Shown: piece after piece, positions 1 to 50,803 of the stretch
Layout: the number at the start of each line of letters is the position of its first letter
Numbering within the stretch: position 1 is the first letter of the stretch
NCBI GenBank assembly: GCA_035623825.1
Contig: DASPSR010000041.1
Coordinates: 1-50,803 of the forward strand
Direction: 5' to 3'
From: Nitrospirota bacterium
GTDB lineage: Bacteria; Nitrospirota; UBA9217
Length of the DNA stretch: 50,803 bases
Notes under the pieces: model-generated
Database searches by the model: none
Told to the model about the DNA's origin: nothing
What the model saw: only the letters and a program-made list of their open reading frames with translations
Program-made: the position numbers and the translations under genes

Positions 1-75
1 CCGTTCACAACAGATAATGTCAAACCTACGGGCGCTTGACTCTTTGGCATCAATTTGATCTTCTTGCTTTGACAT
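1..75 (-). CDS. possible 5' end of the next gene of the second Ehr/Hyf module (large subunit?), truncated by window edge
   Basis: ATG at 75 opens a stop-free frame to base 1 (MSKQEDQIDAKESSARRFDIICCER), just downstream of hyfF; identity inferred from gene order only. Confidence 0.3.
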   Translation of the reverse strand, partial: MSKQEDQIDAKESSARRFDIICCER

Positions 76-107
76 TCAATATTATCGTCCCGTACCCCTG
101 CCTTTTG

Positions 108-1559
108 TCACTTTAAAAGCCCAACCGCCGTCTGGAACCATCCGGCCAGAAATGCCGGCATATACAGGCCGAGGATGAGGACCACGATCATATGCAATAT
201 GACCGGAACGTGTGCTGCCTTCAGGCGTTTCTGGTAGTCCGGGACTTCTCCGGAAACCATGGGTTGCACCCTCCTGAAGAGCGCGGCAAAGGACACGCCG
301 AGCCCCAGGAGCAGAAAGGGCGCCAAAAGCGGTGCGTCCTTGATCGCGGCCGTGAGAATCAGGAACTCGCTTGTGAACACCCCAAAAGGCGGCATCCCCA
401 CGATCGCCATCACCCCGAGCGCCAGCCCCCATCCTACCAGCGGGTTTCCCCTGACGAGGCCTTTGATCCGCTCCATCTCCTGGGACCTGTGCATCTGCGA
501 TGCATGTCCCACGGTGAAGAAGATGGACGACTTGGTCAGGCTGTGAACCAGCATGTGAAGCAATGCGCCGAACGTGGCCACCGGCCCGCCCAGGCCAAAG
601 GCAAAAGTGGCGATGCCCATGTGCTCGATCGACGAATAGGCAAAGAGCCGCTTGATGTCCTTCTGCCTCAGGAGGGAGAACGATGCAACGATGATCGAGA
701 TGATGCCGAAGCCCATCATGATGTCTCCCGAGTGGTGCGTACCCGTTGATCCATCCACCAGCACCTTGCACCGGACAAGCGCGTAGAGCGCGATGTTCAG
801 AAGAAGCCCGGAGAGCACAGCCGATATTGGCGTGGGGCCTTCGCTGTGGGCGTCGGGCAGCCAGTTGTGGATCGGCACGAGCCCTACCTTGGTCCCGTAT
901 CCGACCATGAGGAACACAAAGGCAAGTGACAGGATGGTCGGCTCGAGCTGATCGCTCACCTGGCTCAAGTTCGTCCAGTGAAGCGCCGCTCCGCCTTCGC
1001 CGAGCACCTTTTCCGCGGCAAAATACAGGAGCACCGTCCCGAACAGCGCGAGCGCGATGCCGACGCCGCACAGGATGAAATACTTCCACGCCGCCTCGAT
1101 CGCGGCGGGCGTGCGGTAGAGGGACACCAGGAGGACCGTGGAAAGGGTGGCCAGTTCCATGGCGATCCAGAGAATACCCACGTTATTGGTAAGAAGGCAG
1201 AGCAGCATGGCAAAGATGAAAAGCTGGAACATGGCGTGGTAGAAGCGCATCCTCCGATGGCCGATGGTGCCATGCTCGCGTTCGCGGCGCATGTACCTCC
1301 TGCTGAAGATCGCTGTGGTCATGGAGACAAAGGACGTAAGGACAGTGAGGTAGACGCTGAACGCGTCGACAAAAAAGAAGTTCTCCCATGCCAGTATCGT
1401 CCCCTGCTCATAAACCTCGAACGCCAGCACGATGCTCGCTAAAAGCGTGGCAGCGGAGCCGACAATGTTCACCTCGGGCGCAAGCCGCCGGTCGCCGATA
1501 AACGCCAGCGCCAGGGACGCAATGAGTGGAACGGCTAAACAAAGCAATAAAGCCATCAA
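108..1559 (-). CDS. hyfF: hydrogenase-4 component F-like proton-conducting membrane subunit (Ehr module 2)
   Basis: Highly hydrophobic 483 aa; EAAWKYFILCGVG, GYGTKVGLVPIHNWLPDAHSEGPTP, KRLFAYSSIEHMG motifs of the NuoN/HyfF family. Confidence 0.9.
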   Translation of the reverse strand: MMALLLCLAVPLIASLALAFIGDRRLAPEVNIVGSAATLLASIVLAFEVYEQGTILAWENFFFVDAFSVYLTVLTSFVSMTTAIFSRRYMRREREHGTIGHRRMRFYHAMFQLFIFAMLLCLLTNNVGILWIAMELATLSTVLLVSLYRTPAAIEAAWKYFILCGVGIALALFGTVLLYFAAEKVLGEGGAALHWTNLSQVSDQLEPTILSLAFVFLMVGYGTKVGLVPIHNWLPDAHSEGPTPISAVLSGLLLNIALYALVRCKVLVDGSTGTHHSGDIMMGFGIISIIVASFSLLRQKDIKRLFAYSSIEHMGIATFAFGLGGPVATFGALLHMLVHSLTKSSIFFTVGHASQMHRSQEMERIKGLVRGNPLVGWGLALGVMAIVGMPPFGVFTSEFLILTAAIKDAPLLAPFLLLGLGVSFAALFRRVQPMVSGEVPDYQKRLKAAHVPVILHMIVVLILGLYMPAFLAGWFQTAVGLLK

Positions 1560-1642
1560 AACCTCGATGAACAGCGCATAATGTCAAGCCCAAAGATCAA
1601 ATCAATGTCGCTCCGGCCCGACTGCAGCAACCATGCCTTCAA

Positions 1643-2308
1643 TCAGTCCTCTTCCTTCAGCCTCGCCATCTGATCCACATCAAGGCTGTCGAACGTCGTA
1701 CTGATGTGGAAAAAGAACATTCCGAATATGAACGCCGCGATCAGCAGGTCGAGGGCGACACCCAGCTCCACCACCAGGGGCATGCCGTAGGTCGCGCTGG
1801 TGGCGGCGAACAGGAGCCCGTTCTCCATCGCGAGGAACCCGATGATCTGGGTGACTGCGTGTTTTCGGGTGATCATCATCAGAAAGCCGAGCATGACCGT
1901 AGCGAGGGCCACTGCGAGCGTGGAACGGGTCACAAGGGTCGAAAGCTCCCTGATGGGGGCGGTGAGATGATACGAGAATATCACGAGCACGATCCCCATC
2001 AGCATGGTGGCGGGTATGTTCACGACCATTTCCACTTCCTTATGGATCTTCAATCTCTTGATCAGCGTATGCAGTATGTACGGCAGGAGCACGACCTTCA
2101 TGGTAAGCGTCAGGATCGACGAGATATACAGGTGATGCGCCCCGCCGACAAAACCTACGATAGCGGTGCTCACGGCGAGCAGGAACCCCTGCCACGCGAA
2201 CAGGTGCAGCAGCGCATTCATCCTGCGCTGCACGACCAGAGCAAAGGCCGTCAGAAGGATCAGCGCGGCCAGCAGGCTGTTGATCTGAGATGCAATCTGC
2301 ATGTTCAT
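1643..2308 (-). CDS. hyfE: hydrogenase-4 component E-like membrane subunit (module 2)
   Basis: QIIGFLAMENGL and MPLVVELGVALD motifs; start moved to ATG 2308 (MNMQIAS) behind a GGGGG RBS-like run. Confidence 0.88.
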   Translation of the reverse strand: MNMQIASQINSLLAALILLTAFALVVQRRMNALLHLFAWQGFLLAVSTAIVGFVGGAHHLYISSILTLTMKVVLLPYILHTLIKRLKIHKEVEMVVNIPATMLMGIVLVIFSYHLTAPIRELSTLVTRSTLAVALATVMLGFLMMITRKHAVTQIIGFLAMENGLLFAATSATYGMPLVVELGVALDLLIAAFIFGMFFFHISTTFDSLDVDQMARLKEED

Positions 2309-2441
2309 AGGATCCCCCGTCGCGGAGAACTGGTTCCGAATTAACGATCCCGAATCACAAGTAAATCCCAAGAATCAAATACCACATAATGTGCCTATAT
2401 GTGCGGTTGTTGGATACTCATTGATATTTTTTCCCGCATTC

Positions 2442-3380
2442 TCATTCCAGCATGAAATACGACAGCATCCCAAGCGTCGCGAAGAGAAAAGCGCTCCCGA
2501 GAAACTCGGTTACGCGGAATATCCTCATCTTTGCCAAGCCCGTCTCGATCAAAACGAGTCCGACACCCACCACAGCGAGCTTGAACAGCAGGATCGGGAA
2601 TGAAGCCAATACCGCCGTCATGTCGCCATCCGACGCGATCCCCCACGGGAAAAAGGACGCTATCCCCAGGACCGTAAAGAGAAAGAGTTTCATCATGCTC
2701 GCCCACTCGATCAGGGCGAGGTGCCTGCCGGAATATTCCAGGATCATGGCCTCGTGGATCATGGTGAGCTCAAGGTGGGTGGCAGGGTTGTCGACGGGCA
2801 CCCTGCCCGTCTCCGCCAGGGCAATGAGAATGAACGCCAGCAGGGCAAAGGCAAGGGACGGCCTCAAGATGGTGTGCCCTTGTGAGATCACGACAGCCAT
2901 CTGGGACAGGGACGTCGACTTGCTCACCAGGGAAACGGCGAACACGGCCATGAGCATGGCGGGCTCGGCGAGGGACGCAATGGTCATTTCCCTGCTCGAC
3001 CCCATTCCGCCGAAGGCGGTGCCGATGTCCATGCCGGCAAGTGCGGTGAAGAACCGCGCGATGGCAAAGAGCGCCACAAGCGCAATGACATCGGCCGTAG
3101 CCGCCATAGGCAGGTCCGTGGAAATGATGGGGATTATCCCGCCAGCCGTGACGGACACTCCGAATACAAGATAAGGCGTAAAGCGGAATATCCAGGATGC
3201 GTTCTCGGCCAGAGTCACGTCTTTTGAGAATAGTTTGACGATGTCCCGGTAGGGCTGGAACAGGCTGGGTGACGTTCGGCCTTGAAACCAGCACTTCACC
3301 ATCTTCACCCATCCCGCAAACAGAGGAGCGATGAAAAGCACAATGGCAATCTGGAGGATCTCCATGAATAACAGATACAT
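2442..3380 (-). CDS. hyfC: hydrogenase-4 component C / NuoH-like membrane subunit (module 2)
   Basis: QPYRDIVKLFSK, AFGGMGSSRE, AETGRVPVDNPATHLELTMIHEAMILEYSG; start probably ATG 3380 or TTG 3386 behind GAGGTG. Confidence 0.9.
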   Translation of the reverse strand: MYLLFMEILQIAIVLFIAPLFAGWVKMVKCWFQGRTSPSLFQPYRDIVKLFSKDVTLAENASWIFRFTPYLVFGVSVTAGGIIPIISTDLPMAATADVIALVALFAIARFFTALAGMDIGTAFGGMGSSREMTIASLAEPAMLMAVFAVSLVSKSTSLSQMAVVISQGHTILRPSLAFALLAFILIALAETGRVPVDNPATHLELTMIHEAMILEYSGRHLALIEWASMMKLFLFTVLGIASFFPWGIASDGDMTAVLASFPILLFKLAVVGVGLVLIETGLAKMRIFRVTEFLGSAFLFATLGMLSYFMLE

Positions 3381-3490
3381 CTTCAACGGCAGCACCTCGG
3401 AAAAGTTCTCAGACCGTGAAAAACGAATCAACGGTGATCAGCACGGTACAATATTTAAGTCATGCATCGTTGCGGTGTACAAGAAGGCCT

Positions 3491-5536
3491 TCATCTCACG
3501 AATATCAGCAGCACCACGATCGTCACAAAAGAATAGATAAGGTAAATCTGGATGCGTCCCTGCTGAAGACGTCCTATCCTGCGCGATATCCAGAAGCTTG
3601 CGCCTATAACCGGCTGGTACAGCCAGCCCCAGAAGCGGTCCCGCACCCGGAGATGGTAATGCAATCGTTCAGGGAAAGCCGGGTTCGTGGCCGGCGGAAG
3701 CTGCCGCGTATGCTCTTTGATGCTGAAGAGAAAACTGAAGATTCTGCGCAGCGGCATGGAAAAGGACGTGGCCGTGTACTGCATTCGGCTGGTCACTTTT
3801 TCAAACCCGCAGTCCCAGAGCGGCGTCCGGTGAATAGCGCCCGGCTTCGTGTGGAGAAGCAGATAGGTTACGACCACTATCGTCAGGATCCCGAGAAAGG
3901 CGATGGGCGCCGAATAAGAGGCGCGTTCGGCGGCGATCGGCGTGAGCCACATCCATCCGAAGCCCGATGCCGAAGCCGCGATCGCGCCGCCGACCAGTTC
4001 CTCGGCGAGAGGGTCCATCCACCTGATCATGAACGTGGGCAGGACGCCGAGCCCCAGGCAGGTGACGGCGGCAAGCATCATGCCGATCCGCATGGACCAG
4101 CTTGCCTCATGGACTCGGCCTTGATGATGGCCGCGCTGATGCCCCAGAAAAGTCACGCCGAAGGCCTTCACGAAACAGGCGGCGGCAAGCGCGCTCGTGA
4201 GCGCGAGAAGCGCGGCCCCCAGCGGGATGAGCAGGTCCAGGAGCCGGTTGGGAAGCGCAGGAGAGAGCAGAAAAGCCTGGTAGGTGAGCCACTCCGACAC
4301 GAATCCGTTGAAGGGCGGAAGTGCCGAGATCGAGATGCACCCAACGAGGAAGAACACGGCGGTCCAGGGCATGAAGCGGATGAGACCCCCCATCTCCTCC
4401 ATGTTCCGTTCACGCGTGGCATGGAGCACGGACCCCGCTCCCATGAAGAGGAGCCCCTTGAACATCGCATGGTTCAACGTATGATAGAGGCCGGCAATGA
4501 GGGCCAATGCGGCCAAAAGGGACATGTCGAACGAGGTGAAGATCATGGCGAGACCGATGCCGATGAGGATGATGCCGATGTTCTCCACGGAATGGTACGC
4601 CAGGAGCCTTTTCAGATCGTGCTGCATAAGAGCGTACAGAACGCCCATGACCGCCGACACGAGGCCGAACACCAAGACGAGTGCGCCCCACCACCAGGGG
4701 AAAACGCCAATGAGGTCGAAGACGACCCGCACGATCCCGTAGATGGCGGTCTTGAGCATCACGCCGCTCATGAGAGCGGACACGTTCGACGGCGCTACCG
4801 GGTGCGCCTCGGGCAGCCACACATGGAGAGGTATCACGCCGGCCTTAGCCGCGAATCCGAAGAACGCGAGAAGAAAGGCCACCGTGGCCCATCCCGCAGG
4901 AAGCTCGGCCTCGCGCATGGCATCGAAGGTATACCCTTCAAATCCCTTGAACCCTGTGGCAAGGCCAGCCATGATGCCGAAGGACAGGAGGATCGCTATC
5001 GCTCCCACGTGGGCGATGACGAGGTACAGGAAAGCGGCCCTTCTGTTCTCAAGACGCTCGTCCTCGAAGAGCACCAGGAAGTACGAGGCCGCGGCCATCA
5101 ATTCCCACGCGATGAGGAAAAACAGGGCGTCGTCGGCCATGACGACCAGAAACATTCCCGCGAGAAAGAAGACGTAAAAAACCACCAGGTTCGTCACGGA
5201 GCGGTGGCCGAGAAACCCCTTGACGTACCCGATGGAATAGATGGATACGAATAAAGCAAGGAGCCCGACAACCACGAGGAAATATCCAGACAGAAGGTCG
5301 AGCCTCAGATGGAACGGAAGGTCGGGCAACCCGATTGGCAGAACAGCCTGATCAGTGATACCGCCTGCCACGGTCCAGACGCCCGCAACGACAGCTAAAA
5401 ACGAAGAGATGGCGGTGAGGGAAAAACCATAATTGATGAGGAGCCGTTGGTTCTTGCGGAGGGACAGCGTCAGCACGAGCAGGAGCAGCAGCACTGCAAA
5501 AGACGAGGACACGATGCTTATTGGTGAAAGGGACAC
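3491..5536 (-). CDS. hyfB: hydrogenase-4 component B / NuoL-like antiporter subunit (module 2)
   Basis: KAGVIPLHVWLPEAHPVAPS, DLKRLLAYHSVENIG, LPPFNGFVSEW, WDCG...RMQYTA; GTG start with AGGAGG RBS. Confidence 0.92.
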   Translation of the reverse strand: MSLSPISIVSSSFAVLLLLLVLTLSLRKNQRLLINYGFSLTAISSFLAVVAGVWTVAGGITDQAVLPIGLPDLPFHLRLDLLSGYFLVVVGLLALFVSIYSIGYVKGFLGHRSVTNLVVFYVFFLAGMFLVVMADDALFFLIAWELMAAASYFLVLFEDERLENRRAAFLYLVIAHVGAIAILLSFGIMAGLATGFKGFEGYTFDAMREAELPAGWATVAFLLAFFGFAAKAGVIPLHVWLPEAHPVAPSNVSALMSGVMLKTAIYGIVRVVFDLIGVFPWWWGALVLVFGLVSAVMGVLYALMQHDLKRLLAYHSVENIGIILIGIGLAMIFTSFDMSLLAALALIAGLYHTLNHAMFKGLLFMGAGSVLHATRERNMEEMGGLIRFMPWTAVFFLVGCISISALPPFNGFVSEWLTYQAFLLSPALPNRLLDLLIPLGAALLALTSALAAACFVKAFGVTFLGHQRGHHQGRVHEASWSMRIGMMLAAVTCLGLGVLPTFMIRWMDPLAEELVGGAIAASASGFGWMWLTPIAAERASYSAPIAFLGILTIVVVTYLLLHTKPGAIHRTPLWDCGFEKVTSRMQYTATSFSMPLRRIFSFLFSIKEHTRQLPPATNPAFPERLHYHLRVRDRFWGWLYQPVIGASFWISRRIGRLQQGRIQIYLIYSFVTIVVLLIFVR

Positions 5537-5614
5537 GTCCCTACCTCCTGGTTATCCCTACATCTTTACCGGAAACCGGTCGGATCACGATGACGCCTGT
5601 TGTTGATAGACGGT

Positions 5615-6139
5615 TCATCGGGTGCATCTATCAATGAGCTGGGAGAGTCCCAGCAAGATCGCCGTCGGCGTCGGCGGACATCCGGGGATGTAGCAGTCAA
5701 CGGGGACAACATTTGCGACGCCGTTCGTGACCGCATAGCTTCCTTTATATATGCCGCCGTCCTTTGCGCAATCGCCGCAGGCAACCACGAGCCTCGGCTC
5801 GGGCGTCGCGATGTACGTCCTCTTCAGGGCGAGCTCCATCTGGCGGGACACCGGGCCGGTGACAAGCAGCACGTCGGCGTGCCGCGGCGACGCCACGAAG
5901 TCGATGCCGAACCGCTGGATGTCATAGATGGGGTTGGTGAGCGCCGTGCACTCCCATTCACAGGCGTTGCACGAGCCCGCATCCACCTGTCTGATGCGGA
6001 GCGACCTTCCGAAGATTTTATCAATTCTGCCCTGAAAGTCAACAATCTTCGCCGCCTGATCCGCAGTAACGCTGAATCCCTCGGGAAAAGGGATGACTTT
6101 CTTTTTGGATATTATGTTCTGTAGTATATCTTTCAGCAT
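5615..6139 (-). CDS. hyfI: NuoB/HyfI-like Fe-S small subunit
   Basis: DAGSCNACE, ASPRHADVLLVTGPV, GDCA and IPGCPP: all four [4Fe-4S] cysteines present. Confidence 0.9.
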   Translation of the reverse strand: MLKDILQNIISKKKVIPFPEGFSVTADQAAKIVDFQGRIDKIFGRSLRIRQVDAGSCNACEWECTALTNPIYDIQRFGIDFVASPRHADVLLVTGPVSRQMELALKRTYIATPEPRLVVACGDCAKDGGIYKGSYAVTNGVANVVPVDCYIPGCPPTPTAILLGLSQLIDRCTR

Positions 6140-6232
6140 GTTCTTACTTCTCCCGCTACGCGAACTAAAGCCAGGTACCAGATATAGATCGCGTTCCCGT
6201 TTTCTCTCCTGTGACCTTCGGTCCTGCTTCCG

Positions 6233-7804
6233 CTACATGTCAGTACCCGAGTAAGACAGGTTAAAGCTCTTGTTGCAGAGCGGGAAATCGGGCACGATGT
6301 TCCCATGGACCGCGAAGGGCACCGCGGGCCAGTTGCAGTAGGACGGCGAGCGGAGTTTCACGCGAAGCGGCTTCCCCTCCCTGTCAGCCATGACCCAGTA
6401 GAAGAGCGAACCGCGAGGCGTTTCTGCGTAACCGAGCGCGGAAGAATAGGCCGAAGCGGCCCCCACCGGCACAGAGAGATTGCCCTTATAGCCGCTTTCA
6501 ATGAGCGCCTGGATCATGGAGATGGAGCATTCCGTCTCCTCTCCCCTGATCATCATGCGGGCGAACACGTCCCCCCTTTCATGGGTATGGGATTCGAAGA
6601 TCAACCGGTCGTACAGGAGATGGGGATGGGACTTTCTGATGTCGTCGCTCAGGCCCGACGCGCGCGCAGCCACACCCGTGACGCCGAGCTTAGAGGCGAT
6701 GTCCTTCGACAGCCTGCCCGTGTTCTGGAGCCGCTCGATGTGCGATACGGATCCGAGCAAAAGCTGCATCAGATCCTTATATTCTCCGGTGACAATATCG
6801 AGGGTCTTCAGGATATCGTCGGCATGAGCGAATACGTCCCTGGTGACTCCTCCGACCACGTTCACTCCGCGCAGATACCTGCTGCCCGTGAGCCGCTCAT
6901 TGAGATGCATGAGCCGTTCCTTGATGACCGCGCCTTTCATGTAACCCACGGCGAGCGCGGTTCCCGCGCACATGTTCCCGATGTCCCCTATATGGTTGTA
7001 GAGCCGTTCGAGTTCCAGCAGGAGCGTCCGAACGGCAGAGGCCTTTTCAGTGATCTCGGTCCCCGTCATCATCTCGACTGCCATGCAATATGCGGCGCCG
7101 TGGGAAAACGAGGATGTCCCAGAAACACGCTCAGCGAGCTTTATCCCTTCGACAAATCCCAGCGTCTCGAAATGCTTCTCCGTGCCCTTATGGGTGTAGA
7201 ACAGGCGCGGCTCAAGGAAGAAGATAGTCTCGCCCACGGCACTGAACCGGAAATGACCAGGCTCGATGATGCCGGCGTGGACCGGCCCGACGGGGATCTC
7301 GACGATCCCTTCGCCTTCTACCTCCATGAAGGGATGGGGAACCTTTACCGCCGTCCCCTCTCCCCACTCCCTGATGTCCGATTCATCGATCTTCCAATCT
7401 TTCCTGAGAGGATGAGAACGCACGGGGAACGATTCGTGGAAGACCAGTCTGCGCTGATCGGGATGTCCATGCGGCACGAGACCGAACATATCGCTGATCT
7501 CGCGCTCGTACCAGTGGGCGGCGGGGATCACGCTCGTAATGGACGGGAAAGATGATTCCTGCTCCGCCAGAGGAAGCACGATGAAGTAAAACCTGTCTTC
7601 GCCGGGGGCGGAGAACACCACATACACCCGGAAATGACCGTCCTTCTGCCTCTCATCCGTCGCGAACATGAGCCGAAGGCGCGCGTGCTGCCTGGCATGA
7701 AGCTGCGCACAGACATCCTTGAAGTCCTCTTTCCTGACCTCGATGTAGACCTCGTTGCGGTGCTCTCGCGTCGAAACCGCTTTTCTGAAAACGCTCTCTT
7801 TCAT
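6233..7804 (-). CDS. hyfG: HyfG/HycE-like large subunit (NuoC+NuoD domains) lacking [NiFe] cysteine motifs (Ehr large subunit)
   Basis: WYEREISDMFG, GPVHAGIIEPGHFRF, ELERLYNH, ETPRG; L1 site reads ERVSGTSS and L2 site reads NLSYSGTD; ATG 7804 overlaps the hyfF stop (ATGA). Confidence 0.9.
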   Translation of the reverse strand: MKESVFRKAVSTREHRNEVYIEVRKEDFKDVCAQLHARQHARLRLMFATDERQKDGHFRVYVVFSAPGEDRFYFIVLPLAEQESSFPSITSVIPAAHWYEREISDMFGLVPHGHPDQRRLVFHESFPVRSHPLRKDWKIDESDIREWGEGTAVKVPHPFMEVEGEGIVEIPVGPVHAGIIEPGHFRFSAVGETIFFLEPRLFYTHKGTEKHFETLGFVEGIKLAERVSGTSSFSHGAAYCMAVEMMTGTEITEKASAVRTLLLELERLYNHIGDIGNMCAGTALAVGYMKGAVIKERLMHLNERLTGSRYLRGVNVVGGVTRDVFAHADDILKTLDIVTGEYKDLMQLLLGSVSHIERLQNTGRLSKDIASKLGVTGVAARASGLSDDIRKSHPHLLYDRLIFESHTHERGDVFARMMIRGEETECSISMIQALIESGYKGNLSVPVGAASAYSSALGYAETPRGSLFYWVMADREGKPLRVKLRSPSYCNWPAVPFAVHGNIVPDFPLCNKSFNLSYSGTDM

Positions 7805-9291
7805 TTTGCTCCAAGGACCTGAACGCATGTCCTGATCGTGCTGTCGATGAAGCCAGGGACGCTCAAGCCCAGAATGATGACCGCTGCTGCCATAAATATC
7901 ATGATCCCGCTGCTGAGCGCATTACCGGTGTTGAATGTCGTGGTGTGGAGATGTCCACCCGGAACGACTGTCGCTTCTTCGGGTTTCCCGAAGAGCATCC
8001 TGCCGAATCCCGATAGGACCCCGTAGAACACGATGACGACGAAGAGCAAAAAGAGGACCACGCCGGGCCAGAACCCCTTGTCCACCAGTGCCTTCAGAAC
8101 AGTAAACTCACTCACAAAAATATTGAATGGTGGCGTTCCCGAGAGCGACAAGGCGCCGATAATGGTAAGCGTCCCGAGGAGCGGCATGGAGGTCAGCACA
8201 CCGTTCACATTCGCGATGTTCGTAGAACCGAAGCGTGACTGGATCTTGCCCGAGGCGAAGAACATGAGCGGCTTCGCCAGCGCGTGGTTCAGGATATGGA
8301 GAAGCGCGCCGTAGATGCCGACAGGCCCGCCGACGCCGATACCCAGGGATATGATGCCCATGTGCTCGATACTGCTGTACGCCAAAAGTCTCTTGTAGTT
8401 CTCCTGCACGAGAATAAAGACGGCTGATATGGCTAACGAGATGAGCCCGAAGATGATGAGCAGCTTGCCGGTGAACGCCCCGCCCGTCGACGGCTCGACG
8501 ATCGAGACAAAACGCATGATGCCGTAGAACGCGGTGTTCAGGAGGATGCCCGAGAGCAGCGCGCTGATGGGACTCGGCGCCTGGCTGTGCGCGTCGGGCA
8601 GCCAGTTGTGAACCGGCGCGAGGCCTGCCTTGGTTCCGTAACCCACGAACACGAAAATGAAGGCCAGCTTCATGGTCTCGGGATTCAGCTGCGGCGCAAC
8701 ACCCTTGAGCACCGTCCAATCGAGAGCACCCTCCGCACCCGTGACCGCCGTAGACGCGTAGTAGGTGATGAATGTCCCCAGCAGCGCGAAGGTGATGCCG
8801 ACGGTGCAGAGGATGATGTACTTCCATGCCGCTTCAACGGCCAGAGGCCTTTTGTGGAACCCGAGCCCGATCAGGAGCGCTGAGACGATGGTCGTGGCCT
8901 CGATCCCGATCCACATGATCGCGAGATTGTTCGCCATGGTCACGAGGAGCATGGTGAAAATGAAGAGGTGCAACAGGCCGTAGTACCGCCGGACCCCGCG
9001 CAGATCAGTGAGCCCGGTCTCGTATTCGTGCTCAAGGTAGCTGATTGAGTAGATCGCCGAGGCAACGCTCAGAAATATCACGAGCCCCATGATGTATCCG
9101 GAGAGCGCGTCCATCGAGAACGCCCCTCCCATGGCCGCAACGGGCGCTTCGATGGATGCTGCGACCGTCGGATAGGCATACACCGCCAGAACGGCGGTGC
9201 CGACGAGGCTCACGTATCCGATCACGCGTGCGTTCCCCAGCACGTAGCAGATGATGGCGGTCGCAATCGGGATGATCAATATTGCTATCAC
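7801..9291 (-). CDS. hyfF: hydrogenase-4 component F-like membrane subunit (module 1)
   Basis: EAAWKYIILC, GYGTKAGLAPVHNWLPDAHSQAPSP, KRLLAYSSIEHMG. Confidence 0.9.
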   Translation of the reverse strand: MIAILIIPIATAIICYVLGNARVIGYVSLVGTAVLAVYAYPTVAASIEAPVAAMGGAFSMDALSGYIMGLVIFLSVASAIYSISYLEHEYETGLTDLRGVRRYYGLLHLFIFTMLLVTMANNLAIMWIGIEATTIVSALLIGLGFHKRPLAVEAAWKYIILCTVGITFALLGTFITYYASTAVTGAEGALDWTVLKGVAPQLNPETMKLAFIFVFVGYGTKAGLAPVHNWLPDAHSQAPSPISALLSGILLNTAFYGIMRFVSIVEPSTGGAFTGKLLIIFGLISLAISAVFILVQENYKRLLAYSSIEHMGIISLGIGVGGPVGIYGALLHILNHALAKPLMFFASGKIQSRFGSTNIANVNGVLTSMPLLGTLTIIGALSLSGTPPFNIFVSEFTVLKALVDKGFWPGVVLFLLFVVIVFYGVLSGFGRMLFGKPEEATVVPGGHLHTTTFNTGNALSSGIMIFMAAAVIILGLSVPGFIDSTIRTCVQVLGAK

Positions 9292-9350
9292 CTAAACCCT
9301 CGTCTCCGACCTCTACCTTCGGTCTGATCTATTTTCTCTGTCATCTGTCT

Positions 9351-10010
9351 TCAGCCTTTCAGCACCGTGAGCTTGTCCAGATCTGCCGAAGCAAAGGCGC
9401 GCTTGATCTGGATAGCGAAGATCCCCAGGATGATCACGCCCATCAGCAAGTCGAACAGCACGCCAAGTTCGATGATCGTCGGCATGCCGAAGGTCAGGGA
9501 GAACCCGGCGAGAAAGAGCCCGTTCTCCATGAACAGCAGGCCGATCGCCTGGGTCAAGGCTTTTTTCCTCGTGATCATGATGAAGAGGCTGATGAGGATA
9601 ACGGCAATGGATATCTGGAGCACGTTCTTTGAAAACCCTGTGACGAAGATGCCGTCCTTAAGCGACGCGTACACCACTGCAACGAGGACGCCCGAGATCG
9701 CGAGCGACACGGAGTTGCTGATGTAGGGCTGCACTTCGTGCGTGACCCGCATCTCGCGCACGATCCGCCGCAGGAAGAGCGGAATGACGATCCCCTTCGT
9801 CGTCAGCGTAAGCAAGGCGGCGATATAGAGGTGCGTCTCGCCGACGAGGACGGCCACCACGGCGATCAGGCCCGACAGGAGCCAGGAATTGATCGTGTAG
9901 GCCTTTACATAGGACTCGATGCTCTTGTAGGCGTTCAGGGTCACGGCCGTCAGGAGAATGCCGACGGAAATATAATCAATGACCGAAAATGCTTCTATCC
10001 ATGCCTTCAA
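9351..10010 (-). CDS. hyfE: hydrogenase-4 component E-like subunit (module 1)
   Basis: QAIGLLFMENGL, GMPTIIELGVLFD, C-terminal LKG. Confidence 0.88.
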   Translation of the reverse strand: MKAWIEAFSVIDYISVGILLTAVTLNAYKSIESYVKAYTINSWLLSGLIAVVAVLVGETHLYIAALLTLTTKGIVIPLFLRRIVREMRVTHEVQPYISNSVSLAISGVLVAVVYASLKDGIFVTGFSKNVLQISIAVILISLFIMITRKKALTQAIGLLFMENGLFLAGFSLTFGMPTIIELGVLFDLLMGVIILGIFAIQIKRAFASADLDKLTVLKG

Positions 10011-10063
10011 GTCGCTTCACCTCTCAAAAAATACCGGCAATTCATCGAAACTGACGTACGGCG

Positions 10064-10981
10064 TCACTTGCCCATCATGATGTGCGTCACGAGCGACAGG
10101 CACGCGAGCACAAAGGCCCCGCCGAGGATGGACGGGAGCTGGAAGAAGCGCACCTTTGCGCGCGTGGACTCCACCGCCGCCATAATCACGGCCATACCGA
10201 GCATCTTGACCGCATAGATGCCGAGCGGGAGAATAAGCACTGCAGGAGATGATCCCTCGGCGATCCCGGCGGGGAAGAAGATATCGACCGCCAGCGTAAA
10301 AAGGATCATCTGCTTCATGTAGTGCGCCCATTCCATGAGCGCCAGATAACGGCCCGAATATTCCAGGATCATCCCTTCGTGGATCATGGTGAGCTCGAGA
10401 TGGGTGTCCGGGTTGTCGACCGGCACCCTCCCCGTCTCGGCGATTATGGCCACGGTGAACGCAGCAAGTGCGAGCAGGTGTGATGGCGAATAGATCGCGC
10501 CCTGCTGGCCGGCGATGACCGCGATATTCGTCGAGCCTGCCGATATGGCGGCCGTAAAAAGCGCAAGCATCATCATGGGCTCGACGAGGATCGCTATGGT
10601 CATTTCCCTGCTGCTTCCCTCGCCTCCGAAGGCCGTCCCTGCGTCAAGCCCGGCGAGCGCCATGAAGAACCGGGCGAGGGCAAAGAGATAGATAAGGGCG
10701 ATCACATCTCCCATCGCCGCATAGGGTAACTGCATCGATACGACGGGTACGATCATGGCCGCGGCCATGGTCGAAACGAATACGATGTAGGGCGCGGCCT
10801 TGAATATCCAGGAGGTGACGGAGGAGACCACCATGTCCTTCTTAAAAAGACGGGCGAGATCGTAGTACGGTTGGAGAACGCCGGGGCCTCTCCTGCCCTG
10901 CATGTTCGCCTTCACCTTTTTGATCACCCCGTTCACCAGCGGTGAGAACAGAATGATGATGAGAAACTGGAAATACTCCAT
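10064..10981 (-). CDS. hyfC: hydrogenase-4 component C / NuoH-like subunit (module 1)
   Basis: QGRRGPGVLQPYYDL, AETGRVPVDNPDTHLELTMIHEGMILEYSG. Confidence 0.9.
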   Translation of the reverse strand: MEYFQFLIIILFSPLVNGVIKKVKANMQGRRGPGVLQPYYDLARLFKKDMVVSSVTSWIFKAAPYIVFVSTMAAAMIVPVVSMQLPYAAMGDVIALIYLFALARFFMALAGLDAGTAFGGEGSSREMTIAILVEPMMMLALFTAAISAGSTNIAVIAGQQGAIYSPSHLLALAAFTVAIIAETGRVPVDNPDTHLELTMIHEGMILEYSGRYLALMEWAHYMKQMILFTLAVDIFFPAGIAEGSSPAVLILPLGIYAVKMLGMAVIMAAVESTRAKVRFFQLPSILGGAFVLACLSLVTHIMMGK

Positions 10982-11056
10982 AAGTTCAAAACCTCAAATC
11001 GCAGATGATCATCATGCGTCTCTTCTTGTCCACGTCTCTGTCATTCAACGGTTGTC

Positions 11057-13048
11057 TTAGTGGCCAAATATCAGCAGCACTATCAACGTTATCAAAATAT
11101 ATCCCAGGTACAGCTGCAGGCTCCCGGACTGAAGCAGCTTCACCTTGTCCGCGACCTGCTGAATGAACCGAGTGATAGGCTCATACACATATCGCTCAAA
11201 GAGCGGGGTGATCTCGCCGCCGTACCGGATGGATTTCACAAAGAACGGCTTTATCAGGTACAGGACCTTCAGGTCCCTGCTCGGGAGGTAGATCCGTTTA
11301 TAAATGATCCTGAGAGGCTTGGTGAACGCCGTGGCAGTGTACTGCATGCGCGGTGTGAGTCCGGGGATGCCGCAGTCCCAGGAACCGGCGCTCACGGTCT
11401 TTCTCCTGCCGCCGGCGAGCCTCGCGAATACGATAAGAGCGACGAATATGATCGCCATGGAAACGGCGAGAGAAGCCGGCGAGAGCGACGCGGCGACCCC
11501 AGGAGTAATGATGAAGCTTTGCTGGTGCAGCTCAACGTAGGACCCTGTGATGGTAAAAACCGCAGGCGCAAGGAGCGCGATGGGAATTTGCGGGAAAACG
11601 CCGAAGACGAGGCAGAGAAACGCCGGGAGCGCCATGCCCAGGACCATCCAGGCTGATGACTCATGTGCCGAAGTCGCATGTTCGCTCCGCGCCATGCCGA
11701 GGAAGCTGACTCCGAAGGTCTTGACGAACCCGGCAGCGACGATAGCCCCGGTCAGCGCCAGAGCCGCTCCGCCCAGGGGCGAGACGATCTTCGCTACGAC
11801 GGATGGAGACTGGAATCCGAGAAGGAGCGCCTGGTACGTGAGCCACTCGCTCACGAAGCCGTTGAGGGGCGGAAGGGCCGCGATGGCAATTGAGCCCAGG
11901 AGAAAGAAGAAGCCCGTGTAGGGCATGACTTTAAGGAGCCCGCCCAGCTTCTCCATGTTCCTTGTCCGGGTGGCAGTCACGACAGAGCCGGCTCCCATGA
12001 ACAGGAGTCCCTTGAAGAGGGCATGGTTCAGGGCGTGGTAGAGCGCGGCAGCAAGGGCAAATCCTGAAAGGATGAGCATCCCGCTGCTCCGGAACACCAT
12101 GGACGCGCCGACCCCCAGGAGGATGATACCGACGTTCTCCACGCTCGAGTAGGCAAGGAATACCTTGAGGTCATTCTCCATGACCGCGTAGAGGATGCCC
12201 AGCACCGCCGAGATAGCCCCGATTGCGATGACGGCTATCCCCCACCACTCAGGCCCCGTACCGAGCACGTCCAGGACGATACGGAGGAAACCGTACACCG
12301 CGGTCTTGATCATGACCCCGGACATGAGGGGCGTGATGTTCGATGGTGCAATGGGATAGGCACGTGGTATCCATGCGTGAAGCGGGACAATGCCCGCCTT
12401 CGTCCCGAACCCGATCACGGCGAAAATGAAGACCAGGGACCTGATGCCCTCTGGCAGACCCGTAGCGGCGATCCGCATGGACGCGAAATCCATGCTGCCG
12501 GTGTAGTGCACCAGCACAAGGAAGAGCCCGATGATGAAGGCCGTCCCGATGTGGGTCATGACCACGGTAAAGAGGCCCGCCTTTGCGGTCTCCTCGTTCC
12601 GCTCAAAGACAATGAGGAAGTACGAGGCCACGGCCATGGTCTCCCACGAAACGAGGAAGGTGAAGATATTCGCGGAGAGCACCACGCCGTACATGCTCAG
12701 GATCAGGATGTTATAAAGGAACCCCATGAGCCCGGAATTCGTGATACTCCGGATGAAGCCGACGGAATAAAGGGAAACGAAAATGGTAATGAACGATATG
12801 AGGACAACAAAGAATGCCGAAAGCGCGTCAGCATGAAAAGCGAAGCTGAAGATGGATGAAACGGAGATTTCAGCGCTGGTGAATGCCGGAGTAAAGAGAA
12901 GGTACCCGCCCGCGGCGAGGAAGAAGAGCGCGCCCGTCAGGGAGAAGAGGAAGCTGAAGTTCCGTACTTTCGAGAGCGGTAGCTGTGAAGCGACTGCGCT
13001 GACAAGAAAGAAGATGATTCCTATCGAAAATATACTCGCAACGTCCAT
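11057..13048 (-). CDS. hyfB: hydrogenase-4 component B / NuoL-like subunit (module 1)
   Basis: SWETM, GFGTKAGIVPLH, LPPLNGFVSEW, WDCG..RMQYTA; first gene of the cluster. Confidence 0.9.
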   Translation of the reverse strand: MDVASIFSIGIIFFLVSAVASQLPLSKVRNFSFLFSLTGALFFLAAGGYLLFTPAFTSAEISVSSIFSFAFHADALSAFFVVLISFITIFVSLYSVGFIRSITNSGLMGFLYNILILSMYGVVLSANIFTFLVSWETMAVASYFLIVFERNEETAKAGLFTVVMTHIGTAFIIGLFLVLVHYTGSMDFASMRIAATGLPEGIRSLVFIFAVIGFGTKAGIVPLHAWIPRAYPIAPSNITPLMSGVMIKTAVYGFLRIVLDVLGTGPEWWGIAVIAIGAISAVLGILYAVMENDLKVFLAYSSVENVGIILLGVGASMVFRSSGMLILSGFALAAALYHALNHALFKGLLFMGAGSVVTATRTRNMEKLGGLLKVMPYTGFFFLLGSIAIAALPPLNGFVSEWLTYQALLLGFQSPSVVAKIVSPLGGAALALTGAIVAAGFVKTFGVSFLGMARSEHATSAHESSAWMVLGMALPAFLCLVFGVFPQIPIALLAPAVFTITGSYVELHQQSFIITPGVAASLSPASLAVSMAIIFVALIVFARLAGGRRKTVSAGSWDCGIPGLTPRMQYTATAFTKPLRIIYKRIYLPSRDLKVLYLIKPFFVKSIRYGGEITPLFERYVYEPITRFIQQVADKVKLLQSGSLQLYLGYILITLIVLLIFGH

Positions 13049-13251
13049 TTTTCAAAAACCAGCATGGCCTTGGTAAGCGGAGCCCGGCCTGTCATTCTGA
13101 ATCTCTCGCCAGCGGTCGTCCGGAGTGAAACGAAGGATCTCGCCGCCTGCTATAAACTTCGCTAAAACAACCTCGATTTTCAAAGTCCGATGACCTTTGG
13201 GTTATTCGGCTTGGTTCCGGGTCAAGGTGCGGAAAAATGCAAAACGAAAAG

Positions 13252-13281
13252 AATGTACAACAAATGGATGGGGAATGTCAA
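13252..13281 (-). promoter_or_regulatory. putative sigma70 promoter of the ehr/hyf operon
   Basis: Minus strand TTGACA-N18-TACATT about 200 nt upstream of the hyfB start. Confidence 0.5.
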
Positions 13282-13348
13282 GGAGAATCAGGTTCTTTAC
13301 CTCGAAACGCAAGGAACAGGAAGGCCCCGGACCTCTTCGCTTGCGGCA

Positions 13349-13855
13349 TTAAATCACCTCGAACTCAGGACGATATTTTACGACGCCCTTGACGCCCCGG
13401 AGCGCGTGTTCGCTGAGTTCTTTGACCATGAACACCTCATTGGGTACGTCGATCTTCCACCTGATGCCGAATTGGCCGGCAGGCAAAAAACCGAGCCGGG
13501 CGTAGTATTCAGGATTTCCCAGGACAACAACGATCGTATGGCCGCATTTGCGGATCTCGTTTAATCCCGCCTCCACTAATTGAGAACCGATCCCGCACCC
13601 TTGCCGCTCAGGAGAAACGGCCATGGGCCCCACGCCGACCGCGCTTATCACCTGACGTTCAGACTCGATGATGACAGGGCTGAAAACGATATGACCGACT
13701 ACATGACATTTTTCAGTTGCTACCAGCGAAAGCGTCATGGCGTTCGCAGCTCGTAATTTGTCCACAAGATCGGCCTCGGCCTCGCGGCCAAAGGCAGCTG
13801 TGCTCAAGAGACGTATTGCGTAGATATCTTCCGGCTCTTCTTTTCTGATCAGCAA
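13349..13855 (-). CDS. GNAT family N-acetyltransferase (YhbS-like)
   Basis: EAEADLVDKLR, VGHIVFS, PMAVSPERQGCGIGSQL, VLGNPEYYARLGF; TTG start with AAGGAG RBS. Confidence 0.9.
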   Translation of the reverse strand: MLIRKEEPEDIYAIRLLSTAAFGREAEADLVDKLRAANAMTLSLVATEKCHVVGHIVFSPVIIESERQVISAVGVGPMAVSPERQGCGIGSQLVEAGLNEIRKCGHTIVVVLGNPEYYARLGFLPAGQFGIRWKIDVPNEVFMVKELSEHALRGVKGVVKYRPEFEVI

Positions 13856-14029
13856 TTCAGATCTCCTTAAGCTGCCGACAGGTTATCGGCGGCCATCAGC
13901 ACTCCTATGCTATTATTCTACCGCAACTTTCATCTCTTTTGCGTTTCTCGGTTCGTCGTAAAGAGCCATGCCCGGTAAATCACCATCGCGGGAAGCCCAT
14001 TCTATGTGCCGTATTTGATCAGGAGATTG

Positions 14030-14058
14030 TTGACGGGAAGGCGTGTTCAGGATATACT
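14030..14058 (+). promoter_or_regulatory. putative sigma70 promoter
   Basis: TTGACG-N17-TATACT upstream of GAGGAG RBS and ATG 14101. Confidence 0.6.
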
Positions 14059-14100
14059 AAACTAAACTCGTGTGACAATAAAAAAACGAGGAGTCGCTCG

Positions 14101-16335
14101 ATGGAAAATAAACTGCCGGGTCCATCCAAGGGATATCAGAAAAAACCCAAAAAAGAAGGGAAGGATTTACCGGCGCCGAAGCCAAAAAAAAGCTACAATC
14201 CTGATTATGCCTTGGCGGCGGCAAAAAAATGGTCCAGTTTCACCGAGGCGCTCGAGAGTGGGAACATCAGCGCTGTGGAACAGTTGATAAAAGAGGGATT
14301 CAACGTAAATATCACCCGCGACGGATTAACACCGCTGATGGTTGCCGCTTCTAAAGGTAAAACAGAGATAGCTGAGGTGATTCTACAAGCAGGCGTTAAC
14401 ATCAATGCAAGAGGTGATGACGGTCGGACGGCATTGCATAAGGCTGCATATGATCAAACGGGGACCAATATCATCGATCTTCTCCTGCATTCAGGCATTG
14501 AGCTTGATGCAAAGGACAAGTCCGGCAAGACCGCTCTGCAACTAGCCGAAGAAAAAGGCCACCATGACATCGCTCGCGCGATCAAGAAGCATCAACAGCA
14601 GCTGCACGTAGATGCCTTGGAATGGAAAGATTTTCTAAACTCACCTGAAGGAAAACCCTTTAAACAAAAAAAGCTTTATGATTCTTTGACCTCGTATGCC
14701 ATGTTCTGGTGGCTGCCTCCTGTCGCACTGGGCGGCCTCGGTCTCCTGCTCGGCCTCTTGTCCGGCGCCGTTATCCTGTGGGTCTTCATTGGCGCGGTAG
14801 CCGGCCTTCTGGTCGATCTTGCCATTTTTTTATGGCAAAAGAAGATAGGCACCTATCTTGACGGTATCGGACCATTGCCCGAACTCGATATTCATATACT
14901 GAGGGAAAAAAAGAACGCAGGAGAACCACTACTCTATGAAAGAAATCCCGAAACAACGGGAACTGAAGAGGCATACGATAAGGAGCCTTCCAGTAGCGCA
15001 CTGGAGATGGAACCGGACAGTTCTTCCCCTGAACTGGCAGCCGACAGCGCTCCAGTTGATGAAAGCAGTTACAGAGAAGCTCCTCAGTTGAAAAAGAAGT
15101 GGAATCTGAAAACAGTCACGTACATAGCAGTCGCGCTTGTCATTTTGATTCTCATCGGCGCCATAGCCATCTATAGGGGTTCCCTCGCGAATTGGTATTT
15201 TGCAAAGAAATTGGAACACAAAGGGGTGCAGTTCTCCGAGCATGCTTTCCTCGCTGAGGTGTCGAAAAACAATGAAGAGGCCGTGGATCTGTTTATCAAG
15301 GCGGGAATTAATATTGATGCGAAAGATGATAAAGGACGGACGGCTCTCATAATCGCATCTGAGAAAGGATACGTGAATTTGCTCGATAAGCTGATCAAGC
15401 TCGATGTGGCATCGTTAAACTATTTTGACAAGAGCGGCAGTACCGCATTGATGGCGGCATCAAGCAACGGACGGGGGAATATCGTCAAATCGCTCGTAGA
15501 AAACGGCGCAAATGTCAATTACATGGTCCCTTCCAATGAGGGCGCAGCGACAGCGCTGCAGGCTGCCTTGGATACGCCTGATTTTAAGGATGAACATATG
15601 AAAGTTATTACATTCCTCATCCAAAAAGGCGCCGATGTGAAAGGCCGCAATAAGACCGGGCGTTTTCCGTTATTGTTCGCTGCTGACCATGGACGCACAG
15701 ATGCCGCCAAAGTGCTCATAGAGCACGGCGCGGACATGAATGATGCGGATCAGGAGGGAAGTTTTTCGTTGCTGTCTGCTTCATGTAAAGGACATACCGG
15801 CTTTGTCCTGTTGCTTGCGGATAAGGGCGCCAATATGAAGATGGCTCTGGCTGATGGGCAGACCCCGCTCATGTGCGCTGTCAGGGAGAGTCATGCAGAC
15901 ACGGTTAAAACGCTTCTCGAGAGAGGGGCGACTGTGAATGCCAAGACCGTGAAGGGCTTTACCGCTTTGACCGATGCCGCCGGTACCGGAAATATCGATA
16001 TCGTAAAAATGCTATTGGCGCATGGGGCTGACCCAAGTTATGTATATATTCCTGATACGTTCACGAGATTGAACGGGAGAGTCATTGCCGTCAAGGCTAA
16101 AAAGAGCAAGATTACCGATGTTCTGGGACGGATCAAGAAGACGGCGTCTCAAGACGGCTATGCAATCAACATTGATTCGAAAATGGAGCAAAGGATAACC
16201 CTTAAGGCAAAGGCCCCATGGAACAAGGTCCTTCATGAGCTGGCAACAAAAAACCATCTCGTGCTGGTCGTGAAAGATAAAAAGGTCTTTGTATTGCAGT
16301 ATAATCCGTCAGCCATCAAACATGAAGCGGCCTAA
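14101..16335 (+). CDS. membrane-anchored ankyrin-repeat protein with C-terminal STN/secretin-N-like domain
   Basis: Many GxT(P/A)LxxA ankyrin repeats in two blocks separated by three hydrophobic segments; C-terminal RITLKAKAPWNKVLHEL; start set to ATG 14101 from RBS and promoter. Confidence 0.8.
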   Translation: MENKLPGPSKGYQKKPKKEGKDLPAPKPKKSYNPDYALAAAKKWSSFTEALESGNISAVEQLIKEGFNVNITRDGLTPLMVAASKGKTEIAEVILQAGVNINARGDDGRTALHKAAYDQTGTNIIDLLLHSGIELDAKDKSGKTALQLAEEKGHHDIARAIKKHQQQLHVDALEWKDFLNSPEGKPFKQKKLYDSLTSYAMFWWLPPVALGGLGLLLGLLSGAVILWVFIGAVAGLLVDLAIFLWQKKIGTYLDGIGPLPELDIHILREKKNAGEPLLYERNPETTGTEEAYDKEPSSSALEMEPDSSSPELAADSAPVDESSYREAPQLKKKWNLKTVTYIAVALVILILIGAIAIYRGSLANWYFAKKLEHKGVQFSEHAFLAEVSKNNEEAVDLFIKAGINIDAKDDKGRTALIIASEKGYVNLLDKLIKLDVASLNYFDKSGSTALMAASSNGRGNIVKSLVENGANVNYMVPSNEGAATALQAALDTPDFKDEHMKVITFLIQKGADVKGRNKTGRFPLLFAADHGRTDAAKVLIEHGADMNDADQEGSFSLLSASCKGHTGFVLLLADKGANMKMALADGQTPLMCAVRESHADTVKTLLERGATVNAKTVKGFTALTDAAGTGNIDIVKMLLAHGADPSYVYIPDTFTRLNGRVIAVKAKKSKITDVLGRIKKTASQDGYAINIDSKMEQRITLKAKAPWNKVLHELATKNHLVLVVKDKKVFVLQYNPSAIKHEAA

Positions 16336-16394
16336 AAGGCCTTTACATCAAGCTCATTTTTTAGAGCGGTATTTTAAGAGAGGAGGGAACCTTA

Positions 16395-16775
16395 ATGAAA
16401 GGCGCACTTCCTTTTTTATATGCAAAAAGACATCTCGTCTTTTTCTCCGTCGTCCTGATTGCTATTTCCTTCATCTCAGGCCCTGCTGAGGCGATGTTCG
16501 TGCCCGCGGCTCCCCAAGCCCAGCCGACTCCGCTCACTGACCGAGCGACCGATCTGGCCAAAATTCAGAAGGCGCTTGAATCCAAAGCTCTCCAGCAACG
16601 CCTAGTGGATTACGGTCTTTCCCCGGAGAACGCGCTTGCGAAAATAGACGGGCTTTCGGACAAACAGGTCCACCTGTTTGCGTCACATATCGATGCGCTT
16701 CAAGCAGGCGGTATGAGCGACAGAACTATTATCATTATTTTGTCGGTGATCGTGCTACTCCTCCTTTTTATCTGA
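16395..16775 (+). CDS. PA2779-family exported protein
   Basis: Signal peptide (AEA), LESK..QQRLVDYGLSPE.A..KIDGLSD...LQAGG, hydrophobic C-terminal tail. Confidence 0.75.
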   Translation: MKGALPFLYAKRHLVFFSVVLIAISFISGPAEAMFVPAAPQAQPTPLTDRATDLAKIQKALESKALQQRLVDYGLSPENALAKIDGLSDKQVHLFASHIDALQAGGMSDRTIIIILSVIVLLLLFI

Positions 16776-16917
16776 GGCAGAAAGTGCATGTTTGAGTTGT
16801 CAAAAATCATGAAAAGCAGAGTGCCTGAATATTTTGCTTGTAGGAGGTCTATTGAGGAGACTCGCGCTCGATAAAGCCATAGCCGTGCTGGTGTACAACA
16901 AGCTATAACGCGAATAC

Positions 16918-18039
16918 TCAGATTCTTTTCATTACATTTTCCTTAATGTAGCCGATCACCCCGTCCACTTCCGCCTTCATCTCCTCCATCTTTCTCCCCT
17001 CTATGACAAATGGTTTATCCCGCAGGTTCCGGCTCTGGAATCCAAAACCAGGATACTGGCGGAGAAAAGCCTCCGGGATATCATCAGGGGCGTCAGTATC
17101 GTTCATGATCGCCCAGGCGAGGGTCCATGCCCGGGCAACGTTCGCGATGTCATACCCTCCGCCGCCCAAGGCCACCCATTTCGGAGCCAGGGACTTGATC
17201 ATCCGAACCGCGAGGCAGAATCCGTTCGTCGTCAAGTTCAAATGGGCAAGCGGGTCGCTTTGGAACGTATCGACGCCGAGCTGGCTCACGACAACGTCGG
17301 GTTTGAAGCCGGCGACGAGCTCTGGAACGGTCTCGGCGAATGCATATATGAAGAGCTCGTCATCTGTTTCCGGCGGCAGAGGGATGTTCACGCTGTATCC
17401 CTTCCCCGCGCCCTCTCCGATCTCATGCTCGAATCCCGAGCCGGGGAAGAGCACATGTCCTGTTTCATGCAGCGAAATGGTAAGGACCTTGTCCGTGCCG
17501 AAGAACGCCTCCTGGACGCCGTCGCCGTGGTGGGCGTCTATGTCGATATAAGCGACTCTTCTTCCCTGCTCCACCAATGACTTAATGGCAAGCACGGGGT
17601 CGTTGATATAACAGAACCCCGATGCCTGCGAGGCACGCGCATGATGAAGTCCGCCCGCAATATTGAACGCTATCACAGCCTCGCCGCTGTCGACAAGGTC
17701 CGCTGCCTTGAGTGAAGCTCCGGCAATGAGTCTCGACCAGTCGAACATGCCGGGAAATATCGGATTGTCCCCGGGACCTAGTCCGAACGATTCGGCGCCC
17801 GTCACGTATTCGCCGCTATTCGCTTTTCGCAGGATGTCGATGTATTCTCTGGTATGATAACGCAGCAGGTCTTCAAGACTCGCCAGGTGAGGTTCGACCA
17901 GACGCGGGTCCGAGGGAGCGAGCAAGCGGCAGGCCTTTATCAGTTCATACGTCAGCTTCAAACGGAAAGGCTTCAGCGGATGGCCGGACCCGTAATCGAA
18001 CCCGGCGAATTCATCGGAGTAGACAAAGGCTGTTTTCAT
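16918..18039 (-). CDS. acuC: acetoin utilization protein AcuC / histone deacetylase family
   Basis: HPLKPFRL, GGLHHA..SGFCYIND, YIDIDAHHGDGVQ, GVD...DPL, LGGGGY; start at MKTAFVYS. Confidence 0.88.
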   Translation of the reverse strand: MKTAFVYSDEFAGFDYGSGHPLKPFRLKLTYELIKACRLLAPSDPRLVEPHLASLEDLLRYHTREYIDILRKANSGEYVTGAESFGLGPGDNPIFPGMFDWSRLIAGASLKAADLVDSGEAVIAFNIAGGLHHARASQASGFCYINDPVLAIKSLVEQGRRVAYIDIDAHHGDGVQEAFFGTDKVLTISLHETGHVLFPGSGFEHEIGEGAGKGYSVNIPLPPETDDELFIYAFAETVPELVAGFKPDVVVSQLGVDTFQSDPLAHLNLTTNGFCLAVRMIKSLAPKWVALGGGGYDIANVARAWTLAWAIMNDTDAPDDIPEAFLRQYPGFGFQSRNLRDKPFVIEGRKMEEMKAEVDGVIGYIKENVMKRI

Positions 18040-18196
18040 AGTTTTGAAGATAAACTGTCGTGAATACCGTGACGCGGGACTTGTAAGGCTGCTCAAAAAG
18101 TCTTTGTCGAACCATAAGTTCGCTATACAGGACAAGCCGGGATCCGACTGTCAAGACGCAAGGATCGTGAATCCCGGGATGCAGTATCGTTTATTT

Positions 18197-18592
18197 TTAG
18201 TGCTTTGGGTGTGCTTCCATCTTCTCCTTACACTCAGGGGATAGCTCACCCTCATGCTGCTTGAGGCATCTGAAGATCCTGCCGCCTCCGGGTTTGATGC
18301 CCGAGCAGAGCTTCATGACGTCGTCCTCGCATGCCTCTTGGAACTCATGCACCAGTTCCGCGATCTGCCGCTTGCAGGCGGGCGACAGGTCCTTCTCATG
18401 CTCCTTGAAACATGCTGCAATGCGCCCACCCCCCGGCTCGACACCCTTGCAGAACTTCTGCAAATCACCGGCGCATGGCCCTTGCTCTTGCTCGGCTTTT
18501 GCCGGCGCTGCGGCGATGCCCATACAGAGAATGACTGCAATGCTGATGAACAGCGCGATACCCGAATTCCGGATAGCATGTGAATGTGCCAT
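18197..18592 (-). CDS. exported cysteine-rich repeat protein (GLG1-like repeats)
   Basis: Signal peptide plus two repeats C..D..K.C.G..PGGGRI..C.K.HE..LSP.CK. Confidence 0.8.
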   Translation of the reverse strand: MAHSHAIRNSGIALFISIAVILCMGIAAAPAKAEQEQGPCAGDLQKFCKGVEPGGGRIAACFKEHEKDLSPACKRQIAELVHEFQEACEDDVMKLCSGIKPGGGRIFRCLKQHEGELSPECKEKMEAHPKH

Positions 18593-18780
18593 GTATTGTT
18601 CTCCTTTTTTGTAAAATGCCGTCTGCATGATCACCAGTATCCGTTCAGATCCCTTCTCAGAATCTTGCTAAGTGCGCTTATGAAGACAGGGCGATCAGCA
18701 TCCGGTTCTTAATTATCATTATCTGGGTCCGGCTATGCTTAAGACAATGCTTCATTATAGCATAGCTACCAGAGCGTCAC

Positions 18781-19344
18781 TCATTTCCCTCCCCACTGCT
18801 CGTAAAAGCAAAACTCCTGGAGCGGTCTCCGCGCAGGCCCCTCTTTTTTGTCCTCCGCCGGGTGCCCCAGGGGGAAGAGCCCCACGATCCTGATATTCGC
18901 CGGGATGTTCAGAAGACCCCTGATCTTGTCCTCGTCGTAGACTCCTACAAAGACAGTGCCGAGCCCCTGAGCGCGGGCCGCCAGCATCAGGGTCTGGGCC
19001 GCGATGCCGGCATCGGTGAGATAGTAGTTCTGGCCCCACAAAACGCCTGACTGCTCGGGATCGGCACAGAGTACAATGACCACAGGGGCTTCAGCGAGGG
19101 CCTTCATCGAAGGGTTCGATTTGTACCCCTTAGGCGCGAAGAAAGACTCCACATAGGACAGCTCGCTCATCTTCCACTTCTTGACCTTGTCCTTCACTAC
19201 CACAAGGCGCCAACATTGCATGTTCGCCCACGACGGCGCCATACGGACCGCCTCAAGCACGGCCTGAAGTTTCCCGCTTTCCACGGGTTTGTCGGTATAT
19301 TTACGAATGCTCCTGCGTGTCTTGATTGCCTCGAAGAGGTCCAT
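18781..19344 (-). CDS. nitroreductase family protein
   Basis: [41 protein letters not shown]; strong GGAGGAGG RBS before ATG 19344. Confidence 0.92.
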
Positions 19345-19424
19345 ATCTGTTCTCCTCCTCCTTCGAAAGTGGATAAATCTGGGCAAAGATCGATGCGATA
19401 CCTTTGCTGTCTGGCTTGACGGCG

Positions 19425-20417
19425 TTATAGCTTCATGTTTGCTCCAGCAGTGGACGTTTTCTTTTCCGTTATTTTGAGGAAGGACACTATCTCGGACATG
19501 ACCTCTTTCTGGTGACCGACCCACAGATGCCCTCCGCTCGAGTAGCCGATGAAGCGGGCGTTCGGAATATGCTCGGCGCTGTAGCGGGCGCCGTCGAAGG
19601 TTCCGAACAAATCGTCAGACACGCTCAAGATGAGCGTAGGCGCCGCAATTCGCTCAAGCTCGTAGCGCGGCAAAGAGGATGTGACCGCGGCGTCATTGAT
19701 CAGCCCGAGCCGGCGCGGAGTGACGGGCAGGATGCGGTCGAGCACTTGCATAAGCCGCGCGCGTTCTTCAGCGCTCGCGCTCTCCCTTACGTCCGGCGGT
19801 GTTGCGAGAATCGCCCGGATCACGGTCTTGCGTGCGAGCCGGGGTGCGGCCCAGAACAGGAAGTCCGACCTGAGGGCCGTATTGAACAGAAACTCGAGGC
19901 CGGGCGGGGTCTTCATTGGCGGTCCACCGCCCGTCCGCGGTACGTAGGCGGCCGGGACCAGAAGGACGAGCGCGGCAGTGCGATCAGGATAACGGAGAGC
20001 AAACTGCATCGATGAGGGCGCGCCAGCGGAAGCGCCGACGATCGCGGCATGCCGGATATTCAACGCATCGAGCAGACAGGCGTGAGCATCCGCCTGCGCG
20101 GCCGCGGAAGCGTCGGCGGGGAGCGGCGTTCGTAGATATCCGAACCGTGACATGGCTATGACGCGGAAGCCGCCCTGGACCAGCGCCCCGGAAAAATCGA
20201 GGCCTTGGTCAAAGCCGCCGCCGGCGCCGTGCACGACCAGAACCGGAGGGCCGTTGCCGGCGACTGCGTACTCGATCTGCCCGCATGGTGTCTCAACGAT
20301 CTGGCTCCCGACTGAGATGCGTTCGCGTGCTTGACGGATGTCGCGCCGATAGTTTGCAAAGGCCACCGCGCATAGTCCGGCAAAAAGAAGGCCTATGGGA
20401 ATCGCTAGATACAACAT
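19425..20417 (-). CDS. alpha/beta hydrolase with N-terminal membrane anchor
   Basis: HGAGGG oxyanion motif, [13 protein letters not shown] nucleophile elbow, GGH. Confidence 0.85.
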
Positions 20418-20587
20418 GCACGTTGTACTCTCGGCAAGATGCGACCGCCCGGACTTCGGAAGATTACGGGAGGCACGGGTACGGCGTCAGCATTGCCGCC
20501 GCCGTACTCACAATGCGGGAAGGACCTGCCTCAACCGACAAGCCCTTCGCATATTCGAACAATATGCAATTTTTGGCAACGGCGCTC

Positions 20588-20998
20588 CTACTGTGCCCCA
20601 AGCGCTTTCGCCGCCTTGTTCCTGTCCTTCGGAGCGACCCAGAGTATGGCAGCATACCGGCCTGCACCAGCCGACACAGCGTCAATTGCCGTAACGTTAA
20701 TCTTCTTCTCCGACAGGGTTTTGAGCAGGTCGGCCACGGCACCCGTCCGGTCATCGCCCTGGACCAGGAACCCGAACTTCTGGGGACCTGTCTTGATCTT
20801 CGCCGCTTTGGCGGCATTCTTGAACGCTTCCACATCCTCTGGGATAACATCGAGTTGCGCCTTCCTGCCGCTTGGGAACCCCGTGAATGCCAACATGTTC
20901 ACGCCCGCATTCGCCAAAGCCGTGAGCAGACACGCCCCCTCACCTGGCTTGTTCGGTACTTCCATGGCAAAATAAGCAACCTTCCTGACAATGTCCAT
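20588..20998 (-). CDS. tandem ACT-domain protein
   Basis: PNKPGEGA..L..LA.AGVN and DDRTGAVA.LL..L.EKKINV repeats; AGGAGG RBS before ATG 20998. Confidence 0.8.
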   Translation of the reverse strand: MDIVRKVAYFAMEVPNKPGEGACLLTALANAGVNMLAFTGFPSGRKAQLDVIPEDVEAFKNAAKAAKIKTGPQKFGFLVQGDDRTGAVADLLKTLSEKKINVTAIDAVSAGAGRYAAILWVAPKDRNKAAKALGAQ

Positions 20999-21179
20999 AT
21001 TCAACACCTCCTTTTGATGATATTATAGCAGCTTGGAAAGATACCCGTCCTCAGTCCGTCTCCGATATTCGGAGCGCGCCAGCGGATCACTCATGTGAAT
21101 CTAGATTTGGACAGGCCAGCAGCCTGAGAATTCTCCGTATCGTCCTGAAAAATGCCGAACTGCTGGCGAGGCCCTCTGC

Positions 21180-22565
21180 CTACTTCTGAATTCTCTTCAA
21201 GACCTCCCTCGTTGCCACGACTCCCGAAATGGAGGCCTGTATCAACCCCCGGGTGACACCTGCCCCGTCTCCAACCGCGAACAGGTTCCGAACCTCGGTT
21301 TCCAGTGCTGACGTAAGCTTCAGCTTCATGGAGTAAAACTTCACCTCCACGCCGTAGAGGAGCGTATCGCCGGAGTTCACGCCCGGCGCGATATTGTCCA
21401 GGGCCTCGAGCATAGCGATGATGTTTGAAAGATGGCGATACGGGAGCACAAAGCTGAGGTCGCCCGGCGTGGCTTCCTCGAGGGTCGGACGGACCGAGCC
21501 CTCGGCGATCCTTTCCGGTTTGGAGCGCCTGCCCATCTTGAGATCTCCCAGACGCTGGACGATGACACCGCCTCCCAGCAGGTTCGCAAGGCCGGCAATG
21601 TGTCTCCCGTACGAGATGGGATCATTGAAGGGCCTGGTGAAGTCCGTGCTCACGAGCACGGCAAAGTTCGTGTTCTCGGTCTTCCGGTTCTTGTAGCTGT
21701 GGCCGTTCACACTGAAGATCCCCTCGCTGTATTCCTGCACCACCTCCCCGTACGGGTTCATGCAGAATGTGCGCACCCGGTCGTGAAACCGCCTCGAATA
21801 GTAGATGAACTTCCCCTCGTAGGTGACGTCGGTGATGTCCTTCATGATCGCAGCCGGAAGCTCCACGCGCACTCCGATGTCCACCGGATTGGTCTGCAGG
21901 GAGAGGCCGAGCCGCTTTGCCTCTTCAGAAAGCCACGAGGAACCTTCCCTCCCCACGGCAGCGATCACCACAGGCGCCAGAAATACGCTCCCGTCCGCTG
22001 TTTCCACCCCTGACGCTTCCCCGTCCGTTGTCAGGATCCTGCTTACGGGCTTGTCGAACAGGAGATCGATCTTGCCGCTTAAGTATTCACGGATGTTCTT
22101 AAGGACATTCCGGCACATCTCGGTGCCGATATGACGGATCCGCGCGGGGATGAGATCGAGGTTATAGCCGGCGGCCTTTTTTTTGAGACGATTGACGGCA
22201 TCCAGATTTTCTCCGTGGATCTCCATGCCCGCGCCGAAGGAACGATAGACGGAGTCCGCGTACTCGATGAGTGACGCGACCTCCTGGTCGGGGAGATATT
22301 CCTTGAGCCATCCCCCGATATCGGTGTTGAGCGTGAGCTTGCCGTCGCTGTACGCACCTGCTCCTCCCCATCCGCAGAGGATCCCGCAAAGACCGCACTG
22401 AGCGCAGGGAGTGGAGGACTCGACCATGGGGCATGCCCTGCGGTCGATATCGCTCCCCTTCTCGATCATGAGTATCTTGAGACCGGCTTTCTTGACGAGC
22501 TCCAGTGCGGCGAATATCCCGGCCGGCCCGGAGCCGACGATGATGACGTCGTAGGAGGATGGCAT
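21180..22565 (-). CDS. FAD-dependent oxidoreductase (COG2509-like)
   Basis: VIIVGSGPAG Rossmann motif, Cys cluster CP..CAQCGLC, GWGGAGAYSDGKL, RTFCMNP, GDGAGVTRGL. Confidence 0.88.
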   Translation of the reverse strand: MPSSYDVIIVGSGPAGIFAALELVKKAGLKILMIEKGSDIDRRACPMVESSTPCAQCGLCGILCGWGGAGAYSDGKLTLNTDIGGWLKEYLPDQEVASLIEYADSVYRSFGAGMEIHGENLDAVNRLKKKAAGYNLDLIPARIRHIGTEMCRNVLKNIREYLSGKIDLLFDKPVSRILTTDGEASGVETADGSVFLAPVVIAAVGREGSSWLSEEAKRLGLSLQTNPVDIGVRVELPAAIMKDITDVTYEGKFIYYSRRFHDRVRTFCMNPYGEVVQEYSEGIFSVNGHSYKNRKTENTNFAVLVSTDFTRPFNDPISYGRHIAGLANLLGGGVIVQRLGDLKMGRRSKPERIAEGSVRPTLEEATPGDLSFVLPYRHLSNIIAMLEALDNIAPGVNSGDTLLYGVEVKFYSMKLKLTSALETEVRNLFAVGDGAGVTRGLIQASISGVVATREVLKRIQK

Positions 22566-22711
22566 GAATTAAGTATAGCGCAGATACACGAGAGACCGCA
22601 AAGTTATCAGCTTGAACAGGCCAAAAAACGGTTAACTATCCAGCCGGACGATTTTGTGAGTGGAGTGTTCAAGCGCGTTTTTCACCGCTGGCGTGCTACG
22701 ATTGGCGATGA

Positions 22712-23722
22712 TCAGTGGTAATAACCTTCCTTGCCCACCTTGCCCTTGAAGACCGAGTATTTGTATACCGTATAGCCCAACACAACGGGCAGGATGAGTG
22801 CTGCTCCACAGAGCGTGAACTCAAGCGTCTCCCGCTGTGCTGCCGCATCGCGAAAGGTTATGTCGGGCGGAACCGCATAGGGGTAGATCGAAGCAAAAAG
22901 AGCCAGATACCCTGCAAAAAAGAAAACAACACTGAATGCGAAAGGCATGATCTCACGCCTTGCCCTCAGGCTTTTGATGATCCCGTAGAAGGCCAGCAGT
23001 CCCAGCGCGGGGAAGACCCACATGAAATAGACCCTGGGCGGACTAAGCCAGTGGACCATAACCCTGGGGTAGTGAAAGGGCGTCCAGACGATCATCATGA
23101 TTTGGAAGATCAGCGCTACCACTGACGACCGAAAGGCCTTGCCGTAGGCGCGGTCCTGGACCGTCCCCGTGGTCTTGATGATCAGATAGGTGGAGCCGAG
23201 AAGGGCATAGCCGGCGACGAGCCCGATGGCCGTCGCTATTGAATAAGCATTCAGCCAGTCGAAAGGACCGCCCGCAAATTGGCTCCCCGCTACATTAATT
23301 CCCGTAAGAACGCCGCCAAGGATCAAGCCCTGCGCTGCCACAGCAACAAGACTTCCAAGGAAAAAAGCCCTGTCCCAGATATTTTTCCGCACGGAATTTA
23401 TCCGAAACTCGAAGGACACGCCGCGGAAGATCAGCCCGAAGAGAAGCGCAAAGACGGGGATATAAAGAGCGCTGAACAGCACTCCATATATCAGGGGAAA
23501 GGCAGCAAGCAGGGAGCTGCCGCCAAAGACGAGCCAGGTCTGGTTCGCATCCCAGACAGGGGCAATGCTGCTCATCAACACGGTGCGCTCATCCTCACTC
23601 TCTGTGAACGGGAACAGAAGGCCTATCCCAAGCCCGAAGCCGTCCAGGATCACGTAGAGGATCACTGTCAGGGCGAGAAGAGCGACCCAGATAAAGACGA
23701 TGTCCATAGATTGCTCCAACAA
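22712..23722 (-). CDS. cydB: cytochrome bd quinol oxidase subunit II
   Basis: YVILDGFGLGIG, SIAPVWDANQTWLV, LIFRGVSFEFR. Confidence 0.93.
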   Translation of the reverse strand: MLEQSMDIVFIWVALLALTVILYVILDGFGLGIGLLFPFTESEDERTVLMSSIAPVWDANQTWLVFGGSSLLAAFPLIYGVLFSALYIPVFALLFGLIFRGVSFEFRINSVRKNIWDRAFFLGSLVAVAAQGLILGGVLTGINVAGSQFAGGPFDWLNAYSIATAIGLVAGYALLGSTYLIIKTTGTVQDRAYGKAFRSSVVALIFQIMMIVWTPFHYPRVMVHWLSPPRVYFMWVFPALGLLAFYGIIKSLRARREIMPFAFSVVFFFAGYLALFASIYPYAVPPDITFRDAAAQRETLEFTLCGAALILPVVLGYTVYKYSVFKGKVGKEGYYH

Positions 23723-23736
23723 ATTTTTTGGTCCCG

Positions 23737-25122
23737 CTAAGCCTGTGCCTTTCGATCATCATCTGACAAAGGCTTCATCCCCTCCGGGATATGAGCCGCG
23801 GGGAGGGGACTCAAAACGTCCGGGCCTCGCCTGATCATATTGAGGACGACGTATGCGTAGATGGAGCCGATCGCCGCAAAGATGATCAGGAAGAGGCTGA
23901 GCGACCAGATCACATTGCCCGGCGGAATGGGTGAAATACCTTCGTCCGTTCTCATAAGACCATAAACTATCCAGGGCTGGCGGCCCGCTTCGGTTGTTAT
24001 CCATCCTGTTTCGACAGCAAGAAAACCGAGCGGGTGGATGAACAACAGCGTCCAGAGGAACGGCCGATATTGGAAGAGCTTCCCTTTTCTCCAGAGGAAG
24101 AAACCCCAGGCCATGACGAGGACCAAAAGAGTTCCAATCCCAGCCATTATGCGGAACGTCAGGAACAGAAGGGGGACACTCGGACGATTCTCGGGAGGGA
24201 ATTCTTTAAGACCCAAGACCCGGCCATGTAGGGAGTGAGTGGCCAGGAGACTGAGGCCGTCCGGGATGGAGACCTCGAAAACGTTCCTCTCCCCCTTCAC
24301 ATCGGGAAGCGCCGCAACGATAAAGGGTGCGCCTTCATCCGTGTTCGTCTCCCAATGGGCTTCCATTGCGGCAAGCTTGGCCGGCTGATGGCTAACGACC
24401 ATTTTGCCGCTCGAATCGCCGATGATCATCTGAACCGGGGCGAAAAGGGCCGCCATTATCAGCGCGATAGTCAGCGAGCGTCGAAAAAGTGCGCTGTAAA
24501 TGCCCGCCAGGACATAGTACGCGCTGACCCCGGCGACGACAAACGCAGATGTCTCGAGCGCGGCCGCGCTCATATGAAGCATACGCACGATGGTGGAAGG
24601 GTTGAAGATCGCGGCGCTGAAATCAGTGACCTTGAACGTTCCGCCTGTCAGGCTGTATCCGGCCGGGGTCTGCATCCATGAATTGGCAGCCAGGATCCAG
24701 AAGGCAGAAATAATCGTACCGGCCGCTACGAGACATGTGGCGAGAAAATGCATGCCGCGGCTTACCCTGTTCCATCCGAACAGCATGATGCCGAGAAATC
24801 CGGATTCCAGAAAGAAGGCGGTCATGACCTCGAAGGCCATGAGGGGGGCGATGACATTGCTGGCAGCTTGTGAAAAGCGGGAAAAATTAGTGCCGAATTC
24901 GAACGACAGCACAATTCCCGTGACCACCCCGACGCCAAAATTGAGGGCGAAGAACTTCACCCAATAACGATACAGTCGGTAATAGAGTTCTTCCTTCGTC
25001 CTGATCCACAGGAATTCAACGACTACAAGAAAGACGGATAGGCCTATGGTCAACGTGGGGAAGAGGATGTGGAAAAGGGTCGTGACGGCAAACTGAATTC
25101 GTGAGAGCAGGACTGTATCCAT
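23737..25122 (-). CDS. cydA: cytochrome bd quinol oxidase subunit I (short Q-loop)
   Basis: SRIQFA..FHILF, FEFGTN, NSWMQTP, QPAKLAAME, EAGRQPWIVYGLMRT. Confidence 0.95.
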   Translation of the reverse strand: MDTVLLSRIQFAVTTLFHILFPTLTIGLSVFLVVVEFLWIRTKEELYYRLYRYWVKFFALNFGVGVVTGIVLSFEFGTNFSRFSQAASNVIAPLMAFEVMTAFFLESGFLGIMLFGWNRVSRGMHFLATCLVAAGTIISAFWILAANSWMQTPAGYSLTGGTFKVTDFSAAIFNPSTIVRMLHMSAAALETSAFVVAGVSAYYVLAGIYSALFRRSLTIALIMAALFAPVQMIIGDSSGKMVVSHQPAKLAAMEAHWETNTDEGAPFIVAALPDVKGERNVFEVSIPDGLSLLATHSLHGRVLGLKEFPPENRPSVPLLFLTFRIMAGIGTLLVLVMAWGFFLWRKGKLFQYRPFLWTLLFIHPLGFLAVETGWITTEAGRQPWIVYGLMRTDEGISPIPPGNVIWSLSLFLIIFAAIGSIYAYVVLNMIRRGPDVLSPLPAAHIPEGMKPLSDDDRKAQA

Positions 25123-25198
25123 AAGAATGCCTCTACCATCGGTCGGCTTTCGTTATGTCGAGACTGCGCATGAACAGACCTCGTAAACGCCTATCCGA

Positions 25199-25654
25199 TC
25201 ATTTGCGCGTCCGCAGATAATTTACCAGCTTCCAACGCTCTTCTGGAACGAGCTTATCCTTGAAGACCGGCATGCGGCCGAAACCATTGGTGATGGCGTT
25301 GAATATGACGGCGTCGCTCAGCCCCTTCACCATGTTCTGGTCGAGGGCTGGCGGAGGAGGAACAAGCTTTTTGCCCACAGGGCCTCGCTCAGCCGAGGTC
25401 TTGCCATGGCAGATGGCGCAATTGGTTTCGAAGAGCACTCTCCCCTGCGCCAGCGATGCCTCGGTCGGAGCGACGGGATTCTTGAGCATAGCCTCTCCCG
25501 AGACGACCTCTTTGCCGGACACAGGCACGGAATCTGTCGGCGGGGACAGGACCGGCGCCTTATACGGTTTGTAGCTTTGCTGGTCGTCCATCCAGATCGC
25601 CGCCATGAGCAAGGGCGCCAAAGCCAGCATGAGCAGGAGCGACAAATATTTCAT
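25199..25654 (-). CDS. monoheme cytochrome c (ActE-like)
   Basis: MDDQ.SYKPY, CAICH, GFGRMP...ERWKLVNYLR. Confidence 0.85.
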   Translation of the reverse strand: MKYLSLLLMLALAPLLMAAIWMDDQQSYKPYKAPVLSPPTDSVPVSGKEVVSGEAMLKNPVAPTEASLAQGRVLFETNCAICHGKTSAERGPVGKKLVPPPPALDQNMVKGLSDAVIFNAITNGFGRMPVFKDKLVPEERWKLVNYLRTRK

Positions 25655-26160
25655 GGGTTCCCCTCCGCAATCGTCCGGATAGCGCCCGCCTCCTTCATGA
25701 TCGATGCCGCCCTGTTGCTCTCGCTTCCGGAGGTTGTGGAAACGCTGATGCCGATGGAGCCATCGCCGATCGCCGGGTCATAGACTCGTTCTCTTCGAGG
25801 GGGCAGTCTCATCTCGAGGAACATGCCCACGATCGCGCCGAGAATCGCGAAGAGCATGGTGAGCTCGTAGGTAACTATCCCTGCAGGGAAAAGGGCGACG
25901 ATCGGTTTATCGCCTGTCTGCACCGGATACATATAAGCTGTACCTGCTGCCAGGAGAAAGCCCGCGCAGGCGCCGAAGATCCCGCCGCCCAGGGACATCC
26001 AGCGGAACCACGTGCGTTGATCGGTCTTCACCAGCACACCGTCAGGATAGGGAGCTGAGGTAAGCGACGTGATCGTCTTCTCGGCAAAACCGGCTTTGAC
26101 CAGCCTCTCCACCGCCCTGTTCGCGGTTTCAACGTCGCTGAAGGTCCCCAGAGCTTCCAT
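25651..26160 (-). CDS. DUF3341 / ActD-like membrane protein
   Basis: PYP, TGDKP, YELTMLFA motifs with two TM segments; position within act operon. Confidence 0.82.
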   Translation of the reverse strand: MEALGTFSDVETANRAVERLVKAGFAEKTITSLTSAPYPDGVLVKTDQRTWFRWMSLGGGIFGACAGFLLAAGTAYMYPVQTGDKPIVALFPAGIVTYELTMLFAILGAIVGMFLEMRLPPRRERVYDPAIGDGSIGISVSTTSGSESNRAASIMKEAGAIRTIAEGNP

Positions 26161-26220
26161 CAGTTTACTCCTTATTAATCATCTCGACTTCAATCCTAAC
26201 CTTCAATCATAAGCCCGCGA

Positions 26221-27591
26221 TTATCCTTCCTCTTCCGTGATCGAGTGCACCTCTGCACGGCCGAGCCTTATATCAGCATGGCGGTGCCCGAGTTCCCGGA
26301 CGTCGGTAACCGCCACCATCGGGAAAAACTTCGCGAAAAGCGTGTACATGAGCGTGAATCCCGCAAACGCTCCGGCGGTGACGGAAAGCTCCACCCACGA
26401 TGGCGAATAGGTGCCCCAGACGAAAGGCATATTCTTGTGAGAGAGCGACGGTATAATGATGAGATAGCGTTCGATGAACATGCCGACATTGACCATGGCC
26501 GTGATCACGAGCATCGCCCTGACGGAGCGCCTGACCTTTTTGAAGCAGAGACCCGTTACCGGAAGCACCGAGTTGCCGATCAGCATGATGATGAGCAGCG
26601 GCGTGTATTTGCCGGACATGAAACTGAAGACCTCCCATTCGATGGGCTCGTGGGCGTACCAGGTGGTCTGGACCTCGACGAAATAGGTGTAGGACCAGAG
26701 CAGGCAGATGACGAGCAGGAGCTTGCCCATGTTGTCGAAGTGCAGCGGGGTGAGATATTCCTCCAGGTGGAAGATCCTCCGGATGATGATCATGAGCGTA
26801 ATGACCGCGGCGACGCCGGAGGTGATCGCGCCTATTACGAAATAGGGAGGAAAGATCGTGCTGTGCCAGCCGGGGATTACGGTGACGGCGAAATCCCATG
26901 CCACGATCGAATGCACCGAGACCGCCACCGGGATGATGAGCGCCGCCATGAGCGTCGAAGCCTTGCGGAACACCACCCACTCTCGGGCCGTTCCGCGCCA
27001 TCCCATCGCCAGGACAGCATACAGTTTTTGCCTCCAGCCCGTAGAGCGGTCGCGCACCACGGCAAGGTCCGGGAGCATCCCGAGATACAGAAAAAGGCTG
27101 CTGCCGATGATGTAGGTCGTGATCGCCGTAGCATCCCATAACAGCGGAGACCTGAAATTCGGCCACAACCCCCGCTGATTGGGATAGGGTATGAAATAGT
27201 AGACGGCCCAGTTCCTGCCCAGATGGATGACCGGGAAAAGACCGGCTATCGTGATGCTGAAAACGGTCATCGCCTCGGCGGCGCGCAGGATCGGCCTTCG
27301 CCAGTTGGCCTGGGAGAGGCGCAGGATTGCGGAGACCATGGTTCCGGAATGGGAAAGGCCGACCCAGAACACGAAGTTGGCGATGTAGATACCCCACATG
27401 ACAGGGCGGTCCAGCCCGGTCACGCTCATATCGGTCATCACCTGATAGGCGAATGCGGACAGGCCCCATGCCACCACCGCACCGAGGAAGAAGGCGAGCC
27501 CGTACCAGCGCCACGTCGGGGTGCACATCGAGGAGAGCATCTCGTCGTTCAACTGCTGCGCGCTTTTCTCGGCGATCGCATGCTCAGACAT
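26221..27591 (-). CDS. NrfD/PsrC-family quinone-interacting subunit (ActC-like)
   Basis: WGIYIANFVFWVGLSHSGTMVSAIL, AEAMT, HLGR, NFRSPLLWD, SVHSIV, GWHSTIFPPYFV; start MSEHA. Confidence 0.9.
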   Translation of the reverse strand: MSEHAIAEKSAQQLNDEMLSSMCTPTWRWYGLAFFLGAVVAWGLSAFAYQVMTDMSVTGLDRPVMWGIYIANFVFWVGLSHSGTMVSAILRLSQANWRRPILRAAEAMTVFSITIAGLFPVIHLGRNWAVYYFIPYPNQRGLWPNFRSPLLWDATAITTYIIGSSLFLYLGMLPDLAVVRDRSTGWRQKLYAVLAMGWRGTAREWVVFRKASTLMAALIIPVAVSVHSIVAWDFAVTVIPGWHSTIFPPYFVIGAITSGVAAVITLMIIIRRIFHLEEYLTPLHFDNMGKLLLVICLLWSYTYFVEVQTTWYAHEPIEWEVFSFMSGKYTPLLIIMLIGNSVLPVTGLCFKKVRRSVRAMLVITAMVNVGMFIERYLIIIPSLSHKNMPFVWGTYSPSWVELSVTAGAFAGFTLMYTLFAKFFPMVAVTDVRELGHRHADIRLGRAEVHSITEEEG

Positions 27592-28303
27592 GCTCGCGTC
27601 CTCCTCCCTTGAGATAGTTGATCGACGGGTGGGTGCCCAGATGCTCAAGGAGCCGGAAACGCCGGGGACTTCGGGCGAGACGCGATACCCGGCTCTGGGG
27701 ATCGGCCATGTTTCCGAAGACGAGGGCTTCAGGAGGACAGGTCTGGGCGCAGGCGGGCTGAACCTCCCCGTCCCTTATCAATCGTCCTTCGGCCTTTGCG
27801 TCTTCCTTGGCCCGGCGGATGCGCTGGATGCAGAAGGAGCATTTCTCCATGACGCCGCGAGGCCGCACGGTTATGTCCGGCGAGAGCTGGTTGTCTAGCG
27901 GCGGCGGCCAAGCGTGCTCATGGTCGTAGAAGTTGAAGACCCGAACGGCGTAGGGGCAGTTGTTGCCGCAGTAGCGGGTGCCCACACAGCGGTTGTAGAC
28001 CTGGCCGTTCAGGCCGTCGGGGTTATGGTAGCTGGCATAGACCGGGCATACCGGCTCGCAGGGGGCGTCGTGGCAGTGCTGGCAGAGCACCGGCAGGAAG
28101 CGCACCCGGACATCGGGATACTCGCCGACCCAGAAGCGCTCGATCCGAAGCCAGTGCATGTTACGGCCTTGAGCCATCTCCTTCTTGGCGCAGATGGCAA
28201 CGTTGTTCTCGGCCTGGCACGCTACAACGCACGCGCCGCACCCGGTGCAGCGGTCGAGATCCACGATCATTCCCCATTTGTACGGGCTTGTTATTTTTTC
28301 CAT
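27584..28303 (-). CDS. Fe-S subunit (ActB2-like; three [4Fe-4S] plus one [3Fe-4S])
   Basis: CTGCGACVVAC, CQHC..APCEPVCP, CVGTRYCGNNCP, RGVMEKCSFC..CAQTCP. Confidence 0.9.
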   Translation of the reverse strand: MEKITSPYKWGMIVDLDRCTGCGACVVACQAENNVAICAKKEMAQGRNMHWLRIERFWVGEYPDVRVRFLPVLCQHCHDAPCEPVCPVYASYHNPDGLNGQVYNRCVGTRYCGNNCPYAVRVFNFYDHEHAWPPPLDNQLSPDITVRPRGVMEKCSFCIQRIRRAKEDAKAEGRLIRDGEVQPACAQTCPPEALVFGNMADPQSRVSRLARSPRRFRLLEHLGTHPSINYLKGGGREHV

Positions 28304-28445
28304 CTTTGCAAAATCCTCATGATATTAAAATGTGTCCGACGCTGACCCGGACAAGCCGGGACCAAAAACTCTCATCACATAGACACCGAGGGCAAAAAAC
28401 ATCTACTGCATGGCGCTGCAATGAGTAAATCTGCCGTCTATCAGG

Positions 28446-30629
28446 TCAAATCTCTATCAGCTCGCTTCGGTAGCTCCCTTGCGGGTGACCTGCCGTCACG
28501 AGATCCCCCTTGTCGGAGATCCGCTTGACCCGCACCCGTGTGGCATTCCAAGCAGGAAGAGGCTTCGCTCCTTGGTTTGCCACCGCCAGAAGCTGAAGCG
28601 GATTCGCTCCCCTTCCCTTTGCGTAGCGCCCCATGTCCCTATGCCCCTGCCCCAGAGGCATCGCCACCATGTCGGGCCGGATGCCGGGGAAGATCACCGC
28701 AGGCACGCGCAGCGATCCCTGGGGGGACGTTACCTCTACCAGGTCGCCGAATTTGATACCCAGCTCGTCGGCGGTCTTGGGGTTGATCTCGACCCAGCTG
28801 TCCCAGACAACTGTAGTCATCGGGTCCGGGAGTTGCTGCAACCAGGGGAGCGGAGCGCCGCGGCCGTCGTAAAAAGCGGTCGAGGGGTATATCGTGAAGT
28901 GAAGCGGGAATTCCTTGTCATTGCCGTTGAACCGCGGCTTCGCCGGTTCAGGTATGCCCGCCGACCAGCGATAGCTTTTGCCCTGGCCCTGGTTCGTCTT
29001 GAAGATCCCCCCTTTTCGGAGGAGTTCGACCCACGTTGTTTCGAAATCCTTGCCGCCACCGACTTTCTGTTTCATCTCGGCCTTCAGCATTTCCACATAC
29101 GATCCAAAGGGGAACGCTGCCTTCATCTCCCCGCCCAGCCCTGTAGCCGCGGCCATCAGTACCTCCGGGAACTGGCGAGTGTCGAACACGGGCATGACCA
29201 CCGGCTGCATCAGCCCGGTCACACTGTCTCTCGTGCCGGCAAGCGGGATCACATCCCCCCAGCTCTCGAGGGCCGCATGGTCAGGCAGAACCAGGTCAGC
29301 CATAAGCGAGGTGTCGTCCATGAGCGAAGAGAAGCTCACGATGAACGGGACCTTGGCAAGGGCATCCTGGAAACCGGTGGACGGCGGGACTGTGTGGACC
29401 GGATCGCCAAGGATAAGGGCCACCCGGATAGTGCCATCCTGCATTTTTTTGACGAGGGAGAGAAGTTCATCAAAAGAGTTTACCGGGCCTTCCGGAGCGG
29501 CGTTGTCCGGATAAATCCCGCCGGTCTTGTTCAGGTTCCCTGCGAGCACATTCAGCAAATGGACCGCCCGGATTGATTCCGGACCGTTGCTCTGGAACGC
29601 GATCGTCTCGCCAGCCATGGCCAGAGCCGGACGGGTCACGGCAAACTCCCGCGCCACCTCGGCGATGGCCTGCTGCGAGAGCCCTGTCTCTTCCGCCACA
29701 CGGGGAAGATCGTACGGCCTGAGCCGCTCAAGCAATGTTTCCGCCCCGATTCCGTTCGCGGAAACGGCGGCCTTGTCATACAGAGACTCTGCCAGGATCA
29801 ACCTGGCCATACCCAGAGCCAGCGTTCCTTCGCTTCCCGGCCGCGCAGGCATCCAGCGGTCAGCCGATGCTGCGGTCAAAGACAGCCGTCCGCCAACATA
29901 GGTGAAATGACCGCGGACCGTGTCCCTCCCCTGGCGCATTCTGCCGAAGGCATAGCCGTACTGTACAGGTGACAAATGGCTTTCCACGAAGTCCGCACCG
30001 AAGCTCAAGAGATACCGGGTCTCGGCCACATCATAATAAGGAAGGCCCGGTTGGCCGAAGCTTTGGAGGGTTGCCTGTCGAAGCCAATCGGGTCCGAGCA
30101 GCTCATAGAAAAGCTGGTTAGGGGAACCGAAGGAGCGCATGAAGCTTGTCGTCAGCTTCGCCAAAGTGCCCCTGAGCTGGGGCGTCAGCAGGGCCAGACC
30201 CGACGATCCTTCCAGTTTGAGCGACTTGAGCCTTCCGACTAAAATGTTCAGCCCCTCGTCCCATGAGATCCTGGTAAATTCCCCCGACCCGCGCGACCCG
30301 CCTCGCTTCATGGGTTGCGGCACACGGTCGGGATGATACAGTTCCTGCAAAGCGGCCTGCCCCCGGGGACACAGTTTTCCCATGTTAACCGGATGAGTTG
30401 GATTCCCCTCTATCTTCTTTGCCCGCCCTTCCGATACCCGCACCAGGATGCCGCAGCCGGCAGGACAGGACCTGCAAGAGCTCGCATAATAATCGGCTTT
30501 GCCGGGAGTCACGCCCTCGTCCGGCGGGATCAGGTAGGGAATCAGTTTCTCGTTCGCGGACTTGCAGCCTGTCAGCATGGCGCCGGCGGTCGTAAGTCCG
30601 CTAAGCTGTAGAAAGGTCCTCCGCTTCAT
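28446..30629 (-). CDS. molybdopterin-oxidoreductase-fold subunit (ActB1/QrcB-like), Tat lipoprotein
   Basis: MKRRTFL Tat motif, LTGC lipobox, CRSCPAGC...KIEGNP.HP...LCPRGQ, WLQQLPDPMTTVVWD, VEINP. Confidence 0.88.
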   Translation of the reverse strand: MKRRTFLQLSGLTTAGAMLTGCKSANEKLIPYLIPPDEGVTPGKADYYASSCRSCPAGCGILVRVSEGRAKKIEGNPTHPVNMGKLCPRGQAALQELYHPDRVPQPMKRGGSRGSGEFTRISWDEGLNILVGRLKSLKLEGSSGLALLTPQLRGTLAKLTTSFMRSFGSPNQLFYELLGPDWLRQATLQSFGQPGLPYYDVAETRYLLSFGADFVESHLSPVQYGYAFGRMRQGRDTVRGHFTYVGGRLSLTAASADRWMPARPGSEGTLALGMARLILAESLYDKAAVSANGIGAETLLERLRPYDLPRVAEETGLSQQAIAEVAREFAVTRPALAMAGETIAFQSNGPESIRAVHLLNVLAGNLNKTGGIYPDNAAPEGPVNSFDELLSLVKKMQDGTIRVALILGDPVHTVPPSTGFQDALAKVPFIVSFSSLMDDTSLMADLVLPDHAALESWGDVIPLAGTRDSVTGLMQPVVMPVFDTRQFPEVLMAAATGLGGEMKAAFPFGSYVEMLKAEMKQKVGGGKDFETTWVELLRKGGIFKTNQGQGKSYRWSAGIPEPAKPRFNGNDKEFPLHFTIYPSTAFYDGRGAPLPWLQQLPDPMTTVVWDSWVEINPKTADELGIKFGDLVEVTSPQGSLRVPAVIFPGIRPDMVAMPLGQGHRDMGRYAKGRGANPLQLLAVANQGAKPLPAWNATRVRVKRISDKGDLVTAGHPQGSYRSELIEI

Positions 30630-30640
30630 CTGTGCTCCCT

Positions 30641-31195
30641 TTATTTATGGCATGTCCAGCAATCGATGCTTGCTTTATGCTGCTTGTGGCAGTTCAGACA
30701 CCAGCCCATCTCGATCTTGACTGACCGGGTGATCCGCGCCATAGCGGCCACCTCTCCGTGGCAACCTGCGCAGGCAAGTCCGGCTCGTATGTGCATCATG
30801 TGCGGGAAATAAACGAAGTCCGGCACCCAGTAGACGCGGACCCAGGGGATCGGCTCCTTTTTTTCCCAGTACTGCATCAGTTTCTTGATTTCAGGGGCGT
30901 TCTGTGCAATGAACAGGTGACAGGCCCGGCAGTCCGCCACTGCGGGGATGCCGGCGACCGGGGACTTGGGAGCGTAGCGATGACAGAAGAGGCACGGGAT
31001 GGCGTTGTCACCCGCATGGATTTTGTGGCTGAAGGCGATCGGCTGTACCGGAGAGCGATCAAGAAGATCCAGTGGCAATATGTACATGTATGCCAGGATG
31101 GCTGCGACAACAAGAACTGCGACTACTAGCCCGCTGATAAGCCACGATAATTTCATGGTCACTAGCAGGGAGAGCCCGATGACCGTGCGGACCAT
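30641..31195 (-). CDS. pentaheme cytochrome c (ActA/QrcA-like)
   Basis: QPIAFSHKIH; five CxxCH (CLFCH, CRACH, CAGCH, CLNCH, CWTCH); IPWVRVY..PDFVYF.H; MGWC. Confidence 0.9.
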   Translation of the reverse strand: MVRTVIGLSLLVTMKLSWLISGLVVAVLVVAAILAYMYILPLDLLDRSPVQPIAFSHKIHAGDNAIPCLFCHRYAPKSPVAGIPAVADCRACHLFIAQNAPEIKKLMQYWEKKEPIPWVRVYWVPDFVYFPHMMHIRAGLACAGCHGEVAAMARITRSVKIEMGWCLNCHKQHKASIDCWTCHK

Positions 31196-31250
31196 GCTCC
31201 ATCGCGTATCCCCCTACCCTCCCGCCGCATAATGTCGTCAGATACATATC

Positions 31251-31278
31251 AGTTTACCTGAATTGCGTTAATAGTCAA
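31251..31278 (-). promoter_or_regulatory. putative sigma70 promoter of act-cyd operon
   Basis: Minus strand TTGACT-N16-TAAACT upstream of the actA-like gene. Confidence 0.4.
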
Positions 31279-31279
31279 G

Positions 31280-31948
31280 TCAGACGAGCAGGAAATCCCT
31301 ATCGCCCGCAAAATACCTCTGCGCGAGCAGCAGGAGCTTTAAATAATAATTGTCAAGACAAGGAACGAAGTCATGCGCCGCGATGGAGACATGTTCCTCG
31401 ACCCGGGAATTCCGGCACAGTCGTCCCTTGACGGTTCCTTCTCTTCCCGAGAAAAGCCGTATCCCGTCCTCCAGAGCCACCTCGAGCACTCCGTCGACCT
31501 CATCCGGCTGGAGTACGAGCGTTTCGGGACGAACAGGCCTGGGGAGTAAAAATACATCCTGAAACTCGTATTCGGTCACGCCTTTGTCAAAACAATAGAC
31601 GAATGTCCTGCGCCCGATCGGCAACAATTCATCAAAACTGACGCTCAGGCCGATCTCTTCTTCGATCTCACGCGGTCCAGCGGTCCTGGCATCCTCCCCG
31701 GAGGCGTAGTGCCCGCCCACGCTCACGTCGAACTTTCCCGGAGCGATCTTCTTCTGTGCTGACCGTTTTTGGAACAGAGCGTACGCCTTCCCGTCTCGCA
31801 CATAGATAATGAGGCAGTGGAACGCACCGTGCCACACGCCGGTCCGGTGGGCTTCGTCGCGAGAGACGACCTCTCCGCTCTTCGTCCCCCGGCAGGTCAA
31901 TATATCGAAATGCTCCGTATGCCGCCTCCATAAGAGTAATTCCATCAT
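31280..31948 (-). CDS. NUDIX hydrolase (IPP isomerase-like)
   Basis: HRTGVWH..FHC, QKRSAQK..PGKFDVSVGGH..GE......REIEEEIGL, LQPDEV; true start uncertain. Confidence 0.85.
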   Translation of the reverse strand: MMELLLWRRHTEHFDILTCRGTKSGEVVSRDEAHRTGVWHGAFHCLIIYVRDGKAYALFQKRSAQKKIAPGKFDVSVGGHYASGEDARTAGPREIEEEIGLSVSFDELLPIGRRTFVYCFDKGVTEYEFQDVFLLPRPVRPETLVLQPDEVDGVLEVALEDGIRLFSGREGTVKGRLCRNSRVEEHVSIAAHDFVPCLDNYYLKLLLLAQRYFAGDRDFLLV

Positions 31949-32136
31949 CAGTTACAATGTGGCTATTATAGACGAAAGCGTGGACCTTTTCATCACAATT
32001 CCGGACGTGAGACCTCGCACCCGGCACTTCAATCTTTTTATGGCAACGCCAGCGTGATTTCGCTATAATGTTCTCGTCATATGGGAGAGAAGCTTTTCTG
32101 TTCTTTTTTCAATCCCATACGCTGGTCCCCCGAGCT

Positions 32137-33126
32137 ATGAACTTATCGCCCTTTTTCAATTCCTATGCCGGCATGTATGTGGCCCAGTCGTTCTGTCATT
32201 CGGTGATTGCGTCCATCATCGCGGACCAGGCTGTGAAACTATGGAAGATCGACGATCCGGGGATACGCCAGCGGTTCCGCCTTATCGTCGTTCTCTTTCC
32301 GATCTTTTCGTTCCCTCTCTACCAGGTACTTAACCCCGGCAGAAGCTCGGTGCTGTTCCGGCTGAGCGCCCTCTTCGACATCAATCGGTGGCTGAATATG
32401 GAGATCTGGGGCATCATCCCTTTCAGCATCTTATTCCTGATCGTTCTTGCGATCACCTCCCTGATATTCCTGTTCCAGGAGATGGTCCCCGTTCTCAGGC
32501 ACACCCTCGAGTCGAAACACGCAGTCCATGATGGAGCGCGCACCCACGCCGATCCCTTTATCGAGCGCGCGTCCAATGAGCTCTCGATTGAGACGCCGGA
32601 GATGCTCATCGTGGACGATGATGAACCCGTGATCTTGTCGACGACGGGGAAGAACCCCGCCATCCTGATCTCTACCGGCCTGTCCAAGACGCTTACGCCG
32701 GACGAGATGCAGGCAGCGCTCGCCCATGAGATCGCGCATATCGCGCGGAGCCGACGCCCCGTGCTTCTGGTCGTATTTCTCCTGAGGGTGATCATGTTCT
32801 TTAATCCCGTCGTTCTCGTCGAATTCAGGCGGGTTGTCCGGAATGAAGAAAAGATCTGCGATGACATCGCTGTCTCGATAACGAATCGTCCGGAGGCGCT
32901 GGCGGAGGCCTTGAAGAAGTTTTATACCGTTCGCGACGCTCCTGGGCCCGATGTCGAGCGACCCCTGTTCACGCCGGTACGCCTTGAAGAGTACAGCTAC
33001 AATATGCAGCTTGACACCAGGATCACAAGACTTGAGCAGAATACGCCGCGGAGCGCCGGCGGCCGATGGTTTTCCTTTATGATCGTTATTCTCATCATTG
33101 CGGGTATAAGCTACTTTGTCGTATGA
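32137..33126 (+). CDS. M56/M48 family integral-membrane zinc metallopeptidase
   Basis: N-terminal TM segments, AALAHEIAH (HExxH), FFNPV, EEKICDD.A, P.ALAEAL; start at MNLSP. Confidence 0.85.
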   Translation: MNLSPFFNSYAGMYVAQSFCHSVIASIIADQAVKLWKIDDPGIRQRFRLIVVLFPIFSFPLYQVLNPGRSSVLFRLSALFDINRWLNMEIWGIIPFSILFLIVLAITSLIFLFQEMVPVLRHTLESKHAVHDGARTHADPFIERASNELSIETPEMLIVDDDEPVILSTTGKNPAILISTGLSKTLTPDEMQAALAHEIAHIARSRRPVLLVVFLLRVIMFFNPVVLVEFRRVVRNEEKICDDIAVSITNRPEALAEALKKFYTVRDAPGPDVERPLFTPVRLEEYSYNMQLDTRITRLEQNTPRSAGGRWFSFMIVILIIAGISYFVV

Positions 33127-33142
33127 CCGGGAGGTGAACGCG

Positions 33143-33679
33143 GTGCGATCACGAGCGTATGGTTTCTTATATTTTTTGCTGACCGTTGCGGCGGTGATCA
33201 TTGTCTTGAAGACCTTGAACTGGCTGCCCCTGGTGCTTCAGCAGGATACGATGAGAAGGTACGGCAGCGTCGAAGAGGTGAAGGCAAAACTGAACATCAA
33301 GGACCTGTACGTGCCGACGTATTTCCCGCAGAGCATAACGTGGCCGCCTTCGGAAATTCTGGCGCAGGCGAAACCGTATCCTGCGGTGCTCATGGTATTT
33401 AATCAAGCGGGCAAGCGCGATGTCGCACTCGTCATATCTCAGACCGCTTCGGGCGCCTTTTCCGGAAACGAGTTCATAAAATTGATCAAAATAACGGAAA
33501 CGGTCCCCTATCATTTTAAAGACGGGACGGCGCTCCTCGAGGTCGGCACATGCAAAAACGACGAGCCTTGCAGCAGGCTCTCATGGACTGAAGGCAGCTA
33601 CCGGCTGACCGCAGTCATGAAATCTCCTCCCTTCGAGCTGATCAGGATCGCAGAGAGCATGGAGAGCATGCTCCATTAG
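33143..33679 (+). CDS. hypothetical membrane-anchored/exported protein
   Basis: N-terminal TM, VPTYFPQSITWPP motif; GTG start behind GGAGG directly after the peptidase stop. Confidence 0.7.
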   Translation: MRSRAYGFLYFLLTVAAVIIVLKTLNWLPLVLQQDTMRRYGSVEEVKAKLNIKDLYVPTYFPQSITWPPSEILAQAKPYPAVLMVFNQAGKRDVALVISQTASGAFSGNEFIKLIKITETVPYHFKDGTALLEVGTCKNDEPCSRLSWTEGSYRLTAVMKSPPFELIRIAESMESMLH

Positions 33680-33952
33680 ACAGCCCGCCAGTGGCCCTTG
33701 ACATAGCCCTGCCGGCACTGCCACCATGCCGCTTTCGTACGCAGCCGGAGAACCCGGAAAGAACGCCCTTTTAGATCTCCTCGTCATGACGCTGTCCAGA
33801 GCGCGCTGCGCTCGATGACGGATTCCTCTCCCTCCCTATCTCTCGCAGCAAATTCCCATGCATGGGTCAGCAGCCGACCGTTTCCGCCACTTTCGGTCCT
33901 TCGCAGCGTGAGCGCAAATTCGGTCTTTTTTGCTCAATATTCCCCTGACTAT

Positions 33953-34019
33953 TACGATACCTTTCCCGTGCAAATAGGAATTTCTTCCAATATGCAAGGA
34001 TGGAAATCTTTGATATACA
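33953..34019 (+). promoter_or_regulatory. activator-dependent promoter A with two imperfect TAGGAA-N4-TTCCTA boxes
   Basis: TACGAT-acct-TTCCCG (33953-68), TAGGAA-tttc-TTCCAA (33975-90), then TGaTATACA extended -10. Confidence 0.6.
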
Positions 34020-34047
34020 CAAAGTAAACGGACAAAGGAGGTGCCAC

Positions 34048-34383
34048 ATGCTTACCTACAAGGGAGGACAAACAGTTGGAAAGGGAACGTACTGGGATCT
34101 GTCAAGCGGCCGGCGGATCGATGTGGTCAACGAAGCAGTGCTATCAGGAGGAAGGGCGACGTATGTCAGGATGTCGGCGGGTGTCATGCTGCTGTCGGGT
34201 CCGCTCATCGGGTTGCTCTACGCAGTGCTGATGCCTTTCGTCGGCATAGCATCTCTCGCGGTCCTTGCCGTAGGCGGCGTCCTGAAAGGTGCGTACGACC
34301 TGGCGGTGAAGAGCGTCTCCTTTGGATGGAGACCGATAAACGCCTACCTGTCAGGCAGGAAGAAAAGGAATGCAAAAAGGTAA
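34048..34383 (+). CDS. small hypothetical membrane protein, type A copy 1
   Basis: AGGAGG RBS; MLTYKGG..VGKGTYWDL..GRRID; paralog of 35049..35390. Confidence 0.8.
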   Translation: MLTYKGGQTVGKGTYWDLSSGRRIDVVNEAVLSGGRATYVRMSAGVMLLSGPLIGLLYAVLMPFVGIASLAVLAVGGVLKGAYDLAVKSVSFGWRPINAYLSGRKKRNAKR

Positions 34384-34405
34384 AGTTTCGGCAGCGCTTT
34401 TCCCG

Positions 34406-34435
34406 GCGAAGAGTGCGGACCTCCGCGCTCTTCGC
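34406..34435. other. strong intergenic hairpin without U-tract
   Basis: GCGAAGAGTGCGGA / TCCGCGCTCTTCGC arms. Confidence 0.5.
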
Positions 34436-34483
34436 GGACAACGAAAATCCCAAGACTGAAAATCACAGAGAGGAGGCACCATC

Positions 34484-34888
34484 ATGTTTACGCTTGTAGA
34501 TTTCATCACGCACATTAAGGGAGTCGAGTACATCCTGTCCATCCTTGCCATTGGAGGGTTTCTCCTTTTCTGGGAGGTCTTGAAGCCAAAGCCTTTCAGT
34601 ACCGTGATCGCCACCGGCAGGCAAGACTTGGAGCATATCCAGCAAACAGGATACGGTGATACCGTGAAGAGCATAGGAAAGATAGCGGCGGCCCCGTTCA
34701 TAGGCCTGTTTTATCTTGCCATGCTGCCTGTCGGATTTGCCGCAGCGCTTGTTATCGGAGTCGTTAATCTTACACTTAAAGGTTTAAGCGCCGTACTCGG
34801 TAAGAACATGTCTTTTGACTGGAGACCCATGGAGGCATACCTTGCCGGAAAGAAGACAAAGAAGGAGACCGGAGAAAAAATACAATAA
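34484..34888 (+). CDS. small hypothetical membrane protein, type B copy 1 (HmcD-like N-terminus)
   Basis: GGAGG RBS; MFTLVDFITHIKGVEY; paralog of 35505..35912. Confidence 0.8.
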   Translation: MFTLVDFITHIKGVEYILSILAIGGFLLFWEVLKPKPFSTVIATGRQDLEHIQQTGYGDTVKSIGKIAAAPFIGLFYLAMLPVGFAAALVIGVVNLTLKGLSAVLGKNMSFDWRPMEAYLAGKKTKKETGEKIQ

Positions 34889-34924
34889 TTTCATTATGAT
34901 ATGACATTTGTAATACTTTGTGTC

Positions 34925-34993
34925 TAAGAACAAATTCCTATGTGAAATAGGAGTTTCTTTCAATACCTATCCCGCGGGGTTGCCTGATATACT
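34925..34993 (+). promoter_or_regulatory. activator-dependent promoter B with two imperfect TAGGAA-N4-TTCCTA boxes
   Basis: TAAGAA-caaa-TTCCTA (34925-40), TAGGAG-tttc-TTTCAA (34948-63), then TGaTATACT extended -10. Confidence 0.62.
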
Positions 34994-35048
34994 ATTTTTG
35001 AAATTCACGGTAACCTGAGCAAGGGGAGAAAAAAAGGAGGTGAAACAT

Positions 35049-35390
35049 ATGCTTATCAACAAAGGCGGGCATTGGGTAAGCAAGGGTACGTACTGGGATT
35101 TGCGCAGAGGACGGAGAATTGATATTGCCGATGAAGGCGCGCTTCCTGGCGGCGAGACATCAACCTATCTCAGGATGCCATCGGGCGTCATGCTGTTATT
35201 GGGACCGATCATCGGATTGCTCTACGCCATACTGCTGCCGATTATCGGCATAGTAACCGTTGCAGCCCTGGCAGTGTACAAAATTCTGGGAGGCCTGTAC
35301 GACCTGGCGGCGAAAAGCATCTCCTTTGGATGGACACCGAAAAGCGCCTATCTTTCCGGAAAGAAAAAGAAGAAACAGGACACAAAGTAA
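35049..35390 (+). CDS. small hypothetical membrane protein, type A copy 2
   Basis: AGGAGG RBS before ATG 35049; KGG..VSKGTYWDL..GRRID. Confidence 0.8.
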   Translation: MLINKGGHWVSKGTYWDLRRGRRIDIADEGALPGGETSTYLRMPSGVMLLLGPIIGLLYAILLPIIGIVTVAALAVYKILGGLYDLAAKSISFGWTPKSAYLSGKKKKKQDTK

Positions 35391-35504
35391 CCATAAAAGT
35401 AGCTATATCATCATAGTGGGACAGCTCACCGATCTTGAAAGAAACTCAAGCGAAGGAAGATAAAGGTAATGTAACGACAATCAATTAGGGGAGGAGGGGA
35501 TTCT

Positions 35505-35912
35505 ATGTATACGCTGGTGGATTTTATCACGCACGTGAAGGGCATCGAGTATGTTCTGTCTTTGCTCGCTATCGCCGTGTTCCTGGTTTTCTGGGAAGAA
35601 CTGAAGCCCAAGCCTTTCCGGACGGTGGTCAATACCGGAAAGGACGATCTGGCGCATGTTAAGGAGGCCGGAGGGTTCAGGAGCATTCTGAAGAGCGTTG
35701 GCAAGATAGCAGCCGCTCCGTTCATCGGGTTGGCGTACATCGTGATGCTGCCGATCGGGTTCTTTGTGGCCTTGTCCGCTGCCGTCGTCAACCTTGCGGT
35801 GAAAGGGGCTGCGACCGTTGCAGGGAAGAGCATGACCTTTGAGTGGAGGCCTGTCGAAGCGTATTTCGCCGGGAAGAAGAATAAGAAGGAGAAGAAGACC
35901 GAACGGAAATAA
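35505..35912 (+). CDS. small hypothetical membrane protein, type B copy 2
   Basis: GGAGGAGG RBS; MYTLVDFITHVKGIEY...FEWRPVEAYFAGKK. Confidence 0.8.
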   Translation: MYTLVDFITHVKGIEYVLSLLAIAVFLVFWEELKPKPFRTVVNTGKDDLAHVKEAGGFRSILKSVGKIAAAPFIGLAYIVMLPIGFFVALSAAVVNLAVKGAATVAGKSMTFEWRPVEAYFAGKKNKKEKKTERK

Positions 35913-35960
35913 TGCGTGAATCGAGAGATAGAGAACGTTCCCAGGCAACGGAGGAATAAT

Positions 35961-36464
35961 ATGGAAAAAAGAATATGGAGTATCCTGATCTTCGCTTTTT
36001 GCATCATGGTCGCAACGTTTCTCCTCATTGGTAGCGGTATGAAGATCACCGTAGCGGATGCGTCCTCGGCATCGGGCCTACCGGGAGTCCGGACCTTAGG
36101 GAGCATTTCGAACCAGTATGCACCGGTACAGTTCGACCATCCCAAGCATGTCATGATCGCCGGCAACTGCGCTTCATGCCATCACCAGCACCCGGACAAC
36201 AAGAAATTGAACTGCACGGATTGTCATGCAATTGCTCCCGCTGTATTCAAAAACTCGGTAAAACAGAATTTCGCGGCCTGTTCTTCCTGTCACAGTGCCC
36301 CAGATCCCAGCAACCCCTCGGTGCCGGGCCTCAAGGTTGCGTATCATAAGCAGTGCTTTTCATGTCACCGGGGAATGGGCGACATCGGTGCCGACCCGAA
36401 AGGCTGTACCGAAATCTGTCATGTCAAGAAGGCGGCAAAACCCGGCGTGACGGCACAACCGTAG
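35961..36464 (+). CDS. periplasmic multiheme cytochrome c (c3/HmcA-like; four CxxCH plus one CxxxCH)
   Basis: Signal/anchor; PVQFDHPKH, CASCH, CTDCH, CSSCH, GLKVAYHKQCFSCH, CTEICH. Confidence 0.88.
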   Translation: MEKRIWSILIFAFCIMVATFLLIGSGMKITVADASSASGLPGVRTLGSISNQYAPVQFDHPKHVMIAGNCASCHHQHPDNKKLNCTDCHAIAPAVFKNSVKQNFAACSSCHSAPDPSNPSVPGLKVAYHKQCFSCHRGMGDIGADPKGCTEICHVKKAAKPGVTAQP

Positions 36465-36528
36465 ACTAAGGCGCGATACGCGGGATTCGCCGCGAGCAGA
36501 TTATCTACATGACCAAAGGAGGTCATCT

Positions 36529-37530
36529 ATGGGTAAGGAACCAAAAGGTCCGATGGAAGAACCCGTCGACCAAAGAGGGAAAGAAAAGGAACCTCAAAAA
36601 GACACCGGCAGGGGGATCAACAGGCGGGTCTTTCTGGGGGCCATGGCCGCAGCGGGGGGCGCCGTTGTGCTCGGTCGTCCGGAAAAGTCCCACGCCAGCG
36701 CTGAATTTGAAGGATATCCCAACAGCTTCGGCCTGTTGACGGACCTGACCGCCTGTGTCGGGTGCCGCAGCTGCGAAAAGGCATGCAACGAAGAGAATAA
36801 GCTGCCCGCACCTGCCCAGCCGTTCGACGATGGATCCGTCTTCAAAGAGGAGCGGGCGCCGACAGAAAAGGCATACACGGTGGTCAACAGGTATGAGAAC
36901 CCGAAGGACAAGGACAAACCGATCTACCGCAAGATACAGTGCAACCACTGCAAGGAACCGGCGTGTCTCACCTCCTGCCCCATCCATGCATATTCGAAGA
37001 CGCCGGAAGGAGCGGTCAAGTATGATCCCGACCTCTGCTTCGGATGCCGCTACTGCATGACGGCTTGCCCCTTCTATATCCCGGCCTTCAATTACTGGAG
37101 CGCATTGGAGCCCCGCATCATGAAGTGCACCATGTGCTTGTCCAGGATCAAGGCGGGCAAGATGACGGCTTGCGCCGAAGCCTGTCCAGTCGGAGCGATC
37201 ACCTTCGGGAAGCGCGAGGAACTCATCAAGATTGCCCAGGAGAAGATAGACAACAACCCCGGCAAGTACGTTAACCATATCTATGGCCAATACGAGGTGG
37301 GGGGCACCAATTGGCTCTATGTTTCGGGAGTCCCATTCGACCAGGTCGGTTTACCGACGAACCTTCCTAGCAAGCCGCTCATCGAGGAGACCAAGGGCTT
37401 CCTCAGCGCGGTTCCGGTGGTATTGACGGCATGGCCTGCTCTTTTCGGCACGATCTACGCGGCCTTGCGCCATAGAGAAGACATGGCGAAGGAAGAGAAG
37501 GAAGAGAAAAAAGAGGAGGTAAAAAAATGA
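36529..37530 (+). CDS. Tat-exported four-[4Fe-4S] protein (HybA/HmcB-like)
   Basis: INRRVFLG; CVGCRSCEKAC, CNHCKEPACLTSCP, CFGCRYCMTACP, CTMC..CAEACP; YVNHIYG..EVGGT; C-terminal TM. Confidence 0.9.
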   Translation: MGKEPKGPMEEPVDQRGKEKEPQKDTGRGINRRVFLGAMAAAGGAVVLGRPEKSHASAEFEGYPNSFGLLTDLTACVGCRSCEKACNEENKLPAPAQPFDDGSVFKEERAPTEKAYTVVNRYENPKDKDKPIYRKIQCNHCKEPACLTSCPIHAYSKTPEGAVKYDPDLCFGCRYCMTACPFYIPAFNYWSALEPRIMKCTMCLSRIKAGKMTACAEACPVGAITFGKREELIKIAQEKIDNNPGKYVNHIYGQYEVGGTNWLYVSGVPFDQVGLPTNLPSKPLIEETKGFLSAVPVVLTAWPALFGTIYAALRHREDMAKEEKEEKKEEVKK

Positions 37531-38777
37531 GCACGAATATGGCTGTCAAACCAACGACACCGGCAGAGAGCTTCCGGTCCTGGTTCATGGACAAGCTGTT
37601 AATGGGCATGACCTGGCCCGAATACTTCAGAAGCCTGATCACGCCGTTCAACATCGTCGCGGCGGTGATCCTGTGCGTCGGTCTGCCGTTGATCGCGATG
37701 CGCTTTATACTCGGTCTCTATCTGGTGACCCATGCTTCGAACGAGTACCCCTGGGGCCTGTATCTCGGCTGGGGGCTCTTCGGGGGCGTGCCGCTTTCGG
37801 CCACGGGGTTCGTCATGGCGACGGCGTACTACATCTTCGGATTCAAGAGATACCATCCGATCCTGAGACTCGGCGTCCTGACCGGTTTTCTGGGATACCT
37901 CTTCGCCGTGATCTACCTGCTCATCGACCTCGGGAGGCCCTGGAGGATCTATTACCCCATGATCATCGGGTTCGGCACGCAATCGGTGCTGTTCCTGGTG
38001 GCATGGCATGTCGCCACGTACCTCACGGTGCAGCTGGTCGAATTCAGTCCTGCCATCCTGGAGTGGCTCAAGTCTCAACGGGTGCGCAGATGGGCGGTGA
38101 TGCTCACGATCGGCATGACGATCGCGGGTATCATTCTCTCGACGCTCCACCAGTCGGCGCTGGGCGCGATGTATCTCCTCGTCCCCGGGAAACTTCACCC
38201 CCTGTGGTATAGCTCGTACATCCCCGTGTTCTTCCTCAGTTCAAGCATCTATGCCGCTCTGGCGATGGTGATCGTGGTGAGCACGCTGTCGATCCGTTTC
38301 CTGAAGAACAGGACCGACCAGACGTTCCGGGAGAGCCTCCCCAAGCTGACCCTTGGCCTGGGCCAGGGCGCCGCTGTCGGCATGTATGTCTATCTCATAT
38401 TCAAGATCATAGGCATTGCCCATGACAACAACTGGCACCTGCTGGCGGCAGGAGGATACAGCAATTGGTTCCTTCTTGAAATCCTGGGATTCGTCCTGGC
38501 CCCTGCCCTGTTGTTCACGTTCGGCGTTAAAAAGCAGAACGTGTCCATGGTGCGGTTCGCGGCCTTCTGGGCCGTGGTCGGGATCGTCTTCAACAGGCTG
38601 AACGTCTCGATTATTGCTCTTAACTGGAACCTGCCGCATCATATCCAGCACATCATTCCGCCGTGGAGGGAAGCGATGGTGGTCATGGCGATCGCGACGA
38701 TCCACATCCTCATTTTCCGGTGGATTTTGAACCGCATGCCCGTGCTCCATGCGGACACTGATTATGAGGCTCACTAG
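37527..38777 (+). CDS. NrfD-family membrane subunit (HybB/HmcC-like)
   Basis: YPWGL, DLGRPWR, LSTLHQSALG, KLHPLWYS, NRLNV; overlaps the upstream stop codon. Confidence 0.9.
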   Translation: MSTNMAVKPTTPAESFRSWFMDKLLMGMTWPEYFRSLITPFNIVAAVILCVGLPLIAMRFILGLYLVTHASNEYPWGLYLGWGLFGGVPLSATGFVMATAYYIFGFKRYHPILRLGVLTGFLGYLFAVIYLLIDLGRPWRIYYPMIIGFGTQSVLFLVAWHVATYLTVQLVEFSPAILEWLKSQRVRRWAVMLTIGMTIAGIILSTLHQSALGAMYLLVPGKLHPLWYSSYIPVFFLSSSIYAALAMVIVVSTLSIRFLKNRTDQTFRESLPKLTLGLGQGAAVGMYVYLIFKIIGIAHDNNWHLLAAGGYSNWFLLEILGFVLAPALLFTFGVKKQNVSMVRFAAFWAVVGIVFNRLNVSIIALNWNLPHHIQHIIPPWREAMVVMAIATIHILIFRWILNRMPVLHADTDYEAH

Positions 38778-38793
38778 GTAGAAACGCGACAAC

Positions 38794-38901
38794 GCAGCAG
38801 AGACACGGAGACAGGGGGAATGGGAGCGAAAAACACAACTCTGAGGCACAGCGGAATGAATTGCCATCTGATATTCTTTATGTCTCCCTTGTCTCTGCTG
38901 C
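38794..38901. repeat. intergenic inverted repeat element
   Basis: GCAGCAGAGACACGGAGACA (38794-38813) and near-complement TGTCTCCCTTGTCTCTGCTGC (38881-38901). Confidence 0.6.
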
Positions 38902-38948
38902 TTGAACCTGTTTTTGGGAAGTCCTAACGCCGCGCCCTGGGGGTGCGT

Positions 38949-40388
38949 ATGAAGCAAGGGAAACTCATAATTCCTTTGGCGCTGTCTCTGTCCATCGCGT
39001 TACTGCTCGTAGCCGTGCCCGCGGCGGGAAATGCAGGCCTTCCGGGCGAGAACCAAGCCTGTTTATCCTGCCATGCGCAGCATGGGCTCATGGTGACGTT
39101 CGAGAACAAGGAATTTCTCGAGGCCTATGTTGACACCGGTATCATCAGCTCGTCTATCCATCATTCCTTACCGTGTTCGGACTGTCACCCCGATTTTGCC
39201 GGAGGGAAGCACCCGAAGAGGACATTCCACAGCAAGACGAATTACCAGACGAAGGCGGCGCTCGTGTGCAGGCGATGCCATACCGACCGTCAGCTCAAGG
39301 CGAGCAGCGTCCACACGGCGCTCTTCGATCAGGAGAAAACAGGCACAGCAATCGTCTGCACGAACTGCCACGGTTCTCACTCCATCACCCACATAGCGAA
39401 AGCAGCGAAGTACTCGAGCGAGGAGGCGTACTGCTTGAAATGTCACGGATATCGCCTGACACTGACGTTCAGGAACAGAGAGACGCTCTCCGGGACCATA
39501 AACATATCAACGCTGCAGTCCTCGGTGCACAACAAATTGTCTTGCTCCGACTGTCATTATGGATTTTCGTCCGAAGAGCACCCAAAAAGGAATTTCTCGA
39601 CACGCAGGGACTATACACTGGCAGCGTCCGACAACTGCAGGCGCTGTCACTTCGACAAATATACCAAGACCATGGAAGGCATTCATTATACCATGCTGAG
39701 CCAGGGTGACCTGGCTGCCCCGGTATGCATTGACTGTCACGGCTCCCACGGGATATCCCGCATCCAGCGAGCGGTGATCGCCAAGTGGTGCCAACGGTGC
39801 CATGCGGACATCTACGACATCTACGCAAAAAGCGTCCATGGAAAGGCGCTCTTGGGCGAAAGCAATCAGGATGTGCCGGTATGTGCAGACTGCCACACGG
39901 CGCATACGATAGAAGACCCGCGAACCTTGAATTACCAGGAGCGCGTCCCCGATATATGCAGCAACTGCCACGCCAATAAAACCGTGGTCGGGAAGTACGG
40001 CCTATCGACAGCCGTCGTAGACACCTATCTCTCGGATTTCCACGGCGTAACGCTCAAGTTTTACAAACTGCAGCAGGGGGTGCTGAACAAGCCGGCCAGG
40101 CCCATGGCCGTGTGCACGGACTGCCATGGCGTACATAATATCAACAGCACCAGCGGCCCTGATGCGACGGTCGTGAAGGCAAATCTGGTGAAAAGATGCC
40201 AGAAGTGCCATGCGGAGGCGCCCAAGAATTTCCCTGATTCGTGGCTCTCGCATTACGAACCCAGCCTCGAACGGGCCCCGCTCGTCTTTTTCATAACATT
40301 GGCCTACAAGATCTTTATACCGATCCTCGTGGCTGGGCTGGTCCTGCAGATCCTTCTCCACATATGGCGCTATGTGGCCAACCGGTGA
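38949..40388 (+). CDS. 13-heme cytochrome c with C-terminal membrane anchor
   Basis: Signal peptide, 13 CxxCH motifs counted, recurring SVH spacers, C-terminal hydrophobic helix. Confidence 0.9.
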   Translation: MKQGKLIIPLALSLSIALLLVAVPAAGNAGLPGENQACLSCHAQHGLMVTFENKEFLEAYVDTGIISSSIHHSLPCSDCHPDFAGGKHPKRTFHSKTNYQTKAALVCRRCHTDRQLKASSVHTALFDQEKTGTAIVCTNCHGSHSITHIAKAAKYSSEEAYCLKCHGYRLTLTFRNRETLSGTINISTLQSSVHNKLSCSDCHYGFSSEEHPKRNFSTRRDYTLAASDNCRRCHFDKYTKTMEGIHYTMLSQGDLAAPVCIDCHGSHGISRIQRAVIAKWCQRCHADIYDIYAKSVHGKALLGESNQDVPVCADCHTAHTIEDPRTLNYQERVPDICSNCHANKTVVGKYGLSTAVVDTYLSDFHGVTLKFYKLQQGVLNKPARPMAVCTDCHGVHNINSTSGPDATVVKANLVKRCQKCHAEAPKNFPDSWLSHYEPSLERAPLVFFITLAYKIFIPILVAGLVLQILLHIWRYVANR

Positions 40389-40404
40389 TGGAAAGGAGGA
40401 CGAG

Positions 40405-41121
40405 ATGGATATCGACACGTTCATGCAAGATGAACAGATGAAACGATTTCCCTTTGCCCGTATCGTTGAGCACTGGGTACTCGTGCTGATCTTTGGCGTC
40501 CTCGTCTGCACCGGGCTTTCCCAGAAATTCTATTCTCTCGATGTTTCCCAGTGGCTCATCCTTCACTTAGGGGGGATAGACAATGTCAGGCTCATCCACC
40601 GCATCGCCGGAGTGCTCGCTTCATTGGGCGTCATCACGCACCTGGCCATTGCCGCCATCGGCATTGTGTATCTGAAATGGCAGCCTACCATGGTCATAAG
40701 CAAAAAAGATTTTACCGATGTCGTGCAGAATATCAGGTATTACCTGGGCGTGGAACAATCTCCCGCACGGGGCGGCAGGTACACGTACAAACAGAAATTC
40801 GAATACTGGGGGATTCTCACGGGCATGCTCCTGATGATGTTTACGGGGATCATCCTCTGGTTCCCCTTAACGATGACGGCGTTCCTGCCGGGTGAGATCA
40901 TCCCCGCAGCCAAGGTCCTTCACGCGAATGAGGCGTTCGTGGTCTTTCTCATTATCGCCATCTGGCATATCTACAACGCCATCTTCAGCCCCGATGTCTT
41001 TCCCCTGGACACGAGTATATTGACCGGGTACCTGTCGAAGGAGCGGATGCTCCGTGAACATCCCGACGAGCTTGCCGAAATGGAGGAAAAGCCGCGCAAG
41101 AGAACGCGGGCGACTTTCTGA
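40405..41121 (+). CDS. cytochrome b (FdnI/HydC family, CbcL-b-domain-like)
   Basis: RF...EHW...TGLSQKF, LIHRIAG, RYTYKQKFEYWG, TGIILWFP, LHANEA, WHIYN; GGAGG RBS before ATG 40405. Confidence 0.88.
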   Translation: MDIDTFMQDEQMKRFPFARIVEHWVLVLIFGVLVCTGLSQKFYSLDVSQWLILHLGGIDNVRLIHRIAGVLASLGVITHLAIAAIGIVYLKWQPTMVISKKDFTDVVQNIRYYLGVEQSPARGGRYTYKQKFEYWGILTGMLLMMFTGIILWFPLTMTAFLPGEIIPAAKVLHANEAFVVFLIIAIWHIYNAIFSPDVFPLDTSILTGYLSKERMLREHPDELAEMEEKPRKRTRATF

Positions 41122-41153
41122 GGCCCTTCGGAGCGCGGCTTTCCGTCATCACC

Positions 41154-41197
41154 GGGCGCACGGATTGAACGGACCCGCCCCTTTTTCTTTATTTTTT
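41154..41197 (+). terminator. putative intrinsic terminator
   Basis: GGGCG...CGCCC arms followed by a long T-rich run, downstream of the cytochrome b gene. Confidence 0.45.
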
Positions 41198-41222
41198 AAA
41201 CGTGGTGAGTTATAATCTGCCT

Positions 41223-43076
41223 ATGACCAGGCACAAAGGGAGCTTGCGGAAAAGAATAACCTTCCTTATCCTCATAGGGATTTCGATCATTCTGCTGAGC
41301 TTAGGGGTGGCAAGCCACTACATCATTCAAAAGAACATCGATGATCTGCTGAACAAGCAACTCGCTCTGTCCCGTGTTACCAGGAACAACGTAGACAACA
41401 TCATTCAGGATAATATCAACCGCCTCTACGACATATCGATGTCTGGCGCGGTCGATCTGGAGGACGGCAATTTAGCGCCTGAACGGGAGGCCGTAAGGGC
41501 TGCGTACCGTTATTCCATCTTCACCGACGGGATATTCCTGCTGGACAAAGGCGGGAACGTCATCTTGAATTATCCCGAGAGGATGCGGGATGCATCCCTG
41601 AATGTGCTCAGTATCGAACCGATAAGGAGGATGCTCGCCGTCGGGAGACCGGTGGTGTCGAACATTTACACTATTGAACCGTCAAAGAAAAAGATCCTGT
41701 ACGTTCTGGTGCCGCTCAAGGATAAGAACGGACGGACAGTCGGGGTAGCGGGAGGACAGATAGACCCTACCAGCCCGCTCCTGCTGCAGAAATTGGGGCT
41801 GGTTGACATCGGGAAGGATCAGTTCATCGATATCATGGATTCCAACGGGGTGGTTGTCGCCTCATCGAATCCTTCGCGGATGTTCACCCAGTGCGACCGC
41901 AACAGTTTTTTCACGACCATCATCCGTGAACGGAAAGAACGGGTGGCTACCTGCCACGTCTGTCATGAGGGCGGCAAAAAGGAGGAGCGGCTCTCGACCG
42001 TCCTTGCGTTCGTGCCGCTTACAACCGCCCCCTGGGGCATATCCGTACAGCAGCTGAGGGAAGACGTCTTCGCCCCCTCGGAGAACCTCAAGCGGCTCTT
42101 CATCATTCTCGGTTTCATATTCATCGGAACCGCGATGATCCTTACCATCGGCATCAGCCGAAGTATCGTCGACCCGCTTAAGGAACTGATCAGCGGAGCA
42201 GACCGCATCGCGCGGGGAGATCTGTCAAACCCGATCGCCCCGCAAGGGAGCGACGAGATCGGGGTTCTGAGCCAGAGCTTCGAGACCATGCGTGGAAAGC
42301 TGCTTGAATCGGGGAAAAGGATCCATCGTCATACCCAAGAGCTCGAGACGCGGGTCAAAGAGCGAACGCGGCAGATCAGGGAGAGTCAGGAAAGGGCCGA
42401 GAAACTGCTGAAGAAAGTTATTTCCTCCCAGGAGGACGAGCGGAAGCGGATCGCGCGCGAGCTGCATGACGATCCTCTCCAGGAACTGTCGGCGGCGCTC
42501 ATGAGAATCGACATATGCCGGTTACGCCCCGCAGAGGTCACCGAGGAGAAGATGGATGCCGTGCGCAGCATCATCGTGAACGCCTATGACGGTTTACTCG
42601 CTATCATGCAGAACTTGAGGCCTTCGCTGCTCGATGATCTGGGGCTCATCGCCGCGGTGCAATCCCTCCTCGAGATACACCTCCGCGATAAAGGCATCCA
42701 CTATTTCATCAACACCGCGGGCTTGACGGACACTCGGTTCCGTCCCGAGGTTGAAATCATCCTTTTCAGGATCATGCAGGAGGCTGTGGTGAACATCGCG
42801 AGGCATTCCGAGGCAAAGAATGTCTTCATCCTCTTCAGATCCGACAGAAAGAGCGTCTATGCAGAAATCGAAGATGACGGGATCGGCTTCGATGTCGGCT
42901 CCTTGTTCACCCACGCGCCCGATGTCCGGGACCGCCGCGGTCTCGGCATCCTCGGGATGAAAGAGCGGGCGCTCCTGATCGGAGGAGAAATGGAGATTTG
43001 TTCTCAGCCGGACCAGGGCACGAAAATCGGGATCCGGATCCCCTTGAAACCTGCGGAGGTCGAATATGCCTCATAA
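41223..43076 (+). CDS. sensor histidine kinase (Cache-like sensor with CxxCH, HAMP, HisKA_3, HATPase)
   Basis: Two TMs, CHVCH between them, DEIGVLSQSFETM HAMP, QEDERKRIARELHD, FRIMQEAVVNIARH, DDGIGF, GLGILGMKER. Confidence 0.92.
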   Translation: MTRHKGSLRKRITFLILIGISIILLSLGVASHYIIQKNIDDLLNKQLALSRVTRNNVDNIIQDNINRLYDISMSGAVDLEDGNLAPEREAVRAAYRYSIFTDGIFLLDKGGNVILNYPERMRDASLNVLSIEPIRRMLAVGRPVVSNIYTIEPSKKKILYVLVPLKDKNGRTVGVAGGQIDPTSPLLLQKLGLVDIGKDQFIDIMDSNGVVVASSNPSRMFTQCDRNSFFTTIIRERKERVATCHVCHEGGKKEERLSTVLAFVPLTTAPWGISVQQLREDVFAPSENLKRLFIILGFIFIGTAMILTIGISRSIVDPLKELISGADRIARGDLSNPIAPQGSDEIGVLSQSFETMRGKLLESGKRIHRHTQELETRVKERTRQIRESQERAEKLLKKVISSQEDERKRIARELHDDPLQELSAALMRIDICRLRPAEVTEEKMDAVRSIIVNAYDGLLAIMQNLRPSLLDDLGLIAAVQSLLEIHLRDKGIHYFINTAGLTDTRFRPEVEIILFRIMQEAVVNIARHSEAKNVFILFRSDRKSVYAEIEDDGIGFDVGSLFTHAPDVRDRRGLGILGMKERALLIGGEMEICSQPDQGTKIGIRIPLKPAEVEYAS

Positions 43077-43728
43077 GATGAGAGTGCTGATCGCAGACGA
43101 TCATGCCCTCGTTCGGGAAGGTATTGCGGCGTTCCTCAAGCTCTGCGACGATATCGAGGTCGTGGGGGAGGCTTCTGACGGGCTGGAGGCCATCGAGAAG
43201 ACCGGCAAGTTCCGCCCTGATATCGTCATCATGGACATCAACATGCCAAAGCTCGGCGGGCTCGAAACGACCATTGAAATCAAGAAGACGTGGCCGGACA
43301 CTAAAGTGCTGGTGCTGACCCAGTATGAGGACAAGGAATACATAACCCGCTTTCTCAAGGCGGGGGTCTCGGGGTATCTGCTCAAAAAGGCTGTGGGAAG
43401 CGATCTCGTAACAGGGCTGAGGGCGATCGGCAGGGGCGAATTATATCTTTACTCCTCCATTGCCACCGAAGTCGTGTCACGCTACCTCCATGGAGACGGC
43501 AAGGAGGGGATGGAGGACCCCTATGAAAAACTTTCAGACCGTGAAAAACAGGTATTAAGGCTCGTCGCAGAAGGGTATACGCACAAGGAAGTGGCCGACA
43601 TGCTGAACATAAGCGTCAAAACCGTCATTGCGCACCAAACCAATTTAGGCGAAAAACTGGGCATTCGCACCCGAGCAGCCCTGATCAAGTTCGCGATTCA
43701 AAAAGGAATCATAAAGATCGACACGTGA
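43066..43728 (+). CDS. NarL/LuxR-family response regulator
   Basis: LIADDH, DINMP, GYLLK, LSDREKQVL...ISVKTV..H..N...KL. Confidence 0.95.
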   Translation: MPHKMRVLIADDHALVREGIAAFLKLCDDIEVVGEASDGLEAIEKTGKFRPDIVIMDINMPKLGGLETTIEIKKTWPDTKVLVLTQYEDKEYITRFLKAGVSGYLLKKAVGSDLVTGLRAIGRGELYLYSSIATEVVSRYLHGDGKEGMEDPYEKLSDREKQVLRLVAEGYTHKEVADMLNISVKTVIAHQTNLGEKLGIRTRAALIKFAIQKGIIKIDT

Positions 43729-43738
43729 TGGAGGCACA

Positions 43739-44023
43739 TCAGGCCTTTCCATCCACCATTTCCCGCATTTCCTTGCCTGCCTTGAAGAAGGGTACCTTCT
43801 TCGGGGGAACGGATACCGCCTCGCCGGTCTTGGGGTTTCTCCCCTCCTTGGCTCGGCGATAACGGATGCGGAAGCTCCCGAATCCCCGTATCTCAACCTT
43901 GTCCTCGCGGGACAGGGCGTCCTTGATACCATCGAGAACCGTGTTCACGACCACTTCCACCTGTTTCCTCGTCAATCCCGGTTTTTTCTCCGATATTTTG
44001 TCCACCAACTCCGCTTTTGTCAT
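43739..44023 (-). CDS. ihfB: integration host factor beta / HU family
   Basis: MTKAELV, VEIRGFGSF, GRNPKTGE, VPFFKAGKEMRE; downstream of rpsA-sppA. Confidence 0.88.
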   Translation of the reverse strand: MTKAELVDKISEKKPGLTRKQVEVVVNTVLDGIKDALSREDKVEIRGFGSFRIRYRRAKEGRNPKTGEAVSVPPKKVPFFKAGKEMREMVDGKA

Positions 44024-44049
44024 GCAGTACCCCTCCTCCTCCATGCTGA

Positions 44050-44952
44050 TCAGCGATACAAATACTGTAATGCCACAGAACTCCTGCTTATGCCGCTCTG
44101 GATAACATCCGCTATCCAGGACGCGGACTCCTCTTTCAGGTATTCAAAAAATGGGATCTTTTTCCTTTTCTCAACGACCTTCGGCTTCCCCTTGATCCCC
44201 GCCAGGCTTCCCGCAAGGCGGATGCTGTCATCGAGGTCTCCCATCTGGTCCACGAGCCTGAGCGCGAGTGCCTGTTGGCCGGTAAAGATGCGTCCGTCCG
44301 CGATGGCCCTCACTTCGCTCTCCGGGAGATTACGTCCCTCTGCGACAGCCTTGACGAACTGGTTGTGGACATCGTCGATCACGTCCTGCAGGAGCTTCCT
44401 TTCCTGCGGCGTCATATCACGGAAGGGAGAGCCCATGTCCTTGTACTCGCCCGCCTTTACGACCACGCCCTTGACGCCGATTTTCTCGAGCAGTTTCTCC
44501 ACGTTCGCGAACTCCATTATGACTCCAATGCTGCCGGTGAGCGTGCCGGGGTTTGCCACGATCTTATCGGCCGCGGCGGCCACGTAATATCCTCCTGACG
44601 CCGCGACGGACCCCATGGACACGACGACTTTTTTGCCCTCTTTTTTCGCTTTCGTAACGGCGTTGTAGATTTCCTGGGAAACGACCACCCCGCCGCCGGG
44701 GCTGTCGATGCGAATGACGATCGCCTTTATCGATGGATCATCGGTATATTCGCTCAATTCTTCCACGATATGCTCTGACGAAATGAGCATGCCGCTTATC
44801 TTGACCAGAGCCACCCGGTCCGTCCCCACAACCGACAGCGCGGCAGCGGTCCTCCTCCCGGACAGGCTGGACGTTACGAACAGCACCACGAAAAGGAGCC
44901 CTCCGAGCACCACCGCCGTGAGAAGAACAATGAGGATAGGATTTCTTTTCAT
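44050..44952 (-). CDS. sppA: signal peptide peptidase SppA (36K type)
   Basis: RIDSPGG, VAASGGYY, TGSIGV, G.YKD.GSPFR, ADGRIFTG. Confidence 0.93.
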   Translation of the reverse strand: MKRNPILIVLLTAVVLGGLLFVVLFVTSSLSGRRTAAALSVVGTDRVALVKISGMLISSEHIVEELSEYTDDPSIKAIVIRIDSPGGGVVVSQEIYNAVTKAKKEGKKVVVSMGSVAASGGYYVAAAADKIVANPGTLTGSIGVIMEFANVEKLLEKIGVKGVVVKAGEYKDMGSPFRDMTPQERKLLQDVIDDVHNQFVKAVAEGRNLPESEVRAIADGRIFTGQQALALRLVDQMGDLDDSIRLAGSLAGIKGKPKVVEKRKKIPFFEYLKEESASWIADVIQSGISRSSVALQYLYR

Positions 44953-44958
44953 GCAGCG

Positions 44959-46662
44959 TCAGCTCCGTTCCTTAAGCAACGCTCCGAGCGTTGTGTCCGG
45001 CTTGGGTTGCTGGTTCATGTATTCCTGAAGCGTCGACCGGTCTTTTCCCTTGACGTGCGCCTTGATTGAGAGGGCGATTTTGCGGTCGTTCCTGTCCACC
45101 TTGATGACGCGGGCGGTCACTTCATCGCCTTCCTTGACTTCTTCAGAATCTTTCAGCATCTCCGAGACCGGGATCAGTCCCTCGACCCCGTGCTCCAGCA
45201 CGACGAACATCCCGAAATCCGTCCTCTTCGCCACCTTCACCGTTTCGTCCTGCCCCACCTTGTATCGCTCGGGGATGATCTTCTCCCACGGGTCCGGGCT
45301 CAGCTGCTTGAGTCCAAGCGAGATGCGCTCTTTCTGCGGATCGATGCTGAGTACCACGGACTTGACAGACTGACCCTTTTTGAGCACCTCCGAGGGATGC
45401 TTGACGTGCTTGGTCCACGACATGTCGGAAATGTGGATGAGACCGTCAATCCCCTCCTCGATGCCGACAAATGCGCCGAAATCGGTTATGGTCCTCACCT
45501 TTCCCTCGATCGTGGCGCCGACGGGATAGCGGTCACCAAGAGTGTGCCAGGGATTCGGTTCCACCTGCTTCATTCCGAGCGAAATGCGTTTGCCTGTCGG
45601 ATCCGCGGAAAGCACTACCGCCTCAATGGCGTCCCCGACAGCTACCAGCTTTGAAGGATGCTTGATCTTCTGGGTCCATGACATTTCCGAGACATGCACG
45701 AGACCTTCCACGCCATGTTCCAGTTCGACAAACGCCCCGTAGTCCGCCAAACTCACCACCTTGCCGCGCACTCTGGCGCCGAGAGGATACCGCTCTGCGA
45801 CCACCAGCCACGGATCCGGCGTCTTCTGCTTGATCCCGAGCGATACTTTTTGCTTTTCTCGATCGTACTTGAGCACGACAACTTCGATGCTGTCGCCGAC
45901 CTTGACGACCTCTGAGGGATGGGTTATCCTCCCCCAGGACATATCGGTGATATGGAGCAGTCCGTCGATCCCGCCGAGATCGACAAAAGCTCCGTACTCG
46001 GTGATATTCTTGATGACACCGCTCAGGATCTGGCCTTCAGCCAGCGTGGCGAGCGTCGCCACCTTCTGGGCGTTCTGTTTTTCCTCGAGGATCGCCCTCC
46101 GGGAAAGCACGATATTGCCGCGACCGGAGTTCATCTTGATGATCTTCATCTCAAGGGTCTGTCCGACCAGCTGTCCGAGGTTCTGCACGGGCTTGGTATC
46201 GACCTGTGAGCCGGGCAGAAAAGCTGTCACGCCCCCGATATCAACGGTCAGTCCGCCCTTGATCGTCGAAAGCACCTTGCCTTTCACCACATCGCCGGTC
46301 TGGTAGGCCCGGTTCAGGCTGTCCCACACCTGCAGCTTTTTCGCTTTTTCCCGTGAGAGAAGCAGGTTGCCGTTCGAATCTTCCGCCGCTTCGAGAAAGA
46401 CCTCGAGTTCGTCGCCCGGCTTCAGCGCCTTGAGCTCCGCTTCCGTAAACTGCTCAACGGGGATAATGCCATCCGACTTATACCCGAGGTCCAGCATCAC
46501 GACTCCAGACCTGACCTGGAGGACCTTTGCACGGACCACGGAACCCGCCTTGAATCTCTTGAGCGACTGATTATAAAGCTTTTCAAACTCTGTCTGGTGC
46601 TTCTCATGTCCGCCGGCGCTGTCTTTGTCTTCATGCTCGATGTCTTCACGCATTTCGTCCAT
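44959..46662 (-). CDS. rpsA: 30S ribosomal protein S1
   Basis: Repeated S1 domains (YGAFVDLGGIDGLLHITDMSW, YGAFVELEHGVEGLVHVSEMSW). Confidence 0.97.
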   Translation of the reverse strand: MDEMREDIEHEDKDSAGGHEKHQTEFEKLYNQSLKRFKAGSVVRAKVLQVRSGVVMLDLGYKSDGIIPVEQFTEAELKALKPGDELEVFLEAAEDSNGNLLLSREKAKKLQVWDSLNRAYQTGDVVKGKVLSTIKGGLTVDIGGVTAFLPGSQVDTKPVQNLGQLVGQTLEMKIIKMNSGRGNIVLSRRAILEEKQNAQKVATLATLAEGQILSGVIKNITEYGAFVDLGGIDGLLHITDMSWGRITHPSEVVKVGDSIEVVVLKYDREKQKVSLGIKQKTPDPWLVVAERYPLGARVRGKVVSLADYGAFVELEHGVEGLVHVSEMSWTQKIKHPSKLVAVGDAIEAVVLSADPTGKRISLGMKQVEPNPWHTLGDRYPVGATIEGKVRTITDFGAFVGIEEGIDGLIHISDMSWTKHVKHPSEVLKKGQSVKSVVLSIDPQKERISLGLKQLSPDPWEKIIPERYKVGQDETVKVAKRTDFGMFVVLEHGVEGLIPVSEMLKDSEEVKEGDEVTARVIKVDRNDRKIALSIKAHVKGKDRSTLQEYMNQQPKPDTTLGALLKERS

Positions 46663-46704
46663 TAAAATACCATACCTCCCGAAGATATTTGGCCAGTCTC
46701 AAGG

Positions 46705-47547
46705 TTACCGGCTGACCTTTCCATCCGCCAGTTTCTTCAGAACGCCCTCCACGACCCAATCGGGCGTGGACGCACCCGCCGTGACCCCTACCGCGGTCGC
46801 TCCTTCCAGCCATTCAGGCTGTATCTCATCAGCCACTTCGATGTGATATGTGGGTTTGCCTTCCTGTCTGCAGACGGAAACCAGCCTGCTCGTGTTGGCG
46901 CTGTTGCGCCCTCCCACGACCAGCATCACATCGACCTTCGCGGCCAGAAGACGCGCTGCGTCCTGGCGTTCCTTTGTTGAGTTGCAAATTGTATTGAAGA
47001 CCTTTAATTCCTTGGAAAGGCGTAATAATTTTATCACAATTTCTGAAAAATTGCCATACGATTGCGTGGTCTGCGCGACGACTCCTATCCGGCTGTGGAG
47101 CGTCAAGCCCTCGACTTCCGCCGCTGTTTCAACAACCACGGCATTTTCCCCTGCATAACCGAGTATGCTTTGCACTTCCGGATGTTTTTTCTCGCCGACC
47201 ACCACCACCTGATATCCCTCCTGGTGAAGAGCCTCGGCGTCCCGCTGGGCCTTGCTGACGAACGGGCAGGTGAGATTGATGATCTTCAATCCCTTCTCCT
47301 TGGCGTGTGCAAGCACGCGGGGAGGCACGCCGTGCGACCGGATAATGAGAGCGTCCCCCGATTTCAGAGAGTCAAAATCATCAACCGTCTTCACGCCGGC
47401 CTGATGCAGCCGCTCCACCTCCTGGGGATTGTGGATAAGCGGGCCGAGGCAATATACGCTGCCCTTGTCCGCGGCCCCGAACGCTGTCCGGATCGCACGC
47501 TTTACGCCGAAGCAGAAGCCGGCCTTGTCAGCCAAGAACACTTTCAT
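46705..47547 (-). CDS. ispH: 4-hydroxy-3-methylbut-2-enyl diphosphate reductase
   Basis: AGFCFGVKRA, IHN, RSHG, TCPFV, HPEV, QTT, NTIC, SAN, TAGASTP. Confidence 0.96.
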   Translation of the reverse strand: MKVFLADKAGFCFGVKRAIRTAFGAADKGSVYCLGPLIHNPQEVERLHQAGVKTVDDFDSLKSGDALIIRSHGVPPRVLAHAKEKGLKIINLTCPFVSKAQRDAEALHQEGYQVVVVGEKKHPEVQSILGYAGENAVVVETAAEVEGLTLHSRIGVVAQTTQSYGNFSEIVIKLLRLSKELKVFNTICNSTKERQDAARLLAAKVDVMLVVGGRNSANTSRLVSVCRQEGKPTYHIEVADEIQPEWLEGATAVGVTAGASTPDWVVEGVLKKLADGKVSR

Positions 47548-47553
47548 ATCCCG

Positions 47554-48231
47554 TCATCTCACCTTCGCAATCTCCGATATCATTCTGTCCAGCACGTCAT
47601 CGATGCTCATTTCGCTCGAATCGATCAGCAGGGCGTCATCGGCCTGTCTCAGGGGGGCGATTTTGCGTCCGCTGTCCTGACGGTCGCGGTCCCTGATCTC
47701 TTGCGTTATCCGGGCTCGATCGACGTCCATGCCCTTTGCCTTCAACTCGACGAACCGCCGTCGTCCCCGCTCCTCGACGCTCGCGTCGAGGTAAAATTTC
47801 ATGTCTGCCTCAGGAAACACGACCGTACCGATATCGCGGCCGTCCATCACCACCCCGCCGCTCTTGCCGAGTTCCCGCTGGAGCGTCAAGAGCCGCGCTC
47901 GGACAGCGGGTGATTTCGATACCGCCGACGCCATCATGCCCATGTCCGGCGTACGGATCTCGCCGCTCACGTCGATTCCGTCAACGAAGATCTTCGGGTC
48001 CTTGTTGTCCTTTTTGATGGTGACCACCGTCCGCGCGCACAGATCCGCGAGTCCCTCTTCGTCTTCCGGATCGATGCCCTCGCGCTTCGCCTTCCAGCCG
48101 ATCGAGCGGTACATAGCCCCCGTATCGATGTAGATGTAACCCAATCGTTCAGCCAGAAGCCGAGCCGTGGTGCTCTTGCCCGCTCCCGACGGCCCATCGA
48201 TCGCAATAACCAATCCATTCTTCTTCGCCAT
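47554..48231 (-). CDS. cmk: cytidylate kinase
   Basis: IAIDGPSGAGKST, DTGAMYR, DGRDIGTVVFP, RDRQD..R.IAPL. Confidence 0.97.
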   Translation of the reverse strand: MAKKNGLVIAIDGPSGAGKSTTARLLAERLGYIYIDTGAMYRSIGWKAKREGIDPEDEEGLADLCARTVVTIKKDNKDPKIFVDGIDVSGEIRTPDMGMMASAVSKSPAVRARLLTLQRELGKSGGVVMDGRDIGTVVFPEADMKFYLDASVEERGRRRFVELKAKGMDVDRARITQEIRDRDRQDSGRKIAPLRQADDALLIDSSEMSIDDVLDRMISEIAKVR

Positions 48232-48243
48232 ATCTATCGACCG

Positions 48244-49545
48244 CTATGATTGAGCTGCCTGGCCCAGTAACCGCGCGAATCCGGGGAACGAAGTGTCGAT
48301 CCATCCGGCGTCGCGCACCACGGTGTCTCCCTGGGCGGCAAGCCCGGCCACGGCAACCGACATGGCGATCCGGTGATCGCCGTGGCTTTCGCATACGGCG
48401 CCGGAAAGCGATTCCCTGCCCGCGATCTCCATGCCGTCGGGAAGTTCCTTGACATCGGCCCCCATTTTGCGGAGCTCTGCGGCCATCGTCGCTATCCTGT
48501 CGGACTCCTTGACCCGGAGTTCAGATGCGTTCCGTATGACGGTTTTCCCCTGTGCATACGATGCTGCTACGGCGATCACCGGGATCTCATCGATGGCCCT
48601 CGGGATCATTTCCCCGGAAATATCGACCCCATGCAGCTTTTTTTGACGTACGCGGATATCCGCCACCGGCTCTCCCGCCTGCTCGCGCCGATTCTCGAGA
48701 TCGATAGCTGCGCCCATCTCCGTGAGGATGTCGATGATCCCGACTCGCGTAGGGTTCACGCCCACGTTCCTGATCGTAAGATCAGATCCCTGCACAATGG
48801 ATGCGGCAACCATAAAAAAGGCAGCCGATGATATGTCCGAAGGTATGTCCAGGAACCCTTTCGCGGCGAGCTTCTGCCTGCCGCGGAGACTGACACGGGT
48901 GCCTTCTTCCGAGACCTCGACACCGAAGAACCGGAGCATGCGCTCGGTATGATCCCGTGATTTCGACGGCTCACTCACCGACGTCACTCCTTCGGCGTAC
49001 AGTCCCGCCAGCAGGACCGCAGACTTGACCTGGGCGCTGGCAACAGGACTGGCATAGTCGATCGACCTGACTCCTCTGCCGCCGCCTCTGATCGCGAGTG
49101 GAGCCAGCTTACCGCCGGAACGGCCATCGATCATCGCACCCATCTGTCGGAGCGGCTCCACGATCCTGGCCATGGGCCTCTTCCGAAGATACTGGTCGCC
49201 TGTGATAACGGAGAAGAAATCCTGGCCTGCGAGCAGCCCGGCGAGAAGCCTCATGCCCGTGCCTGAGTTTCCGAGATCGAGTATCTCGACTGGCTCTGAG
49301 AGGCCGTCAAGTCCCTTCCCGTGCACCACCAGCCGTTCCGTTCCCAGGCCTTCGACTGGGATTCCGAGCATCTGAACTGCCCGTGCCGTGTTCAAGGTAT
49401 CCTGCCCCTTGAGGAATCCCGTGATGACCGTATCCCCTTCCGCAATGGCGGCAAGCAGCACTGCCCGGTGAGAAATTGATTTATCCCCCGGCAGAACCAG
49501 CGCTCCCTTGACGCCGCGAGAGGGCTTTACCACGAGGTCCGACAT
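48244..49545 (-). CDS. aroA: 3-phosphoshikimate 1-carboxyvinyltransferase (EPSP synthase)
   Basis: PGDKSISHR, GNSGT, SAQVKS, RDHTE, ELRVKESDR, DHRIAM. Confidence 0.97.
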   Translation of the reverse strand: MSDLVVKPSRGVKGALVLPGDKSISHRAVLLAAIAEGDTVITGFLKGQDTLNTARAVQMLGIPVEGLGTERLVVHGKGLDGLSEPVEILDLGNSGTGMRLLAGLLAGQDFFSVITGDQYLRKRPMARIVEPLRQMGAMIDGRSGGKLAPLAIRGGGRGVRSIDYASPVASAQVKSAVLLAGLYAEGVTSVSEPSKSRDHTERMLRFFGVEVSEEGTRVSLRGRQKLAAKGFLDIPSDISSAAFFMVAASIVQGSDLTIRNVGVNPTRVGIIDILTEMGAAIDLENRREQAGEPVADIRVRQKKLHGVDISGEMIPRAIDEIPVIAVAASYAQGKTVIRNASELRVKESDRIATMAAELRKMGADVKELPDGMEIAGRESLSGAVCESHGDHRIAMSVAVAGLAAQGDTVVRDAGWIDTSFPGFARLLGQAAQS

Positions 49546-50406
49546 TTATCCCAGCCCTCTTCGCATATCGCTTGCCGCCGTGAGATCTTCTTCGAGCCGC
49601 TTGCCGTCCCCCTCGAGGATATCCTGCTTGAACCTGTTCAACGAGATCTGATATCGCTCGATCATCTGGACGATGTTCTCACGGTTCATGAGGCAAATAT
49701 CCCTCCAGATCTCCGGCGAGCTCGCAGCTATCCGAGTGAAATCCCTGAAGCCAGCGCCGGAATAACTGATATATTCCTCGACGCCCGTGTTCAGGTCGGC
49801 GACAGCAGACATCATGGCAAACGCCGCCACGTGAGGCATATGGCTCACGGCTGCAAAAACCTTGTCATGGACGTCGGGGTCCATCACGATCACGTTCGCG
49901 CCGGCGGCCTTCCACATTTCTTTCACGGTGTCCAGCGCCTGCGGATCGGTCTTCTGTGTCGGGGTGAGGATGCACTTCGATCCCCGGAACAGGGCATCGG
50001 ACGCCTCGGAAACGCCGAACTTTTCCTTACCCGCGATCGGATGTCCCGGAACGTAATGCGCGCCTGCGGGGACATGGGCCTCGATCTTTCGCACGAGTTC
50101 CCCTTTTACGCTCCCGACGTCCGTCAGGATAGCTCTTTTACTCAAGTGCGGTCCCAGCTCGCGGCTGACCTTCTCGAATGTCCCGACGGGAGATGCGAGT
50201 ACCACAAGGTCGGCGCCTTCGACGGCGCGCGCCGTACTCTCACCAATGCGGTCGATCACGCCGAGCCGGAGCGCCAGATCGAGCGTCTCTCTGCTCCTGC
50301 CCGCACCCGTTATCGAGCCGGCCAGCCCGGTCGTCCTCAAGACCTTAGCGAGAGAACCGCCGATGAGACCCACACCGATGATCGTGACGTTGTTAAAACG
50401 TGCCAT
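49546..50406 (-). CDS. tyrA: prephenate dehydrogenase
   Basis: IIGVGLIGGS, DVGSVK, GHPIAGKE, HD...A.VSHMPH, GFRDFTRIAAS. Confidence 0.94.
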   Translation of the reverse strand: MARFNNVTIIGVGLIGGSLAKVLRTTGLAGSITGAGRSRETLDLALRLGVIDRIGESTARAVEGADLVVLASPVGTFEKVSRELGPHLSKRAILTDVGSVKGELVRKIEAHVPAGAHYVPGHPIAGKEKFGVSEASDALFRGSKCILTPTQKTDPQALDTVKEMWKAAGANVIVMDPDVHDKVFAAVSHMPHVAAFAMMSAVADLNTGVEEYISYSGAGFRDFTRIAASSPEIWRDICLMNRENIVQMIERYQISLNRFKQDILEGDGKRLEEDLTAASDMRRGLG

Positions 50407-50538
50407 TCTTTTCCCGAGAAATCCTGAACTCCAGATCCGCAGTTCCAAGCAGTGCCTTGAAATTCGCGCTCAAAAATCCAGGCTGCTTCCGGTTCTTTCG
50501 GATCTTTTGAATTCTGTCGACTTGAAATCTGCCTCTTT

Positions 50539-50803
50539 TTATATTTCCCTCCCCACCGCCCTGGCGATGGGCCGGAGCTCATCCATGAGCTGCTTGAACA
50601 TCTTGGGCTTAAGCGACTGCTCGCCGTCACAGAGTGCCTCTTCGGGGTTGGAGTGCACCTCGATGATGAGGCCGTCTGCTCCCGCGGCGACTGCGGCCTT
50701 TGCCATGGGAGCGACGAGGTCCCACTTGCCCACAGCGTGACTGGGATCAACGACAACAGGCAGGTGCGTCATCTGTTTGAGCACCGGTATAGCCGAGAGA
50801 TCG
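50539..50803 (-). CDS. aroF: DAHP synthase (class I beta), 3' part; gene starts outside the window
   Basis: [43 protein letters not shown]. Confidence 0.92.

Follow-up and report, generated by a model that had tools for sequence, protein, structure and literature searches.

A Nitrospirota locus that pairs two familiar quinone-interacting modules, one of them optional, behind one haem sensor and one DNA switch

In the window analysed here, a stretch of 50,803 nucleotides of Nitrospirota DNA, 13 co-oriented ORFs on the + strand (32137..43728), all judged to be real genes, encode two different quinone-interacting modules. Do these modules form one new system, or are they known complexes that share a switch? 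An earlier note had proposed a single undescribed switchboard. The parts that it listed are all confirmed: a small multihaem cytochrome, a Tat four-cluster Fe-S protein, an NrfD protein, a 13-haem cytochrome with an FdnI-type cytochrome b, a peptidase and a CxxCH-bearing two-component system. It was also right that the modules come without a catalytic subunit; hydrogenase, molybdoenzyme and HmcE/F genes are all absent from the locus. No single described complex matches the whole locus, and its parts do co-occur in other genomes, but each half taken singly maps onto a known kind (Nhc for module 1, CbcL/CbcBA for module 2). The locus is made of familiar parts, optionally paired behind one haem sensor and one DNA switch.

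The host genome (G000; Nitrospirota, 90% complete) carries dsrAB, aprA and DsrMK and is that of an uncultured sulfur-respiring bacterium. It also encodes NapAB, NrfHA, NorBC and 31 ORFs with at least three CxxCH motifs, and the search for a porin-cytochrome conduit suggested earlier was successful: an MtrB-type porin with deca/nona-haem cytochromes was found. Dedicated cytochrome b subunits accompany the formate dehydrogenase and both NiFe hydrogenases. The best match of an HmcF search in this genome was DsrK, and a plasmid search gave nothing beyond HybB-level matches. A DsrD search matched nothing, its controls included, and is therefore uninformative. Immediately upstream of the locus are an ACIII-like operon and cytochrome bd. 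A generic promoter/terminator scan gave counts close to those of shuffles (9 vs 8.2 and 16 vs 11).

Module 1 includes a class III (c3-type) cytochrome (35961..36464, +; PDB 2E84, E 1.2e-13, and 1DUW, E 6e-13), with homology to the C-terminal domains of HmcA and the nine-haem cytochrome NhcA; it matches these class III domains and not NrfH, and probably has five haems, because four CxxCH and one conserved CxxxCH motifs are present. The Tat-exported four-cluster Fe-S protein (36529..37530, +) is HmcB/NhcB-like, with a twin-arginine motif, 16 Cys in four groups and a C-terminal TM anchor; it scored 409.9 bits with HmcB (cut-off 420) and 218.5 with HybA. The NrfD-family quinone-interacting subunit (37527..38777, +; PF03916) belongs to the HmcC/NhcC clade, with 424.7 bits for HmcC (cut-off 550) against 189.5 for HybB. 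In a quick-search tree, which did not include authentic NhcC, it fell with a Desulfovibrio sp. protein in a 26-row clade (SH-aLRT 95), and HybB in another. Residues D134, S153 and R357, the last two conserved, sit comparably to the quinone-site Asp and Ser and the gate Arg, as judged by position and not by alignment to NhcC; a PDB search with NrfD alone gave nothing useful. As to the earlier description as mini-Hmc/HybAB-like, HmcB and HmcC are the best matches and HmcE/F are missing; HybA and HybB score far lower, and HybB is of another clade. Judged by sequence, module 1 is of the Nhc type, an already described kind of complex that amounts to Hmc lacking HmcE/F (PMC4215793, PMC8076601).

Module 2 starts 171 nt after the NrfD gene with a 13-haem periplasmic cytochrome c (38949..40388, +; exactly 13 CxxCH), in which a His of the C-terminal TM is nearly invariant. 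The four-TM cytochrome b (40372..41121, +), which likely starts at 40405 according to its ribosome-binding site, aligns to E. coli FdnI (E 2.7e-13) and keeps all four FdnI haem His plus a fifth conserved His; two extra conserved His of the module are on the cytoplasmic side. Module 2 is CbcL/CbcBA-like but a subfamily of its own, the likeness to Geobacter CbcL, CbcA and CbcB being judged from their published architecture. Its earlier description as a split CbcL fits the FdnI-type b domain and the His-bearing TM; the 13 haems, the five TMs and the separate subfamily are differences. Natural cytochrome c-b fusions occur within the subfamily (P0121, P0123), and two relatives (L076, L077) have a separate 9-haem, 5-TM split form that fits CbcL more closely. 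We claim no root and no order of gain and loss, because the FdnI/HydC outgroup landed within the ingroup of the cytochrome b tree (a quick search), probably a long-branch artefact.

The four membrane proteins presented earlier as unknown form two tandem smA-smB pairs, about 1.0 kb apart. smA1 (34048..34383, +) consists of a small beta-domain, a TM helix and a WRPxxAYLxG tail, and smA2 (35049..35390, +) is its tandem paralogue (74% DNA identity over 212 nt). In smB1 (34484..34888, +; NF045712, 27.7 bits) an HmcD-like N-terminus is fused to a C-terminal domain that alignment shows to be common to smA; smB2 (35505..35912, +; NF045712, 25.2 bits) is the HmcD-like subunit of the Nhc-type module. 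Both scores are below the NF045712 (HmcD) cut-off of 34; PF28260 (sulf_resp_HmcD) was found on 118 of 120 smB homologues among the matches listed. Since their N-terminus matches HmcD, the smB proteins are not wholly unknown, and the small or unnamed membrane proteins number five when the 178-aa orf2 is counted. No Pfam family was found for smA (17 scattered weak matches over 63 members) and a fold search gave no match; a likeness to Cys-less zinc-ribbon/YjzC domains found no support. The small leader genes that precede 7-haem modules in L074 and L075 did not match the smA/smB profiles. smA is present in 28 of 36 family genomes, all within the 29 that have module 2, and its fusion with a 13-haem paralogue occurs in four of the loci retrieved. 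This co-occurrence and the fusions suggest a role as co-induced accessory membrane subunits, of the 13-haem modules in the case of smA and of the Nhc module in that of smB. Both the smA family and the regulatory switch look uncharacterised.

Domain searches identified the last two genes as a sensor kinase (41223..43076, +), with a double Cache (dCache) domain carrying a CxxCH insert, HAMP, HisKA_3 and HATPase, and a NarL/LuxR-family response regulator (43066..43728, +). The single CxxCH of the kinase is periplasmic; among 35 homologues the motif is CxxCH in 26, CxxCK in three and CxHG in six. The sensor domain did not match DUF3365, and a PDB search with it gave nothing useful. The regulator is the putative binder of an operator with which it co-occurs. 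Promoter 1 (33950..34019, +) is composed of a weak upstream box, a palindromic operator (33974-33991) and an extended -10 (34011-34018), with a spacing of 19 nt; its operator, at 27.3 bits, is the top match in the whole host genome. The duplicated promoter 2 (34924..34993, +) has a box at 34924-34941 and an operator at 34947-34964 (14.2 and 22.7 bits), followed by an extended -10 from 34985. smA is multicopy in the host, and all four smA promoters carry the operator: a matrix trained on relatives, G000 left out, ranked them first (27.3, 23.8, 22.7 and 19.9 bits; next 16.6). The genome scan gave 13 sites at 14 bits, no excess over the 5-27 obtained with column-shuffled matrices, and four at 17 bits (1-4 with shuffled matrices); the case therefore rests on the location of the top four and not on their number, and a wider regulon in G000 was rejected, matches below 17 bits being at the null level. 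The palindrome lies 18-20 nt before an extended -10 (TGnTA) in 28 of 30 upstream regions, where promoters duplicated along with their genes share motifs by descent. An operator of at least 13 bits precedes the 13-haem or smA gene in eight of 14 loci without module 1; the six others score below 13 bits, some being cut by contig ends. The module-1-only locus L032, devoid of the regulator, had no operator match. The candidate operators of the earlier note are thus real on sequence grounds: they are above chance and travel with the two-component pair. The peptidase pair, however, precedes the first operator, and no site of at least 12 bits was found for it.

This pair consists of an M56 (BlaR1-like) membrane zinc metallopeptidase with a HEIAH motif (32137..33126, +; PF05569, 55.9 bits) and orf2 (33143..33679, +). 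HExxH is retained in all aligned peptidase homologues; the enzyme has no penicillin-binding sensor domain, and a BlaI partner (PF03965) was not found in the 90%-complete host genome. The orf2 product (178 aa) has one N-terminal TM, a conserved Cys pair and probably a periplasmic Mog1/PsbP/RseB-C-like domain (model pLDDT 92), and belongs to a DUF4367-like cluster; the best Z scores of the model, about 8 to PsbP, MucB and RseB, are of a size common by chance. The protein is a possible sensor partner of the peptidase. In RNA contigs (run X1) the pair and most of the upstream ACIII-like operon were uncovered, a gap in cover that is no evidence.

Are the two modules one unit? In 36 family genomes, which are related and hence not independent samples, both modules are adjacent in 16, module 2 occurs without a module-1 orthologue in 13, and neither is found in seven. 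The 13 genomes, several of them 97-100% complete, carry module 2 with the peptidase, the sensor and the regulator; in 12, orf2 or smA adjoins the 13-haem gene directly, and in the 13th a contig end interrupts the locus. In all 16 genomes with a close module-1 orthologue, this orthologue sits immediately ahead of the 13-haem gene, and the same order was found in 12 of 49 longer metagenome loci. L032 and most distant loci have module 1 on its own, and full Hmc-like loci were found solely in distant metagenome contigs. As 13 of the 29 module-2 genomes have no module-1 orthologue, two routes are not needed; the modules are separable, and the core is therefore module 2 with its regulators. With module 1 of the described Nhc type, the notion of one undescribed switchboard finds no support in its original form.

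We favour, with a probability of roughly 0.45 and by analogy with known systems, an inducible respiratory locus with menaquinol-to-periplasm electron exit as its most likely task. The conserved core would comprise a CbcL/CbcBA-like quinone:cytochrome c oxidoreductase, the haem-c sensor kinase, the LuxR regulator and the upstream peptidase/sensor pair, and the Nhc-type module (HmcD-like protein, c3-type cytochrome, Fe-S protein, NrfD) would be an optional insert behind the same promoter. The periplasmic haem sensor would detect a change in acceptor state or haem ligand; the phosphorylated regulator would bind the tandem palindromes, sites that are conserved, and activate an extended -10-only promoter. 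The two modules would run in parallel as separate complexes, with smA and smB as co-induced accessory subunits. Electrons would pass from menaquinol to periplasmic cytochromes and on to outer-membrane conduits or periplasmic reductases, as in Geobacter CbcL/CbcBA. The outward direction is preferred because the host formate dehydrogenase and hydrogenases have their own cytochrome b, and because a conduit, reductases and the multihaem ORFs are present.

The opposite direction is possible, though doubtful: both modules would reduce menaquinone with electrons taken from donors in the periplasm or outside the cell (H2- or formate-reduced cytochromes, minerals or partner cells), energy being conserved by an FdnI-type redox loop that feeds Dsr/Apr or nitrate respiration. 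Characterised Nhc, according to PMC8076601 and PMC4215793, is a TpI-c3:quinone oxidoreductase for H2 uptake, which runs against an outward flow, and in D. piger it matters for the use of H2. The retention of all four FdnI His and the dsrAB, DsrMK and aprA genes of the host also suit uptake, but the cytochrome b subunits brought by the host enzymes do not, and the better-conserved half, module 2, resembles Geobacter quinol oxidases.

An improbable alternative is that the signal read by the haem-Cache kinase is NO or a similar ligand, and that the response is to induce a supply of quinol electrons to the reductases of NO, nitrite or oxygen. NO binding is reported for signalling Cache domains that carry a c-type haem insert (bioRxiv 2026.02.01.703092; likewise 2026.05.25.727664), and the insert is similarly placed in this kinase, CxxCK variants included; by analogy NO, and not redox potential, may be what the domain detects. 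The redox sensing proposed earlier stays only one option, given the reported NO binding and the variable motif. NorB homologues occur in 24 of the 29 genomes that have module 2 and in two of the seven that lack it, a trend confounded by kinship and fragmentation, and the locus is directly preceded by the ACIII-like operon and cytochrome bd. However, the strong operator matches in G000 include no nor, nap, nrf or cyd gene, and the domain is a dCache that does not match DUF3365. A Nap- or Nrf-specific role as a general explanation was rejected, NapA being above cut-off in seven of 37 genomes and an NrfA orthologue present in 11 of 36.

It is quite unlikely that the modules form one supercomplex, perhaps bridged by the TM domain shared by smA and smB, whose routes differ in proton stoichiometry and drive reverse electron flow: the constant order of the modules where both occur, the smB link between an HmcD-like domain and the smA C-terminal domain and the two extra His of module 2 would fit, but each module is found alone, module 2 in several nearly complete genomes among others, and the 171-nt gap separates them. 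Just as speculative is an elaboration in which smA/smB would be a regulated adaptor family docking both modules through the TM/WRPxxAYLxG domain, two quinone sites that differ in proton stoichiometry would be coupled through a surplus-His b-haem site, and the haem-Cache ligand sensor would switch the device on and the M56 protease with its RseB-like partner tune it; if true, subsurface sulfate-reducing Nitrospirota would possess a new kind of regulated redox-loop device for low-energy respiration.

Anoxic soils, peat and aquifers commonly harbour uncultured Dsr-bearing Nitrospirota. For the link between the quinone pool and the many periplasmic cytochromes of such bacteria, the locus offers a candidate that is regulated and conserved, module 2 being present in 29 of 36 family genomes. 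Its defined operator opens direct tests of the signal of the double-Cache haem sensor and of the roles of the HmcD-like and smA proteins. No new principle is needed, both halves being variants of known complexes.

The closest relative of module 1 is NhcABCD of Desulfovibrio desulfuricans ATCC 27774 and D. piger, which has in common a c3-type cytochrome, a four-cluster Fe-S protein, an HmcC-clade NrfD and an HmcD-like small subunit (PMC4215793), and likewise no HmcE/F or enzyme. In contrast with NhcA, which has nine haems, the cytochrome here has about five; the D subunit occurs in more than one copy and carries an extra TM domain by fusion, and the module adjoins a second one under a LuxR-type operator. 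The best NCBIfam matches of the Fe-S, NrfD and small subunits are HmcB, HmcC and HmcD, as in HmcABCDEF of Desulfovibrio vulgaris, but all three are below cut-offs, and the 16-haem HmcA and HmcE/F are missing here. Hyd-2 (HybOABC) is more remote: the locus has no HybO/HybC, and HybB is in another clade. Cbc4 (CbcSTU) of Geobacter also combines an anchored small cytochrome, a four-cluster Fe-S protein and an NrfD-like subunit without enzyme (10.1101/2025.04.14.648717), but CbcS has an NrfH/CymA-type tetrahaem core where the present cytochrome is class III.

Module 2 shares with CbcL (GSU0274), MtoC and MtrH a multihaem c domain that a His-bearing TM connects to an FdnI-type b domain, and its pattern of FdnI-position and linker-TM His is as described in the CbcBA preprint (10.1101/2021.04.15.440034). 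CbcL is one polypeptide with 9 haems and six TMs, whereas two genes encode 13 haems and five TMs (1+4) here; a survey of the CbcL/MtoC/MtrH family reported 3-23 haems and rare 4-5 TM forms (PMC6295460). CbcBA (GSU0593/0594, Cbc5) has the same separate cytochrome with a C-terminal His-bearing TM anchor and the same four-TM cytochrome b, in an inducible operon with small hypothetical genes at its head (10.1101/2021.04.15.440034), induction being predicted here. It differs by 7 haems vs 13, by three His reported for CbcB vs four FdnI His plus one, and by the sigma-54 activator BccR in place of LuxR two-component control. The peptidase has HExxH in common with BlaR1/BlaI, of which the penicillin-binding sensor domain and BlaI are missing. 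Finally, the kinase resembles Cache_heme sensors (DUF3365/Tll0287 family) in the CxxCH inserted in the periplasmic Cache domain of a signalling protein, and differs from them by its double Cache, the lack of a DUF3365 match and the CxxCK and CxHG variants.

All 13 genes claimed for the locus (window 32137..43728, + strand) are present as described. Module 1 comprises a small c3-type cytochrome, an HmcB-like Fe-S protein, an NrfD protein of the HmcC clade and the HmcD-like segment of the small membrane protein SmB; module 2 comprises a 13-haem cytochrome and an FdnI-type cytochrome b. Among 36 genomes of the family, a close NrfD orthologue was found in 16, each time with the 13-haem gene directly after it, and a close cytochrome b orthologue in 29. 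The parts do co-occur in other genomes, and the modules are separable: they are adjacent in 16 of the 36 genomes, and module 2 stands without module 1 in 13, where the M56 peptidase, orf2 and sometimes smA come before the 13-haem and cytochrome b genes and the kinase and regulator genes after them (junction whole in 12, cut in one). Seven family genomes have neither module, and no close orthologue of either was detected in 24 genomes from other families. Duplicates L023, L024 and L033 were left out of these counts; the sequence of genome G031 is heavily frameshifted. Extra copies also occur singly: G034 has a second module 1 that lacks both module 2 and the regulators (locus L032), and G028 has a second module 2 with no module 1 beside it (L067). 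An NrfD alignment retrieved 80 metagenome loci; among the 49 of at least 4 kb, both modules were present in 12, every one a close relative; nine others, all distant, were Hmc-like and carried a DsrK/HmcF-type gene, and a further two were linked to hydrogenase. The related loci bear Nitrospirota titles. The conserved core is module 2 plus its regulators.

The operator, ATWGGAA-N4-TTCCWAT, is palindromic and has a second box one repeat farther upstream. Of 30 regions upstream of smA, 28 have it ahead of a TGnTA extended -10, at a spacing of 19 nt (22 cases), 18 nt (3) or 20 nt (3), and a matrix built from relatives only puts the four smA promoters of the source genome, G000, at the top of the genome ranking. 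Because the number of matches in G000 is within the range of shuffled matrices (4 versus 1-4 at 17 bits), the evidence for the operator lies in the position of the matches. The operator scores 13 bits or higher in eight of the 14 module-2-only loci, with the same layout by eye in several more, and is absent from L032. The candidate operators of a self-regulated locus proposed in the earlier note are upheld as to their conserved placement in smA promoters; we infer that they are bound by the locus's own regulator.

The four small genes, previously called unknown membrane proteins, consist of one smA-smB pair duplicated in tandem, promoter included. Both products share a C-terminal TM domain ending in WRPxxAYLxG, and SmB starts with the HmcD-like segment, so that the two smB genes are not wholly unknown. 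Within the family, smA is present in 28 of 36 genomes, frequently as multiple copies; it was absent from all 24 others. Most stand-alone copies have the operator upstream. G000 also carries stand-alone smA-smB cassettes on contigs C65 (125-987, L165) and C14 (81154-81924, L166); the operator accompanies both, and the SmA of the latter is devoid of the beta-domain. Genomes without the Nhc-type module have up to five stand-alone smA, most with the operator (L171-L180, L185). In all four fusion loci fetched (seven seen), a paralogous 13-haem cytochrome is fused to the N-terminal half of SmA and followed by a HydC-type cytochrome b (L167:4768-7226; L168:4155-6591; L169; L170); the operator lies upstream in three of the four. 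Several of these loci are 8-19 kb away from norB.

Near-identical contigs for the locus come from two peat metatranscriptome studies. Those of one run (X1) cover 34036-34874, 35201-37334, 37827-38607, 38675-39015, 40768-41221 and 42080-42383; such contigs attest that the sequence is present, but not its strand, its level or whether it forms a single transcript, and may include DNA carry-over.

G000 (3.24 Mb, 90% complete; the window is its contig C6) has dsrAB, dsrC, DsrMK and aprA, all above profile cut-offs, and also encodes NapA, NrfH/NrfA-like and NorBC-like genes. It further has a formate dehydrogenase and a pair of NiFe hydrogenases, all three with a cytochrome b gene downstream. Thirty-one ORFs contain at least three CxxCH motifs. 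The suggested search for a porin-cytochrome conduit was successful: an MtrB/PioB porin adjoins 9- and 10-CxxCH cytochromes (DmsE-type, MtrC-like) at C22:46897-51855 (L159). A possible second cluster, with no family match, lies at C48:60913-63802 (L160), and 26- and 16-haem cytochromes adjoin an NHL protein at C53:3009-6271 (L161). Upstream of the locus (window 25199-31195, - strand), an ACIII-like operon (pentahaem cytochrome, molybdopterin-like subunit, Fe-S protein, NrfD, ActD by match, monohaem cytochrome) is followed by genes labelled cydAB-like from reading of the sequences. This third quinone-interacting module, with the cydAB-like genes, adjoins the locus in L012, L013 and L016 as well. 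Two successive gene sets read as Hyf/Ech-like group 4 hydrogenase or antiporter occupy window 108-13048 (- strand).

We favour, with a probability of roughly 0.45, a reading in which module 2 would be the basis of an inducible quinol-to-periplasm electron exit and module 1 an optional route parallel to it. Electron uptake through the locus is a less likely alternative. A response to NO or O2 appears unlikely. The sensor kinase carries a haem motif in its dCache domain. One preprint reports NO sensing by signalling Cache-haem domains and their enrichment in Nitrospirota (10.64898/2026.02.01.703092), and a second describes a receptor of this type (10.64898/2026.05.25.727664); redox sensing, as first proposed, is therefore one of two readings of the kinase, NO being the other. 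Among 35 homologues the motif is CxxCH in 26, CxxCK in 3 (L091, L092, L098) and CxHG in 6 (L027, L030, L031, L034, L035, L064), the last accompanied by an upstream His-rich stretch, which suggests that this subgroup uses a different cofactor. The 178-aa orf2 product is confidently predicted to fold as a TM helix and a Mog1/PsbP/RseB-like domain (Z about 8, not distinctive), and may form a split sensor-protease with the M56 peptidase, for which no BlaI partner was found in the 90% complete G000. That both modules form one supercomplex is improbable.

Besides the favoured electron exit, the comparison with known systems can be stated as follows. The locus is real and conserved, a new combination assembled from known kinds of module; no earlier description of the combination was found in the mainly open-access literature searched. 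Module 1 had been called mini-Hmc/HybAB-like, and the Hmc side of this label is the one that stands: the best profile matches of its Fe-S and NrfD proteins are HmcB and HmcC, both below cut-off, but HybA and HybB score far lower, and a quick 68-row tree places NrfD with HmcC-like proteins, one of which is from Desulfovibrio sp., and separates it from E. coli HybB and enzyme-linked paralogues of the same family. For the small cytochrome, the match is to the C-terminal c3 domain found in HmcA and in nine-haem cytochrome; a probable fifth haem site, CxxxCH, is retained. The same NrfD type is naturally fused to the Fe-S subunit or to C-terminal multihaem domains in P0137, P0150, P0157 and P0165; NrfD/Fe-S fusions have cluster members named Nitrospinota. 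A mini-Hmc without HmcE/F is not undescribed, since two papers present Nhc as an Hmc operon without hmcE and hmcF and with a shortened hmcA, serving H2 in D. piger (Price et al., PMC4215793), and list NhcC in 64 species, Nitrospirae being one of them (Calisto and Pereira, PMC8076601). Module 1 differs from described Nhc in haem number and in the D subunit.

The module-2 cytochrome b aligns with FdnI and retains all four FdnI histidines; across 38 orthologues two further histidines hardly vary, one being a fifth in cytochrome b, H73 (numbering from 40423), and the other lying in the C-terminal helix of its 13-haem partner. Fusions of the two proteins occur naturally, P0121 carrying 13 haems. 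CbcL is described as having six TMs and five histidines, and CbcBA as a split pair with a three-histidine CbcB (Joshi et al., 10.1101/2021.04.15.440034), PMC9129911 and PMC6295460 concurring on CbcL. By its architecture, as compared with these published descriptions, module 2 would resemble the CbcL and CbcBA complexes in its working. Other Nitrospirota carry distinct pairs with 7 haems, or with 9 haems and a 5-TM cytochrome b, and a quick tree sets the 13-haem type apart from both; the 7-haem pairs of L074 and L075 are preceded by Gly-rich small leader genes. The 7-haem pairs (L074, L075, L078) fit the description of CbcBA, and the 9-haem pairs with a 5-TM cytochrome b (L076, L077) that of a split CbcL, better than the 13-haem type does.
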